Part shown: positions 1 to 64,000 of the stretch, one piece after another
How the letters are laid out: each line of letters starts with the position of its first letter
Numbering within the stretch: the stretch's first letter is position 1
NCBI GenBank assembly: GCA_001179505.1
Contig: CDMY01000055.1
Span: forward strand, 62,001-126,000
Source: Vitrella brassicaformis CCMP3155
Taxonomy: Eukaryota; Protista; Chromerida
Direction: 5' to 3'
Length of the DNA stretch: 64,000 nucleotides
Notes under the pieces: model-generated
Told to the model about the DNA's origin: nothing
Seen by the model: only the letters and a program-made list of their open reading frames with translations
The model's database searches: none
Made by a program: the position numbers and the translations under genes

Positions 1-62
1 GTGACTGCAGTGATTTCGTGTACATATGGTGGCACCACATGCGCGTGGGGTCTCGCCACCAG

Positions 63-466
63 GTCCGCGTGCACAAGGGATTCCGGCCACAGAAGTTCGA
101 ACACATCGGACAAGCCATCAACTTCGTCAGGTCGGTCACCACACCTGACCGACACACACACAGCGGCTGTACAGACGTGTCATTCATTTGAATGACTCTC
201 CCTCCCTCCCTCCTCTGTGTGTGTGTCTGTCATCGGTGGATGTATGCAGGACGACTCGCACCAACAAGTTGTGGCCGGTGAATGTGTGTCGGCCCATCGA
301 CAGGGAGGAGTGGGGCACACGGCCGGGCGACTACATTTTGCAGGTCGAGAAGGGCGACATCAAGCCGACGGAGGAGGAGATACAGAAGCTGGAGAAGTTC
401 TTTGGCGTGCCACTCAGGCGGAAGAAGAAAAAGAGGGAGCCTGGCAAGTGGCTCAGACCTATATGA
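63..466 (+). CDS. 3' part of an MBF1-like Cro/C1 helix-turn-helix protein (exons 63-130 and 250-466; 5' end not identified, probably upstream of window)
   Basis: GT-AG intron 131-249 joins in frame to give VRVHKGFRPQKFEHIGQAINFVRTTRTNK...YILQVEKGDIKPTEEEIQKLEKFFGVPLRRKKKK. The C-terminal segment matches the MBF1/HTH_3 pattern (E.G...P....I.KLE..LGV.LR). Confidence 0.55.
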
Positions 467-1039
467 CAGACATGCATGAGATACGCGTGATGCACCTACT
501 GATTGGTGTGTTTTGGGTTTCTTGTACAGTAGTCAGTCAGTCAGTCAGTCGTGGCCATGCGGGGAGACTCTGGGTGTGTGGGGGTACGTGTCTTCTCGGC
601 TTTCGGCTGTGTGTGCCGTGCGGATGTCTGCCGCGTGGTGTGAGTGGATGATGGACACACTACTTGTAAGGGACACATCACATTGATCTCAGTGTGTCAT
701 TTCAGTTCAGACACATGCAGCCAGTGATCCGATCGATGAGCCAGCCTGCCTGCCTGCCTGCCTGCATGTCTCTATACGGGTCGACAAATATAAAATGTAG
801 ACACCGATATGAATATGTGTCAATCAGCCAGAGACAGACAGATATCATCAGAGCACCCCGCAAAACACGCACAGTTCTTCTCGCTTCAGACACAAACAGA
901 CACCACAGCCGCAGCCAGCCACCCACCGGCCCTTTCCCGCCCTCCCCCTCCCCCCTCCCCCCTCCCACACACAGACAAACAGACAGGCAGCCACCCCTCC
1001 TCTCCCCCCTGCCCCTCCCCCTCCTACAGACAGACCGAC

Positions 1040-2960
1040 TCAGGGGCTGGCCGCCTGATAGTTCACAGCGAAAGCACGTCTGTGTGAGAGGCACTATACG
1101 TGTCCTGCCTCACCATGTTGTTGTTGTTGTTGTTGATGTTGTTGAAAATGTCCCTGAACACCGCCAGTTTGGCATCTGCCAACATCCCTTGAGTCTCCTC
1201 GTCGGGGTTGACGGCATGGTTTCTGCTGCCTTGTTGCTGAGGGCTTTGGTGATTGACGGCTCGTGGTACCGGATCGATGCCTTGTAGGTCGAGCCGGGTT
1301 TTCAGCCGCGTTGCCTCCTCCTCCAGTACCCTCAGAGGAGCCTTGTGCGGTCAAATGGAATGCCGTGGCCGTTCGCGCTGTTGCGGCCTGAAACACACAC
1401 GCATGGAGCAAATCATCCAACGAAAAACGCCTTCTTCTCTCAAGTCTTCTTGCCCTCAGGAGCTGGCGGAGGGGATGCGGAACACAGATCGGGCTTCCCG
1501 AAAGGAGGCGTTTTGTGAGATGGGAGGCGCGCAGATCAGGCTCTAACGAGATGTCATCCGGATGAGCTCTGAACGACAGGAGAGAAAGGATCAATCCGAG
1601 ACAGGAGCCCGGCTTCTTGTTCGTTCCTCACCCGCCCCGAGACGGCTTGGTGGGCGTCTTAATCTCTCCCGGCTCAGTGACAACACGATACTGATCTTTC
1701 TACATCTCACACGAGGCACGCAACACGAACAACAACAGATCACAGCATGCGGAAAAGCCTTTTCGTCTTACTTATTCGAGGTATCCACTTTTGTTGAGCT
1801 TGATTTGTCTCCGTCCCGTGTTTCGGCAAACCAAGAGTGTTCCAAAGCCTCTCCCGCCGACCTGCCGCGACTATATGACAATCCGCTTGTACCCATCATA
1901 CTCTTCTTTGCTGCTGAAGGCGCTAGCATCGTAATCATCATTGTTGTCATACTCGTCTGCCGCGCCTTTGAAGGGCTCGTGCTTGGCGGTCTCTTTTGGG
2001 GGTCCTTCGCCAATAGAACTTTCTCCTTGTCCGATTTTCAAACGCAAAACCCTGCATGAGACAGCCACAGGTAGCCAGCACATGAGTTGTTAGCTCGTTT
2101 AATGACTACCCATGTATTAATTCCCACATTCTTTATCACGTTGATGCCCTGCGGCGCACATTCAAATCGAATGGGGCGTCACACTCGATAAGCATGTACG
2201 TGCAGACACAAATATGCACAACACACAACACAGACAAGTGAATAATACAGCACACAGCACACATGGCTGGAATTCCTATATCTTCCGCGTACAGCGCAAT
2301 TCCACACGCCCACATATCGGATACCTTAAAGAATCGCGATTTGAAGCATTCAGGTGCCTGGTTGCACACACCAGAAAGCCATTTCAGCTCTCATTGTTGC
2401 GTAGGCCTTCATTTACCATGTAATCACGATTTCCCAGTCGCCCCGAGTCGCCCTAGTTTCCTTTTTTGACTGACGGGCAAGCTGAGCTCAAAATCGATCA
2501 AGACCCGCGTTTTCATGTCACTCACCTCGTTGGTATGGATGGTCAGGGTAGATGGGCGGCATGTTTGGGCGCCCCCTTCGGCAACTGCTTGACGGCCCTG
2601 TGCGTCACCAAAGGACGGGCAGAAGCATGTGTGTGTGTGTGTCCATGTCGCCCCTCGCTCTGTGTGTGTGTGTGTGTGTGTCCTTCCACCCGCTCCGGTT
2701 GCCAAATAGGAAATGGTCGTCGTGGCTGTATATGATCAGGTCTGGTCGGGCGTCCTTGGCGGGCGGGGCGTCCTTGGCGGGCTCCTCGGGTGCGGCGTCC
2801 TTCGGGGGATGCCAGTGCGGGAAGTCAGCACATGGCTCGCTATCTGGGAACAACTCACTGATGTCTTTGACCGTCCTGGGACGGTCTCTGAACAGGATAT
2901 AGGTGCGCCTCTCACTCTGAGGGGAGAAACAGACGCGGAAAAAAAAGACATTAAATATGG
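1040..2960 (-). pseudogene. Degenerate Ser/Thr protein kinase-like gene relic
   Basis: Kinase motifs are in order on the minus strand: AVK, IDFELS (subdomain VII), GNRDYM|APE (VIII, across intron 2416-2358), SDMWACGIALY (IX) and LAKDPQKRP (XI). They are split by a 10-bp duplication frameshift and stops; no HRD loop was found. Confidence 0.55.
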
Positions 2961-3169
2961 TGCGGCTTACATATGGTGCGCATACCCGGTGCGCAGGAGA
3001 GAGAGAGAGAAGGGTGCAGCAGGCGCAGAGGATGCGGCTGCAGGGATGGCGACGAAGGGATATGGCAATTTGTGAAATAGCTATATATAGCACGAAAAAG
3101 GCGGCCGTCTCACATTTTCTCGCCAAATTCGCGTTTTTTGTCTTTCTCGTCCGTCGAGAAAGCTATCTC

Positions 3170-4048
3170 CACCCGACCCACGGCCCTGAGGAAGAGAGGA
3201 AGAAGAGGAAAAGGCGACAGGACAGGCGAGCTACGGCGTTCAAAAAAAATGAAGAATGTATAGTATGCATGCCGAGATGCATGCATGCAGGACATCGGGG
3301 GCCGTGGGCGTCTCACGTCACTTGCTTTCCGGATCCGTGCATTCCTATCCGTTTCATCATGACAATGACAATTTTCCAATCCTTCGCAGCTCTTTTGCTC
3401 TTCGCTGTGTGCCAATGCAAAGGCCACATACATCTCGGTGAGCTGGATGAATGATGCAGGGCTGCACGGAACAACATGCATGGCTTGAATCCCTCGTCAA
3501 CGTTTTGTGCCTTAAAAAGGCAAACTAGAGAGAGGCGGCGCTGGGGGTGGCGGCACATGCATAGACCAGGATGAAGCGCTGGAGACATACCAGATCTACA
3601 GGCGATGCACAGGGACACAAGGCGAGGGGGAAAACGAAATCACTCGGACCTGCATTGTTGTCCATCCTGCATCATGGTCATGATGTTGGCAGACACAGGG
3701 AGATCTTGCGGCGAAGTGAACGTCGAGGCCGGCGAGACAGTCCAATGCCAGTGCGGCTACAACAAGGATGCCCGTTTTGGCTGTCAGGTAGGCAGGAGGA
3801 GCAAAAACAGCCACAACTGGGCCTCCTACGTGGCTTTCTTCTTCCTGCGTGAGCAGAGGATTCCGGACCTGAGCGAGAAGCCGTCGCAAACGGTTGAGAC
3901 GCCGGCAGCGACGCAAGACAACGAGGCCCAGGAGAAAGTGCCCGCCGGCCCTGTCGAGGCAGAGGCAGAGGAGCGCGAGCACCCACGACGCCCGGCCAAG
4001 CCAAAAAGGAGAAGCCCCACTACCTCCAACCCACCAAGTCGTCGTTAG
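3170..4048 (+). CDS. Putative multi-exon Cys-rich protein of unknown function
   Basis: Coding-like segments (EEERKKRKRRQDRR..EEC, CQCKGHIH, CGEVNVEAGETVQCQCGYNKDARFGCQ) and an acidic/basic tail ending at 4048. Exon joins are not resolved. Confidence 0.3.
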
Positions 4049-4104
4049 CGAAGGTGCAACAGGCCAAGAACAAGGGCCGGCGGGCTGAGGGGGAGTGGGG
4101 ACCC

Positions 4105-4720
4105 CTACTTCTCGAAGTATGGGTCGCTGTCCCAGTGATTCATCGTTGCCTTCGAGGTGGCAACATGCACACATGCGTGCCACGTGGAGACACGATGCAC
4201 ATGAGAACGAAACAAGGCTGGAAAGCGCACTTTGCCTGAGATGATAGATAAAAGCCTAATGCGTGCTAGTTTAATCCGAATGAATGACTGCCTTGTTCGT
4301 GAGGGCGCTAGATGAGTGCTTTGTCTCGGACCGGTCTTCCCCTCAACACACATCCCACACACATGCCGCACATCGACGGACCGACACGGCAGGGAGGGAG
4401 GGAAAGTGCTCGCGAACTCGCAATGCACGGCAAACTTACTTTTCGACGGCTCTGAGAATGTGAGCCTTGGTCACTTGGATGCCTCCGCCCGTCACGAGCG
4501 CCTGGACGCACATCCAGGCGCCCGGGGTTCGCGAGTCGATAGCATAGTCCAGCGCCAGGTTGCCGTGATGATCCTGACGCAGACCAGAGACAACCATGTG
4601 CGGCCGGCCAGCCAACTTGTTCCGTCCATCCATGTGTATGTGTGCGTACCCGTATGGCGGGGTCGAAGTGCTCGATGAGGAACTGCACGATGTCGATGTT
4701 TTGTTGCGTTTCTGCTTTGG
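4105..4720 (-). CDS. Ankyrin-repeat-like exons (partial, possibly degenerate)
   Basis: NIDIVQFLIEHFDPAIR followed by a GTACGC donor, and QDHHGNLALDYAIDSRTPGAWMCVQALV, resemble ankyrin helix-turn-helix units. Confidence 0.35.
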
Positions 4721-5630
4721 GCTATGAGGAGACTCTGACTTGACAGATGTGAAAGTTCTCTGTGCATCATGCGTATACGCAGCTAGCTGGCCACTTAGAA
4801 ATTCAGACGTCCCTCTCGTTCACATCACTCCAGACAACCTGCACTGCATGCACTCATACCACACGTGTCCCCCTGACCGACCCTCCACTCTCTCTCTCTC
4901 TCTGCCCTTCACCTACCTGACTTACCATGCCGGTGAGCGAGCGAGTGGAGCCAATGACGATGGATGGATGGATGGATGGGGGATAGACACACACATCAGA
5001 TCAGCGTGCATGCCGTCTGGTCTTTCTTCATAGCTATCATAGCTGTGCCTCTCTCTCAGCTGATCTCGTCTTACCCGCCACTTACCAATTCCAAGGGGAA
5101 GGAAAAAGACAGACAGACTCCGCCGCACCTGCCTGAAAAACCGCCTCTGGTGTGTTGAACACACAGAGGGATTGTGGGTGCGCAGGTCGGCGAGCCATCA
5201 CAGTACACTCACACGCCCACACGCTCATTGTATTGGTTCGCCGTCCAGAAGTGTCAAATCCTCCCTCCCTCTTGATCCATCCCGTGTGTGTCCCCTCTCC
5301 TCTGTTCACGGCCAAATGGCCTCCCCAAGGAAATGCCTTCCGAGACACGTAGGATGTCTCGCCAAGCGTCATGTCGTGGACGCCACACGCACACACATAC
5401 ACACACAGACATAGACAGACGTACACTCATTCCCCAGTCACATGGACCTTCAAAAGATGCAGGCATGGAAACGGCGAGTCACAGTCATCATGCAGTCAAT
5501 GTCAACCAGGGAGGTGAGTACCAATTAATCACGCACATGAATGCATGGATCCATGCACCAACCAAACCACAGCCCACGGCAAACAGGTGTAGGTGTATCC
5601 GTGGGCCACCAGGATCGGTGCACCCGTCGG

Positions 5631-7396
5631 TCAGTCATCCTCGCGACGCCTCTTGTCCCTGCGTGTCGATGAGAGAACAACAGGCGGGCAATATGAAGAA
5701 GCTGAAGGATAAGGTGTTTGTGTGCTCTCCATGTCACTACCTGTCGCTGCGGTAGTAGTCGCGGTCATCATCCCTGCACCCATACATTCACACACACCAA
5801 CACAACACAACACACCACAACACCCCACCATAGCCAAGAATTCTCTACAGAGATCCCCAACGCTTTGTCTGTCTGTCTGTGTCGGTGTGTGAATACATGG
5901 ACATCTTGGCAATTGATTGCCCACCTGTCTCTCTTTCTGTCCCGCCTGTCGTCGCGTCTGTCATGCGACCGCGACCTGAACACACAGACGCAAGCAGAAG
6001 AGCAGACGGACAGAGAGCATCGACAACCAACACAGTAGAGAGCAGGGCCCGGGCCCTCTGCCATCCCTCCCCAGGTCGTCTCACGGCTCACTCACCTCTC
6101 TCTGTCCCTGTGGCTGTCCCTGTGGCTGTCGTATTTGTTGCGGTCGTCCTTGCCCGAGTAACGGTCAGAACGGTGCCCATAGCTGTCGCGCTGATCCCTT
6201 TCGCCACCTGCTGGCAGGAGGGAACGAAGCATATGCACGGTGAGTCGCATCAGTGCACACGTATGTGAGTATGTTCTGTGCTTGCCATTTCTCTCGCGAT
6301 CGCGCGGCGCCCTCTCGTAGTTGCGATCCCTGAAGCACACATGACATGAGTGAGGGACGAGCGTGCGTGTGGTGAGTGGGCGTGTCTGTCTGTCTGTCTG
6401 TCTTACTTTCCGCGGTCGCGGTCTGCATAGCCGCTCCCTCCGCCACGATATGAGTGGCCTCCACCACGATATGAGTCACCTCCGCCGCCACGATAGGACC
6501 TCTCGCCATCGCTACACACACGCACATACAAAGGCACATGCATGTCCACAGAGACAAGAGATCTATGTAACGCCATGCCACCCACCCATCTCCCTCGCTG
6601 CATCCCCTTCTCACCGTTGCTGTGTGCCTCCCCTGGTGTCCTGTCGCCTGTCTCCCCCCCTCCCCCCGGCCACCACAGGCGTCTTGGGTTTGGGCGGCAC
6701 ACTGCCCCTCGGCGGGCCTCTCCCCCCACCCAGCCGCCTGGGCAGCCATCCCTCCACGGTCCTGCCCCTCTCGACGTCCACACACACCCTCCGCCCGTCG
6801 ATCTTGGTGCCGTCGGCGTGCTTGTATGCGTTCTTCATGTCACGCTCGCTCTCGAACTCGATGAAGCAGTAGCCCCTGAACTTGCCGTCGAGGTCCTTGA
6901 CCATGCGCACCTTCTTGATGGGGCCGAACTTCTCGAACTCCTTGCGGATGGTCTTGCTGTCGGCTCCGTAGCTGATGCGCGAGACGAAGAGGGTGCGGAA
7001 GGGGTCGCCTGCGGCGCTGTCGTCTCCGTTGGGGTCGTACTCCTCGATGAGCTGCTTGAGCTCCTCGGCGTGCTGGGCCGCCTTCTCCTTCTTGCGACGC
7101 GCCTGACGTTGCTTGGGCGTCTCAACTGATGGACGACACACAACACACGACACAAACACACAGAGAGAGATGCAATCAGCCAACCACCAACGCCATCTGA
7201 GTGCGTGTGCGTGTGCATGTGGTGACTCACAAGGTGGTCGTGCGGGAGGTTCGTCGTTGTCGGTGAACTTTTCGACGAACTCTGCTGCGCCGCTGATGGG
7301 CGGCATCTTGCGCTTCTGGACAGGCTTGAGGTGCTCCAGCGGCGGGCGGGCGGCGAAGAGCGCCAGCATGTGCGGAGGCATCCCTACTGCCGACAT
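5631..7396 (-). CDS. SNRNP70: U1 small nuclear ribonucleoprotein 70 kDa (multi-exon)
   Basis: N-terminus MPPHMLALFAARPPLEHL; GDPFRTLFVSRISY RRM with RGYCFIEFE; YKHADGTKIDGRRVCVDVERGRTVEGWLPRRLGGGRG signature; downstream R/D/S-rich exons ending DKRRREDD*. Confidence 0.95.
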
Positions 7397-7690
7397 ACTG
7401 ACTGGTCACAACTGATGGGAGGGAGGGATGCACTCGGTCAAGTCAGGCAGGAGGGCAGGCGAGAGCTCGGATGCAACTCGCTTACACAAACAAGCGGGAG
7501 ATCGACGATGCCGCTCGACGGCCCACCACGAGCGTAAGCATCTCTTCTCTGCTCCTTTGCTTTGCCTCTCCCATTGCTTCAAGCTCGCAAAAAAGCTCGC
7601 ACCGCGCAGCGGAGAGAGAGGGGAGGAAACAAGTTGGAGTTGAGTGCAAGTTGAGTGCGGCAAGCAACGCCCAGTGAGCATCCATCCATC

Positions 7691-9056
7691 ATGGCGCTGG
7701 TGGGTGCGTTCGGCGTCGGGGTGCTTGCGGGGACCTTGTACGATTCGTGGCGAGGGAAGCGGTCCAACGTCGTCCTCGGGCCCATCTTCCGACCGCAGCC
7801 CTCGTCCGAGGCCGCCAGCCAGGAGGCCACAGTCCCCTCGTGGCGGGAGCTGTCGGTGCTGGTGCGCGACAACCCCCGCGAGGCTGCCAGCCGTGTGTCG
7901 AGGGCACTGGGGCTGCCCGTGACGCAGTTCCTGGCAGCAGTGAGAACGGAGCTCGATGTGATAGCGCCGGGACTCGCCAATGTGGCCGCAGCCACCTCAC
8001 TCGGTGAGCTGAGCTGTGACCTTACACACATCAGTACAAGTGTGCCCTGTCTGTCTGTCTGTCTATATGTCAGGCGGGTTGGCCTTTTTCACGATGGAGC
8101 GTTCGACCCAGCTGTGTAGCTATGCGCTGGGCATCGGGTCGCACATGACGGGCACCGGCTTCTTCATGGGCTGCGGCGGCCTACTGGCGTCAGGCGCCAC
8201 AGCCGGGTACCTGGTGCGTGAGGGCAAGTACTCGCCCGAGCCGGCCATCGCCATGGTGCAGGCCACCATGGACGGCGTGGGGGCATCCATGGTGTATTAC
8301 CTCATGGGGGGGTCGTGGCGCACCCTGCTCCCCAACTCGCTGCTCTTCGCCGGCTGCTTCGCCCCTCGGTCATTCCGGTACCCCCGCAAGGGCCGCCACG
8401 TGAGCCCCTCACACACGAGCGGCCATCGGTCGGTGGCCCCCGCCATCCAGTCGCTGGGCAGTGTGTGGGGATGTCACTCGTGCGGCACGTATACTGGTCC
8501 CTTTGTGGCGGACCACTGCCCGCCCACGGCCCTGGTGGAGCGTGCCAGGGACCGGCTGTGGACGCGGTACATGATCGGCGTGCCGAGCCAGCAGCTGCTG
8601 CCGCAGTGTTCCAGGTGCAGCGCGCGGCAGGGCGAGGTCGTCAAGGACATGATGAGCCAGCCAAACATGCCCCTCATGCAGTGGGTGCAGAGCCCACCCA
8701 GAAGGGCCCTCATGACTCACTACTTCTCCGTCAGGTCAGAGACACACAGCCAGCCAGCCAGCCAGCCAGCAAGGCAGCCAATACCACACGGATTCATTCA
8801 TTTCCCTCTCCACTTGCCGACACCTACCTATATGTTCAGGCGTCACGACTTGGCCGGTTTCGCCTGGGCTGTGGCGGCCTACACCCACCACCACGCCACG
8901 CGCAACCTGCCCACCCAGGGCGACATGGACACTCTGCAGAGCCGCAGGCCGACCAGGTCAGGGGAGGGCGACCGGGACATGCTCCTGATGGACCGGCTGG
9001 CGGAGAGGCTCAAGGTCGTGCCGTTCGTGCCGCAGTCATGGGGGCTGCAGCAGTAG
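7691..9056 (+). CDS. 396-aa membrane-associated protein with His-Me finger (HNH-like) zinc nuclease motif; exons 7691-8003, 8074-8734, 8840-9056
   Basis: GT-AG introns give a continuous 1191-nt ORF. Hydrophobic N-terminal and central segments, plus motif GCHSCGT..FVADHCPP...LLPQCSRCSARQG. Function is inferred. Confidence 0.7.
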
Positions 9057-9515
9057 ATAGATAGATGGGGATGGGTGGGAATGTATTCTGCTGTGATGCC
9101 GCGCCCGCTTTTTGCTGCTCGTGACGCGATGGTGGCGTGTAGCTTGGTTTGCATGTCGCGACTTCGAATTTGTCAACAGAAAGACACACGAGTGCACTCG
9201 TCGAATGGTATGTGTCGTCGATACAGAGGCATGATACATTAAACCGACACACATCACGCCAGCAGAGGGTCGAGCTGTGAACACGAAGCAATGCAGCACA
9301 TCGTGACACCCGCCAGCCGTCAGTCACTCATTCATCACATCAGACCAACAGCCACCCGGCTAGTCAGGCAGTCGGGTATACACCGTCGACCAGCTATGTC
9401 GCCCCCTCCCAGAGAGATGCGCTATGATCGACCCCCCACTCCCCTCATCAGCGGCACTAATCCGCCCCGCTGCCCCGCCAACAGAGTGATGCGACACCTG
9501 CAGACATTGTTCCAC
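8952..9515. repeat. 564-bp segment duplicated at 28493-29056; both copies abut N gaps
   Basis: Appears identical by direct reading at an offset of 19541. Confidence 0.9.
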
Positions 9516-9815
9516 NNNNNNNNNNNNNNNNNNNNNNNNNNNNNNNNNNNNNNNNNNNNNNNNNNNNNNNNNNNNNNNNNNNNNNNNNNNNNNNNNNNNN
9601 NNNNNNNNNNNNNNNNNNNNNNNNNNNNNNNNNNNNNNNNNNNNNNNNNNNNNNNNNNNNNNNNNNNNNNNNNNNNNNNNNNNNNNNNNNNNNNNNNNNN
9701 NNNNNNNNNNNNNNNNNNNNNNNNNNNNNNNNNNNNNNNNNNNNNNNNNNNNNNNNNNNNNNNNNNNNNNNNNNNNNNNNNNNNNNNNNNNNNNNNNNNN
9801 NNNNNNNNNNNNNNN

Positions 9816-10270
9816 CACACAGACACACAATGGGAGAGTGTGCTGACGGCCTCATTGTGTGGGTGTTTGTGTGTGGTTGACCTGTGCTGCGGCTGTCGTG
9901 TTGAAGAGCTCCTGCACATCGGCAGCCTCGCGAGTGGCCTGATAGACACACAAACAGCCGACGGCAACACAGAGAGTGAGAGCCCACTGGACGGATGGCG
10001 TCACGTCACAGTGAGCCCTCTGACGTGTGGGTCACCTGTTGTATGTGTGAGTGAAGTGACGCGATGCGCTCCTCCAGCTGAGCCATACCCTCAGCGATGG
10101 ACTGAACCACAACAGACAGACAGACAGACAGACAGGGGTGATGTGACCATGAGTGCTCTTCTGCCTGTTAGTTGCCTCACCGATTTGCTATCAGATGCGG
10201 TCATTTCCTCTCCTCCCTGTGTGCGGGGCCGTTTGGGCGGCGCGCCGCCCTCGTCACTCATCGACATGAC
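9816..10270 (-). CDS. 5' exons of a lineage-specific family copy (truncated by gap)
   Basis: Near-identical reverse complement of ~38465-38927 (MSDEGGAPPKRPRTQGGEEMT...). Confidence 0.6.
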
Positions 10271-11094
10271 TGCAGCAAACACACACTAACACACCATCGC
10301 AGTCAGTGGATGGATGAACACCATGCAGCCATTGTCGTGCTTGCCTGTTTGTCGGTGAGGCGATTCTGTCGGTCGGTCGGTGTGCGATGTGCCCAGCAGA
10401 GAGATTATGAAGGAAGCGCGACGCCGCCGTCCAATGCCGCCGTCGGTCACAGAGAAGCCTGCGACTATACTATCAGTGATGAGCCTGCGACTATACTAAG
10501 CACATCCAGCCGTCACCCTCCTAATCATAACGGGCGGTCGATCTGCGCCTCACGCCGCGAGTGCCGAGAGAGCGGTTTCACGAAATGTCAAGCGGCTCTT
10601 TGTGTGTTGACACAAGGCATACGTGCGCGTGCGATGCCCATGGCGAGTGATTGTTTGTCGAGTTTGAACACCGATATATGTGAATGTCGAGCCTGTCTGT
10701 TTGTGGTGTGCGTGCAGTGTCGTGCATGATGTGCTGGCGTGAATGAAATCTAGCAGAGGGTACATGACGAGGACAAGAGCAACCTCCCGGAGCAGAGGAA
10801 CGAAAACCTCCCGGAGCAGAGACATTGTCAATGAGACAATGAGCAGTCCTTCTAATGAACTCAGCATGTCTCACTTAGAGTCCCACATTCCCAGGTTCTT
10901 CTCTCCTATGTGCCCATCTATTGATCCCTGCACATGGCCATGGCCTACGCTGAGCAGCTATATTCACTTCAATCCAACAATTGCGCACTGTCGCTTTGCA
11001 TGTCACACTTCACTCTGCTCGGCTCTGCGTGTCTGACTTCCCCGAGACAGCTCTCCACTCATGATCAGCATGATGCTGGCAGCCCGGCTCCTTT

Positions 11095-13481
11095 TTAGGC
11101 AGAAGGAAAGTAATATGGGCAGTAAGCTTTCGGGTCTGCATATGGCTCAGGTAGGATACCCCTGGGCTGTGCAACGGTGCGGCTGATGGTACGCCGCACA
11201 GACATCAAGAATAACGGCAGCCATATCGAAATGCTACACACACACGCGGACAGAAAGAGAGAGACAGAAAAAGACAAATGCTGTGAGCCGGGATACCGAT
11301 CGATAATGCGCCGTACCAGAAGCCGGCGAACAGGAACAAGGTCAGTATTATACGGCGAAGAACGCCTTTCTCAGACCTGGACGAAGGCATGGGAAGGTTG
11401 TTCCACCTCATCAAAATACACAGCACGCACAGCTCGAATAGCTGCTCGATAGCCACCTGTAAGACCAAACCCATGCCTTCCTCCACAAGCTGCTCCCATG
11501 ACGCGCCTGCGTAAGCTTGGGCCGTAAGTACAGCCAGGTTGGTAAACAAGAGGGCCACCAACTCACAGGTGGACCAGATGTTCACCTGGTCGGATAGTGC
11601 ACGTAGATACCTGCAATGAGTACACGTAAGTGCACACTGTGTAGATGGTGTCTGAGTCTATTGTGGCCGCGAGTACCTTGGAGACACTTCAAGTGAGGCA
11701 AAGGCCGACTGCAGCCCTCCGACTGGACCAGGAGGAGACAGCGCTGCGCTCATGATTGAGCTTTGACGTCTTAGCGGATGACTGTTCTTTCTCTTGCTGT
11801 GCTGGGTCTTCGTAGCGTCGTTGTCCTTGCCCATGGCTGATCCACTGACCGCCTCCGCTTTGGTCGCCGTCACCGCGATGTCGGTGAAGCAATAAGCTGT
11901 GGGTGCCTGTCTCTTGCACCGGGCCTTGACAAACCTCTTGGCCGACAGGTAAAGTAAAATTGCTGATGCATACAAGGAGACAAGCATAATTGACCAAGAA
12001 TTCACTGATGTGTTCATGGCAGACGCGCGTACAGTAGGGGGAGGAAATGTCCATGATCAGGTCACAGATTGAGATGAGGACAGAGTAGATGAGTTTGGTG
12101 TTCAGCTTCACGGCCTCGGCTTGGAGCATGCCTGATCAGGAACATTACACCCTCTATTGTACGTCTGTCAGCCATGAAGAGGTGACTGACGTGGGAAGAT
12201 GACGTAGACTATCGCAGGCAGTGCTATAAGCAGCGAATTGCACGTGGGAACTCCCTCCTGGATACACATAACATCATGAGAAACAAAGTCGGCTGTCTCT
12301 TAATTGGCTCTCTTAGTCAGTTCGTACTTTGAGCGACCGCACGAGTTTATTGACAAGTCCGATAGCGGGCATGAAGACTGCGAGATATATGACAGCCATC
12401 CAGAATCGGTCCCTGTCAGTGGATGATGCAGCAGCAAATCGTGGCGAGAGGGCAGCGACCCAAATTATTGCCATAGTGTATGCCATCGTGACAGCTGCCG
12501 TGACCTTCATAACATACTCTCGTCTGGCCCTAATTCTCAACGAACCCGCAACGCGCCAGAAGTACACAAAGAAAGCCGCATAATGTGAGCTCCAGTAAAT
12601 CGGAATGATGATGTTTCTTCTTTCTTGGCTGTCGAAATGGAGCTCATGACCAATAGAGATCAACAGACCCAGCGCCAATGCTGGAAGAAAAACGAGCCAC
12701 TCTCTTCAGCCGCACGATCATTCGTCGCAGGTCGGTCCCATCTGTGACGAGCACGACCATGAGCAGCTGCATGAGAGTTTCTATAATGCGGCGAAGGATG
12801 CCAAACACCGGCCCAAACGTACTTGACAGACAACAATATGTGAACATTACAGTGCAACCGACGAGGACGATCGCAATGGCGAGGAGCAATTGCTGACTGC
12901 TGAAGTAGAGCCACAGAAATTCGCCTCAAGGTCATCATGAACGGCTCGGGCTCAAAAGTTGCACCAACAAACACCTCTGTTGTGCTGCCGTCGGGGTGGT
13001 TAATCGTCTTGTACTCCAGTGTGGTGGACCACTCTTCAAAACTAGCCTCGCAGCCTGCCGCCTCCCTAAATTCACGGACCAAATCCACTACAATACGCTC
13101 CTCACGACGCAGTTCAGGGGCAGAGGTGGATTCTCTCGTGTCACCTATCCCAATTGGGTTTGTGCCGATGGTTGATGAATTGGTCGATGTCATCGGGGCC
13201 CGTCCTTCGTGATGTGTTTCGTCGCCATGCGCTGTGGTTGTGATGCATGGCGCTGTGTTGTTTGTCTCTTCAACGTCGTGCTGTTGTTGGCTGACTGAGG
13301 ATGAGAGATTGGACGACGAGAAGGTCGAAAGAGCGGCTGGTTGGTGTACACATTCATCCCCAGGTGATTGAGGCGGTCTCACAGCCTCGCCTTTCACCGT
13401 CAACGCGGACATTGTCGACACTTTGTGTCGACCGTTGACCGTTTTCCAAGATGCGAGCTTTTTATGCGAGCCAAGCGGCAC
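11095..13481 (-). pseudogene. Multi-pass membrane protein relic with several frameshifts
   Basis: Hydrophobic helices continue across frames (MMTL/GEFLWLYF, RVAR/VFLPALALGLL, LIMDI/..MNTSVNSWSIMLVSLY) without credible introns at the switches. Confidence 0.55.
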
Positions 13482-14189
13482 GACATCTACGTCATGACAT
13501 CTCCGTGGACAGGCCGCTAGGCGCTATCCTTACTGTCCATCTACTTGTTCGCCTTCCTCCGCTCTGGCGGGATTCAGATCGTCACCATCCGTGCGCTAGA
13601 TCATACGGCCCTGCATATCGCCAGCAGGCTGTTGCCCCAGCAGATCACGTGCTCTCAAGCCCGACAAAAGTAGCAGCAGCAGCGGCAGCCGCGACAGGGG
13701 AGGAGTAGGGGAGGATGATGAAGAAGAAACAGAAGAGGTGCGTGGTGGGCGCATGCAGACGGATGCTACACATCGTCACTCGAGGTGCTGTTTGTGTTGA
13801 CGTTTCTGCAGGAGAAACAGGCGGCCATGATGGAGATGATGGACCAGTCAGTCCAGAAGGCCATCATAGAGGCGCGCACAAGGCGCACTGCCGGCGTTGT
13901 GGAGGACCGCGCCACACAGGTTCGTCGGGGCAGAAAGAGGCGCAAGGGCGAGGAGATGCGTGTGGCACTCACACTCGAGCGCATTGGACGGCACCAGTAG
14001 GACAGCACGAGGATAATGGACAAGCAGGGGTAGAGAAACAGGCTGCCGACACCATTGCCGTGGCGATGGAGGCAGCGCAGGAGGCCATCTCGTTCGGCCA
14101 GTATGCACTCGGTCAGCCACAGATCACACGCAGACGCATGTAACCAATCATTGTGTGTCTGGTCTGTGTGTGTCGCCCCAGACGCAGAG

Positions 14190-14870
14190 AGCCGGGCCGT
14201 CAGCCTCCTCACTCACCTTCACAGGACATACGACGCGCCACCGAGGCCCTCTCTTGGCGACGACTATCGGCACGACCATTGTGGCGGCGATCTGGACGGC
14301 GGTGTGGATGATTCGGATGGCGAGGGAGTCATCAATGGCATGATGTCGCCTGTGGTGCGGCCTTTTCCCTTCGGCCGCTGGCCTGATTTCGACGAGCCTG
14401 TGTGGCGGTCGGTGTTGAGGAAATGTGTTGAGGGCGAGAGGGACATAGCAGCAGCAGGAGGGGCCGAGGAGCCTGTCACTATCTACGGCAGCGACCGGCA
14501 CGAGGGCGCCATTGCGATGGCCCGCGACGCAGCGAGACGGGCCGGGGTGAGTGACCACATCCACTTTTCCCACAACGACGTTGCCCATCTGCAGTTGCCG
14601 CACCGCGACAAGCCCGACGTGATTGTGACCAATCCGCCGTGGGACATTCGGCTGAGCAGTGACGCCAGGGCGGCGTGGGAGGCGATGAGGGCGTTTGTGT
14701 GCGAGAGGGCGGGAGGGGGCCAGGCCTGGCTGCTGTGCGGGGGCAATGCGCAAGACGAGCTGTTCGGTGCGATGCGCATGCGGGCGGCCAAGAAGCGGAG
14801 GATTGTGCAGGGGGGCGTCGAGATGAGCTTGAGGGCCTTTGACATATGGGACCTACACAGAGACAGATAG
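14190..14870 (+). CDS. C-terminal half of an RlmL/THUMP-type (UPF0020) RNA m2G methyltransferase
   Basis: FPFGRWPDFDEPVW, IYGSDRHEGAIAMARDAARRAGV and DVIVTNPPWDIRL. Motif I (DPxCGSGT) and the THUMP domain were not found upstream. Confidence 0.7.
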   Translation, partial: SRAVSLLTHLHRTYDAPPRPSLGDDYRHDHCGGDLDGGVDDSDGEGVINGMMSPVVRPFPFGRWPDFDEPVWRSVLRKCVEGERDIAAAGGAEEPVTIYGSDRHEGAIAMARDAARRAGVSDHIHFSHNDVAHLQLPHRDKPDVIVTNPPWDIRLSSDARAAWEAMRAFVCERAGGGQAWLLCGGNAQDELFGAMRMRAAKKRRIVQGGVEMSLRAFDIWDLHRDR

Positions 14871-15957
14871 AGAGACGCACAGGGGGAAAAACAGAGAAGG
14901 ACCGTAGGAGAGGGAGGGGAGGGGAGGGAACAGATGACTGAGGGAGGGAGAGGACTGTCCACGGTAAATATTGGCTGCGTCGGTAGTATTTGTCATGCCT
15001 GCCTGCACCACACGCACCCACCGCCCGCCCGCCATGTGTGACTGTCTATTATGCGTGTGTGTGTGCGTCTGGTGCACTAGTCTGGTGTTTATGGCTCGGC
15101 TAGCTGTGTGTGTGTGTGTGTGTCTGTGTGTGTGTGTCCGTCTCACTCTCGCTGTGCGTCCATGGGTTCTTGGCCGATTTGCCTGGGGCCTGTTGACATG
15201 AGTATTGAGAGTGAGACTTCACCTCACTCACTAAGTTGTGTCTTCCTGTCAACTGACACACATGGGTTCGCCATTTATCCTTTCCACTCGGTTGCACCAC
15301 TTCCGACCTCACTGCACAGACAGAGCATCATGCACGAACAGATACCCTCTGTGCCGCACACACACGTTTCACCCTCGTCGACACACATGAATGACGCCTG
15401 TGTGCGTGGGAGTGTTTTCCGCCTGCTGCTGCTCCGACTTCTCAGACCCCACACGTCAAAACGGACTTGCAATGGGAAAAAACCTCTTCGCTCCCGATCG
15501 CGGGGAAGAAATGCGAGCTTAGAAGCGCAAAAGGAGGAGAGAGAGCCCTCAGGAGATCTGCAGCAGAGAGGCTCACAAGTGCACTGCCTCATCGCACTGC
15601 ATCGAGTGCATCTATAGATGCTCGAGTTTCTGATGGTGGTTCCTCTCTGCGACGCGTTTCTTTTACTCTCATCGTCACTCGTGGCTTGCTCGCCACTCCA
15701 GCGCATCCTGCAGCCAACCAATGAGTCGGATCCCTCCCCCCCCCTCCGTCCGGGGTGGCGTGACCCAGGCGGGTGACGTAGAATTGTTGCCGCGAAACCA
15801 CGCCGCGTTTAACAAGCCTCTCCCCCGTTAACGCCCTCCCCCATTAACGCCCTGGCGCCGGCGGCCGGCGTGGCGTCCTGGGTGCAGGCTTGTGCAACCA
15901 CTGTTCACGCCCAGTCATTCTGTTTCTCTCGTCACAGTTCTCCTTAGCTTTTCCGTC

Positions 15958-16937
15958 ATGGCGGGTGGCGGCCTCGTGATGCTCTTGGGCGCCGTCGCTG
16001 TGGCCCTCCCCGGGGTTCTGGGTCAGCGCTGGGTGGCAGGAGATTTCAATAACGGCAGAGGCAACGTCGTCTGGGGTCGTGGCTTCGCCCATGGAACCTG
16101 CCGAGATGTCAGCACGGGGGCCACGACTCCCAACCCGCTGATCTACACCGCACTTGATAACGGATATATTAATGCGGGTCGAGGCTGGGGTAAGTAAGGG
16201 AGCTAGGGGCAGTCCTACAGAATCAAAGTCATGTTCTTCCATTGTCATTTCTTCCCTGCCTGGTGCCTGTCTACCCGCAGGGGTCATCGGATGTAACGAC
16301 GAGACGAAAATCCATATGGTGGCGGCCCATACCGTCGTCCGTAACCGTGTACGAGGCCTGTCGGATGCCAGATACAAGACCAACATCCAGAGCGTTAATC
16401 GCACCAGCCTCAGCCATTTCTACGACGCCTATGCTAAGTTTCCGTTGAAGAAGTTCAACGAGGCCGTTGCTGAGGACGAAGCGGAGGGCCAACCACAGTA
16501 CATCGGTACGTGGCCGACCTTTGGCTGCAGTGCACTGCTGTTCTCCCTTATTCTTGCTCAACTCTCACCCATGTCTCTTTTGCTCGCAGGCGTCGTGGCT
16601 CAGGACTTGCGCGAGTTGCTTCCCGAGGCGGTGGTCGAGACGCAGTACGAGAGCATCACTGCCGAGGGCGAAGTGATCAAGGGGGAGCCCACACTGTACG
16701 TGGACATGGACACCATCCTCTACAGTCACGTGAGTGGGCAACGGTAGAAGGTTCCTTTTCGTCGACTAGGTTGCCTTGAGAGTTGTTTCTCGGGTTCGAT
16801 TTGTTCAGATTGCGGTGACGAAGCAGCTCATTCAGAAGGTCGACAAGCTCAATGACACCAAAGAGCAGCTGCAGGAGACCCAAAGAGCGTTGAAGGTCCT
16901 GCAGGACCGCATGGACGCATTCGAGGGCGCCCATTAA
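15958..16937 (+). CDS. 241-aa secreted protein with Peptidase S74 / intramolecular chaperone auto-processing (ICA) domain; exons 15958-16189, 16281-16505, 16590-16729, 16809-16937
   Basis: Four GT-AG exons total 726 nt in frame. Signal-peptide-like N-terminus; SDARYKTNI, GVVAQDLRELLPEAV, LYVDMDTILYSHIAVTKQLIQKVDKL and a terminal coiled coil. Confidence 0.85.
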
Positions 16938-17070
16938 GGTCAAGGGTGATTGATGTGATAGTCCAGGAGGGACGCTGGCTGTCGTCAAGTTTGTGGTGCT
17001 GGAGGATAATCATTTCTCTATCGTTGCTTTTCACGTACACGCAGCGACGACGAGGGGCAGAATCACTGCA

Positions 17071-20000
17071 TCAGAAAAGGTTGGCCAATCGCCGCCGACT
17101 GCTCTGATTCTTCTTCAGTTGTTTTTCTTGTGCGACCATTTTGCTTTGTCTGATTCTGCTCTGCCTTGTCGGTGATCTGCGATTTCGCCGTTTCTCTCGC
17201 TTCGTTTCCTGAGCGATGGCTGCCATGCTATGCATCACTTCGGCTTTACACACATGAAATTCGCTTTCTTCGCAATCTTGAAACGGACTCGAGTATGCCA
17301 ACTGACGATCGAACTCATCGATGACTGACGCATGCACAATGAATTCACGCAAGGAGCATGAATGCAACGAGTCTGACAGTGTACACAATTCAGCCCATAC
17401 ATGGCCATGAAGCAGCCAAAACACACACACACGGTCCATCCATCCATCCATCATCGGCTATTTCAAGTTTGTGGGTCTGTTGCACCAACAAATATGTCAG
17501 TCATCAGGATGAACGGCACGCATACATCCATGCAATGCCTGCTATAGTCTGCTCTCCCTCCCTCCCTCCCGCCCCGGCCGCCCCGGCCGCTGTATGTGTC
17601 GTTGAATTATCTACCCGTCTCACTGTCTGTCTGTCTGTCTGCCTCATGGTACTTGGGCGGTCCGTATGTGTTGGTTGGTGCATGCCATGTGCTGTGTGGC
17701 GTAGTCAGTCAGTCGTGTCTGTCTGTTTTCCATCGGCCGGCCCACACGGCAGTGGGGCCCTTGAAACACTCCACAGCCGTCAACTACACCACACACCACA
17801 TAGGAAGAGAGAATCTGACACATTGATGTATACATGGAGGATGTGATGTGTATTCTATGTACCGTTGCTGGTGCCTTGCCGTCCTCAATCGCCTGGCAGG
17901 CATCGAGAAGGAGAAAGATGGAAACATAGATAGCCCGCCATATATATGCTCATACCTACCTGGCACATGTACGCGAAGGACTGGGCGTCCAGACGGCTGC
18001 CCGAGATCCGCTGGCCGTGCAGCGATATCAAATCCTTCCTGTGCTCACAAATGCATATACACATAAGACATCCATGTGTGTAACATGTGGAACGCATGTG
18101 TGTGTGCGTCTATGATGACTGGTTGCATTCGAGTAGGAGTGTCTGCAGCTCGCGCAGCACGGCCGCAAACGGACTGCGGAGCAACGGCGTGAAAACCACC
18201 ATGCGCTGCACAAACGATCGCGAGACACGGACCCTTGTATGGCCATGCATTCTCCATGCCCATGTCTCTGTGTACCTGTGTGGAGTTGCCATTGGTGCAC
18301 AGCAGACGATAGCCATTCTCCTGCTGGGGGCCCACAACACTGCACATGCACACATGCACCATTTGCATGTCACACACAAGAGTTCTATCTTCCCTGTCTG
18401 CCTCCTCATTCACCGATTCTCGATGGTGATGGCCGTTTTGGCCTCCGTGGCATCGGCACCGCAACGAGCATCACACTGCATGTGTGCACCACAGTAGAGC
18501 GTGTGCACACATGTCTCTCCCTCCCTGACGAGCTTCAAGCACTTACCATGACGGCTTTCTTGCCCGATGCGATGTGGGACCACTTAAGCACTCGAATGAA
18601 TGGCAGCAGATGCAACGCAGCACGCTCGTCACCTCCATACATAAACGCGACGAAAAGAAAAATATGCATGCACCTGGATGCCCTTGGTCTTTGTGCGTAC
18701 GTGGATATTCTGCGAGCGTTTCGGCGACCTCTTCATGGTCCTCCTTGGTCGCCTTGGGCAGCGGCACACGACGGGGGGCAGTCGTCTTGGGCTCCACACA
18801 CTCACGCTCAGTCACCGAACGACCCTCACGAACGGCAAAATCTGATCAAAAGGGATACACAGACACGCAAATGGGAGCATGGACGCCTCTTCGTTCCCTC
18901 TCGCACCCATGTCTTTGAGTATGATGTCTTTGATGTTCTTCTGCTGCTGTTGCTGTGCCGCCTTCTGACGCCCACCGCCGAAGAGCAGGTCCAGTGGCGA
19001 GGGAGCTGCCAGAGACTCCCCCGCATCCCCAGCCACAGCACCACCGCCCCCCTTGCCCACAGCCACATGATGCTGCTGCACCACACTCTGGTGCACAGAC
19101 GGACCGCCACCCCCACCAGCAGCAAACAGACCGCCACACGCTTGGGTCGTGGCGACCGGTTCCTCCACCATGGGGCGGGAGGGGGTGTGCGTTTGGGTGT
19201 TCTGGTAGGACGGGTATCGCTGCTCAGTGGTGTGGTCCTCTGTGTGTGCCGGGGGGATGTATGTGGGGGGATTGGTGTATGTCAGTGGGGGCTGCTGGTG
19301 CTGGTGCTGGTGGATGGGGGTGGGGGCTGGGATGGCGGGAGGAAGCAGCATGTGAGATGGCAGAGCTACGGGCTGATCAAAGACAGGGAAAGACGGACGT
19401 ATACACGCAAGCCAGGTGAGCTTCATTTGTATTTGAGTGTGACCTGGAATGTGGGTTGGTTGCTGATGTTGGTGTCGGTGATCGTCGTGGTGGCGCATTG
19501 CATCTTCTGTAGGGTGCTGATGTGTCGTTCGGCGGCGGCGAGTCGCTCGTCAATCTGAGCCAGCCACTTGCTGTGACCGCCCACCTCAGACATCTGACAT
19601 ACACCACAGAAAGAGACAAAGTGCAGGACAGAAAGAGAGCTTTTGTTGGGATGTGTTGTGTGTCGCAGGTGGTCTCACCGTCTGTGTGTGGATCTGCTGC
19701 AGTTCGTAGTGTTTGGCGCTCCACATGCCCATGTCGTGCACACACTGACTCAACACACCCTGATGCCCCTCAACCTGGACCAACACAGACACACAACATA
19801 GACCTCCACACGTGGTGCCGTGCCCTACACGCGCCGGTACCTGTCGTTTGATGGTATCGATTTGCATGGCTATGTCCTCCTGCACCCAGAACTGCATGCT
19901 GCACACGTTGCTCTGCACACGCTCCACCTCCTTCGCCAAATCCACCTGACACTGCAAAGCACGGGATAGATGAATTGGGCGCATCCATCCATCCATCCAT

Positions 20001-20730
20001 CGCTGAATCTGTAATCTTGTATACATGCTCCCACCTCCTTGATGGACTTGCTCGCCACGTATTCGCTGTTGGCGATGACCTGAAAAGAGAGAGAACACAC
20101 GTAGGACGTGGGCCGTTCTTCTCGCTCGCCTCTTCCCACCTGCGCCGCCCGCATGATTTCGATCTCCTTGAGCGCCTTGGCCACCTCAAAGGACGTCTGA
20201 CCCAACTGCACACATGAAACCATCGACAGATGCGTCCGAATGCATCTGCCGAAGTGTGCTGCTGCACAAACCTTGATCTTCAGCTGCTCGAGCCGTTTCT
20301 CGTGGTCACTCAGCTGCTTCCGAGCCTCCTCAGAGGTCTGACAAGACCACAGGATGGCACAGGTGGCATAGATGCATAGATGCGATGCACGCACCTCACT
20401 TCTTACCCAGCCGACCATGGGCGCGCTGGCGCGATACTCCTCAGTCTGCCTCTCTTGCTTGCCCACCCCGTCACCCACCACTTCCCGGTCCTTACCACCC
20501 GCCGCCCCGCTGCCGCTGTTTGGTCCATTCCGGTCCAGATCTGTCGCTGCGGTGGTGGATGTGGATGGCTTGGCCTCCACAATGGGTCGCTCGGACTGAA
20601 TTGAACACGTACTCGTCATCGACTGATGTAGCAGTGGGGGGTCTGGACGAGAACAGAAGAGGGGGGACCCTTTGTAAATGTAAATGCGCATTTGCAGTGG
20701 AATGCTGTCTCTCACAAAACTCTGAAACAA
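17071..20730 (-). CDS. Multi-exon coiled-coil/low-complexity protein(s), unknown function
   Basis: Series of coding-like exons bounded by GT/AG (EEARKQLSDHEKRLEQLKIK, LGQTSFEVAKALKEIEIMRAAQ, VDLAKEVERVQSNV..., Q/P/G-rich exon 18812-19498). May be more than one gene. Confidence 0.45.
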
Positions 20731-20974
20731 TGCAAACGAAACACCCTACCGGCGTCAGTTGACTGTGTGCTTGTGTGCTTGTATGTATCAGCCAAAAAAT
20801 CATGCAGTCCACGACCCATTCAGTGACTCACTCACTGCAATGAGTGCAGGCGGTCTGACACGCCCATGCCATAGTTTGGTCAGCACGTCTCACTTCACAC
20901 GATGTCCAGACACGTACATGCGCCATGCAGTCATGGACATATGAATGCAGTAATGCATTAGTTGAGTGAGGCGA

Positions 20975-23272
20975 CTACCCTTTCCATCGCATGAGCGGTG
21001 ACCATTCTTCCATACTGCTCACTGTGGCCGGCTGGCCGTCATGAAAGGTCTGACCCCGGCCTTCCTGGAAATACCGCGGGTCGGCATTGCCAAACAAAAC
21101 AGGATACCTGCAGGCGACAATACATACCGACACATCAGAAAAGAGAAGACGTCTTTTCTGCAATTGATGACCAATCTTCACCACACGTACCTGTGAGGGT
21201 TGCACTTGACGAACCATGGCGGCTCATTCAGCTTTAATTTATCATCTCCTTCGCCAAGCTGATTCAAACATACAATGGTATGATCAAGGGCTCTGCATAT
21301 ATATGGCACAACAATGGCTTTCTCACTCACCTCATGTTTTCGCATATATCGTCCTTCGTTGCGATACACTCGCGTATAGCCCTCTGAGTACAGTCTCCTC
21401 TGCGCCCACACCAATCGAGCCGCCATCTCATTGAAGAGCGCTCGAGGTGGTGTTCATGATGGGCTTCTAGCGGCGGCCAAATTGGCAAGCCGAAGAGCCT
21501 CCAAGTCACGCAGGCCAGTGTCTGAATATGAATGTCCTCGGGAGTGCTATAGGGAGACATACCTGTGTCTGCTCACCTGAGAGCGGTTTGTTGAGATTGG
21601 CCCGCAACTCGGATGGGAGGGCATCAGGCGGATCTCCAAATAGAGCATCGCCCATGCACGACTCACGGATGTAGATCTGACCCCTGCCTTCACCGTAGGT
21701 CGTATCTGAGATCGAACACAGCACATACGTGAGAACGCTTGGCATTGTCGCCTGTACATTTGACGAAAAGGAACGGGATGAAGTTGTAGTCTGTAATATG
21801 CCAGCTGCACTTGAAAGGAAGGGGGTGTAGTTTAAACATCTGAACGATAAGTCTTCATACCCTCCATAGAGCTTTGGCTGCACTAGTCGGCGGTAGAAGT
21901 ACATTCGGCGGCTCCTGACCAACTCAAAAGGCTGTGAAAGAAAGTCATCGACAATATTATATTTTGTCTCGTGCCCCCATTACCATTCATACCACGAAAG
22001 TGCCCCGCGGGGCTGTCCCATTAGGAAATTGGGAGAGTTGCATGTCCATCATCCCCGTGAACACGATATTGAAGTTGCCCGCCCAGCTGATGAGAACAAG
22101 TGCAGCATCCTCAAGAGGTTTGGCCAGCTCACAGTGCTTGATCAGCTTCATCACTTCGCCGGCAGGTATCTTGGATTCACAGAGCATAAAGAGACATGGT
22201 CAATGACGTCAACAGTGTCTGTCATGCGCACCTCATCTGGGTCGCTCATGAAGACCAGGTCTTCCCCAAGGCTGACATACTTGTGATCCATTTCCTCGTT
22301 GAGCTGCAGAAACCTCTGCACGACCTCGTTACGTGCCCACGACTGTGCTTCGAAGCACGCTTCATCGTTTTTGCAAGCTGGGCTGCTCTCATATTTTGTG
22401 CGCATCACTGATTCCGACAGCTCGATGACGAGAATTCGATCTCGCAAGTCACCAAACCTGGAAACAGCAATTCAATCACCCATCGATGACGTGCCATCGA
22501 TTCTTTCGACCATTGAGGGTCTTGCAGCGCCCGGGTCATCAAGAGAGGCTTCGAGCTCCCTGTCGAAGTCACCCGACTTTCCCCAGCGACAAACCAGTCG
22601 ACTGCGTGCCGCAACTCGTTGAAGCGCACCTCCGCCATATCTGAGTGTCAACACCAAAATCGGATCCATTCGCCCACCCGCAGACAGAATCTCACGTCTC
22701 ACCCAGGTCAAAGCCGAAGTAAAAGATATCGACAATTTTCCGCGGTCTGTCCAATCGTTTGCCCGACAGGAGCCCGGTGTGCCTGTCATTTGCTGTGCAG
22801 TCGCCGTCGCGTAGTTCAGTGTAGCTCGTTCAGTGTAGCTCGAGAGCGACACAGCTCGCATTGATGGGCACGGGAGGGGCAGACAAAACGTACGTGGACA
22901 AAGCGTCGATAACTCTTTGACGCATTTCTGCAGACAAACAGTGTAATTCCCATTCGACGACACACGGGACAGGCTTTTTGCAATCTTACGTCTCGGTGCG
23001 TATGGCTGGCTGGGATGCTTGGGCACGTCCCCGAAGTCGAAGGCCATAAGGGCGCCAACCAGGGAAGGGACGAAAGAAGCAGATGGTGCTGTTGTTGAGG
23101 GATCGGTGTGAACCTCAGTAAGGGATTCCACTATAATTGGCCTCTGGGTACGACGAGGGGCCAAGCGAGGGGCACGAAGGAAGGACACGAGAGAGGCGTG
23201 AGCGAGAAGGAAGCGATGAGAGAGAAACACAATAAGGAAAACAGCCCCACTGAGGCTCTGTGGAGTCGCCAT
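20975..23272 (-). CDS. Glycosyltransferase family 17 (MGAT3/GnT-III-like), type II membrane protein
   Basis: Short introns restore RPRKIVDIFYFGFDLD|MAEVRFNELRHAVDWFVAGES, FMSDPDE|IPAGEVMKLIKHC (DxD motif) and GG|WHIT; N-terminal hydrophobic anchor. The 3' end is uncertain. Confidence 0.8.
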
Positions 23273-23760
23273 TGCCGTCTCGGCGTCGTCTCGCGATGCC
23301 CCCACGACGTGGACTGATGCCCCCACGACCGCGCGCATCGGGTGAAGATTCGTTCGCCGCCAGACACAATGTGAGTAGATGGCACACACTGCATACATCC
23401 TGAGTCATTTTTTGGTGCTCTCGCTTTCAGATCTCCCTCTCAGGTCTGCAGTCGAGCTCGCAGACGAACCGCCGTGCGGATCTTCCTCTCCACTTTGCTG
23501 CCTGGCGTCACACACCATCACTGACTGTCCACATCGGGTGAGCAAGGAAACAGAGCACACGCATCAATGGCGTGTATTCAGAGTGGCTCCAGATGGATGC
23601 GGCTGCGTGTGTATGTGTGCAGGTTTGGTTTTTGCTTTCCCACTTGTCACATCGCCGCTGGCTTGCCACCAGCTCACGTAAGGGGGCAAACAAGGCGCTC
23701 TCAGACAGTCCGTCTGCATGCCACTCTGTGTTGTTCATTGTGCAGATATCTCAGTCACTG

Positions 23761-24780
23761 ATGGCGTCCGACTCTGTTCCCTCTCTGTGGGCCCTCTCAC
23801 TCAAGACGGTCTCACACACACTCGACGACCTCACCAGGCGGCCGGCACTCGTCACACAGATCGACAAGCAGCCGTCCACAGAGATCCCCAGAGGCGTCAC
23901 CCTGCCAGCCGTCCTGCAGCAGCGCATCGAGCGGGCCATACATGAGGAAGGTCTTCATGACCTCTTGGCCTTCGACATTCCTGACGTGGCGGGGGCCCTC
24001 AGGACGACCCATGTGCTGGAGCGATGCAGCGGCCACTGGAAGGTGATGAAGCCCTTCATCCGCCTGGCCTTCATCTATCGGCTTTCCCCCAATGCGACGC
24101 GGCCCCTCGTGGTGTCGGCTGATTCGCTGCCCACCGCATCAGCATTCGATGAGCTGCTCCTCACCATGGCCGCCTACAAGACATTCGGACACTTGCTCAG
24201 CTACAAAGGGACCAGCCTGGCGCTACAGCGAGCTTCCAACGGTGCCTATCGGATCGGCGATCATTCGTTTCGTGTGGTGCCGTTGGGCGATCTGCCGGCA
24301 GATCATGCCTACCGCAGCACATACAAGGACAGCGACCCCGTCATCCGCCGTGGGGACTATCTCTATCCATCATTCACGACATTCATCAAGCGGATGGTCC
24401 TGGAGTGGTGTGACCAAGAGGGGGTGGAGGAGAAGCTGGTGACTGGTGTTAACGATGTCGGTCGTGACGACAGCCACTATCAATCCCTGCTGACGGCACC
24501 GACCATCGAGGGCTACAAGACCGTCGACTACATCGATGAGCATACATTCGTCCCGGGAGATGACGGGCGCCTACGGATCATCATCCTCAAAGGCACAGCA
24601 GCCGACGACACCATTGCGGCGTACCTGTTGCTGGAAAATGGCCAGATCAGCCTCTGGACGACCGAGGCGGCGACGGAGGGCAGCACGGGCATCGAGCGCT
24701 ATCCCATTGCCGTGGCGGCTGCCCGCCCCCTTTTGGGCAAGTACGGGCTCGAGAGGACAGTGCTCCGACAGACAGCTTAG
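23761..24780 (+). CDS. Lineage-specific expanded family member (BC-box-like N-terminus)
   Basis: Open 1020-nt ORF sharing LPTASAFDEL..MAAYKTFGHLLSY, DPVIR, IEGYKTVDYID, LRIIILKGTAADDTIAAYL and RYPIAVAAARPLLGKYGLE with other copies. Confidence 0.75.
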   Translation: MASDSVPSLWALSLKTVSHTLDDLTRRPALVTQIDKQPSTEIPRGVTLPAVLQQRIERAIHEEGLHDLLAFDIPDVAGALRTTHVLERCSGHWKVMKPFIRLAFIYRLSPNATRPLVVSADSLPTASAFDELLLTMAAYKTFGHLLSYKGTSLALQRASNGAYRIGDHSFRVVPLGDLPADHAYRSTYKDSDPVIRRGDYLYPSFTTFIKRMVLEWCDQEGVEEKLVTGVNDVGRDDSHYQSLLTAPTIEGYKTVDYIDEHTFVPGDDGRLRIIILKGTAADDTIAAYLLLENGQISLWTTEAATEGSTGIERYPIAVAAARPLLGKYGLERTVLRQTA

Positions 24781-26644
24781 CCAACGACACAGTGGTGAGG
24801 CGGGAGGGGGGATTCGTGTGAGGGGGAGAGTAGGCGCGGTAATGCCATATGGCTCCTCTCATTCCTTGTGGGGTGGGGTGGAACAATGTCTGCAGGTGTC
24901 GCATCACTCTGTTGGCGGGGCAGTGGGGCGGATTAGTGCCGCTGACGAGGGGAGTGGGGCGTCGATCATAGCGCATCTCTCTGGGAGGAGGTGACGTAGC
25001 TGGCTGACCGCGTACGGCCGACTGGCCGACTGGCTGGCTGCTGGTGTGATGAATGAGTGACTGATGGCTGGCGCCTGTCATGATTTGCTGCATTGCCGAT
25101 GGACTCGAGCCAGCGGCGAACTAACCAATCAATCAATTAATGCATTTGGACGTATCAATTAGTGTATGGCCAGCACAAAAGCACTTGGGTCACACACATC
25201 ACGCCAGCTAAGGGAGTCACTTTACGCACGCCACGCCTCTGTCACAGTTTGGCTGGCTATGCTGTTTTTCGCTGTTTTTCTTTGGTCACAGGTTGCCTTT
25301 GGACGGGTTTTCAGTCATATGTGCAGCTGCCGATAAGTCACACATGTGCAACAGGTCCAGACGGACAATCCAGGAGAAACAAAGGAGGGGAGGGAGGGCC
25401 TGTGGCCACACAACCCCACACAACCCACAAAAGCAAGAGACCAAGCAGAGATGCACCTGTGTTGTAATGTGGCCCTCTTCTCTGGCCTTCGTGTGTACCT
25501 GCAGAGTCCAGAGGTCTGTTCCCCAGGCAGCCGCTCAGCGGCTCCAGCTGCCTCACGCGCTCCTCTGCTCGCTGGCACCGCAATGTCCACGCGTCCCGCT
25601 GCCTCGCCAGCTCAGACACGAGCTCGCCATGCGGCTGCTTGCGAGATGCAGCGCATCGTGTGCGCTGCAGGAAGTCTGAGATGCCCAGGGACGCTACGGC
25701 CGATCAAAGCAGGTGACACACTGATCGACCGGCAACCGACGAGAGAAGGCAGCAAGCCGAGTGCCAGCAAAGCCACCACCAATGGATAGCGTGGACGTCG
25801 AGGGCGTTGATTCTCATCTGCCTGACGACAGACGAGAGGACATCCAGAACCATCCTCATGTTCGAATCACCCTGACAGGCGAAAGCTCTTATCTTTGTTC
25901 TCACTCGCATGATCTCTTCGCGCCTGTACGTGTGATCAGGCCTCCTGTGCGTCAGCTCCTCACCCCCGTTGTGCTGCAGGTGACTTCTGCTGTGCAGTAG
26001 CGCCTAAAGGTGCCTCCAACACAGCCAATACATGTACACAAAATCGAATGAATGCATGAATGAATGAATGAATAAATCATGTCAGCTCCTTGCGTCATCG
26101 CCTTTTTGCCGTTCCGCCCTTCTGCTTCCTTTTATCTCCAGCCGCAGCTTCGGATCGCCCGCAAGCTCGCATAGAATAGTGACGGGGAGATCTGCAGCAG
26201 AAATGTGCAGAAATGGTCCCCGACGACTGCTCTTGTTGATTCCCACTGAGCTTTTTGCTCTTTCTGCTCTGCCGCGTTCTCGGATGCTCGAGTTCATGGC
26301 GCGCGGTCTCGAGAGAGATCTCCAGAGGATTTTCTTCTCTCCCTTTGCCTGTTGCCTCTTACCGAGCCGCTTATCTACCTGCCTGCTGCAGAGAGAGAGT
26401 TCAAGTGGTTTGACTGCCGAGGAGAATAAGTCGATATGGGAGAGAAGGGAGCCGCCGCCGCCAACATCGTGTGGGTGCTGCCGCTGGGGATCTTTGACGC
26501 TGCCCTCATCGCCTTGAATGCCCTGCTGCTGTGCAGTGGGCTCCTGGGGCTGACCATGAAGTGTGATCCGACGCCGGGCTTGCCGATACGATGTGAGCAG
26601 TAAGAGGGAGGACACCGACTGGTGGACACTCACACGGTTCATTC

Positions 26645-27450
26645 ATGCGTGTGTATGCTGCTAAAATTGATATCCACGCAGGCGTCGTCACGTTGGTGGG
26701 AGTCTTGCTTGGTGGCTTTGTGCTCCACCGACTCGCCAGTAAGCACGTCAGGCTTGCTCGCACTGACAGGGCCATGTCGATCGACATGTGCACGTTGTGT
26801 GTGTCTTGTCGTGTTTCCAGGCTGCCCGCAGTCCGACAGGCGTGATTGATTCTCTTCGTACCCCTTATCCATCCACATCCATGCTGTCTGTGAGCGGGCC
26901 ATGCCATTGTGACTCAGTGCAGCAGCAGCCGCCGCAGCAGCAGGGCTCAGTCCGCGAGCAGCGTGCCACCGGCGAGGGCTCTGCTGTCACGGACGGCGGC
27001 GTAGGCCGCCGTTGGATGCTGCTCTGCGTGTTCCACGTCCAGCTGTATGCCCTGCTTGCCGTGTCAATATTCTTCGGCGCCGAGTTGCGGGAGCTCCACA
27101 AGACCGGGCTCTCCCTCACCTACTGGTCAAAGTGCGACCCGGCCTTAACGACGTGTCGTTCTTTCTGGGTGGGATGCTGATCGATGCGCTGAGGTCTCTC
27201 AACCATATTATCCACCCTAAGCTGCCGGGGCGGCGGAGGATACACCAGGCTGCCCGCAGTCCGACAGGCAGCTGAGCTGTGCATCCCCTGCTTACACGTC
27301 CTCTATGTGTGGATGGACCGCGCCCTCTTGCTGCTCAAGCTCCTTAATGGCTTCTTGCAGACAGACGGGTTTATCATGACCGTGTGCGGGTCTGTGCACG
27401 TGTTGGTCGAGTGGGTGGGGAGATGGGTGATGCACTCACGTCATTTCTTG
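26645..27450 (+). pseudogene. Possible degenerate membrane-protein gene
   Basis: Hydrophobic segments in shifting frames, with an internal 25-bp direct repeat. Confidence 0.3.
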
Positions 27451-27821
27451 TGTTGATACGCCGCTTCGTGGCCGGCCTCATGTGAAGAGATGATGGGTGC
27501 ATTCGACTCGTCAGTCGTGTTGGTTGACTGATGAATTGGTCAGTTGTGTGCTATAGAAGACGCTTAAACCATCAGTCACTCACACGAAACTCCAGTTCAA
27601 GTCACCAGTCTGAGAGACCACGGACAACGGCAAAACCGTATACACCGGCACATCTTGCACGACAGTGTCTATCCCACAGCCAACAGAGTGATGCGACACC
27701 TGCAGACATTGTTCCACCCCACCCCACAAGGAATGAGACGAGCCATGGCATTGTCACGCCTACTCTCCCCCTCACACGAATCCCCCCTCCCGCCTCACCA
27801 CTGTGTCGTCAGCTAAGCTGT

Positions 27822-28192
27822 CTATCGTAGCACTGTCCTCTCCAGTCCGTATTTGTCCAGCAAACGGCGGGCAGCCGACACGGCAATGGGATAGCGCTCC
27901 ATGTCTTTGTTGCCCTCTGTCGGCGCCTCGGTTGTCCGGAGGCCGATGCGGCCATCGGCCAGCCACAGGTACGCCGCAATGGTGTCGGCCGCTGCGGTGC
28001 CCTTGAGGATGATGAGTCGCCGGCGGCCGTCATCTCCCGGGGCAAATGGATGCTCATCGATGCAGTCGATGGTCTTGTAGCCCTCAATGGTCGGTGCCGT
28101 CAGCAGAGACCGATACCGAGTGTCGCCACGGCCGACATAAGCATCAGTCACCAGCTCCTCCCCCACCCCCTCTTGACCATACCACCGCACCA
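27822..28192 (-). CDS. 3' end of a lineage-specific family copy (truncated by gap)
   Basis: 27679-28192 appears identical to 29018-29531. Confidence 0.7.
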
Positions 28193-29160
28193 NNNNNNNN
28201 NNNNNNNNNNNNNNNNNNNNNNNNNNNNNNNNNNNNNNNNNNNNNNNNNNNNNNNNNNNNNNNNNNNNNNNNNNNNNNNNNNNNNNNNNNNNNNNNNNNN
28301 NNNNNNNNNNNNNNNNNNNNNNNNNNNNNNNNNNNNNNNNNNNNNNNNNNNNNNNNNNNNNNNNNNNNNNNNNNNNNNNNNNNNNNNNNNNNNNNNNNNN
28401 NNNNNNNNNNNNNNNNNNNNNNNNNNNNNNNNNNNNNNNNNNNNNNNNNNNNNNNNNNNNNNNNNNNNNNNNNNNNNNNNNNNNNNNNNNNNACCAGGTC
28501 AGGGGAGGGCGACCGGGACATGCTCCTGATGGACCGGCTGGCGGAGAGGCTCAAGGTCGTGCCGTTCGTGCCGCAGTCATGGGGGCTGCAGCAGTAGATA
28601 GATAGATGGGGATGGGTGGGAATGTATTCTGCTGTGATGCCGCGCCCGCTTTTTGCTGCTCGTGACGCGATGGTGGCGTGTAGCTTGGTTTGCATGTCGC
28701 GACTTCGAATTTGTCAACAGAAAGACACACGAGTGCACTCGTCGAATGGTATGTGTCGTCGATACAGAGGCATGATACATTAAACCGACACACATCACGC
28801 CAGCAGAGGGTCGAGCTGTGAACACGAAGCAATGCAGCACATCGTGACACCCGCCAGCCGTCAGTCACTCATTCATCACATCAGACCAACAGCCACCCGG
28901 CTAGTCAGGCAGTCGGGTATACACCGTCGACCAGCTATGTCGCCCCCTCCCAGAGAGATGCGCTATGATCGACCCCCCACTCCCCTCATCAGCGGCACTA
29001 ATCCGCCCCGCTGCCCCGCCAACAGAGTGATGCGACACCTGCAGACATTGTTCCACCCCACCCCACAAGGAATGAGACGAGCCATGGCATTGTCACGCCT
29101 ACTCTCCCCCTCACACGAATCCCCCCTCCCGCCTCACCACTGTGTCGTCAGCTAAGCTGT

Positions 29161-31073
29161 CTATCGTAGCACTGTCCTCTCCAGTCCGTATTTGTCCAGC
29201 AAACGGCGGGCAGCCGACACGGCAATGGGATAGCGCTCCATGTCTTTGTTGCCCTCTGTCGGCGCCTCGGTTGTCCGGAGGCCGATGCGGCCATCGGCCA
29301 GCCACAGGTACGCCGCAATGGTGTCGGCCGCTGCGGTGCCCTTGAGGATGATGAGTCGCCGGCGGCCGTCATCTCCCGGGGCAAATGGATGCTCATCGAT
29401 GCAGTCGATGGTCTTGTAGCCCTCAATGGTCGGTGCCGTCAGCAGAGACCGATACCGAGTGTCGCCACGGCCGACATAAGCATCAGTCACCAGCTCCTCC
29501 CCCACCCCCTCTTGACCATACCACCGCACCAGAAGCATCCACTTGAGGAATGCCGTGAAGGTTGGGTAGACATAGTGCCCACTGCGGACGACGGGATCGC
29601 TGTCCTTGTATGTGCTGCGGTAGCGGTGGTTGGGGGGCAGATCGGTGAAGGGAACCGTCGTGAAGGGAACGTTGCCGATCGTGTAGCGCCGCCTCGCCAC
29701 GCCACCCCCGCCATCGCCTCCCTGCTGCCCCCCTGCACCATCGCCCGCTGCCCCCTCCTGCTGCTGCTGGACCGCGGCATCGTTGTCTCCTTCATCCTGC
29801 TCGTCCACATCGCCCATGGCATTGTCGTCCTCCTGCTCCTCCTCATCGCTGTCCTCCATATCCTCGCCGTCCTCCTGCTCCTCCATCTCCTCCTCCACCT
29901 GCTCCAGCGCCAGGCTGGTCCCCCGGTAGCTGAGCAAGTGGCCGAATGTCTTGTAGACGGCCAGAGCGAGTGGCAGCTCATCGAAGGCTGAAGCGGTGGG
30001 CAGGTGGTCGGCCATCCACTCAGCCGACAGCCGCAGGGGCAGTGCCTTGATAAGCTTGTAGTTGCGCGCTAGGTGGATGAAGTCGGTCATCTCTTGCCAC
30101 AGCTCCCCTCCTCGCTCAAGCACAAAGGCGGATTTGCTGTAGTAATCGAACAGCGACCGACGGACATCGACGACGCCGGTCAAATGGTTGCTGTCGAGCG
30201 AGCCGTTGATGCGCTTGAGCATGAAGGCCTCGTTGATGAGCTGAGTGCCGTGTGTCTTGCTGGTGGGGCGGGCCGAGCAGACGGCCTCACACACAGAGAG
30301 CATCGGGTTGATATTCCCACGCCACACGTCGTTGGCCGTCACGTCCACGCCATTGTCACCATCAGCAGCAGTGGCTGTGGGTGGGGTGGTGGCGGTGGTG
30401 GGGTGAGGGGGCCCAGGTTGCTGTGTGGTGTCTGGTTGACAGGGGGGAGGGGGCGGGGCGGGCGAGATGTGGTGGGCGATGGTCTGAATGGCACTGGACA
30501 TGGCCGAGAGGGTGGGTATCTTCGACTTGACAAATGACCACTCCTGGCCGATGACGGGTGCCTGATTTCCCATGACAACAGACGACAGCCGCCCGTCTCC
30601 CTCGCTGGTCATTATCAGAGGCTCGACGGCCGACACCTCACTGGCCACCTGACAAACGAAGGACACAGACAGATGTCACGGCATCTATCCCTCAGTGGGT
30701 CGATATCTGTGTGTCCTTCACCTGCTCTATGAGTGAGTGTATGGCCGCCAGCCGACCACACACATCGCCCGACCCGCCACACACAGGGGGGGAAGCCTGC
30801 ACACGGAGATCAAGTGAGGCGCAACTCAGTTGTTCGCATAGTGGCGCCTCACTCACCGACGGCGATGGAGTGAGCGCCTCCTGCTGTGGAAGAAAGGCCG
30901 CACGACTCATCACACTCAGCCCTACAAACACACACAAATGCACACACATGAGGTGCACGGCTCGACCTGTCCGTCTGGGAGCCGCGGGAATCGATCTCAC
31001 CTGAATCCCCAGCGGCGCGGTTGTCACGCCGGCGCTTTGCGTCACCTCCAACACAGTCAGCAGAAGAAGGCAT
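29161..31073 (-). CDS. Lineage-specific expanded family member with acidic insertion (multi-exon)
   Basis: 501-codon ORF 29161-30666 plus upstream exons starting MPSSADCVGGDAKRRR; family motifs present. Confidence 0.75.
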
Positions 31074-31605
31074 GACTTCATCTCTGACACAGGCAAGATG
31101 GCACACAAACAGTGACGGCCATCCCGTCTATCGCTTCATGTGCTCATTAACGAACGATTTGACTGAAGCAGCGCAGGAGCAACAGATCCACGCAGCCTCC
31201 TCCGAGTGACTCTGTATGACATCGCACAGCACAACACATCAAAGACAGCACGCGGGTGGGCGCTTCTAAAGATCACGTCAGCCACAACTCACCTGAAGAA
31301 CAAGCGCAAACGAGCGAACGAACGATTCCAGCCTAGGGTGCTGCACGAAACCGCTGCGCACGCTGCGAAAAGAAGCGGATCGAAAGTTTCCCATTTGTCG
31401 GTGACAACGGCTGAAAGCTCTGCCGAAGCATCTCGCGTCAATTCCAGAGGAAAACTGCAAAGATTCAATCCGGGAACAAGCAGCGGACTGAGGGTGAGAA
31501 GGGTGCAAGAGGCATATGCCTCTCTGACTCATGTAAGTGATGCATCATGATCTTCTGTGCTTTGGCCGTGTGTTTCAGAGCTGTTGCGGGCTGTTGGGGT
31601 GTGAT

Positions 31606-32599
31606 ATGTCTGATTCGGTGCCGGACGACCTATGGCGACGGCGCGTGTTGCCGTGCCTTCTCGTGTGTGATGTGGTCGCCCTGCGAGAGAGCAGTATGGC
31701 CGGGGCGGCTCTGATCACGGCCGGGGTACTGCTGCAGCGCATCGATGCCTCCCTCGCCCATCACGAACTCAGTGGCCTCATCGATGTCGACCGCGACCCC
31801 TCCCGCTTGCCCTACCTGGTGCGGTGCTGCTATGTGCTGGAGCAGGGCAGCAGCGAGTGGCGTGTGATGGGCAGGTTTGTCCGCCTGGGCACCATCTATG
31901 GACTGGCCACCACCAATGGGTTCCCACTGGTACTGTCGGGGGCGTGCCTGGCCAGCGAGGCGGCCTTTCATCGGCTGCCGGCCGCCATGGCCATCTACAA
32001 GACATTCGCGCATCTCCTCAGCTACGACGGCCGCAGTCTGGCACTAACAGCCAACCGACGACGGAGAGTATCGGATCGCTGCTCTTCTGGATACGTTTCG
32101 TGTGGTGCCGCTGCGTGAGCTGCCCGCCGGTCACCCCTATGCTGCTAGCTACAAGCGGACTGATCCCGTCATCCGCTGGTGCCGCTTTCTCTCCCGATCC
32201 TTCACGGGGTTTCTTCTGCGCCAGATTGACTACACTTGGAACACTCATTACCTTAACCGCAATTCGGTGCTGTCTGCTAGGAACGAGGAAGGTGACCGCC
32301 TTCTCACCGTCGGTGACGTCCCTGAGCGGCTGGGCATCACAGCCGACTATCGCTATGACGGATGGGACCCGAATCCAGCCAATTGGACTGACTGTCGTTA
32401 TTTGTGGGTCAGCGGCTTCCGGCCTAACGACACCGTCGTCGCGCAGCTGAAGACGGGTTGGGGCTGCGTCGATCTGTATACGACCGAGGCAGACGCTGCT
32501 GCTGCGTCTGCGTCTCTCGATGAGCGTCTCCCCGTGTCGACGCCCCTGTGGCGCGGGTTGCTTAGGCATTTCAACCTGGAGAGTGATGTTTTTCATTGA
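31606..32599 (+). pseudogene. Divergent family member with F-box-like N-terminus; +1 frameshift at ~32056
   Basis: MSDSVPDDLWRRRVLPCLLVCDVVALR...AMAIYKTFAHLLSYDGRSLAL. Removing one C (32056) restores DDGEYRIAALLDTFRVVPLRELPAGHPY, which matches the other copies. Confidence 0.65.
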
Positions 32600-33183
32600 T
32601 CGTGGCCCACCCATGGTGTCGTTGATGCTGGTGTGATGGGTCACGGGCGGGCGGAGTCAGTCATGTGGCGAGGTGAACCTGAGCTCGGGAGTGAAGTAAT
32701 TGAAAGAGGAAGGGTGGTGGTAATGTGATGGATGGATGTGAGTGAGGTACATAGTCGATAGAGGGAGGGGACTGCCTAGGTAGGGCTGTTCAAACTGTGC
32801 TTCGGACCCTTGTGGGGGTACCGGCTTTGTGGAATATTTTTTCCAATCTGTCTGCGTCCATGTGTGGATATGCAGATTCAAGCCGATGACTGCTTCATGT
32901 ATGGGGTGTGTGTGCGTGTATGTGAGGTTCTACATGCCATATGTCGGCCGGCATGTGTCTGTCAGAGTGTCTGCGTATGTGGGGACACTAACAGCACAAT
33001 GTCCCAGTCAATGAACATCGCACACAAGGCTGTCTGTCTGTCTGTCTTGTCTGGCTATCGATCGCCCTCTTGGCTTCAACCTCTACACCCATTCACTCCT
33101 CCGATCTGACTCAATCGACCACACCAAAAACACCACCACACACAAAAACGGCCAGTGTGCTCCTTACGTCAGACCACGTCAGG

Positions 33184-36100
33184 TCACATCCACGTCAGAG
33201 ACTGCACAAGGTAGGATCGGGGTGAGCGAGGCCGCTCCCTCCAGGCCCGCCCACCGTGATGGCCATGCCCATGAAGCGCAGGGAAGGACCTGGCCGATGT
33301 CGGCCGATACCAATCCACACCACCACCACCACCACCTCTGTCGGTGTCGCCATGTGGAGCTGACCCTGCCCCTGCCCTTCTCTCCTCGCCATCCTGCTGC
33401 TGCCGTGCTTCTGGTCCATTATCTGCCATCAGTCGAGCACCGACAGGCTCGCTCACTCCCCTCGTCAGGGTGATGCCGTCACACTTGGGGTAGGTGCTGC
33501 ATCCATGGGGCGGATCGGCGCACGCTTCGCTGGCACTCGCTGCTGGCTGCTGTGGCCGTGGTAGTGGTGGTAGCAGGTCCGATGATGACGACTCGGGCTG
33601 GGTTATCGGGGGAGGGGGTGAGGAGGGCCCACCACCGGGACTCTGTCTGAGGAGCTGTGCGATCCAGCGACGCCCCTTCTGGCGAATCTTTCCCACCAGA
33701 CGGCCCGTTGCCGCGCGAAGAGGTGGGGCGGGGGCCGCAGCAGACGGGTCACTCGTCGGCTGATACACACGCCACCAGTCTGCACGACCAAACACACCAC
33801 ACACCAGGAGAGAGAATTGAGGACATATTAGCAGCTTCCTCCTCTCTTTTCTCTATGTGTGCTGCACACCTGAGGCCACCGCAGGCGACGCAGCTGTCGA
33901 GGGCAGCGCGGCCGGGGATGCCTGTCCCTCAGGCGACGACTGAGTCAGCTGCACCATCCGGAAGCGAAAATGGACTCGCCGCTTCCGGAAGACACTGGCA
34001 GAGTTGCTCCACCGAAACGTGTAGCGCACCAGAGGCCGCGAGGGCAGGGACGGGGAGAGGGGAGACATGTCAGGCCCTGGCACAGAGACGGCATGGCGAG
34101 GGGGGAGGGGGGGCAGCAGCAACGGGCCACCCATCCCGTCAGCTCTCTCTTGCTCCGCCGGAGCTCGTGGTGCTGGTGCCGCTGTGGCAGCTGTGGCGTC
34201 GCTCTCCTCTTCCAGCCGGCCGCCCTCCACCATCAGCTGGAAGGAGGGGCCATCGGTGTCACCACTACAAGCAGCAAGGCCAGGCCACGACCGAGACCGA
34301 GACAGCGACCGACGCGAGGGAGCGCCGTGCAGAGGGGCGGGGAAAGGTGCCGGTTGCTCGGCTATGATGGATAGCAGAGAGGGCGTTGAGGGGGCGTGTG
34401 TGGGCAGGGAGGGCGAGCGAGGGACGGGCTCGCACGGGTATGACTTGGATCGTCTCGTCAGCCATCGTGGGCGCCGTTCCACAGCAGAGGCCGACAGCGA
34501 CATCGGGCCGGTCGACGCCAGCAGCTTGCTCGGTGCCTCGTCGACCGCCCTGCTCTTGTCTCTCGCTGAGCTCTTGCTCTCATCGCTCGTGTGATGGGCG
34601 GGCTCGCTCGCTGAGGGCTTCGATGCAGGCCGCAGCCACCCCGTTGCCCACGACGGCCGCCTCCCAGGCATGTCATCATTCTCACCCATCACGCCGGTGT
34701 CCCCTCCTCCTTTGTCATCGCTGCTGTGCGGGCCCCACACGAGGCCGCGATCGGCCGGGTCGTCGCCAGTGAGACCTACCACATAGGCCAGTGGGTGGTG
34801 GAAGCAGCCCTCCACGGCCCCATCGATGGCACGGTGGCAGGCCAGTGGATGCACCAGCACCGCAGGATCGCCAGCAGGGGTAGAGGGGGAAAGAGACCCA
34901 TCGGTTGACATCATTGACGTCTGCGGCTGGTCTGCTGCTGACGCATCCGGTGGTGCTGCTGCTGGTGGTGGTGGTCGTTCGGGCAGCTGCTGGGAAACGT
35001 CGTCTCCTTTCTGCTCGTGATCAGATGTGGGTGGGAGAGAAGGCGGCCGTGCCTCGACCGACGTGGCGATGAGCGAGCCGGCGAAGTCCTGATCTGTCGT
35101 GGCGGTGTCGGCTGATGCCTCGCCTGACGGGAATGCGGGGGCGGGAAAGTGGGCCGGAGGGGAGGGGGTCGCCTCGCCGTCTCCATAGTCATGATACGGT
35201 GAACCGTCACCCTCGCGGCTCTCGTGCTGCTCCCTGGCCTGTGGTCGCTGGTAGGTCTGGATGGCTGCCCGGGCGATGTTGGCTGGGGAGCTGGTGCTGG
35301 TGCTGGTGGTGCTGCCCTCGACGATGAGGGCGGCGGTGACGGTGAAGTCGATATCGTGCTCGAGCAGATCGAACTCCCACTCCACCTGAGAAAGAAGGAC
35401 ACACACACAGACACGCAGAGACCAATGGTCAGGTCGCCGGCAAGATTGAATGCCGCATGTCGGTCCTGTGTTTTCTGCCGCCTTACTTTGGCGAAAGGCG
35501 GGCAGACGCACTCGAGACAGACCACGGCAGCAGTGCCGGCCTCCACACCGAACGCCAGAGACCCATCCCACTTTCCCTCAGGCCCCCCACCCACCACCAG
35601 CCGCTCAGACGATCTCCGCCCCTCGTCTGGGGCGGCCTCACCCGTGCTGACCGGCGGCACAAACAGTCCCCTGCCCATGTCGAACATAGCCGAGATGCCG
35701 CCTGTCAACAGATCTGCAGCTTGTTGGGCGTAAAGCAAAGTGGGATGCATTGCCGGGCTCACAGGCTCGCTCGTGGATGCGGTCGACCGACGATGGTCTG
35801 GAAAGTGGCTGGTAGGTGGCGAGGGCAGGTGAGGGGCAGGAGGCCCTCGCTGTGAAGGGAAGCCCAGGTCAGCCACAGGCAGGGTCGATGCCTCGCCGTC
35901 GTCCTGCCCGGCGCTGCATCCCGGCAGCGATACGTTGCTGATCTCTCTTGGCGTAGCGAAGTTGGAGTGAGGCTCGGCCTCTTTCCACGCATTACTGTCG
36001 CTCTCAGTGACGGTCTCGAGCGACGCCTCCCCCTGGGGACGCTCCTGGCTCACCACAGACACTTCGCTGGCCTCTGCGGATCGTGTGCGGGCGGTGATGC

Positions 36101-38071
36101 TGTTGGTGCGGGCGGGCCGGAAGAGATTGCTGATTCGCTCGCCCAGTCCCGGCCCGCTCGTGAAGGCCGCTGGGTGTACTCCCGACGGTGGTGGGATGGG
36201 GACAGCGTCGCGGGGAGATGGCCCAGAGGTGAAGAAAGAGGGGTAGACGTCGACGTGGCCTTTGGCTGCGATCCACGCTGTCACAAAATCCGGGCCGAAG
36301 TCGCGGATGGGGAGTGACTTGAGGAGGGAGGGAAGGGTCGGGGGGCCGGGGGGTTTGGTGGCCTTGGTGGTGGTGGTTGTTGGTCCTTTTGCCTGGTCTC
36401 CGGCTGTGGCAGCTGACGCATCTGCTGCTGCTGGTTGTGGTGGTAGTGTGGGCGGGGTGAGGTGACACCACAAGTCATGTCCGCACTGATAAAGCGACTG
36501 CAGATACTCGCGCACACGACCCTGATGCGCAACACATCCATCATACCAAAGAGTAAGAGAGTGAGTCCATGACCTATCAGTGAGTGAGCCTCTTTCCTCA
36601 ATCTACCCACCCGCAGTTCGTCGGCGGCCTTGTCGACGTCCATTTTGCTGTCGCTGTCGTGACTCCCGCCCTCACCCTCACTGCCGCTGCCATTTCTGGA
36701 CGGCACGGCTGCGTACACATAAGGCCCCTCCCTTTGCCGCCTCTCCTTGCCACTGGCAGGCGGCAAAGGGAACTGACCCGCATACGGCCGACACACACGC
36801 ATCAGCTCCCTCACCCACCGTCTGTCAGCCTCGCTCGGGCCACATTGCGACTGAAGCCGCGGCACCCACAGACCACCAGCACACCCTGCCGCCCTGGGAT
36901 GGCCCTTGGGCGACCGCTCGCCTTTGGAGCCGCTGTGGCTGGTCGGCCGAGGCACAGTTATGGCTGCTGGTGGTGGCTCAAGGGGCAACCGCGGGGGCAG
37001 AAATGGGGATGGCGGGGACGAGGGCGCCGGGGGGACGGGTGGGGGTCGGGCAGCGGTGAAGTGCAGCCGCGCGTGGCCCTTGAATGGCGGTGTGTGTGAC
37101 GTGAGATGGAGGTCGAGAGTCGCATGGATGGGGAGGGCCTTGACGAGCGGCCGCAAAGTGTCGTGTGAATCGGTGACGCCCACCAGAATGCCGTCAGTGA
37201 TGGACCGCTCCAGGAAGCCCTCCAGCCACGGCACCGGGAAGACCGGCAGATGGATGCCGCCAAAGGGAGAGAGGTGCGTCACATGGCCATCTCCCTCGCC
37301 ATTACCGTCTGCCGTCCTCTCGTGGCTGCACTGCAGGAGTTCCCCAATGGCCATTGTCCACCGCCAGACGTCATAGCCGCTCGAACAGACCACCAGCCGC
37401 CCCTCGAGCAGCCCCAGCTTGACCACCCTGACCAGGTCGTCACCAAGCTGCTGCACCAGCCACAGCAAACGGCTCGCCCTGTGAGCGTCAATCGACACGG
37501 ATGGCTGGGACCAATCTGCATCTGAGAAGCCCTCCCCATCTGCTTCATCGTCATCGCAGCTCAGCGGCGGCAGGGTGGGGAACGACGGGCATTGGAAAGG
37601 TTCAGACGGCAGCCGCCTGGGCGCCCGAGAGAGATGGCCGGCGAGAGCCTCGAAGGACTGGATGCCAATCGTGCCGATGAGAGCGTCCCGTTCGCTGCCT
37701 CCTGCCGCGCCGGTCGGCCGCCGCCTTCGCGCCAAGAGGTTGATGAGAGGCAGCGGTGAGCTATCGGGCGTGCAGCAGTGCCACGGTAGTGAGAAGGCGA
37801 AAGATGCATCGTCCTCATCAGCCTCATCGTCTTGATGAGTGCCGTTGTTGTCCTGCTGGTCGGCTGCTGCCGTCCACTGCGATAAGACCGCCGCTGCGTG
37901 GCGCCAGAGAGAGGTGTCCTGGAGGTAGGCGAGAATGCTGATGGGCCGGGTGGCCTGGATCTGCCACCGTGCGTTGGCGGGAGGGCTCGTGCGCTCCAGG
38001 ATGAAGCTGATGGTTGTGTCGGGCGTCTGGAGATGCCCGCACAGCGCCGCGTCCGCTCCATCTGTCATCAT
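33184..38071 (-). CDS. Large multi-exon protein: DENN/AVL9-like region plus GOLD-like domain interrupted by low-complexity inserts
   Basis: LVRVVKLGLLEGRLVVCSS...LPVFPVPWLEGFL..GILVGVTD is cDENN-like. VEWEFDLLEHDIDF and YTFRWSNSASVFRKRRVHFRF are GOLD-like strands. Confidence 0.5.
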
Positions 38072-38464
38072 CTTTGTTCCTTGAAAAAGCTGCCGCACCA
38101 GCCCGCATGACTAGGCTGCTCGAAGCGAGGAGACTCCTTCTCGAATGCCCAGAGCCAACAAGCTCGCAATGCACGATGGATCGAGCCGCCGGCAGAATGG
38201 ATAGGGCGGCGAGGCTGCATGTGAAGACCGCAGCTCATCACTCATAGTGTAGTCGCAGGCCTCTCGTGTTTTAGTGAGAAGGACGGCAGGTCCGAAAGAA
38301 TCGCTCATAGCTCTTTGTCTGTTTGGCGCATCCACGCCGACCGACCGACAGAGCCACCTCACCGACGTGACTCGACGAGAGAACTAAGGTGAGCACGACA
38401 ATGGCCGCAGCCACTCATCACGATGGTGTACGTTGCTCCGGTTCGGTGTGCCTGTGCATGTGTT

Positions 38465-40374
38465 TGCTGCAGTCATGTCGATGAGTGACGAGGGCGGCGC
38501 GCCGCCCAAACGGCCCCGCACACAGGGAGGAGAGGAAATGACGCCATCCGATAGCAAATCGGTGAGGCAACTGACTGACAGAAGAGCACTCGTGGTCACA
38601 TCACACCTGTCTGTCTGTCTGTCTGTGTGTTGTGGTTCAGTCCATCGCTGAGGGTATGGCTCAGCTGGAGGAGCGCATCGCGTCACTTCACTCACACATA
38701 CAACAGGTGACCCACACGTCAGAGGGCTCACTGTGACGTGACGCCATCCGTCCAGTGGGCTCTCACTCTCTGTGTTGCCGTCGGCTGTTTGTGTGTCTAT
38801 CAGGCCACTCGCGAGGCTGCCGATGTGCAGGAGCTCTTCAACAAGACAGTCGCAGCACAGGTCAACCACACACAAACACCCACACAATGAGGCCGTCAGC
38901 ACACTCTCCCATTGTGTGTCTGTGTGCTGTCGTGCAGACGCCATTTCTCGCCCAGAAGTGGCCTGGCGTGTTGTCGGCTCTCTCGTCGGCTGTCGAGGGT
39001 CTGCGTGGGATCGGTGAGGGCGTCAAGGGCACCTGCCGGCCGATCGGCTGGGCTAAGCCGCCGCCACCCAGACACTTGGGTGACGACCTGTCGGCCGACG
39101 TGTGGCGTGGGGTCATCCACCCGATGCTGTCTGTGAGTGAGGCCGTCTGCTCGGCCCGCCCCACCAGCAAGGCACACGGCAGCCAACTGGTCGATGAGGC
39201 CTTCATGCTCAAGCGCATCGACCAGGACCTCAACAAAGACTCACTCACCGGACTCGTCGATGTCGAACGGCCCACCCCTCCCACAGGCACACCCACAGCA
39301 GCAGACACCGACCCCCCCGGTGGCCCCCCGACACACCCACAGCCAGACAGCGATGCCGCCACGCCAGCGGACCGCAGCCGGCGGTTTCGCTATCTGTCGG
39401 CGTCCGCCTATGCACTGGAGCGAGGAGGGGCGGTGTTGCAGCAGATGGCCGATTTTATTCATCTATCGCACAAGTACAAGCTCACAAAGGAACTGCCCCT
39501 CCGGCTGTCGGCTGATGGGATGGCCGACGACTTGGCCAACAAGACGGCCCTCGATGAGCTGCCACTCGCCCTGGCCGTCTACAAGACATTCGGCCATCTG
39601 CTCACATACAAGCCCGAGGGCAGCGACGAGGAGACCAGCCTGGCACTGGAGCGGGTTGAGGGGGGCGATGATGGCGACCAAAGTGAGAGCGGCCAGGACA
39701 GTGAGGATGGCATGGACGAGGGAGGGAATGAGGAACAAGATGACGACATCGACCAGCAGGGGCAGGAGAATGGCGGCGGTGACGTGAGTGCCGGAGAGGG
39801 ACCAGGGGGCAGCCAGCAGGGCGGACAGCCAGGTGGTGTGAGGAGGCAGCGCTACAGGATCGGTGAAGAGGACTTCACGACGGTTCACCTCGCTGATTTG
39901 CCCCCCACCCACCCCTACCGCAGCACATACGACGTCGACGATCCCGTCGTCCGCCATGATGACTGTCTCTACCCATCATTCACAACATTCCTCAAGGCGA
40001 CGGTCCTCATGCGGTGGTATGGTCAAGAGGGGGTGGAGGAGGAGGAGCTGACTGATGCTCATGTTGGTCGTGACGACACTGGGTATCAGTTCCTGCTGAC
40101 GGCACCGGCCATCGAGGGCTACAAGACCGTCGACTACATCGATGAGCATCCAGTCCACCAGGGATATGACGGCCGGCGACTCATCATCCTCAAGGGCACC
40201 GTAGCGACCGACACCATTGCGGCCTACCTGTTGGTGGTGAGTGGCAGCATCCGCCTGTACACAACCGAGGCGCCGAGTGACGGCAGCACAGACATCGATC
40301 GCTACCCCATTGCCGTGGCGGCTGCCCGCCCTTTGCTGGCCAAATATGGGCTGGAGATGACAGTGCTTGCATAG
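38465..40374 (+). CDS. Lineage-specific expanded family member (multi-exon, acidic insertion)
   Basis: Long ORF 38755-40374 with family motifs; short upstream exons from MSMSDEGGAPPKRPR. Confidence 0.75.
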
Positions 40375-41008
40375 ACGGCTTAGCTGACGACAGCACACTG
40401 GTGAGGAGGAAAGAGAGTAGGCGAGGGAGAGAGCAGGCGTGACAATGCCATGGCTCTCATCATTCCTTGTGTCGTGTGCTGTGTTGATGTCTGCAGGTGT
40501 CGCATCACTCTGTTGGCGGGGCAGCGGGGCGGATTAATGCCGCTGACGAGAGGATTGGGGGGGTCGATCATGGTGCATCTATCGGGATGGGGCGACATCT
40601 CCGGCTGACGGTCTGTAGCCGACCTGTCAGGCCGATTGGTGTGATGCGGTGAATGCTGGTGGGAGTGAGTGATGGCGTGTGGCATGGTGTTCACAGCTCG
40701 ACCCTCTGCTGGCGTGATGTGTGTCGGTTTCAATGTATCGTGCCTGCCTTGTATGTATCGATACCAATGAGCGGACGGGCGCTTTTAATTGTATGGTGGA
40801 GTGTGTGAGTTGGTTTTTAATTTTTGGTTTTTAATTTTTCTGTCACCGGTGTCTAGGTTTTGTTTGTCCGGGTTTTGGGTTTCAGGGTTTCTCCCGGCGC
40901 TTTCCCCTCTCCCTCTTTTCCATCGCCTGGGCACATACCAGTGCCAGCACTTCTCGAATCTTGGCAGATCTTTGGCGTCCGCGTGTCGCTGATTCATTGA
41001 TCTGACGC

Positions 41009-43849
41009 ATGGGGCGTCTGCCCCGACTGCGCACCCCTTCCCCACATCCGCCGATCATCTCGGGCCCTCCTACGGCAGTGTTGGCAAGGCGGCAGGCGCC
41101 GATTCCCGCGGAGGGGATGAGTGGCTGGTGTCGGCCGGTGAGCGGATCTGTGCACTATAAGAGGATGGTGGCGTGCAGGAGCATCCAGCCCGACGACTAC
41201 GTCGCGCTGCTGCAGAGAATGGTGAGCGATGCACACAGACAGACGTGCAGAGAGAGGTGCAGGCATCGTTGTGGCTGTGCAGGTTGGCGAGTATCCGCTA
41301 GATGTGGATGAGTCCTTGCTGCGCGCCATGAGCTACCGCTTCTACGAGAGTGCGGAGGAGTTCTTCCCGCCACAGATACAACAGGCAGGCAGGCAGGCAG
41401 GCCACACACAACGGGCCGACACATTGTGGTGGGTGTGATGTGGTGTCAGGTGCTGACCCTGTTCAGGGATCTGTCGTACGCCGACGAGTGCGTGCTGGGC
41501 GGGCTGGTCGGCAGGTCAATACATTACATTACACGAACGAACGAACCATGTGGATGTCTTGTCTTACCTTGGCTTGCTAGAATGGCTCACTTTGTGTGTG
41601 GATGTGGATGCTTGTCGTCAGGTTGGACGACATGCTGATGAGGCCCTCCCCCAGGCGCATGTACGAGCTCATGGACGCTTACGCCGACCTGCATATCTCA
41701 CACCCACTCGTGAGTCTACCGGGGCACTGCATACACACATTTGGCTGGTTTGACGCACTTTATGAGTGTCTTGCTGCGGTGTCTGGGTAAACAGGCGCTG
41801 CAGCCGGTGCTCGACAGGGTGTCTGATCGCATGCAGGAGTTCACCAAGGAGCTTCCCAGGCTGCTCGCCTCCATGGCGACCTTGCAGACGCACGACAGGC
41901 TGCTGGTGGACGGACTCGCCACACAAGTGAGTGGGCCACACGCGAGCAGCCGCTGACAAATCTGATTGCTTGACGGCCTTGGGTTGTTCGCTTGCCTGCA
42001 GGCGTATTTGCAGAGGGACTACATCAGGGACAATTTCATTTGGTGAGCTACGAAGGGATGGCGCTTCAGGTTCTGAGAGAAGCTATGTGTGTGTGCTGTC
42101 CCGTCACCACTCAGGGCGTTCGAGGCCTTCTCTCGCCACGGATACACCCACGGCGACATCGAACCAGCATTCAAGCAACTGGTCACTCAACCGAGAAAGG
42201 TGAAGGCAACACACAAACGATCGGCTCGCAACACCGTCATCTCACCTGTCCATCCCTGTGTGTGGGAGTATGTATGTTGGTGTCGGTCTGTCATGGACGT
42301 GAGCAGCGGTGGTCGTTGGGCGAGAAGGTCGGTCTGCTGGCGGGGTGCGTGCGGATCGGCGACCAAGAGGGGGCTGACAAAATGAGGTCGGCACTCGATG
42401 AGAGAACTCAACGAATGGGAGGGCCAGGAGCATTCCTGGACCTTCTGTGCGTGTGCGCAGGTCTGAGCTGCTAAGTGACGTCAGTGGAGACTCCGCCAAA
42501 CAGTCACTGCTGCTGGAATACATGAAGAGGCTCCGGTGGGTGTGGTGTGCCAGTACAGACAGACACACGCAGACGAGGCACTAGTTAACCGATCTGTCTG
42601 TGTGTGTGTGTGTATGCAGGTTGCGTGACGCTGGGTTGGTGCGTATGTGCGAGGAGGGCCTGGAGATGTCCCTCCAGTCCCTTGATGCCGTCAGGGGGCA
42701 CCTGGCCCACGACATACACGCACTCGCCATGCTCATTCCCACGCAACCCACACTCCTGGTCAGTCAGTCAGTCAGTCATTCAGTCAGTCAACACACACAC
42801 ACGGCGCACAAATGACCCTGACTATGATGTGTGTGGTCACTAACCACTCTTCCTTTCAGGCGGTGGCTATGACGTCCCCGATGTTGGTGCAGTCTTTGGC
42901 GCGTCTGGATGCCAAGAAGCTGACCCTCCTACTGCACGCAGCCTGTTGCATGCTGGTCCACGCTACATCACAGCAACAGGGGGCTACTGAAGCGCTCGGC
43001 ATGGACAGCCACTCGGCAATGTGGGCCGGCTTACTGACCGGCATCGAGAGAGGCTGGAGGCAGCTAGACCTCACGCACAGGCGGATGCTGCTCGCCGCCA
43101 TTATCTACTTGCAGGACCAGACAGCAGTGCAGGTCTGTGTGTATGTCTGTGTGAGATCCACACACACACACACACGCACACCACCCTGCTGCTGTCCTTT
43201 GTGTGTACGGATTCAGACGGAGGCCGTTCTGCCTGCTGAGGCGGTGTCATTCATGCGGTCCTTTCGCCATGCGGGCGTGCCGCCCCTGCCCCCTTCCTCC
43301 CCCTCTGACTTCACCTTCAGACACGCCGAGCCGCAGACACTCGCAGGCGTCAGTGTGCTGCGATTCCCAGACCGCTATTCGCCCCCAGCAGCAGCAGCAG
43401 CAGCAGCAGCAGCACGAGCTGATGGGGAAGACTGGTTCGACAAGGCCATCTATGACGCACTCACGAGGACCACCGAAAACGGCGGCGCACCATCGGGTCA
43501 GCTGCCGTCGTTCGTGTTTGGTGGTGTGGACGACTGTCTGGTCGGCGACGTGAGAGGCACCACTGATGGTAATTGTGTGTATCTGGATGGTGATGCTCGA
43601 GAGAGGAAGCTGCTGGTAGGTCCCTGGAAGCAGCTCGAGATGGCGGCTGTGGGGTGCGAGGGGCGTCACGGTGCGGCGGGTGATAATGATGTGAGGGTGT
43701 GTGTGCTGGCCACACTGCCGGGCAGCAATGTCAAGGAGGACAAAGGGCTGCGGGTCGTTGGTGTGTGTGGAGACTGTCCAGACAGACAAACAAACGGACA
43801 GGCAGACAGACAGGCAGACAGGCAGACAAGACAAGCAGTGAGCGACTGA
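41009..43849 (+). CDS. Multi-exon alpha-helical protein, possibly organelle-targeted RNA-binding (RAP/HPR-like)
   Basis: R/P-rich N-terminus and many Leu-rich helical exons bounded by GT(GC)-AG. Family assignment is a weak inference. Confidence 0.45.
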
Positions 43850-44322
43850 GAGTGGCTGTCTGTCTGTCTGTCTCCTTCCCATGGATTGGATGCGTGTATA
43901 CGTAAACGGAATGTATGCATTTGTACATCGAGAGAGAAGCAAACGACCAATCGATCGATCGTCGAGTCTTGATTTACAAAGTTGGTACAAGATGTCCGTA
44001 TGGACAGATGCACAAAGTTTAAGAGCTCGTCCCGTCCATTGCAAACGAAAAGCGGACACACGCACACACAGGCAGCACAGACGGTGTCTATTAATGAGAG
44101 GAAATATCCTGCATGTTTCTCTCTCTTCGCTGTCTCTCGAATGTGTCTCGTTTCTCTCCCGTCACTCAGGCGATCACTCTTCACCTTCATCCATCACTCA
44201 AACACAGGCAGCAGGCAGGAGACGCGCACTCAATTTTCTCGGCATTTTCTGCACTATGAATGTCGGTTTGTCTTGAGCATTGGTGCTGTTTTTGGCAGGT
44301 TGGTTGGATGGACCAGGGCAGC

Positions 44323-47053
44323 CTAGAGGTCTGTGGAGACTTCAATGACCTCCTCGGCCTTCTTGGCCTCGACATGGTCGCCCTTGTCGACGATCAAAGA
44401 GCTGCACACACACAAAACAAACACACACACACACACACACACGAACACAAACCATATCATAAATGTACCACTTTGTCTGTGTGAGCAATGAGGCCATTAT
44501 GCATGCGGATATCCATACATATTGTGGTCCTTGAAGTGGTGTTTGACGGCCTCGATGATGGCGGTCACGTCCAAGGCGGGTGTGGCCGCCTGCTTCTCCA
44601 GCTGCTGTATCTGCTCGGAAGAGACTCGGTCGCTCACCACGGCACCGCCCGTCACGTGCCCTCCACCGACTAGGGCCTCGCCCTCTGGCGTGAAGAGGCG
44701 CAGATCTGAGAACGTAAGATGGATGGATGGATGGATGGATGTCTCTGTGTGTTTCTGCTTCCTACCTACCTTTGAGGCGCTTGAAGAACTCGCGGCCCTC
44801 CTTGTCGAGCTGAGTGCCGTACTTCGCCTCTCGTTTCTTGAGCTTTCTCTTGTGGATGGCCACCTTGATGAAGTAGGTGCTGACGGCAATGACCGCACCG
44901 CCGACTGCCATTCCCGCCACGAAGGGCACAATGGTCGCAGCGGTCACTGCGGCGGACCCCTGAATGTGTTGTACACGCATATCTATGTCTCTGTAGCACA
45001 TATGAAGAGCGCCGACAGAAAGGCTGAGTGAATTACCAAGCCAAGAGCCATCGCGCCCTGTACAGTCACTGTGGAGGCGAAAGCGGAGAACAAAAACAAA
45101 CGACAGATAAAAGATTCCAAAGTCGTCCCCCTCACAATCAGAGACCTCATCAGTTGCAGACCCATGTCATACATGTATCCTTCTGCCTGCCTGCCGTCCT
45201 CCCTGGCTCTCTCTGCAGGGGACTTACATGCGAAGATGCCTCCGCCGATTGCGCCCGCCGCCAGCTGTTGGCCCACGATCTTCCCGCCCGTCTTGCCATG
45301 TATCTTCAAGGCGTTCTTGAACTTTTCTCCGAGGCTCTTCTTCGCAGTGCGGCACATGTCGTACACAGATCCGATTGGCTTGGTGGACTGGCCCAACAAA
45401 AGCTCAGAACGGCAGTACATCTGGTCCGTTCTGAGCACAAGGAGGGACGGTGTGTGAGCTGGTACATCGGACACACAAGGAAGGATAGTGATACTTCGGG
45501 TCATAACGGACGACGCCTGTGTCGATCTTGCTGGGCAGGACTGTCGACAGGGTGGCCTGCATTCATACACACGCAGGGAGGGAGGGAGGGAGGGAGGGAG
45601 GCAGGGAGGCAGGGAGGAGGACAGCATCTGTCAACATGGTGGCTGGTTGCATGTTCCCTCCTCTTGTCCATGTCCAGTCATGCTGACGTTTTTGAGTTGT
45701 TTCGCCTTGGCCTCATCGACGGCGGCTTTTACCTCATCGCTATTGAAGATGTCGCACTCCAGAGGGGAACCGATGTACGCAGGAGGCTCCGGCTCCGGCT
45801 CCGGCTCTGGCTGCTCCTGCTGCTTCTGTTGTTTCCGCTGCTCATGTTTCTTCGCCAGGTCATCCGAAATTTCTGTACACATACCGAGGACGGCACAGGC
45901 ACCCATACATCAATGTCGTGTCTCATTCATCAGAGGCAGGCCAGACCACTTGCCTTCCCTGCCTGGCTGGCTGCGTACCCTTGCCTCGCACGTCCTTGAG
46001 TCTCTTGGCGAAGACCTCCTTGACGGCGCCTTTGTGCTGCTTTGAGGTCAAGTAGATGGGACGGCCGATTGTCACTTGTGCTTCGTCCTCGGATGGGAGC
46101 GGATTCTGGCGGGACACATTCCCCCAGCCAGACCCAGATACAGATTGATCCCTGTCTGGCTGGCGTCAGTTGCATGCATGAGGTACCTACCTGTACTATG
46201 AAGCACATGTCTCTCGGCTGAACGTACACTGTGCGTTTGTCGCCGCGCCTGGCCCACGTGTCGATCTGTGCCAAGAGTCCTGGTGGGTAAAGAGGGTCGT
46301 CGGGAGCTGCACATACGCACGATGGACAGGAGCAAGGAGTGCATGAAGCGGGCGAATGGGTAAGTGTGCGTGTGTGGGTGGGTGAGGTGGGGGACTGACT
46401 GACCACGGAAGCGCTCCACCCCAGGCCGCTCTGGCCCTCTATAGATGCATCTCACATGATCCCACCTGAGTGTGAGCAATCAATAACGAACAAGAAACAC
46501 CATCACGCACCCCATATACATACGGCGTGGGTGTAGTTCAACCAATGAGTGCCATCACTGCTCACGGGTCCTGTGGTTCCCCATATTGGTAAGGGTCTTT
46601 CTCGCACCGCCCGCACGCCTGTGGCCCCCCGGGCATGCCCGGCACCTCGAGCTCACAGGTCTTGCCGATAAGCTTCTCACGGACAGCTGCCACGGGGTCC
46701 GTCCCTCGTTTGCTCTTTTTGCTTGCGTGCATGCTCCTCCACGCATTCCGCTCGCAGCTGTCCGGCCATCCCGGTCCAGAATCCTCACCAGGTGTCCCTT
46801 GGCCCGGCGTGAACATCACCTCGCAAGTTACTGAAGGCAGGCAGGCAGGCAGGAGACTTGCTGGAGTCAGACGGGGCGCCGCGTTCCTTTTGTGTGTACC
46901 TCGCTGCTCAAACTGGACGTCACTCCACTCGTGAGCGTCGAAGAGGCGGCACTCGTTCGATTCGCCATTGCAAATCGACTCAGCCCGAGAGAACTTCAAG
47001 GGACACAGGGAGGTGAACGAAACAACAACAGCCCCAACCTCGAAGAGACGCAT
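44323..47053 (-). CDS. Multi-exon putative secreted/membrane protein of unknown function
   Basis: Starts MRLFEVGAVVVSFTSLCPLKFSRAES (signal-like); Cys-containing exons, PE repeat, Gly/Ala-rich hydrophobic segments; stop at 44323. Linkage of all exons into one gene is unverified. Confidence 0.45.
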
Positions 47054-47920
47054 CGCTCCTTAGACGAACTTCGTCGCTCTCTCCGTCGGTGTGCACGGGG
47101 CGGGAGGCGTTTGCAGCGTGGATGTCTCGCTCAGGCCTTGTGCGTCTTGCTTGTGGGATCTTTCGATGGTTCGGGGATTACTAAAACAGGGGGCCACTGG
47201 CAGTCTCTTGGCGAGGCCCCCATGCATGTACTAGCCGATCCACGTATTCTGCCGGAGTATTCCTATTCCTTCGAGCTGACAGCGTCCCTGTTCGTGTGTG
47301 AGGGTTGCAATGGGGGAGTTTTCTCATCAGATGATGAGTCACTGAGTGATTGAGAGTGAGTCGATTGACACCTTCCTTGCTTGAGCCAAGCCGGACTTTG
47401 ACAGACATGACACGTACGTTTAAATCGTCCGCGTGTCACACTGATCGCATTGCGATTGCACCATCACGCACACGGCCAATACACACAGGCAGAAAGACGT
47501 GTAGCACTCGACTAAGCACACTCACGCACACAAACACACACACACACGCGCGGAGGAATTGCAAAATAGGAGAGCATCCCCAGGAGTGGCCAAGTGAAAG
47601 ACAAAAACAAAAATGGCGCATGCAGGCAGACAGACAGACAGGCGCAGACAGCAATGCTGTCCCCACCACCCACCTCACCCACCCCTATCGACAGCTTTCC
47701 AACATTCCCCCCTCTCTCCCCATCCCATCCGCCCATGACATGATACACACACCATACCATCCCGTCCGCCCACCCACTCAAAATCGAGAAAATGCCCTCC
47801 GTCCCCTCCCTCCCTGCCTGCCTGCCTCCCGGCATCAATGCCATGGATGTGTGTAGGTAGGTAGATGGGTGACACCGACCGATCAAGTGTGTATGGTGTG
47901 TGTGGAGGGAGATAGATATA

Positions 47921-48515
47921 TCACCATGAGAAGAGTGTGTTCTGTCCCACTAGGTGGTCGAGGCGATTGATCCAGTCGATGGACACGCGGCGCGTCTGGC
48001 CGGCCGGCGCGCTCGACGCTATCGTCAGCATCGACACACCCGTGTTGTGGTGGAAAAACCTGACACACATATCAAGCAAGATGCCATCATGACATACACA
48101 CGGCACGGTCGTCCCTCTGTCTGTGTGTCGGTGTACGTACCTGATGAGGGGGTTGTCGTGTGTGCCGGTGATGGACTTGATGAGCAGGTCCAGCAGATCG
48201 GCGTGCGCCACGAGGATGACCAGATCGGCACTCCCACTCCCCGCCATGTGCCACAACCTGCCATGCCAGCCACACACAAAGACCGAACGTTGGTCCGGTG
48301 CCTCTGTCTGTGAGTATTAACATATTGTGTGTTGGCAGGCGGTGTTGTCTGTCTGTAAACTACGAACCACTCGGCGACTTTGTTGGCGCGTTTCAGTGCC
48401 TCGGCCAGCGTCTCCTTGGAATGGCCTGGTGTGGGGAAGCAAAGCAGCACCCACCGATTGACAGACAGTGAGTGACACACATATGGACTCACTGACTCCT
48501 TGCATGTCATGTATG

Positions 48516-48557
<42 letters not shown>

Positions 48558-49757
48558 ACCTCTGTACCAGCCGTCCTTCATGGCGTCGGGGAAGGTGACC
48601 TTGCCGGGGAAGTGCTTCTCGAACTCAGCCGTGGCCCATCCTGCACACACTCATCTCATCTCGCGAATGAATGAATGGCATGAACGAACATGAGGGAGGG
48701 GCCGACTGGCTGGCTGACCCTCTGAGGGCACAAATCTGCCGTTCTCCTCCTTGTACATGCCGCCAACCTGCACACACGCACCACAACCGTAATCGAAGAC
48801 CACCTTTTGGCCTGACTGAGTGCTCGTCTCATCTCGTGTGCGGCAGTCAGTCAGTCAGCTACATGCATACCTCGTACAGCTCTGGATTGCAGAAGACGCT
48901 TTTCCTCTCGAGACCGAGCGACTCGATCACGGGCATGGCCGTCAACATCGCCCGGAGCATCGGCGAAACGTACAAACGCTTTACACAGACACACACCAAG
49001 AAACAGAGGGAGCATCACATACCCTCTCTCCGTGTCCATCTGCCCCTCACCCCACCCACCCAAGACGTCGACATACCAGTCTGGGGAGGCCCGCGGCACT
49101 CTTCCGGTCACTGCCGATGGAGGTGGTGGTAGTGGGGGAGGACGCGCTGGCGCTGTCGGAATCGTCCTGCTCCTCATTCTCGCCGCTGTCGCCGTTGTTG
49201 GGGTTGGATGTGCGGGGCGGCAACAGGGAGGGCGGGATGTACGAGTCGATCATGGACGACAGACGGTCCACCTGCTTGACGCCCAACGATGATATCTCGG
49301 GGTCTGTCCACAGACAGACATATATATGCACGCAATGACATGCCATGGGCATCTTGCTGTCTGCGTTGTGTGCGTGTGTGCATGGGGCTGTGGAGCATGT
49401 GTCAGTCACTTGAGCTTCGCCTTCGCTCGAACTCTCGGTTCATATCCAGCCACTTGGAAGTGCCTGCGAGGAAATGGCCAATGCAGCCGTCGGAACAGAC
49501 ACAAACACACGCACAGAGGGCGGCGCAAGTGAAGAGTGCTCGTCGAGGTCATGACGGGCTGTCGGTCCCTCTCTTACCTGGGCTTGGGTAGCTCTGCTTC
49601 TCGCGGAGCTGCTGATAAATCTCGTTGTTCGAACTCTGTGCATGACGAATCATCAGGATCTGCACCACACACAAACACACTGGAATTCGCCTACGCGCGA
49701 ATGGTGGCCTGCATCTGTCGGAGATCTATTCTCCCGTCAGCCATCTCGTACCTTCAT
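47921..49757 (-). CDS. Histidine phosphatase / phosphoglycerate mutase-like protein (multi-exon)
   Basis: MK|ILMIRHAQSSNN catalytic motif, DPEISSLGVKQV, LYVSPMLRA, NPELYE|VGG, VILVAHADLL and HHNTGVS in correct order. Confidence 0.85.
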
Positions 49758-49918
49758 GGTTGTGACCTGCGTCGCGGCCGTCGGAGGGCCACTTCGCTCG
49801 CTCCGAAGACTACTCCATCAACTCCCCGTGAGGTTACGAAGGAGTGCGAGCTCGGGGTCGGGCCCCCTTTGCCCCCCCAGTCTCAGGCTTGTCGAAGCAT
49901 TTCTCCTCTCACCGCATC

Positions 49919-52900
49919 ATGGCAGGGAAGAAGGGCCCCGAGAAGCCCAAGGCAGACATCGCAAATCTGCAGGTACTACTGGAAGGGAAACATGCCATTC
50001 ATTTCAACGTCGCCCTGTTGCAGATATCTCAGTATGGCGGGTTTGCGGCACGAAAGGCCAAGGAGAGGGCCGAGCTGGAGCCGTCCATCGACGTGCTGCT
50101 GGAGACCTGCAAGCAGCGGCTCCTGGAGGCAAAGAAGGAATACATGGCCGTCACAAGCCAGCTGGGCAAAGGCCAGGCCGCCAACCTCGATGTCGAGCCC
50201 AAATTCGCTGCCATGCAGGTCGACAAGAGCCTGCATGGCGTCTCCCCAACCATAGAGAGATGTTTCGATGAATGGTGTTTGGTTTGTCTGCAGGCGGCAC
50301 TTCAGCAGCTGCAGAGGCAAGCCGTCGACGAGTCCGATGACCGAGCGGCCCTTTCAACCGTGGCCGCAGTAACCCGCCGCTCAGCAACGTACCGGAGCGG
50401 CGCACAGGCCGCATTTATCGCAACATTAAGGGCGCTGCTCCATGACCTCTTGCTGACCACTGACCCGTACCTCTCTCTCTCTCTGAGCATGGTCAGTTCT
50501 GTCCTGCTGCTGTCTCTTGGTCTTTTTTCTTGCAGAGCCAGTCGATTGGACCACTTGGACAAGACGTTCAGGTGGTAAGTTAAGCTGGCTGGCACGGACG
50601 TCTCATGTGTGAGCCAGGCAGACACAGGCACACACACATACACGCCCGCAGCTGATTATGCCAAGTGTTTCTGTGTGTCTGATGACAGGTTCAAGAAGGA
50701 GGCTGCCAGTTGGGGAGTAGACATGGAAGGAATCGCTGCGGTACCGACACAAGCCCGGCACACCGAGGGATGGAGAGATGGATGGCTGGGGGGATGGGTG
50801 ACGATATCCCTGGTGTGTTCAGGCGGAATCAGGTGAAGCCGAAGGCCCGACCGAAGTCGGTGCAGGCTTGAAGGAGGGCGAGGGCACAGAAGAGGACCAG
50901 CAAGCTGAAGAGGAGTCTGCCGAAGGAAGTAGCGAATCCGAGGGGCAGGAGGAGCAGCAGCTACCTGAAGAGCAAATCAAGGAGGACATCGCTGCAGCTC
51001 AGGAAGGTGAAGAGCTCGACCCGTCCCGCTTTCCCGGCAGCACCTTCTATTCCGCTGATTGGAAGCAAGAAGAGCTGCCCAGAGAAGAAGAGGAGACCCC
51101 CAAGGTTCGACCGAAGAGCCTACTGGCCCGGCTGATGCCTTCTTTGAAGCCCCTGACGCCGCCCGAGCGACTCCGCCAGGATTACCGCACCAAAGAGCTG
51201 TTTCGGAGCGACATCCAGCCTGCAGAGGGGCGCTCTCACACGCCATCCACAACAACGGGCGGCGGGATGTTCTCAGGCGTCCCATCCACAGGGCGATGGG
51301 CGCACAAAGGCATGGCTGTGTCCCGCCCTGAGACAGCCCACATTGCTCTCACCACTCCTTCCCAGCCGGCGTCTGCTCTCGGGTCCAGGCCGGTGTCTCG
51401 CCCATCTGGGATGAGGGAGAGGCAGAGGGGCGAAGACGGGACTGTCCTGACGGGCAAAGGGCCGACCGATGTCGTGCAGTCGCAGAAATGGGGTGACAAC
51501 GAGACAAGAAGTCGCCACACACACCACTTTGTCTGTTTTGTCTATTTTGCCTCCTGTGCAGATTCTTCTTGGCAGCGAGCGGCTGATATCGGGAGGGGCC
51601 CCAGGACTGCAATGGATACCGGGACCGCGAGACTGCTCTTGCCATCGGAGTTGTCAGCACTGCGTTGCCGTGGAAACGCCAGAGGCAAACATTGCGTTCT
51701 ACTGATTGCAGGTCTGTCGGCCAGCGGTGGATTGCCAAGCGGCACGCACAAGTCGACGAGGCCATGTAAGGAGGAGACACAAACATGCCATGGATGCGGA
51801 ATGCCACCGGCTCCCTGGTCCTTCCTCAGTCGCCGAGAGGAGTTCTCTGCCTTCATGAGCGACTATGCGTCGAGGCAAAGGCGTCTAGAAGAAGCCATCA
51901 ATCGGTCACACCTCGCAGACATGAGACACGTCCCCCAAACGCCCATTCTCTGTCTGTCTGTCTGTCCGTTCGCCCGCCCGCCTGTCTGCCTCTTTAGGCG
52001 CATCGAAGCCAAGCGGTACGGGGCCACCCTGCAGCAGCGGGCCTACATGATGCCCCCTGACGCCCATCTAGACGTCCATGAAGACATGGCAGCGCAACAG
52101 CGATACCTTCAGTTGAGGAAGGACGAGGACGAGCGCCAAGGCCGGCAGCAGCGGAGCCAGGAGGACCAGCCCGGCGAGTCGAGTCTGCTCTCGCGGACAG
52201 CCTCGAGGCTGCCGAGCGCGGCTGTCAGTCGAAGGAACACCGTGATGCCTCAGGCCGAAGAAGCAGATGAGACGGCGAATGAGTGTGAGCTTGCTGAAAG
52301 AGCGAGACAAACAGACACGGGCGCTGTCTCGCCTTCCAAGTCTCATTCATTGTTGCTGCTGCTGGTTGGTTGCCTGCGTGGGTCCGTGACAGTCGATGAG
52401 ATGCTGCTGTCTCGCCCTCCACTGTTGAACCTTGTCGGGTCGACTCAGGTACGCTACCTACACCTGTCGCTGTCTGCAAACACATGTGCAAGCATGCTTT
52501 GAAAGGGACGTTGTGTGTGTGTGTCTTTTCAGCTGGCAGCTCCCACTGAAGTGGATTTGTCGCCGTCGGCAGCCCAGTCGCCAGAGGCCGCAGACGCGAC
52601 TGCCATCGATGAGTCAGTCAGCATTCTTTGCGTCAATCGAGTGGCAGACAAACAGTCCACATTAATGAATCACGCCGGGATGCATGTGTGTGTTTTGCTT
52701 TGCAGGGCTTCGCGGCCGGGAGTCTCCATCAAGCCCGGGGAAGACGTGCAGCAGCACGAGTTGATGCTCAAGAGGCACCTGTACCAGCACCTCATGGTGA
52801 GTCAGACACATCAAGCAAGCAATCATCTCTCTGTTTCTGTGCGCATGAATGCACCAGGCGATCCCCGGCTACGAGCAGGATGGTTCTCCGCTGTCCCCCC

Positions 52901-53427
52901 CCTCACTCACGTCACCATCTCTGGCACCATACCCACCCAGGCAGCACATCGACAAACGGCACGACCCCTGTGCTGTCCTCGCCGCGCCCTGCACACTGTG
53001 GAGTGCCAAGCACCACCTGACGAAGAAGGAGGACCAGGGGAGTGGAGGTGGCTTGTCGCTTGATGCCATCAGGAGGAGGCAGTTGTGGGAGGTGGAGACG
53101 GCCAAGCAGATGATGGCCAAGATGGGCACGATGGTCGACAGTGCCGTCATTGACAAGGGGCTCGTCATGCCACTGCACCAGCTCAAACGAGGGTACGCAG
53201 GGAGGGAGGGAGGGAGGGAGGGACACACTGCTCGACCACTCAGCCCAACAGCATCACTGTTTGTGTCTGTCTCTGTGTGTGTCTGTCTGTGTGCCCACCC
53301 GCCCACAGTGTGGCTCCTCACACGACTGTGCCCCGTCTGTTGATCAACCCGCTTTACGAGACCAAGGAAGGAGAAGGCCGGCAAGGGCAAAAAGAAAAAG
53401 GCCGGAGGCAAGAAAAAGAAAAAGTGA
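49919..53427 (+). CDS. Large multi-exon coiled-coil/low-complexity protein, unknown (possibly ciliary)
   Basis: Coding-like exons from MAGKKGPEKPKADIANLQ to RRQLWEVETAKQ..VIDKGLVMP..RLLINP and a Lys-rich tail. May be split into two genes. Confidence 0.45.
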
Positions 53428-54899
53428 TCAATGACCGTACCGACCGACCGGACTGTGCGTTTGAGTGAGTGAATGAAGAGCCGAGAAGCTCAGCACGGAC
53501 AGACAGACAGCCAGCCAGACAGACAGACAGACGGACGGACAGACGGGCGTATGATCGGTTCAATTTGGTGTGGCCATTGTGATGAATCCGGGCCATTGCG
53601 TTGGTCTTAGCTGAGTGACGCCACTACGGTGTTAAAGCGTCGGCAATGGAAACGTCCGTCCACAGTCGGTGATCGAATTGGTTGGCAGGAACAGACAGAC
53701 AGACAGACATGCAATGCCGTCACTCACGCACGTGTACTAAAACAGCGACGCAAAATTCCGCACCCAGCCAGCTATGCGCTCATGCGACTAGACAGACAGA
53801 CAGACAGAAGGCCATCCGAGCCAGGGAGCGTTAGTCGTACGGACACACACACACACAGACACATGGAGGGCTGGATTCACGTCCCGTTTTGCCAGTGCAG
53901 TGCAGCAGAAGAGAATGAGGTCACGCAGCTAATATCGACACGGATGGATGGATGGATGGATGAGTGGATGTGTGTGAGTGAGTGAGGAAAGGTCAGGCAA
54001 GGCAAGGAGAGAAAAATGCGGCGAAAGCAATGCAGCAACGAGCGAGCAACGCTCCGGGCGGTTTCCCGCGCCGCCCAGAGGCACTGACGCGTGAATGACA
54101 CTGCCTGTATCCAAGACCCTGTTCTCAACCACACGCCACACCACGCCACATAACACAAGACAAGACAAGACAGAGAGAGATCAGAGGCGCAAACAGTCTA
54201 CCCACCCACGAGAAACAACACCTTCTTCCCCTCTCCCCCCCCGCCAGACAAACCAGCCAGGGGGGGCGACACTCTCTGTATGAGTGTGTGCATGAAGGAC
54301 AGAGGCATCCGTCCGTGGCAAAATTCATCCCCTCTGCAGTGCACATGACCGGTGCGAAACGGAAAGACAAAAACAATACTCAGGCACTGTTGTACTGTGG
54401 GTATGGACTGACAGCACACGTCACGTGCACACCAAGGGAAGGAAGGCAGGGCGCAAAACAAGCGGACACGCCGACTCACAGACAGACACAAGTCCCTGCC
54501 GACTGACTGACTGACTGTCAAGGCGTCTGTCGGGCTACTGAGGCAGACGACGGCAAAACGGGCGGTGACGACAGCGCCGCATTTGCGGATGGATGGATGG
54601 ATGTCTATGGATGTCTATGTATGTCTGTGTGTGTACGAACAAACAAACCCACCCATGTGTGTGTGCCTCACAGTCTGTCTCTTTGCTGCATAGGCATGGA
54701 TCCACACGCATAGCACACGGACAGGCACACGCAACCCAATCAAGCTCCAGATAAACGCCCGGCCATGCGTATCCATCCACTCACTCACACGTAGGTCCAT
54801 CGATATATAAACATTCCTCTCCTTCCCTCTACAGTCTCTCTCTCGCCCCCTCCCTCCCTCTCTCCCTCTCTCTGCCTCCCTCTCCCCCGGGCCTTTGGC

Positions 54900-57036
54900 C
54901 TAGAAGGGTCGTCTCAGCTTCCTCAAAAACGCCGCAACGCCCTCGGCGTGGGTCGTGGACGCATACAGATCCTCACCAACCAGCGCCCGGCACCGCGCCG
55001 TCACCTTGTGCAGGTTGCGCCGGGGCATATAGGGCACCAGATGATGCTCGATATGATAGTTGAAGTGCCCCACCCAGCACGACACCACGGCGTCCCACGA
55101 CCCCATCACCACACGCCGCAACACAGACGGAAAGGAGGCCTTGTCGTCACCAGCAGCAGCAGTAGTGAAGCCGTGCAAGCCGTGGTCCATGGCGGCGCGG
55201 TTGTGGTTCTCTGTGACCCCGGCCTGGAGGGCCACAAAGCCGTGGAGCCGCTGGTCGACGGCCGACGTCTGGTGGACCGTCCCGAGGTACTGGTCGACAG
55301 TGATCGCGTCGAACAGGAAATGGTTGAGCGATGCGCACAGGGCCAGCGAGGCAAAGCCGAACTCGCCGACCAGCATGATCCATGACGCGTAATGCCACGA
55401 CGCGCCGAACAGCAGGGTGGGGAGGAAGGGAGCCGCCATGCGCGCCATGATCCCGCCGAACACCAAGGCGTCCCGTCGCTTTGCGGCTTCGACGACCGAC
55501 CTGGCAACCTCTAGAGGCATGTAGATCCACAGAATGACGAAGAACCACATGAAGCTGGCCCATGTGGCGTAGCCGGTGGAGAGCTTGTCGAGGGATGCTT
55601 CGAGCAGCTGAGCGGGGTGCCAGTAGACGAGGGGAGTGGTGTCGAGGGACTTGTCGCGGCCGACGACGTGGGGAAAGGCGTGGTGGGCGTCGTGCACAAT
55701 GGCGCCCTCTGACCAGTCGATGCCGCCCCACACCACGGCAAACCACTTGCAGAAGCTGCACACGGCCCGGCCCCCACACACACACAGCCCCCATGTGAAT
55801 GGGCATCCATAAGGTCGCCTGTCCCTCAGCCACATACCGCTTTCCCTGTGCTTTGGTTTCGAATGCCGACTGATGGCCGACGTCGTGGCAGAGGTACTGC
55901 CCGAGCAATGCGCCAAAAGCCCCGCACCCGATGCTCGCCACATAGAGCAGCCATCCCCACCAGCTGGCAGGGATTCGGCCCTGGATGCACCAGTGGGCTG
56001 TCAGGAGCGAGATGAGGAACAGCACAGGGCCCTGCATGTCCCACAACCAGTGCCTCAACGGGTACGCGAACAGCCCCTCGGCGGCGAACTCCTCGATGAG
56101 TTTGTGCAGGGCCTTGTCGCGGCTGCACATGAGGTCGGACGTGTCTTCGCCACTACTGGCGTCTGGCTGAGTGAGGTAGCCCATCCAGCTGACGCGCAGC
56201 CGCCGCCACACCTGATCGGACTTGATGTGTGCTGTGTAGAACGAGAGGGAAGCATCGATGCCTGAAGGAATCAAGGACACAAAACAAACCAACCATGTGG
56301 AATGCGTTTCCCTCCTCCATGGCGCATCCGTCTGTCCTCACCAACGAAATCAGCCAGGAAGTTCCCTCCAGGGTGTTTGCCGGGCGCCGTGAGTCCGCTG
56401 ATGTCATAGACGCTGCCGTTGATGATGGTCCACTGCCGGCCCTCCTTGACTGCCTGCCGAAATGCGGCCGGCGTGACGTACTTGGGAGTCTTGGCCTTGA
56501 GGCGCATCTCGTGCTCGTGGCGCACGTTGAGGCGGTCACCGTTGCCGTGACGCCACCACCTCATCAGGTGGTCTGCCCACGCACAAGCTGCAAGCAGAGC
56601 AGAGCAGAGCAGAGCAGAGCAGACAGGCAAGCAGTCTTGTCCACTGACGTGGCCCTGCCCAGTGACTCTCTCTCTCTGCAAGCGTGTTCACACCAGTGAG
56701 TTGGTAGAGCACACAGCCTCCCAACAAGACTCCCACCAACGTGACGGCGCCTGCATGACAACACCACCAACACGCAACACGTGAGTGCAGCGAAGCAAGC
56801 CGTGAAAGAGTGATGTATGTCCTCTGTCTGAGTGACTGTCTGGTCTGCTCACATCGTGTCCACAGTGTTGGCTCGGAGACCAGGGTCAGCCCGACAAGCC
56901 CAACACCGAAGAGGAGGGCATTGACGAGCAGGGCGTTGCCAGCGAGCCAAGGCGGCCCCGATACCCGCTTGGCTTGCATCAGCACCTGCTGGACGACCTC
57001 CCTCCGAGATAGTGAGAAGAGGTCAAGGAAGCCCAT
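54900..57036 (-). CDS. Cytochrome b5-fused fatty acid/sphingolipid desaturase
   Basis: VYDI..KHPGG b5 motif; His boxes HDVGH, HDAHH and HIEHH; several transmembrane segments. Confidence 0.9.
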
Positions 57037-57448
57037 CGAGGCACTGGCGGCGCGGGACGGCGGACGATGGTAAAGTGGGTGCTGCCCAGCCGCAGATCAG
57101 CCACCCTGAGCCCTCCAGCTGACCACCTCAGATTAGCTCCACCGCACGCAGACACACGGACAAATCCTCGGCAGCAGAGAGACGGCCCTTCTGTGGCTGT
57201 CTTTGTGTGACCTTGCTGTGTGACCTTGCCGTGGAGCCCTCTCTTCCTCAGAAGCTAAGCTCGCAGATTCTCGAGCGCGCACCCACCGGGTTCTCCGCCC
57301 TCCCCTGTCCCTTTGTCCCTCCGCCTTTTTCACCCTTGGTTTGATTGGAATCGACAGACCGCCCCTGTCCCTCCAAGCCGACTGACTGACGGGTGAGGTG
57401 TTTGTGCTGGCCTTGGCCTTCTTTCCTCTCCTCGCCTTGGCTTGGCTG

Positions 57449-59222
57449 ATGGAGGACCTTCGTGCGAAGGACCAGTTATGGGCGCAGAGTCCCGCTGGCG
57501 ACATGGTGCGGGATGTGATCCGGACGCTGCAGGAGAGCGACCCCGAGGTGCCCTCATCCATCCAGTCGCTGCAGCCGGAGCTCAAACGGGTCGACAGCGA
57601 CCCATCCATGCCCACCGGGGTGGCTAACGGCATCACAGGCGACCCAGAACAGAGGCAATCGTCCTCACAGATTGCTCAGGTGGGATGGATGGAGAGTACC
57701 TAGGGGGGAGGGGTGAGCGCACGATGGATCTGTGTCTGTGTGTGTGTGTGTGTGTATTGTGTGGATGCAGCCAGGAGGTTTTCGGCGTCAGTATTTGGTG
57801 CATCGCAGGAGGGGCGGCTTCGGCAGACACAGAAGCTACCCACCGTGAGCAGCACACTCGAACATACAGCTAGCTGGCCACGGACGAGCAGCAGCAGACT
57901 GTCCCTTGTATATGTATGTGTGTCCACCTCCCTCTCTCTGTGTCAGTTTGGTTGAGAAGATCACTGATCCCTTTTTATACACCCGTTTCCAGCTCATGGC
58001 CGATGACGAGGCCGACAGCGATGAGGCCGACGAGGAGTCCCTCTCACCAGAGTCGGACCGGGGCAGGAGGCGACGCTCTGCTCGCGGCCGGGGCGTGCGG
58101 CCGCTCCAGCCGCTGCCCCCCGAGCTGGAAGGCTACGTGGAGCTGGCCGAGTCGGCCGAGGCCGAGAAGGGCAAGCGGGCCAACACGCGGCAGACGGTCA
58201 TCACGATCCTCAAGTCGTTCGTCTGCTCGGCCTTCCTCTTTTTACCGAGGGGCTTCTACAACGGCGGCCTGCTCTTCTCCCTCCTCACCATGGCGTGCTC
58301 GTGGATCTTCTCTGTGCACTGCATGATTCGGCTCATCAAGTGCGCGAGGCCGGGCCGCGAGAGCTACGGGGACATTGGCGAAGCCGCCCTGGGCGTCGTG
58401 GGCCGCGTGTTTGTGGAGATCTCCGTGGTGGTCTCGCAGATGGGCTTCAGCACTGTGCTCATCATCCTGTTCTGCACCACGGTGCAGGACTTCCTCAACA
58501 CCATCGGCCGCTGCGACCCCTCCTACTATGTGGGGCTGGGGATGCTGGTGGCGCTGCAGTTCCCCCTGCAGGCCCCAATGGCGTGGGTGCGGCGCATCAA
58601 GTACTTCGGGCCCGCCATGCTGGCTGCCGACTTTTTCCTGGTCTTTGGGATGCTCATTATTTTTGGGTTTGTCATTGGCCGTCTGTCTGCGTTTGGGGTG
58701 CGGCCGGTGCACCTCATCAACACCAAGTCGTGGCCGCTCTTCGTGGGGACGGCCGTGTACATGTGGGAAGGTGCGGTGCGCGAACCAGCCAGCCAGCCAG
58801 TGGCAGGCAGACACAAGAAGCCAGGGGGGCATGCCATTCGCTGTGTGTCCTGTGTCATGTGTGTGCAGGTGTTGGGCTGATTTTGCCCATTCGTTCGTCC
58901 ATGAAGGAGCACCTGAAGCCCAAGTTCCCTATGGTGTGCACACCTGCAGAGATGTGACACCTACTCAATCAACGGACCGGACCCCTGCTCGCTCCCCCTG
59001 TGTTTGTCTGTCATGGGTTGTCAGATCTTGTTTTTCAGTTTGTTGGGCGTGCTGGTGGTCTATTCGCTTTTCTGCAGCTTCTCGTACCTGGCCTATGGCT
59101 CCGACATCCGTGACGTCATCACTGTCAACCTACCTAACACACCCGCCGTATATGCCGTCCAGGTACGCTACACGCCAACCACAGGCGCACTCATACACAG
59201 TTCCCTGTGTGTGTGGTCCTGA

Positions 59223-59272
<50 letters not shown>

Positions 59273-59813
59273 ATGATGGCCCTGGCAGTGTTCCTGACGA
59301 CGCCGCTTCAGCTGTTCCCCGCGGCCAAGATCGTCGAGCACTGGCTATTCGGCATCGGGGGGCGCGTGACGCTGCTCAGGAAATGGAAGAAGAACCTCGT
59401 GCGCACTGTCATGGTACGCACGCATGATCAGATCACAAACCACACCACTCCACAAGCAGACCGACACACATATGATATGTGGCTGTGCGCTGCGCCTGTC
59501 TGTTGCTCTCTTCTCTCAGATCGCGATTTGCCTGGCTGTGGGTTACTACGGGCGCCCTGAACTGGACAACTTCGTGGCGCTGGTGGGTGCGGTGTGCTGC
59601 GTGCCGCTGATCTTCATCTACCCCTGCCTGTTCCACCTGATCCTGGAGCGGCAGACGGTGTCGCTGGTGGGCAGCGCCACAGACCTCTTCATGGTCATCC
59701 TGGGGTTCGTCATGATGGGATTCACCGCATGGCAGGCCATCGCGACATGGCACCCCACTGGCAACTTCTCGAGGTGCTCAGAGATGTTCGACGTCCCACA
59801 CGCGACGTCCTGA
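57449..59813 (+). CDS. AAAP/Aa_trans amino acid transporter, Avt3/Avt4-like (multi-exon)
   Basis: PGGFRRQYL N-terminal motif, TILKSFVCSAFLFLPRGFYNGG, SYGDIGEAALG, FVGTAVYMWEG, LDNFVALVGAVCCVPLIFIYP. Confidence 0.9.
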
Positions 59814-60798
59814 CACCCACCTCTTTTGTGTGTGAGAGTGGGCTCATTTGTTGGGTAGAAGTGAGGATGGGGAAGAGGCTGGAGGGGGGAACTCAGGTGG
59901 TGGGTGGGTGGGTTTGGTTGGTGCTGGGCTGTCCGACAGGATGAGATAAAGTGGGTGGGTGAGGGCGATACGTCTAGCGCTATGTGGCTCGGCGAGAAGA
60001 CATGTCATATGTGTGTATCGTATTGTATAACATGGCGTTACATGGGAAGCATGCTCGGTGGACCGACAGATACGTATGTACTGTAAGTGCACTGCGCGTG
60101 CATGCATGCGTCTATGTATGTATGTCTGTATGTCTACATAAGGCTCCCTGTCCAGGTGCGGTGCTTTGAATGGACCGCCTCTCTCCACCTGTCTCTCTCT
60201 CTCTCTCTCTCTCTGGCTGGCTGCCTGTGGTGGCCTGTGTGCGTCGCTATTGGTACTGTCTTGTTCTCTGCGCGCGTGTGTGTGCTCCAACACCGGGGAC
60301 GCCCCTTTTTCTCTGTGTAATGAAGTTTCTGAGGACAGGACAGGATGGGTCTCACTCACTGGGTCTGCCGTGTCGTGAGTGCTTTACGTGCTTTTTCTCA
60401 CACACTTGTCGAAAGAGGTTGAGGGAGGGAGAAAGGGTGGTTTTTCCAGACATGTGTCGCCTGCCTTGCCTGCGTGTCCGTACGGACGGACGGACGTACG
60501 TCACGTCAGTGTCAATCCAAACGCAAACAGACTGACAGATCCAGCTGCGATAGCGGAGCTTTTTAGCTTGCACACTCGAGTCGAGATCGACTGACCCCAT
60601 TACCCAGCGAATCGTATTGCCGCTGTTGAGATGCAGCACATCTGTGCAGCAGCGGCTTCGCAGTGCCGACTCGTCGGCAGTACTCATCGTCAGCGCATAT
60701 CATCCCCACCCGTCAGCCCCAATTCCCCCCAACTCGACCCGTTCGCGCCATCAGCGCCTCATCGAGGGCCGGCGCACCCCTCCTTACCTATCAGCATC

Positions 60799-63700
60799 AT
60801 GCCATATGGCATTCCTGACGGCCGCTATCAAAAACACGCCATCAACGACCACAAACCAGCGGCAGAAGGCCCCAAATCGCTGAGAGGCGGCTTTCCGGTG
60901 ACCATGACGGCCGCAAATGGGCATAAGGGCCCAGCTATGACCACAACTGGGAGGTTTCCGCCCCACAAAGCCACCAAGATGAGCATCTCTGGGACCAGCA
61001 TGCCATCAGCTGCCGCGCCAGCGGCCAGCATGTCGGCTATGATAAAGGGCAAGTATGACGGGACCGGGGCCATGCATGGGAGCATGAGCAGGGAGAGGGG
61101 AATCGTCAACGGCAACGTGCCACACATCGCTGGCCCCACTGCCGTGAGGGTAAGTTCGTGAGTGGGGGAGACACCCAAACCTGCAATGAGATCATGGTTA
61201 AACTTCTCTTCGTTCGCAGGTCTCCGGTGGTATTCATGGAAGGCTGTTTGTCGAACAGCAGACGTCACCGAGTCTGCACCGACGCACACCGAGGCCGGCC
61301 ACACCGATGCCTCGTGATACGGCCATGACGGGGAGCGGGAGGCTCTATGTGAGGCGGGAGAGTGAGGCCGTGCATGGCAACAGAATGGATGTGCTCGGTG
61401 GGAGCGGAGGGAACGGGAGCCTCAACGGCAACCCTCCACACATGAGGGTGAGTGAGTGACACACACAGAAACCTTTTCTCAGGATGTCTATGTGCTGTCG
61501 CTCGCTTTGTTTTTATTTGTTCAGGACGGCGGTGGCCAGCAGGTGCACTCGGCATCGCGTGTCAGCAATCTGGGCAATGTGGGAACGGACACCAGTGGAG
61601 ACATCCTGAGGAACTCCAATGTCATGTCAGCCGTCAAGGGGGGCCACAGTGATGCCATGACGGTTAGCGCATGAGCGAGCGAGACACAGCCATACGCAGC
61701 GGACAGATGCATAATATGTTCTTCTTTCGCAGGTCGGTCGTGTTGAGAACCTCGTGGGCAGCAGCCAAAGGCCGCCGAGCCTGCACGTCCGGCACCCACC
61801 AAGGCCAGCCACACCGATGGGTGGCCATGTGGCTGTCAACAACAGCGGGAGGCTCTGTGTGGGGCGGGAGAGTGGTGCCACACATGGCAGCAGAGTGGAT
61901 GTGCTCGGTGGGAGCAGAGGGAAGGGCAACGTCAGCGGCAACCCGCCACCCAGTGGGAACTCCACTGCTGTGACGGTGAGTGAGTGAGTGATACACACTG
62001 AAGCCTGCACTCAAAATGTCCATGTGCCGATGTGATGTGGTCGATTTTAGGACGGCGCTGCGCGGCCGCATGCATCGCGTGTCAGCAGTGTGGGCGCTGT
62101 GGGCGTGGAGCCTAGTGGACTCCACCTGAAGAACCCCAATGGCATGTCGGCCATCAAGGGGGGCAACACTGAGACCGTGACGGTGAGTAAATGAGCGAGA
62201 GAGACACAGCCATACGCAGCTGACAGATCCATCATGTGCTCTTTGTTCCCAGGCCGGGCGTCTTCAAGAGAGACCACTGCCTCCTCAGAACCTCATGGGC
62301 AGCAACCAGAGGCCACCGAGTCTGCACCTCCGACATCCACCTAGGCCGGCGTCAGCGATGCCCGGCAACGTTCTCACGAGCAACAGTGGGAGGCTCAGTG
62401 TGCGGGGGGACAGAGAGACCATGGATGTGGGCAGAGAAAGGGGCAGCATCAGCAGCAACCCATCACACAACAGCAGCACCGCAGTGAGGGTGAGTGGGCG
62501 GGCGCGGCGCATGCACGAGACACACACACAAGCTCTATCCATATGTTCATGCGCTTGCGATGCTCTCTTGTTCAGAGTGGCAGTGCTCGCCTGTCATCGA
62601 AGTCGATGGCCGGCGGCGTGGCCATGGCAGTGGGTGGACAGAGGGACAGCAAGAGCGCCACTGGCCCGCCTCGCCCGATGATATCGGCCAGGAATGGCAG
62701 CAGGACGGCGATGCGCGTCACACAAGACACACGACGGCCTCACAACCAGCACACCATAGCGAGGGTGAGCGATTGCACGAGCACGAGACGCGCACAAACC
62801 TGATTGCGAGGATGATTTGTTCGCCCTGTTGGTTGATGCAGGATGGCACCACAGCCGCGTCGGTGCCGCCCAATGTCAGCCACCGCAACCCGGCCATCAA
62901 CCGGCGAGTGTGTAGCCTCGCCTCACAGAGGGACACCAACAACACCAAAGCACCCACAGCAACCAAGGTGAGAGAGAGAGAGAGAGAGAGAGACGGACAC
63001 CACACGCATCAATGTCATCCATGTCTCTGTGCCTATGATTGCCAGGTTCGCAACGCCTTCATGTCGTGGCTCCGCCGCCTCCAGAAAGGCCTGACCACCC
63101 TGACAAGGCGCCAAAGCCTCCCACCCACCGCCGCCCCGCCCCCCTCTCACACACATACACACGCAGCCCTCACACAGGATGACGCCCAGAAGGTCATATT
63201 CTTTGACCTCGACGATACACTTATACCGAGCCATTACCTGGAGGCTCTGGGCGTGCATCTCTTCCTGGCGGCATGCGCCAAAGGCCAAGAGCCTGACGGC
63301 CAGGGCCTATTCCAAGGCGTGTCCACTGGGCAGCGGGAGAGCACAGCTGAGGAGGTGGTCAAGGCCTTTGAGGAGACCGGCAGGGCGGCCGAGGAGGTCA
63401 TCCAGGTTTGTCTGCGGGAGGGATGGCAGCCTATCCTGGTTACGAATGGGACACCTAGATGGTGAGTCATCTGATATACACACGAAGTCACAATCCATTC
63501 ATCCTGTTCTCTCTCTCTCTCTCTCTCTGTCTGTCTGTCTGTCCGTCTGTCTGTCTGTCTACAGGCTGGATGCCGTGTTCCAGCAAGGGGCATTCGAGCG
63601 CCTGGGACGGGCCCTAAAAGACGCCGGGGTGCCCGTCATATCGGCCCGCCAGCGTGCACTGAGTCGGCTCCTGCGCCCCAGCATGGACAACGAAACGATG

Positions 63701-64000
63701 GCCAAACAAGCCAAGGAGGCGCAGTATGAAATATCGAAGGTGAGCAGGGACATAGAGAGGGAATTCCTCTCCATCATACACACATGTCTGGATGCGTGTG
63801 TGCATGTGTGTTGTGTGTGTGTTTGGGTGCTGCTGGTTTGTTCAGGCCATCGCCATGCTGGAGGAGATGCAGAAGCGCCCAAGTGCCACCCATGTCGCCA
63901 GCGTGGGCGACCAGGTGTGGGATCTGATACCCCTCGACGAAATCAAACGGTAGGTGGGGAGCGGAGCCCACACAGAGACACAGAGACGGGGCACGAGATG
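60799..64000 (+). CDS. HAD-like hydrolase with long repetitive N-terminus (3' end beyond window)
   Basis: KVIFFDLDDTLIPS (motif I), ILVTNG (motif II), VISAR and SVGD (motif IV), preceded by tandemly duplicated exons. Confidence 0.7.
61220..62489 (+). repeat. ~520-bp tandem exon-intron module, about 2.5 copies
   Basis: Exons 61220-61447, 61733-61975 and 62253-62489 are homologous; 61525-61662 and 62051-62182 are homologous; introns share gagacacagccatacgcagc. Confidence 0.8.

What the first reader, a model, noticed from the sequence alone, without database searches (positions are those of the whole stretch)
15958..16937. Small secreted protein carrying a phage-tailspike-type self-cleaving chaperone (S74/ICA) domain
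Seen: four clean exons encode a 241-aa protein with a ~22-aa signal-like peptide, an ~82-aa Gly/Asn/Trp-rich passenger, then S105-D-A-R-Y-K110, GVVAQDLRELLPEAV and a C-terminal coiled coil. Established: phage endosialidase/tail-fibre chaperones and metazoan MYRF use a Ser/Lys(i+5) dyad in this motif to trimerise the upstream region and cleave themselves off. Inference: an intron-bearing protist gene producing a tiny secreted homotrimer (adhesin, wall or toxin-like) by autoproteolysis. This architecture differs from the MYRF transcription factors and suggests a domesticated viral module.
Basis: partly seen in the sequence, partly recalled or inferred. Interest (0 to 1): 0.8.

Follow-up and report, generated by a model that had tools for sequence, protein, structure and literature searches.

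The report
Secreted self-cleaving fibre-cap protein, Vitrella
A real, spliced and expressed gene of the alga Vitrella brassicaformis encodes a small, probably secreted protein ending in the self-cutting, three-chain "chaperone" domain known from phage tail fibres and the animal factor MYRF. It is one of about 33 related loci in this genome, and its function is untested.

Summary
Four GT..AG exons at 15958-16937 give a 241-aa protein identical to a database entry from Vitrella brassicaformis. Contigs from three public runs have all three introns removed exactly.

The C-terminal 137 residues are a genuine Peptidase_S74/ICA domain:
- Pfam scores 36.7 bits against a cut-off of 22.
- The MYRF ICA crystal structure matches by sequence and by fold.
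- Ser105, Asp106, Lys110 and Gly153 are conserved, and a Leu heptad zipper follows.
- A three-copy model scores ipSAE 0.88, best control 0.00.

The N-terminus looks like a signal peptide, as it does in 7 of 9 paralogue models. The 82-aa head carries a family-conserved pair of cysteines.

The gene is not unique. A family profile hits about 33 loci in this genome, with shared exon boundaries. In 1.84 billion representative proteins the only other hits were MYRFs and virus-like fibres.

The viral-domestication idea is unresolved. Vitrella sequences form their own group outside the MYRF clade. The genome's own Polinton-like element carries an S74 fibre gene, but it is not a close relative.

Secretion, cleavage and function are untested. 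Databases already label the domain automatically, and this scan had already noted paralogues of this gene on other DNA of the same genome.

The parts
15568..15957 (+). 5' UTR, at least 390 nt; holds short upstream ORFs
   Evidence: The intron-free contig L008 maps collinearly from 15568. The X7 contig is collinear from before 15800. Upstream ORFs lie at 15618-15776 and 15721-15831.
15958..16189 (+). Exon 1: Met1 to the first base of the Gly78 codon. It encodes the signal-like peptide (residues 1-22, 15958-16023) and the start of the Gly/Asn/Trp-rich head, including Cys48.
   Evidence: Kyte-Doolittle 12-residue maximum is 2.89 at residue 6, and V-L-G sits at -3..-1 before Gln23.
16190..16280 (+). 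Intron 1 (91 nt, GTAAGT..CCGCAG)
   Evidence: Skipped exactly in contigs of X1, X2 and X7.
16281..16505 (+). Exon 2. It encodes the G-V-I-G-C-N pre-cleavage strand (Gly78-Asn83, with Cys82), the predicted cleavage point Leu104|Ser105 (Ser codon 16361-16363), Asp106, Lys110 (16376-16378), and the first half of the S74 domain.
16506..16589 (+). Intron 2 (84 nt, in frame, no stop, GTACGT..TCGCAG). It splits the Gly153 codon. The same profile position is an exon boundary in at least 5 paralogues.
   Evidence: Profile breaks at position 124/125 on C436, C185, C332 and C429, and an in-frame insert at the same place in L006.
16590..16729 (+). Exon 3: the second half of the S74/ICA domain, GVVAQDLRELLPEAV through ...LYVDMDTILYSH
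   Evidence: the Pfam domain covers residues 105-167; the fold matches ICA structures.
16730..16808 (+). Intron 3 (79 nt, GTGAGT..GTTCAG)
16809..16937 (+). Exon 4: C-terminal helix with a Leu heptad zipper (Leu206, 213, 220, 227, Met234), then stop TAA
   Evidence: AF2 models a helix at 192-240 with pLDDT 79-96. Trimer contacts fall every 3-4 residues from 199 to 241.
16938..17328 (+). 3' UTR, at least 391 nt
   Evidence: L008 maps through to 17328.

Best explanation
This is a nuclear gene of Vitrella brassicaformis for a 241-aa precursor.

Proposed mechanism (inferred):
1. The N-terminal signal peptide (about residues 1-22) takes the precursor into the ER and secretory pathway.
2. The C-terminal ICA/Peptidase_S74 domain (105 to about 198) and its leucine-zipper helix (199-241) bring three chains together. 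They template folding of the segment just upstream (about 79-104, starting at the family motif G-x-[IVM]-G-C).
3. The Ser105/Lys110 dyad cuts the chain between Leu104 and Ser105.
4. The products would be a basic trimer of the 82-residue Gly/Asn/Trp-rich head (8.9 kDa per chain), which holds the family's two conserved cysteines and is probably disulfide-bonded. A separate acidic chaperone trimer (15.6 kDa per chain) would also be released.

Shown here: the gene model and its splicing. It is also shown that the domain belongs to the S74 family by sequence and by fold, with the catalytic and structural residues conserved. The trimer is a model prediction with controls. The gene belongs to a family of about 33 loci.

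Inferred only: ER targeting, actual cleavage, the disulfide, and the role. My best guess for the role is an extracellular or cell-surface trimeric fibre-tip-like module, structural or binding. This fits the paralogue P0009, which puts a long Pro/Thr/Gly-rich mucin-like stretch in front of the same head.
For: Gene and expression:
- The model equals P0001.
- Exact GT..AG joins appear in three runs.
- An intron-free contig covers the gene.
- The identical protein is also listed from the MMETSP transcriptome source.

S74/ICA domain:
- Pfam gives 36.7 bits, E 5e-9.
- PHROGs tail-fibre C-termini match down to E 3e-11.
- The MYRF ICA structure 7dc3 matches by sequence over residues 80-235 (E 2.6e-6).
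- It also matches by fold (E 1e-6, TM-score by the target 0.63), followed by phage ICA structures 3gw6, 3gud and 4uw8.
- 289 viral models match at E<=1e-3; the 50 listed that carry a name are fibre, tailspike, endosialidase or other S74-domain proteins.

Key residues:
- Ser105, Asp106 and Lys110 are nearly invariant and Gly153 is invariant across Vitrella, MYRF and fibre sequences.
- These match the residues named essential in human MYRF: S578, D579, K583, G626 and the leucine zipper. That protein is cut N-terminal to the Ser (PMC3742443).

Trimer: three copies of residues 23-241 score ipSAE 0.88, best of 3 controls 0.00. Runs agree in at least 74% of contacts and the partner's pLDDT is at least 68. 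The mark was reached by 21 of 30 proteins solved as pairs of one chain and 0 of 23 solved as single chains. The interface covers 79-116, 125-170 and 187-241.

Secretory route:
- A hydrophobic N-terminus occurs in 7 of 9 paralogue models.
- P0015, the transcript-derived close relative of P0008, shows a leader that P0008's model lacks.
- There is no other hydrophobic segment (Kyte-Doolittle 19-residue maximum 0.61).
- Exactly two cysteines follow the leader in every dyad-bearing paralogue, both in the head.

Host gene rather than viral gene:
- Exon GC is 58.8%, against 58.1% for the window.
- The upstream ORF has an NPPW motif typical of methyltransferases.
- About 33 loci share exon boundaries near profile positions 45, 125 and 169.
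Against: - No experiment shows cleavage, trimerisation or secretion.
- No signal-peptide predictor was available; the call rests on hydropathy and the -3/-1 rule.
- The leader has no basic n-region. In an alga with a complex plastid, a signal peptide can also be the first half of a plastid leader.
- The trimer pass may come from the model's memory of solved ICA trimers (warning).
- Head residues 23-78 are not in the confident interface, and AF2 gives the whole head pLDDT below 50. The head's fold is therefore unknown.
- Two paralogues have lost the dyad (P0008/P0015 and the C592 locus), so cleavage is not obligatory in the family.
- Lys217 sits where human MYRF has Ile687, a residue named as conserved and essential there (my mapping from the alignment and the text).
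Confidence: 0.6

Rival explanations
1. The ICA domain serves only as a trimerising, coiled-coil-capped module and does not cut. The protein would work as an uncleaved 219-residue trimer.
For: Two family members have lost Ser/Lys yet are kept, and one of them is transcribed (P0015 comes from MMETSP, and the C592 locus). Lys217 stands where MYRF has Ile687 in the zipper that MYRF processing needs.
Against: Ser105, Asp106, Lys110 and Gly153 are all intact here and in most paralogues. That pattern is hard to explain without selection for catalysis.
Confidence: 0.15
2. The protein is not secreted. The N-terminal hydrophobic stretch would be a signal anchor or the first part of a bipartite plastid leader, so the trimer acts on an internal membrane or in the plastid.
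For: The leader has no basic n-region (MAGGG...). Vitrella has a complex plastid reached through the ER (general knowledge). No predictor was run.
Against: The h-region is only about 16 residues and is followed by a V-L-G|Q site. The conserved cysteine pair and the mucin-like paralogue P0009 fit an extracellular fate. No transit-peptide-like Ser/Thr-rich basic stretch follows the leader.
Confidence: 0.15
3. It is a viral fibre gene lying in an integrated virus, not a host gene.
For: S74 is typical of phage, giant-virus and polinton-like-virus fibres (PMC12220804). This genome holds a Polinton-like element with such a fibre gene.
Against: The gene has three spliceosomal introns that are removed in transcripts. 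Its GC is host-like, against 29-38% in the viral island. The window has no low-GC island. Paralogues share exon boundaries. Similarity to the resident viral fibre is weak (hhalign 43.8 over 64 columns, against 67.3 over 119 for MYRF). IMG/VR holds no relative.
Confidence: 0.04
4. It is a truncated or degenerate MYRF-type membrane-bound transcription factor.
For: The best non-Vitrella sequence and structure hits are MYRF ICA domains.
Against: Residues 1-104 hit no Pfam family, so there is no NDT80 domain. No NDT80 match was found in the genome, although that search's control did not ring either. No transmembrane segment follows the ICA domain. The MYRF clade (support 100/99) excludes all Vitrella sequences.
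Confidence: 0.02

Closest known systems
Intramolecular chaperone (ICA, Peptidase_S74, PF13884) of phage endosialidases, tailspikes and tail fibres (K1F endoNF 3gw6, GA-1 neck appendage 3gud, T5 L-shaped fibre 4uw8)
   Same: It is a C-terminal domain with the same fold. It has the Ser/Lys(i+5) dyad, the G-[VIL]-x-A-Q-[ED] motif and a terminal helix bundle. A trimer is predicted. Short S74 proteins of 150-250 aa with small heads also occur in phages and bacteria.
   Different: It is a cellular eukaryotic gene with three introns and a signal-peptide-like leader, in no virion context. The head has a conserved cysteine pair. The pre-cleavage motif is G-x-I-G-C-[GN] rather than the G-[IV]-[GN]-T type seen in the MYRF and fibre rows. 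Sequence identity to phage domains is only 27-35%.
MYRF / MrfA membrane-bound transcription factors (ICA structure 7dc3)
   Same: These are the best sequence and structure matches outside Vitrella. The match runs through the pre-cleavage strand, the ICA domain and the zipper. They are eukaryotic and are cut N-terminal to the Ser.
   Different: The Vitrella protein has no NDT80 DNA-binding domain, no MYRF_ICA-specific (PF13887) or MYRF C-terminal domain, and no transmembrane segment. It has a signal peptide instead of a type-II topology. It is 241 aa, against about 600-1300 aa. It falls outside the MYRF clade.
S74-capped fibre proteins of polinton-like viruses and giant viruses, including the Polinton-like element on contig C484 of this same genome
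   Same: They carry the same terminal domain and sit in protist genomes (PMC12220804).
   Different: Those are large, repeat-rich, intron-less viral ORFs in low-GC islands beside protein-primed DNA polymerase B, integrase and A32 ATPase genes. The resident one is only distantly similar to this family.

Membership tests
Peptidase_S74 / ICA domain (PF13884) | Profile match above the curated cut-off | tested here: met
   36.7 bits against a cut-off of 22, residues 105-167; 29.2 bits on the genomic read-through by reference.
Peptidase_S74 / ICA domain (PF13884) | Ser nucleophile, following Asp, and Lys five residues on | tested here: met
   Ser105, Asp106 and Lys110 align with the MYRF and fibre residues and are at least 90% conserved in A1. 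They correspond to S578, D579 and K583 of human MYRF.
Peptidase_S74 / ICA domain (PF13884) | Conserved Gly of the G-[VIL]-x-A-Q-[ED] motif, and a C-terminal leucine-zipper helix needed for processing | tested here: met
   Gly153 is invariant. A helix spans 192-240 with Leu206, 213, 220, 227 and Met234. One zipper position differs: Lys217 stands where MYRF has Ile687.
Peptidase_S74 / ICA domain (PF13884) | ICA fold | tested here: met
   Foldseek finds 7dc3 at E 1e-6, then 3gw6, 3gud and 4uw8. 289 viral S74 models match at E<=1e-3.
Peptidase_S74 / ICA domain (PF13884) | Homotrimer | tested here: met
   This is a prediction only. ipSAE is 0.88, best of 3 controls 0.00. The mark was reached by 21 of 30 proteins solved as pairs of one chain and 0 of 23 solved as single chains. 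The pass may come from memory of solved ICA trimers.
Peptidase_S74 / ICA domain (PF13884) | Autoproteolytic release of the upstream region | not testable with these tools
   Needs expression of wild type against S105A and K110A.
Peptidase_S74 / ICA domain (PF13884) | Upstream region folded as a triple beta-helix or other trimeric beta structure | tested here: inconclusive
   Residues 79-104 lie in the confident trimer interface. The monomer model has pLDDT below 50 for residues 1-104.
MYRF family | NDT80-type DNA-binding domain N-terminal to the ICA domain | tested here: not met
   Residues 1-104 hit no Pfam family. MYRFs carry PF05224 and PF13887. PF05224 was not found in the genome, but that search's control did not ring.
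MYRF family | Transmembrane segment after the ICA domain | tested here: not met
   The protein ends at the zipper. The Kyte-Doolittle 19-residue maximum after residue 30 is 0.61.
Viral or phage fibre gene | Lies in a viral genome or integrated element | tested here: not met
   GC is host-like, introns are present, the window has no low-GC island, and an upstream ORF carries an NPPW motif typical of methyltransferases.
Eukaryotic secretory protein | Cleavable N-terminal signal peptide | tested here: inconclusive
   Only hydropathy and the -3/-1 rule were applied, plus 7 of 9 paralogue models with a similar leader. No SignalP-type tool was available.

The most novel reading that the evidence does not exclude
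The roughly 33-locus family is a separate eukaryotic use of the viral fibre 'cap'. A constant self-removing chaperone would mass-produce a diversified set of small, disulfide-stapled trimeric heads that are exported. That would be a receptor-binding-protein-like repertoire, used by a coral-associated alga to bind microbes, viruses or its own wall. It would be a third cellular role for the ICA domain, beside virion fibres and MYRF.
Probability: 0.12. Interest if true: 0.8.

Novelty: new variant of a known kind. Interest (0 to 1): 0.5.

Why it matters
The ICA/S74 domain is known from virus and phage fibres, from related bacterial tail-fibre-like proteins, and, in cells, from the MYRF transcription factors. 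Here it caps small, apparently secreted proteins in a free-living relative of the apicomplexan parasites, and it has expanded to about 33 loci with shared introns.

If cleavage and export are confirmed, this would be a new cellular use of a self-removing trimerisation chaperone. It would also be a compact natural scaffold of about 137 aa for making small trimeric proteins. More generally, it gives a test case for how viral fibre modules and MYRF-type ICA domains are related.

Tried and rejected
Searches that gave little:
- The word-index protein search with the genomic read-through found only the protein itself. With the family alignment it found only Vitrella-type entries, and was capped at 8000 candidates.
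- The exhaustive phmmer search gave only 11 hits at E<=1e-3: Vitrella paralogues, two MYRF-type proteins and two fibre-like proteins. No Chromera, apicomplexan or dinoflagellate relative appeared.
With P0001 it found nothing in IMG/VR.
- tblastn against phage records gave 7 weak tail-fibre hits.
- The search for NDT80 in the genome was empty, but its control did not ring, so absence is not shown.

Structure of the head:
- The AF2 monomer gave no usable model of the head.
- Atlas look-alikes of the head were only leads, with scores of 0.90 or below and TM below 0.4.

Origin:
- The phylogeny of 24 sequences over 169 columns could not settle the origin. Vitrella forms one group (support 86/82).
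- A Vitrella+MYRF grouping is not in the best tree but is not rejected (p-AU 0.129). Several branches are long.
- P0008 and P0016 were left out of the tree: P0008 is a close relative of P0015 and P0016 is a fragment of P0017.

Other points:
- A shared charge pattern of the fragments was rejected. The head is basic here and in P0003 but acidic in four paralogues.
- Head divergence is only modestly higher than that of the ICA domain (21% against 31% mean identity).
- Literature searches found no paper on cellular non-MYRF S74 proteins.

Exons were searched by reference, and the full-length protein was used only as database id P0001.

Full report

Reading the sequence gives four exons with canonical GT..AG introns. 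They are 15958-16189, 16281-16505, 16590-16729 and 16809-16937, which is 726 nt or 241 codons plus TAA.

Exon 2 alone gives a weak S74 hit. Exon 2 + intron 2 + exon 3 can be read straight through, because intron 2 is 84 nt, in frame and has no stop. That read-through scores 29.2 bits on Peptidase_S74 against a cut-off of 22.

The same read-through retrieved one database protein, P0001. It is 241 aa, from Vitrella brassicaformis CCMP3155, named 'unnamed protein product' by NCBI and 'Peptidase S74 domain-containing protein' by UniRef. Its sequence equals the hand model residue for residue. From then on I used the full-length protein only through that id.

The genome handle agrees with this organism: 72.7 Mb in 1064 contigs, with the window at C55:62001-126000.

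**2. Is it expressed and spliced as claimed?**

- Contigs of three runs from two studies (X1 and X2; X7) skip exactly 16190-16280, 16506-16589 and 16730-16808. A DNA-like run (X3) is collinear.
- A 1507-nt Logan contig (L008) carries the uninterrupted 726-nt ORF and maps to 15568-17328 with only those three gaps. This gives UTRs of about 390 nt on each side.
- The run kinds are guesses by the tool, so 'RNA' is inferred from the intron-less form. The family-profile search of the genome, which matched this gene's exons on C55, showed no second copy of it.
- The reading frame is closed upstream of ATG 15958 in the collinear transcript.

**3. What is the C-terminal part?**

On P0001, Pfam S74 scores 36.7 bits over residues 105-167. 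PHROGs tail-fibre C-termini match down to E 3e-11.

The solved MYRF ICA domain 7dc3 aligns over residues 80-235 at E 2.6e-6, and a phage tailspike matches weakly.

An AF2 model is confident for residues 110-240 (block pLDDT 63-96). It finds 7dc3 (E 1e-6, TM-score by the target 0.63) and then the phage ICA structures 3gw6, 3gud and 4uw8. It also finds 289 viral models at E<=1e-3; the 50 listed that carry a name are fibre, tailspike, endosialidase or other S74-domain proteins.

In an alignment with paralogues, MYRFs and fibre proteins, Ser105, Asp106 and Lys110 are nearly invariant and Gly153 is invariant. These are the counterparts of S578, D579, K583 and G626 of human MYRF. That paper reports those residues and the leucine zipper as essential, and its N-terminal fragment is residues 1-577, so the cut falls just before the Ser (PMC3742443).

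The helix from about 199 to 241 has Leu or Met every seven residues. One difference is that Lys217 stands where MYRF has Ile687.

**4. Trimer prediction.**

Three copies of residues 23-241 give ipSAE 0.88, with the best of 3 controls at 0.00. The three runs agree in at least 74% of contacts, and the partner's pLDDT is at least 68.

In the tool's calibration the mark was reached by 21 of 30 proteins solved as pairs of one chain and 0 of 23 solved as single chains. The tool warns that a pass may come from memory of solved relatives.

The confident interface covers 79-116, 125-170 and 187-241. It therefore includes the pre-cleavage strand, but not head residues 23-78.

**5. The N-terminal part.**

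Residues 6-21 form a hydrophobic core followed by V-L-G|Q. Seven of nine paralogue models have a similar leader. P0015, the transcript-derived close relative of P0008, shows a leader that P0008's model lacks. No other hydrophobic segment exists in the protein.

The head, residues 23-104, has no Pfam family. It is rich in Gly, Asn and Trp (24 of 82 residues). It holds the only two cysteines of the mature protein, Cys48 and Cys82.

Every dyad-bearing paralogue likewise has exactly two cysteines after the leader, 26-36 residues apart and both in the head. The second always lies in the motif G-x-[IVM]-G-C-[GN], 22 or 23 residues before the Ser.

The head's fold could not be modelled.

**6. A family, not a single gene.**

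The exhaustive search of 1.84 billion representatives returned only 11 hits at E<=1e-3. Besides a 53-aa fragment of this gene itself, six were Vitrella family members (five named paralogues and a fragment clustered with a sixth), followed by a sturgeon MYRF, a MYRF-type protein from a metagenome, and two fibre-like proteins.

A profile of the family hits 58 exon-sized pieces in the Vitrella genome. These group into about 33 loci:
- 15 cover the pre-cleavage region.
- 8 also show similarity in the N-terminal head.
- Neighbouring or inverted pairs lie on C277, C520, C204 and C429.

Piece boundaries recur near profile positions 45, 125 and 169, which are the places of this gene's three introns. 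The introns therefore most likely predate the expansion. This is an inference, checked by eye at the Gly153 position in L002-L004, L006 and L007.

Two members have lost the dyad: P0008/P0015 and the C592 locus.

Paralogue P0009 places about 230 residues rich in Pro, Thr and Gly in front of the same head.

**7. Origin.**

The same genome holds a low-GC island on contig C484, running from about 48,000 to at least 64,000 (29-38% GC against about 51% beside it). It carries a protein-primed DNA polymerase B, an rve integrase, an A32-type ATPase and a repeat-rich fibre ORF ending in a canonical S74 domain (52.8 bits). This is a Polinton/Maverick-like element. Such elements are reported to carry S74 fibres widely (PMC12220804).

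However, the family profile matches that fibre less well (hhalign 43.8 over 64 columns) than it matches a MYRF ICA domain (67.3 over 119 columns).

A maximum-likelihood tree of 24 sequences over 169 columns shows:
- All Vitrella sequences fall in one group (support 86/82).
- MYRFs form a starred clade (100/99) that excludes them.
- The viral and phage sequences are not one group.
- Holding Vitrella and MYRF together costs 2.7 log-likelihood units (p-AU 0.129), so that grouping is neither shown nor rejected. Several branches are long.

A recent capture from the resident element is unlikely.

**8. Context.**

The window has even GC (52-66%) with no viral island. The upstream ORF at 14055-14870 has an NPPW motif typical of methyltransferases. 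Exon GC is 58.8%, against 58.1% for the window.

**9. What is known already.**

Databases label the domain automatically. Full-text searches found S74 discussed only for phages, contractile injection systems, giant and polinton-like viruses, and MYRF.

Small S74 proteins with short heads are common in phages and bacteria. The short-head architecture is therefore not new in itself. What is new is its setting: a cellular, intron-bearing gene with a leader peptide, expanded into a family in a eukaryote.

This scan had already noted paralogues on other pieces of the same genome, and follow-up agents reached similar readings. I count those as agreement, not as evidence.

**10. Verdict.**

It is a new variant of a known kind and of moderate interest.

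Noticed in passing
G000:C484:~48000-64000 (L001, L009:4000-10000, L010): A low-GC island (29-38% against about 51% beside it) holds ORFs hitting protein-primed DNA polymerase B (PF03175, E 1e-24), rve integrase (E 9e-8) and Pox_A32 ATPase (E 9e-10). It also has a repeat-rich fibre-like ORF ending in a canonical S74 domain (52.8 bits). This looks like an integrated Polinton/Maverick-like virus. Its ends and capsid genes were not sought.
   Followed up: partly
G000 contigs C277:112501-115354, C520:119728-120666 and 159567-162117, C204:113670-116712, C429:9258-12398: Neighbouring or inverted pairs of family members. In all, about 33 loci match the family profile, and many match only in the C-terminal half, so other head types may exist.
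   Followed up: partly
P0008/P0015 and L006 (G000:C592:35595-36326): Paralogues in which the Ser/Lys dyad is replaced (RSSLSQ/RSSLAQ; GESTLAEEIK) while the rest of the domain is kept. One of them is found in a transcriptome source.
   Followed up: partly
window 14055-14870 (+): A long ORF with a VIVTNPPW motif typical of N6-adenine or RNA methyltransferases. It is likely part of the upstream host gene.
   Followed up: no
window 15618-15776 and 15721-15831 (+): Two short upstream ORFs beginning with ATG lie inside the 390-nt 5' UTR of the transcript.
   Followed up: no
window 16096: Run X7's contig reads C instead of A, which changes Thr47 to Pro in the head. It may be a strain difference or an assembly error.
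   Followed up: no
window ~9500-9800: Assembly gap: the window holds 600 N in all, and ORFs crossing this stretch are artefacts.
   Followed up: no
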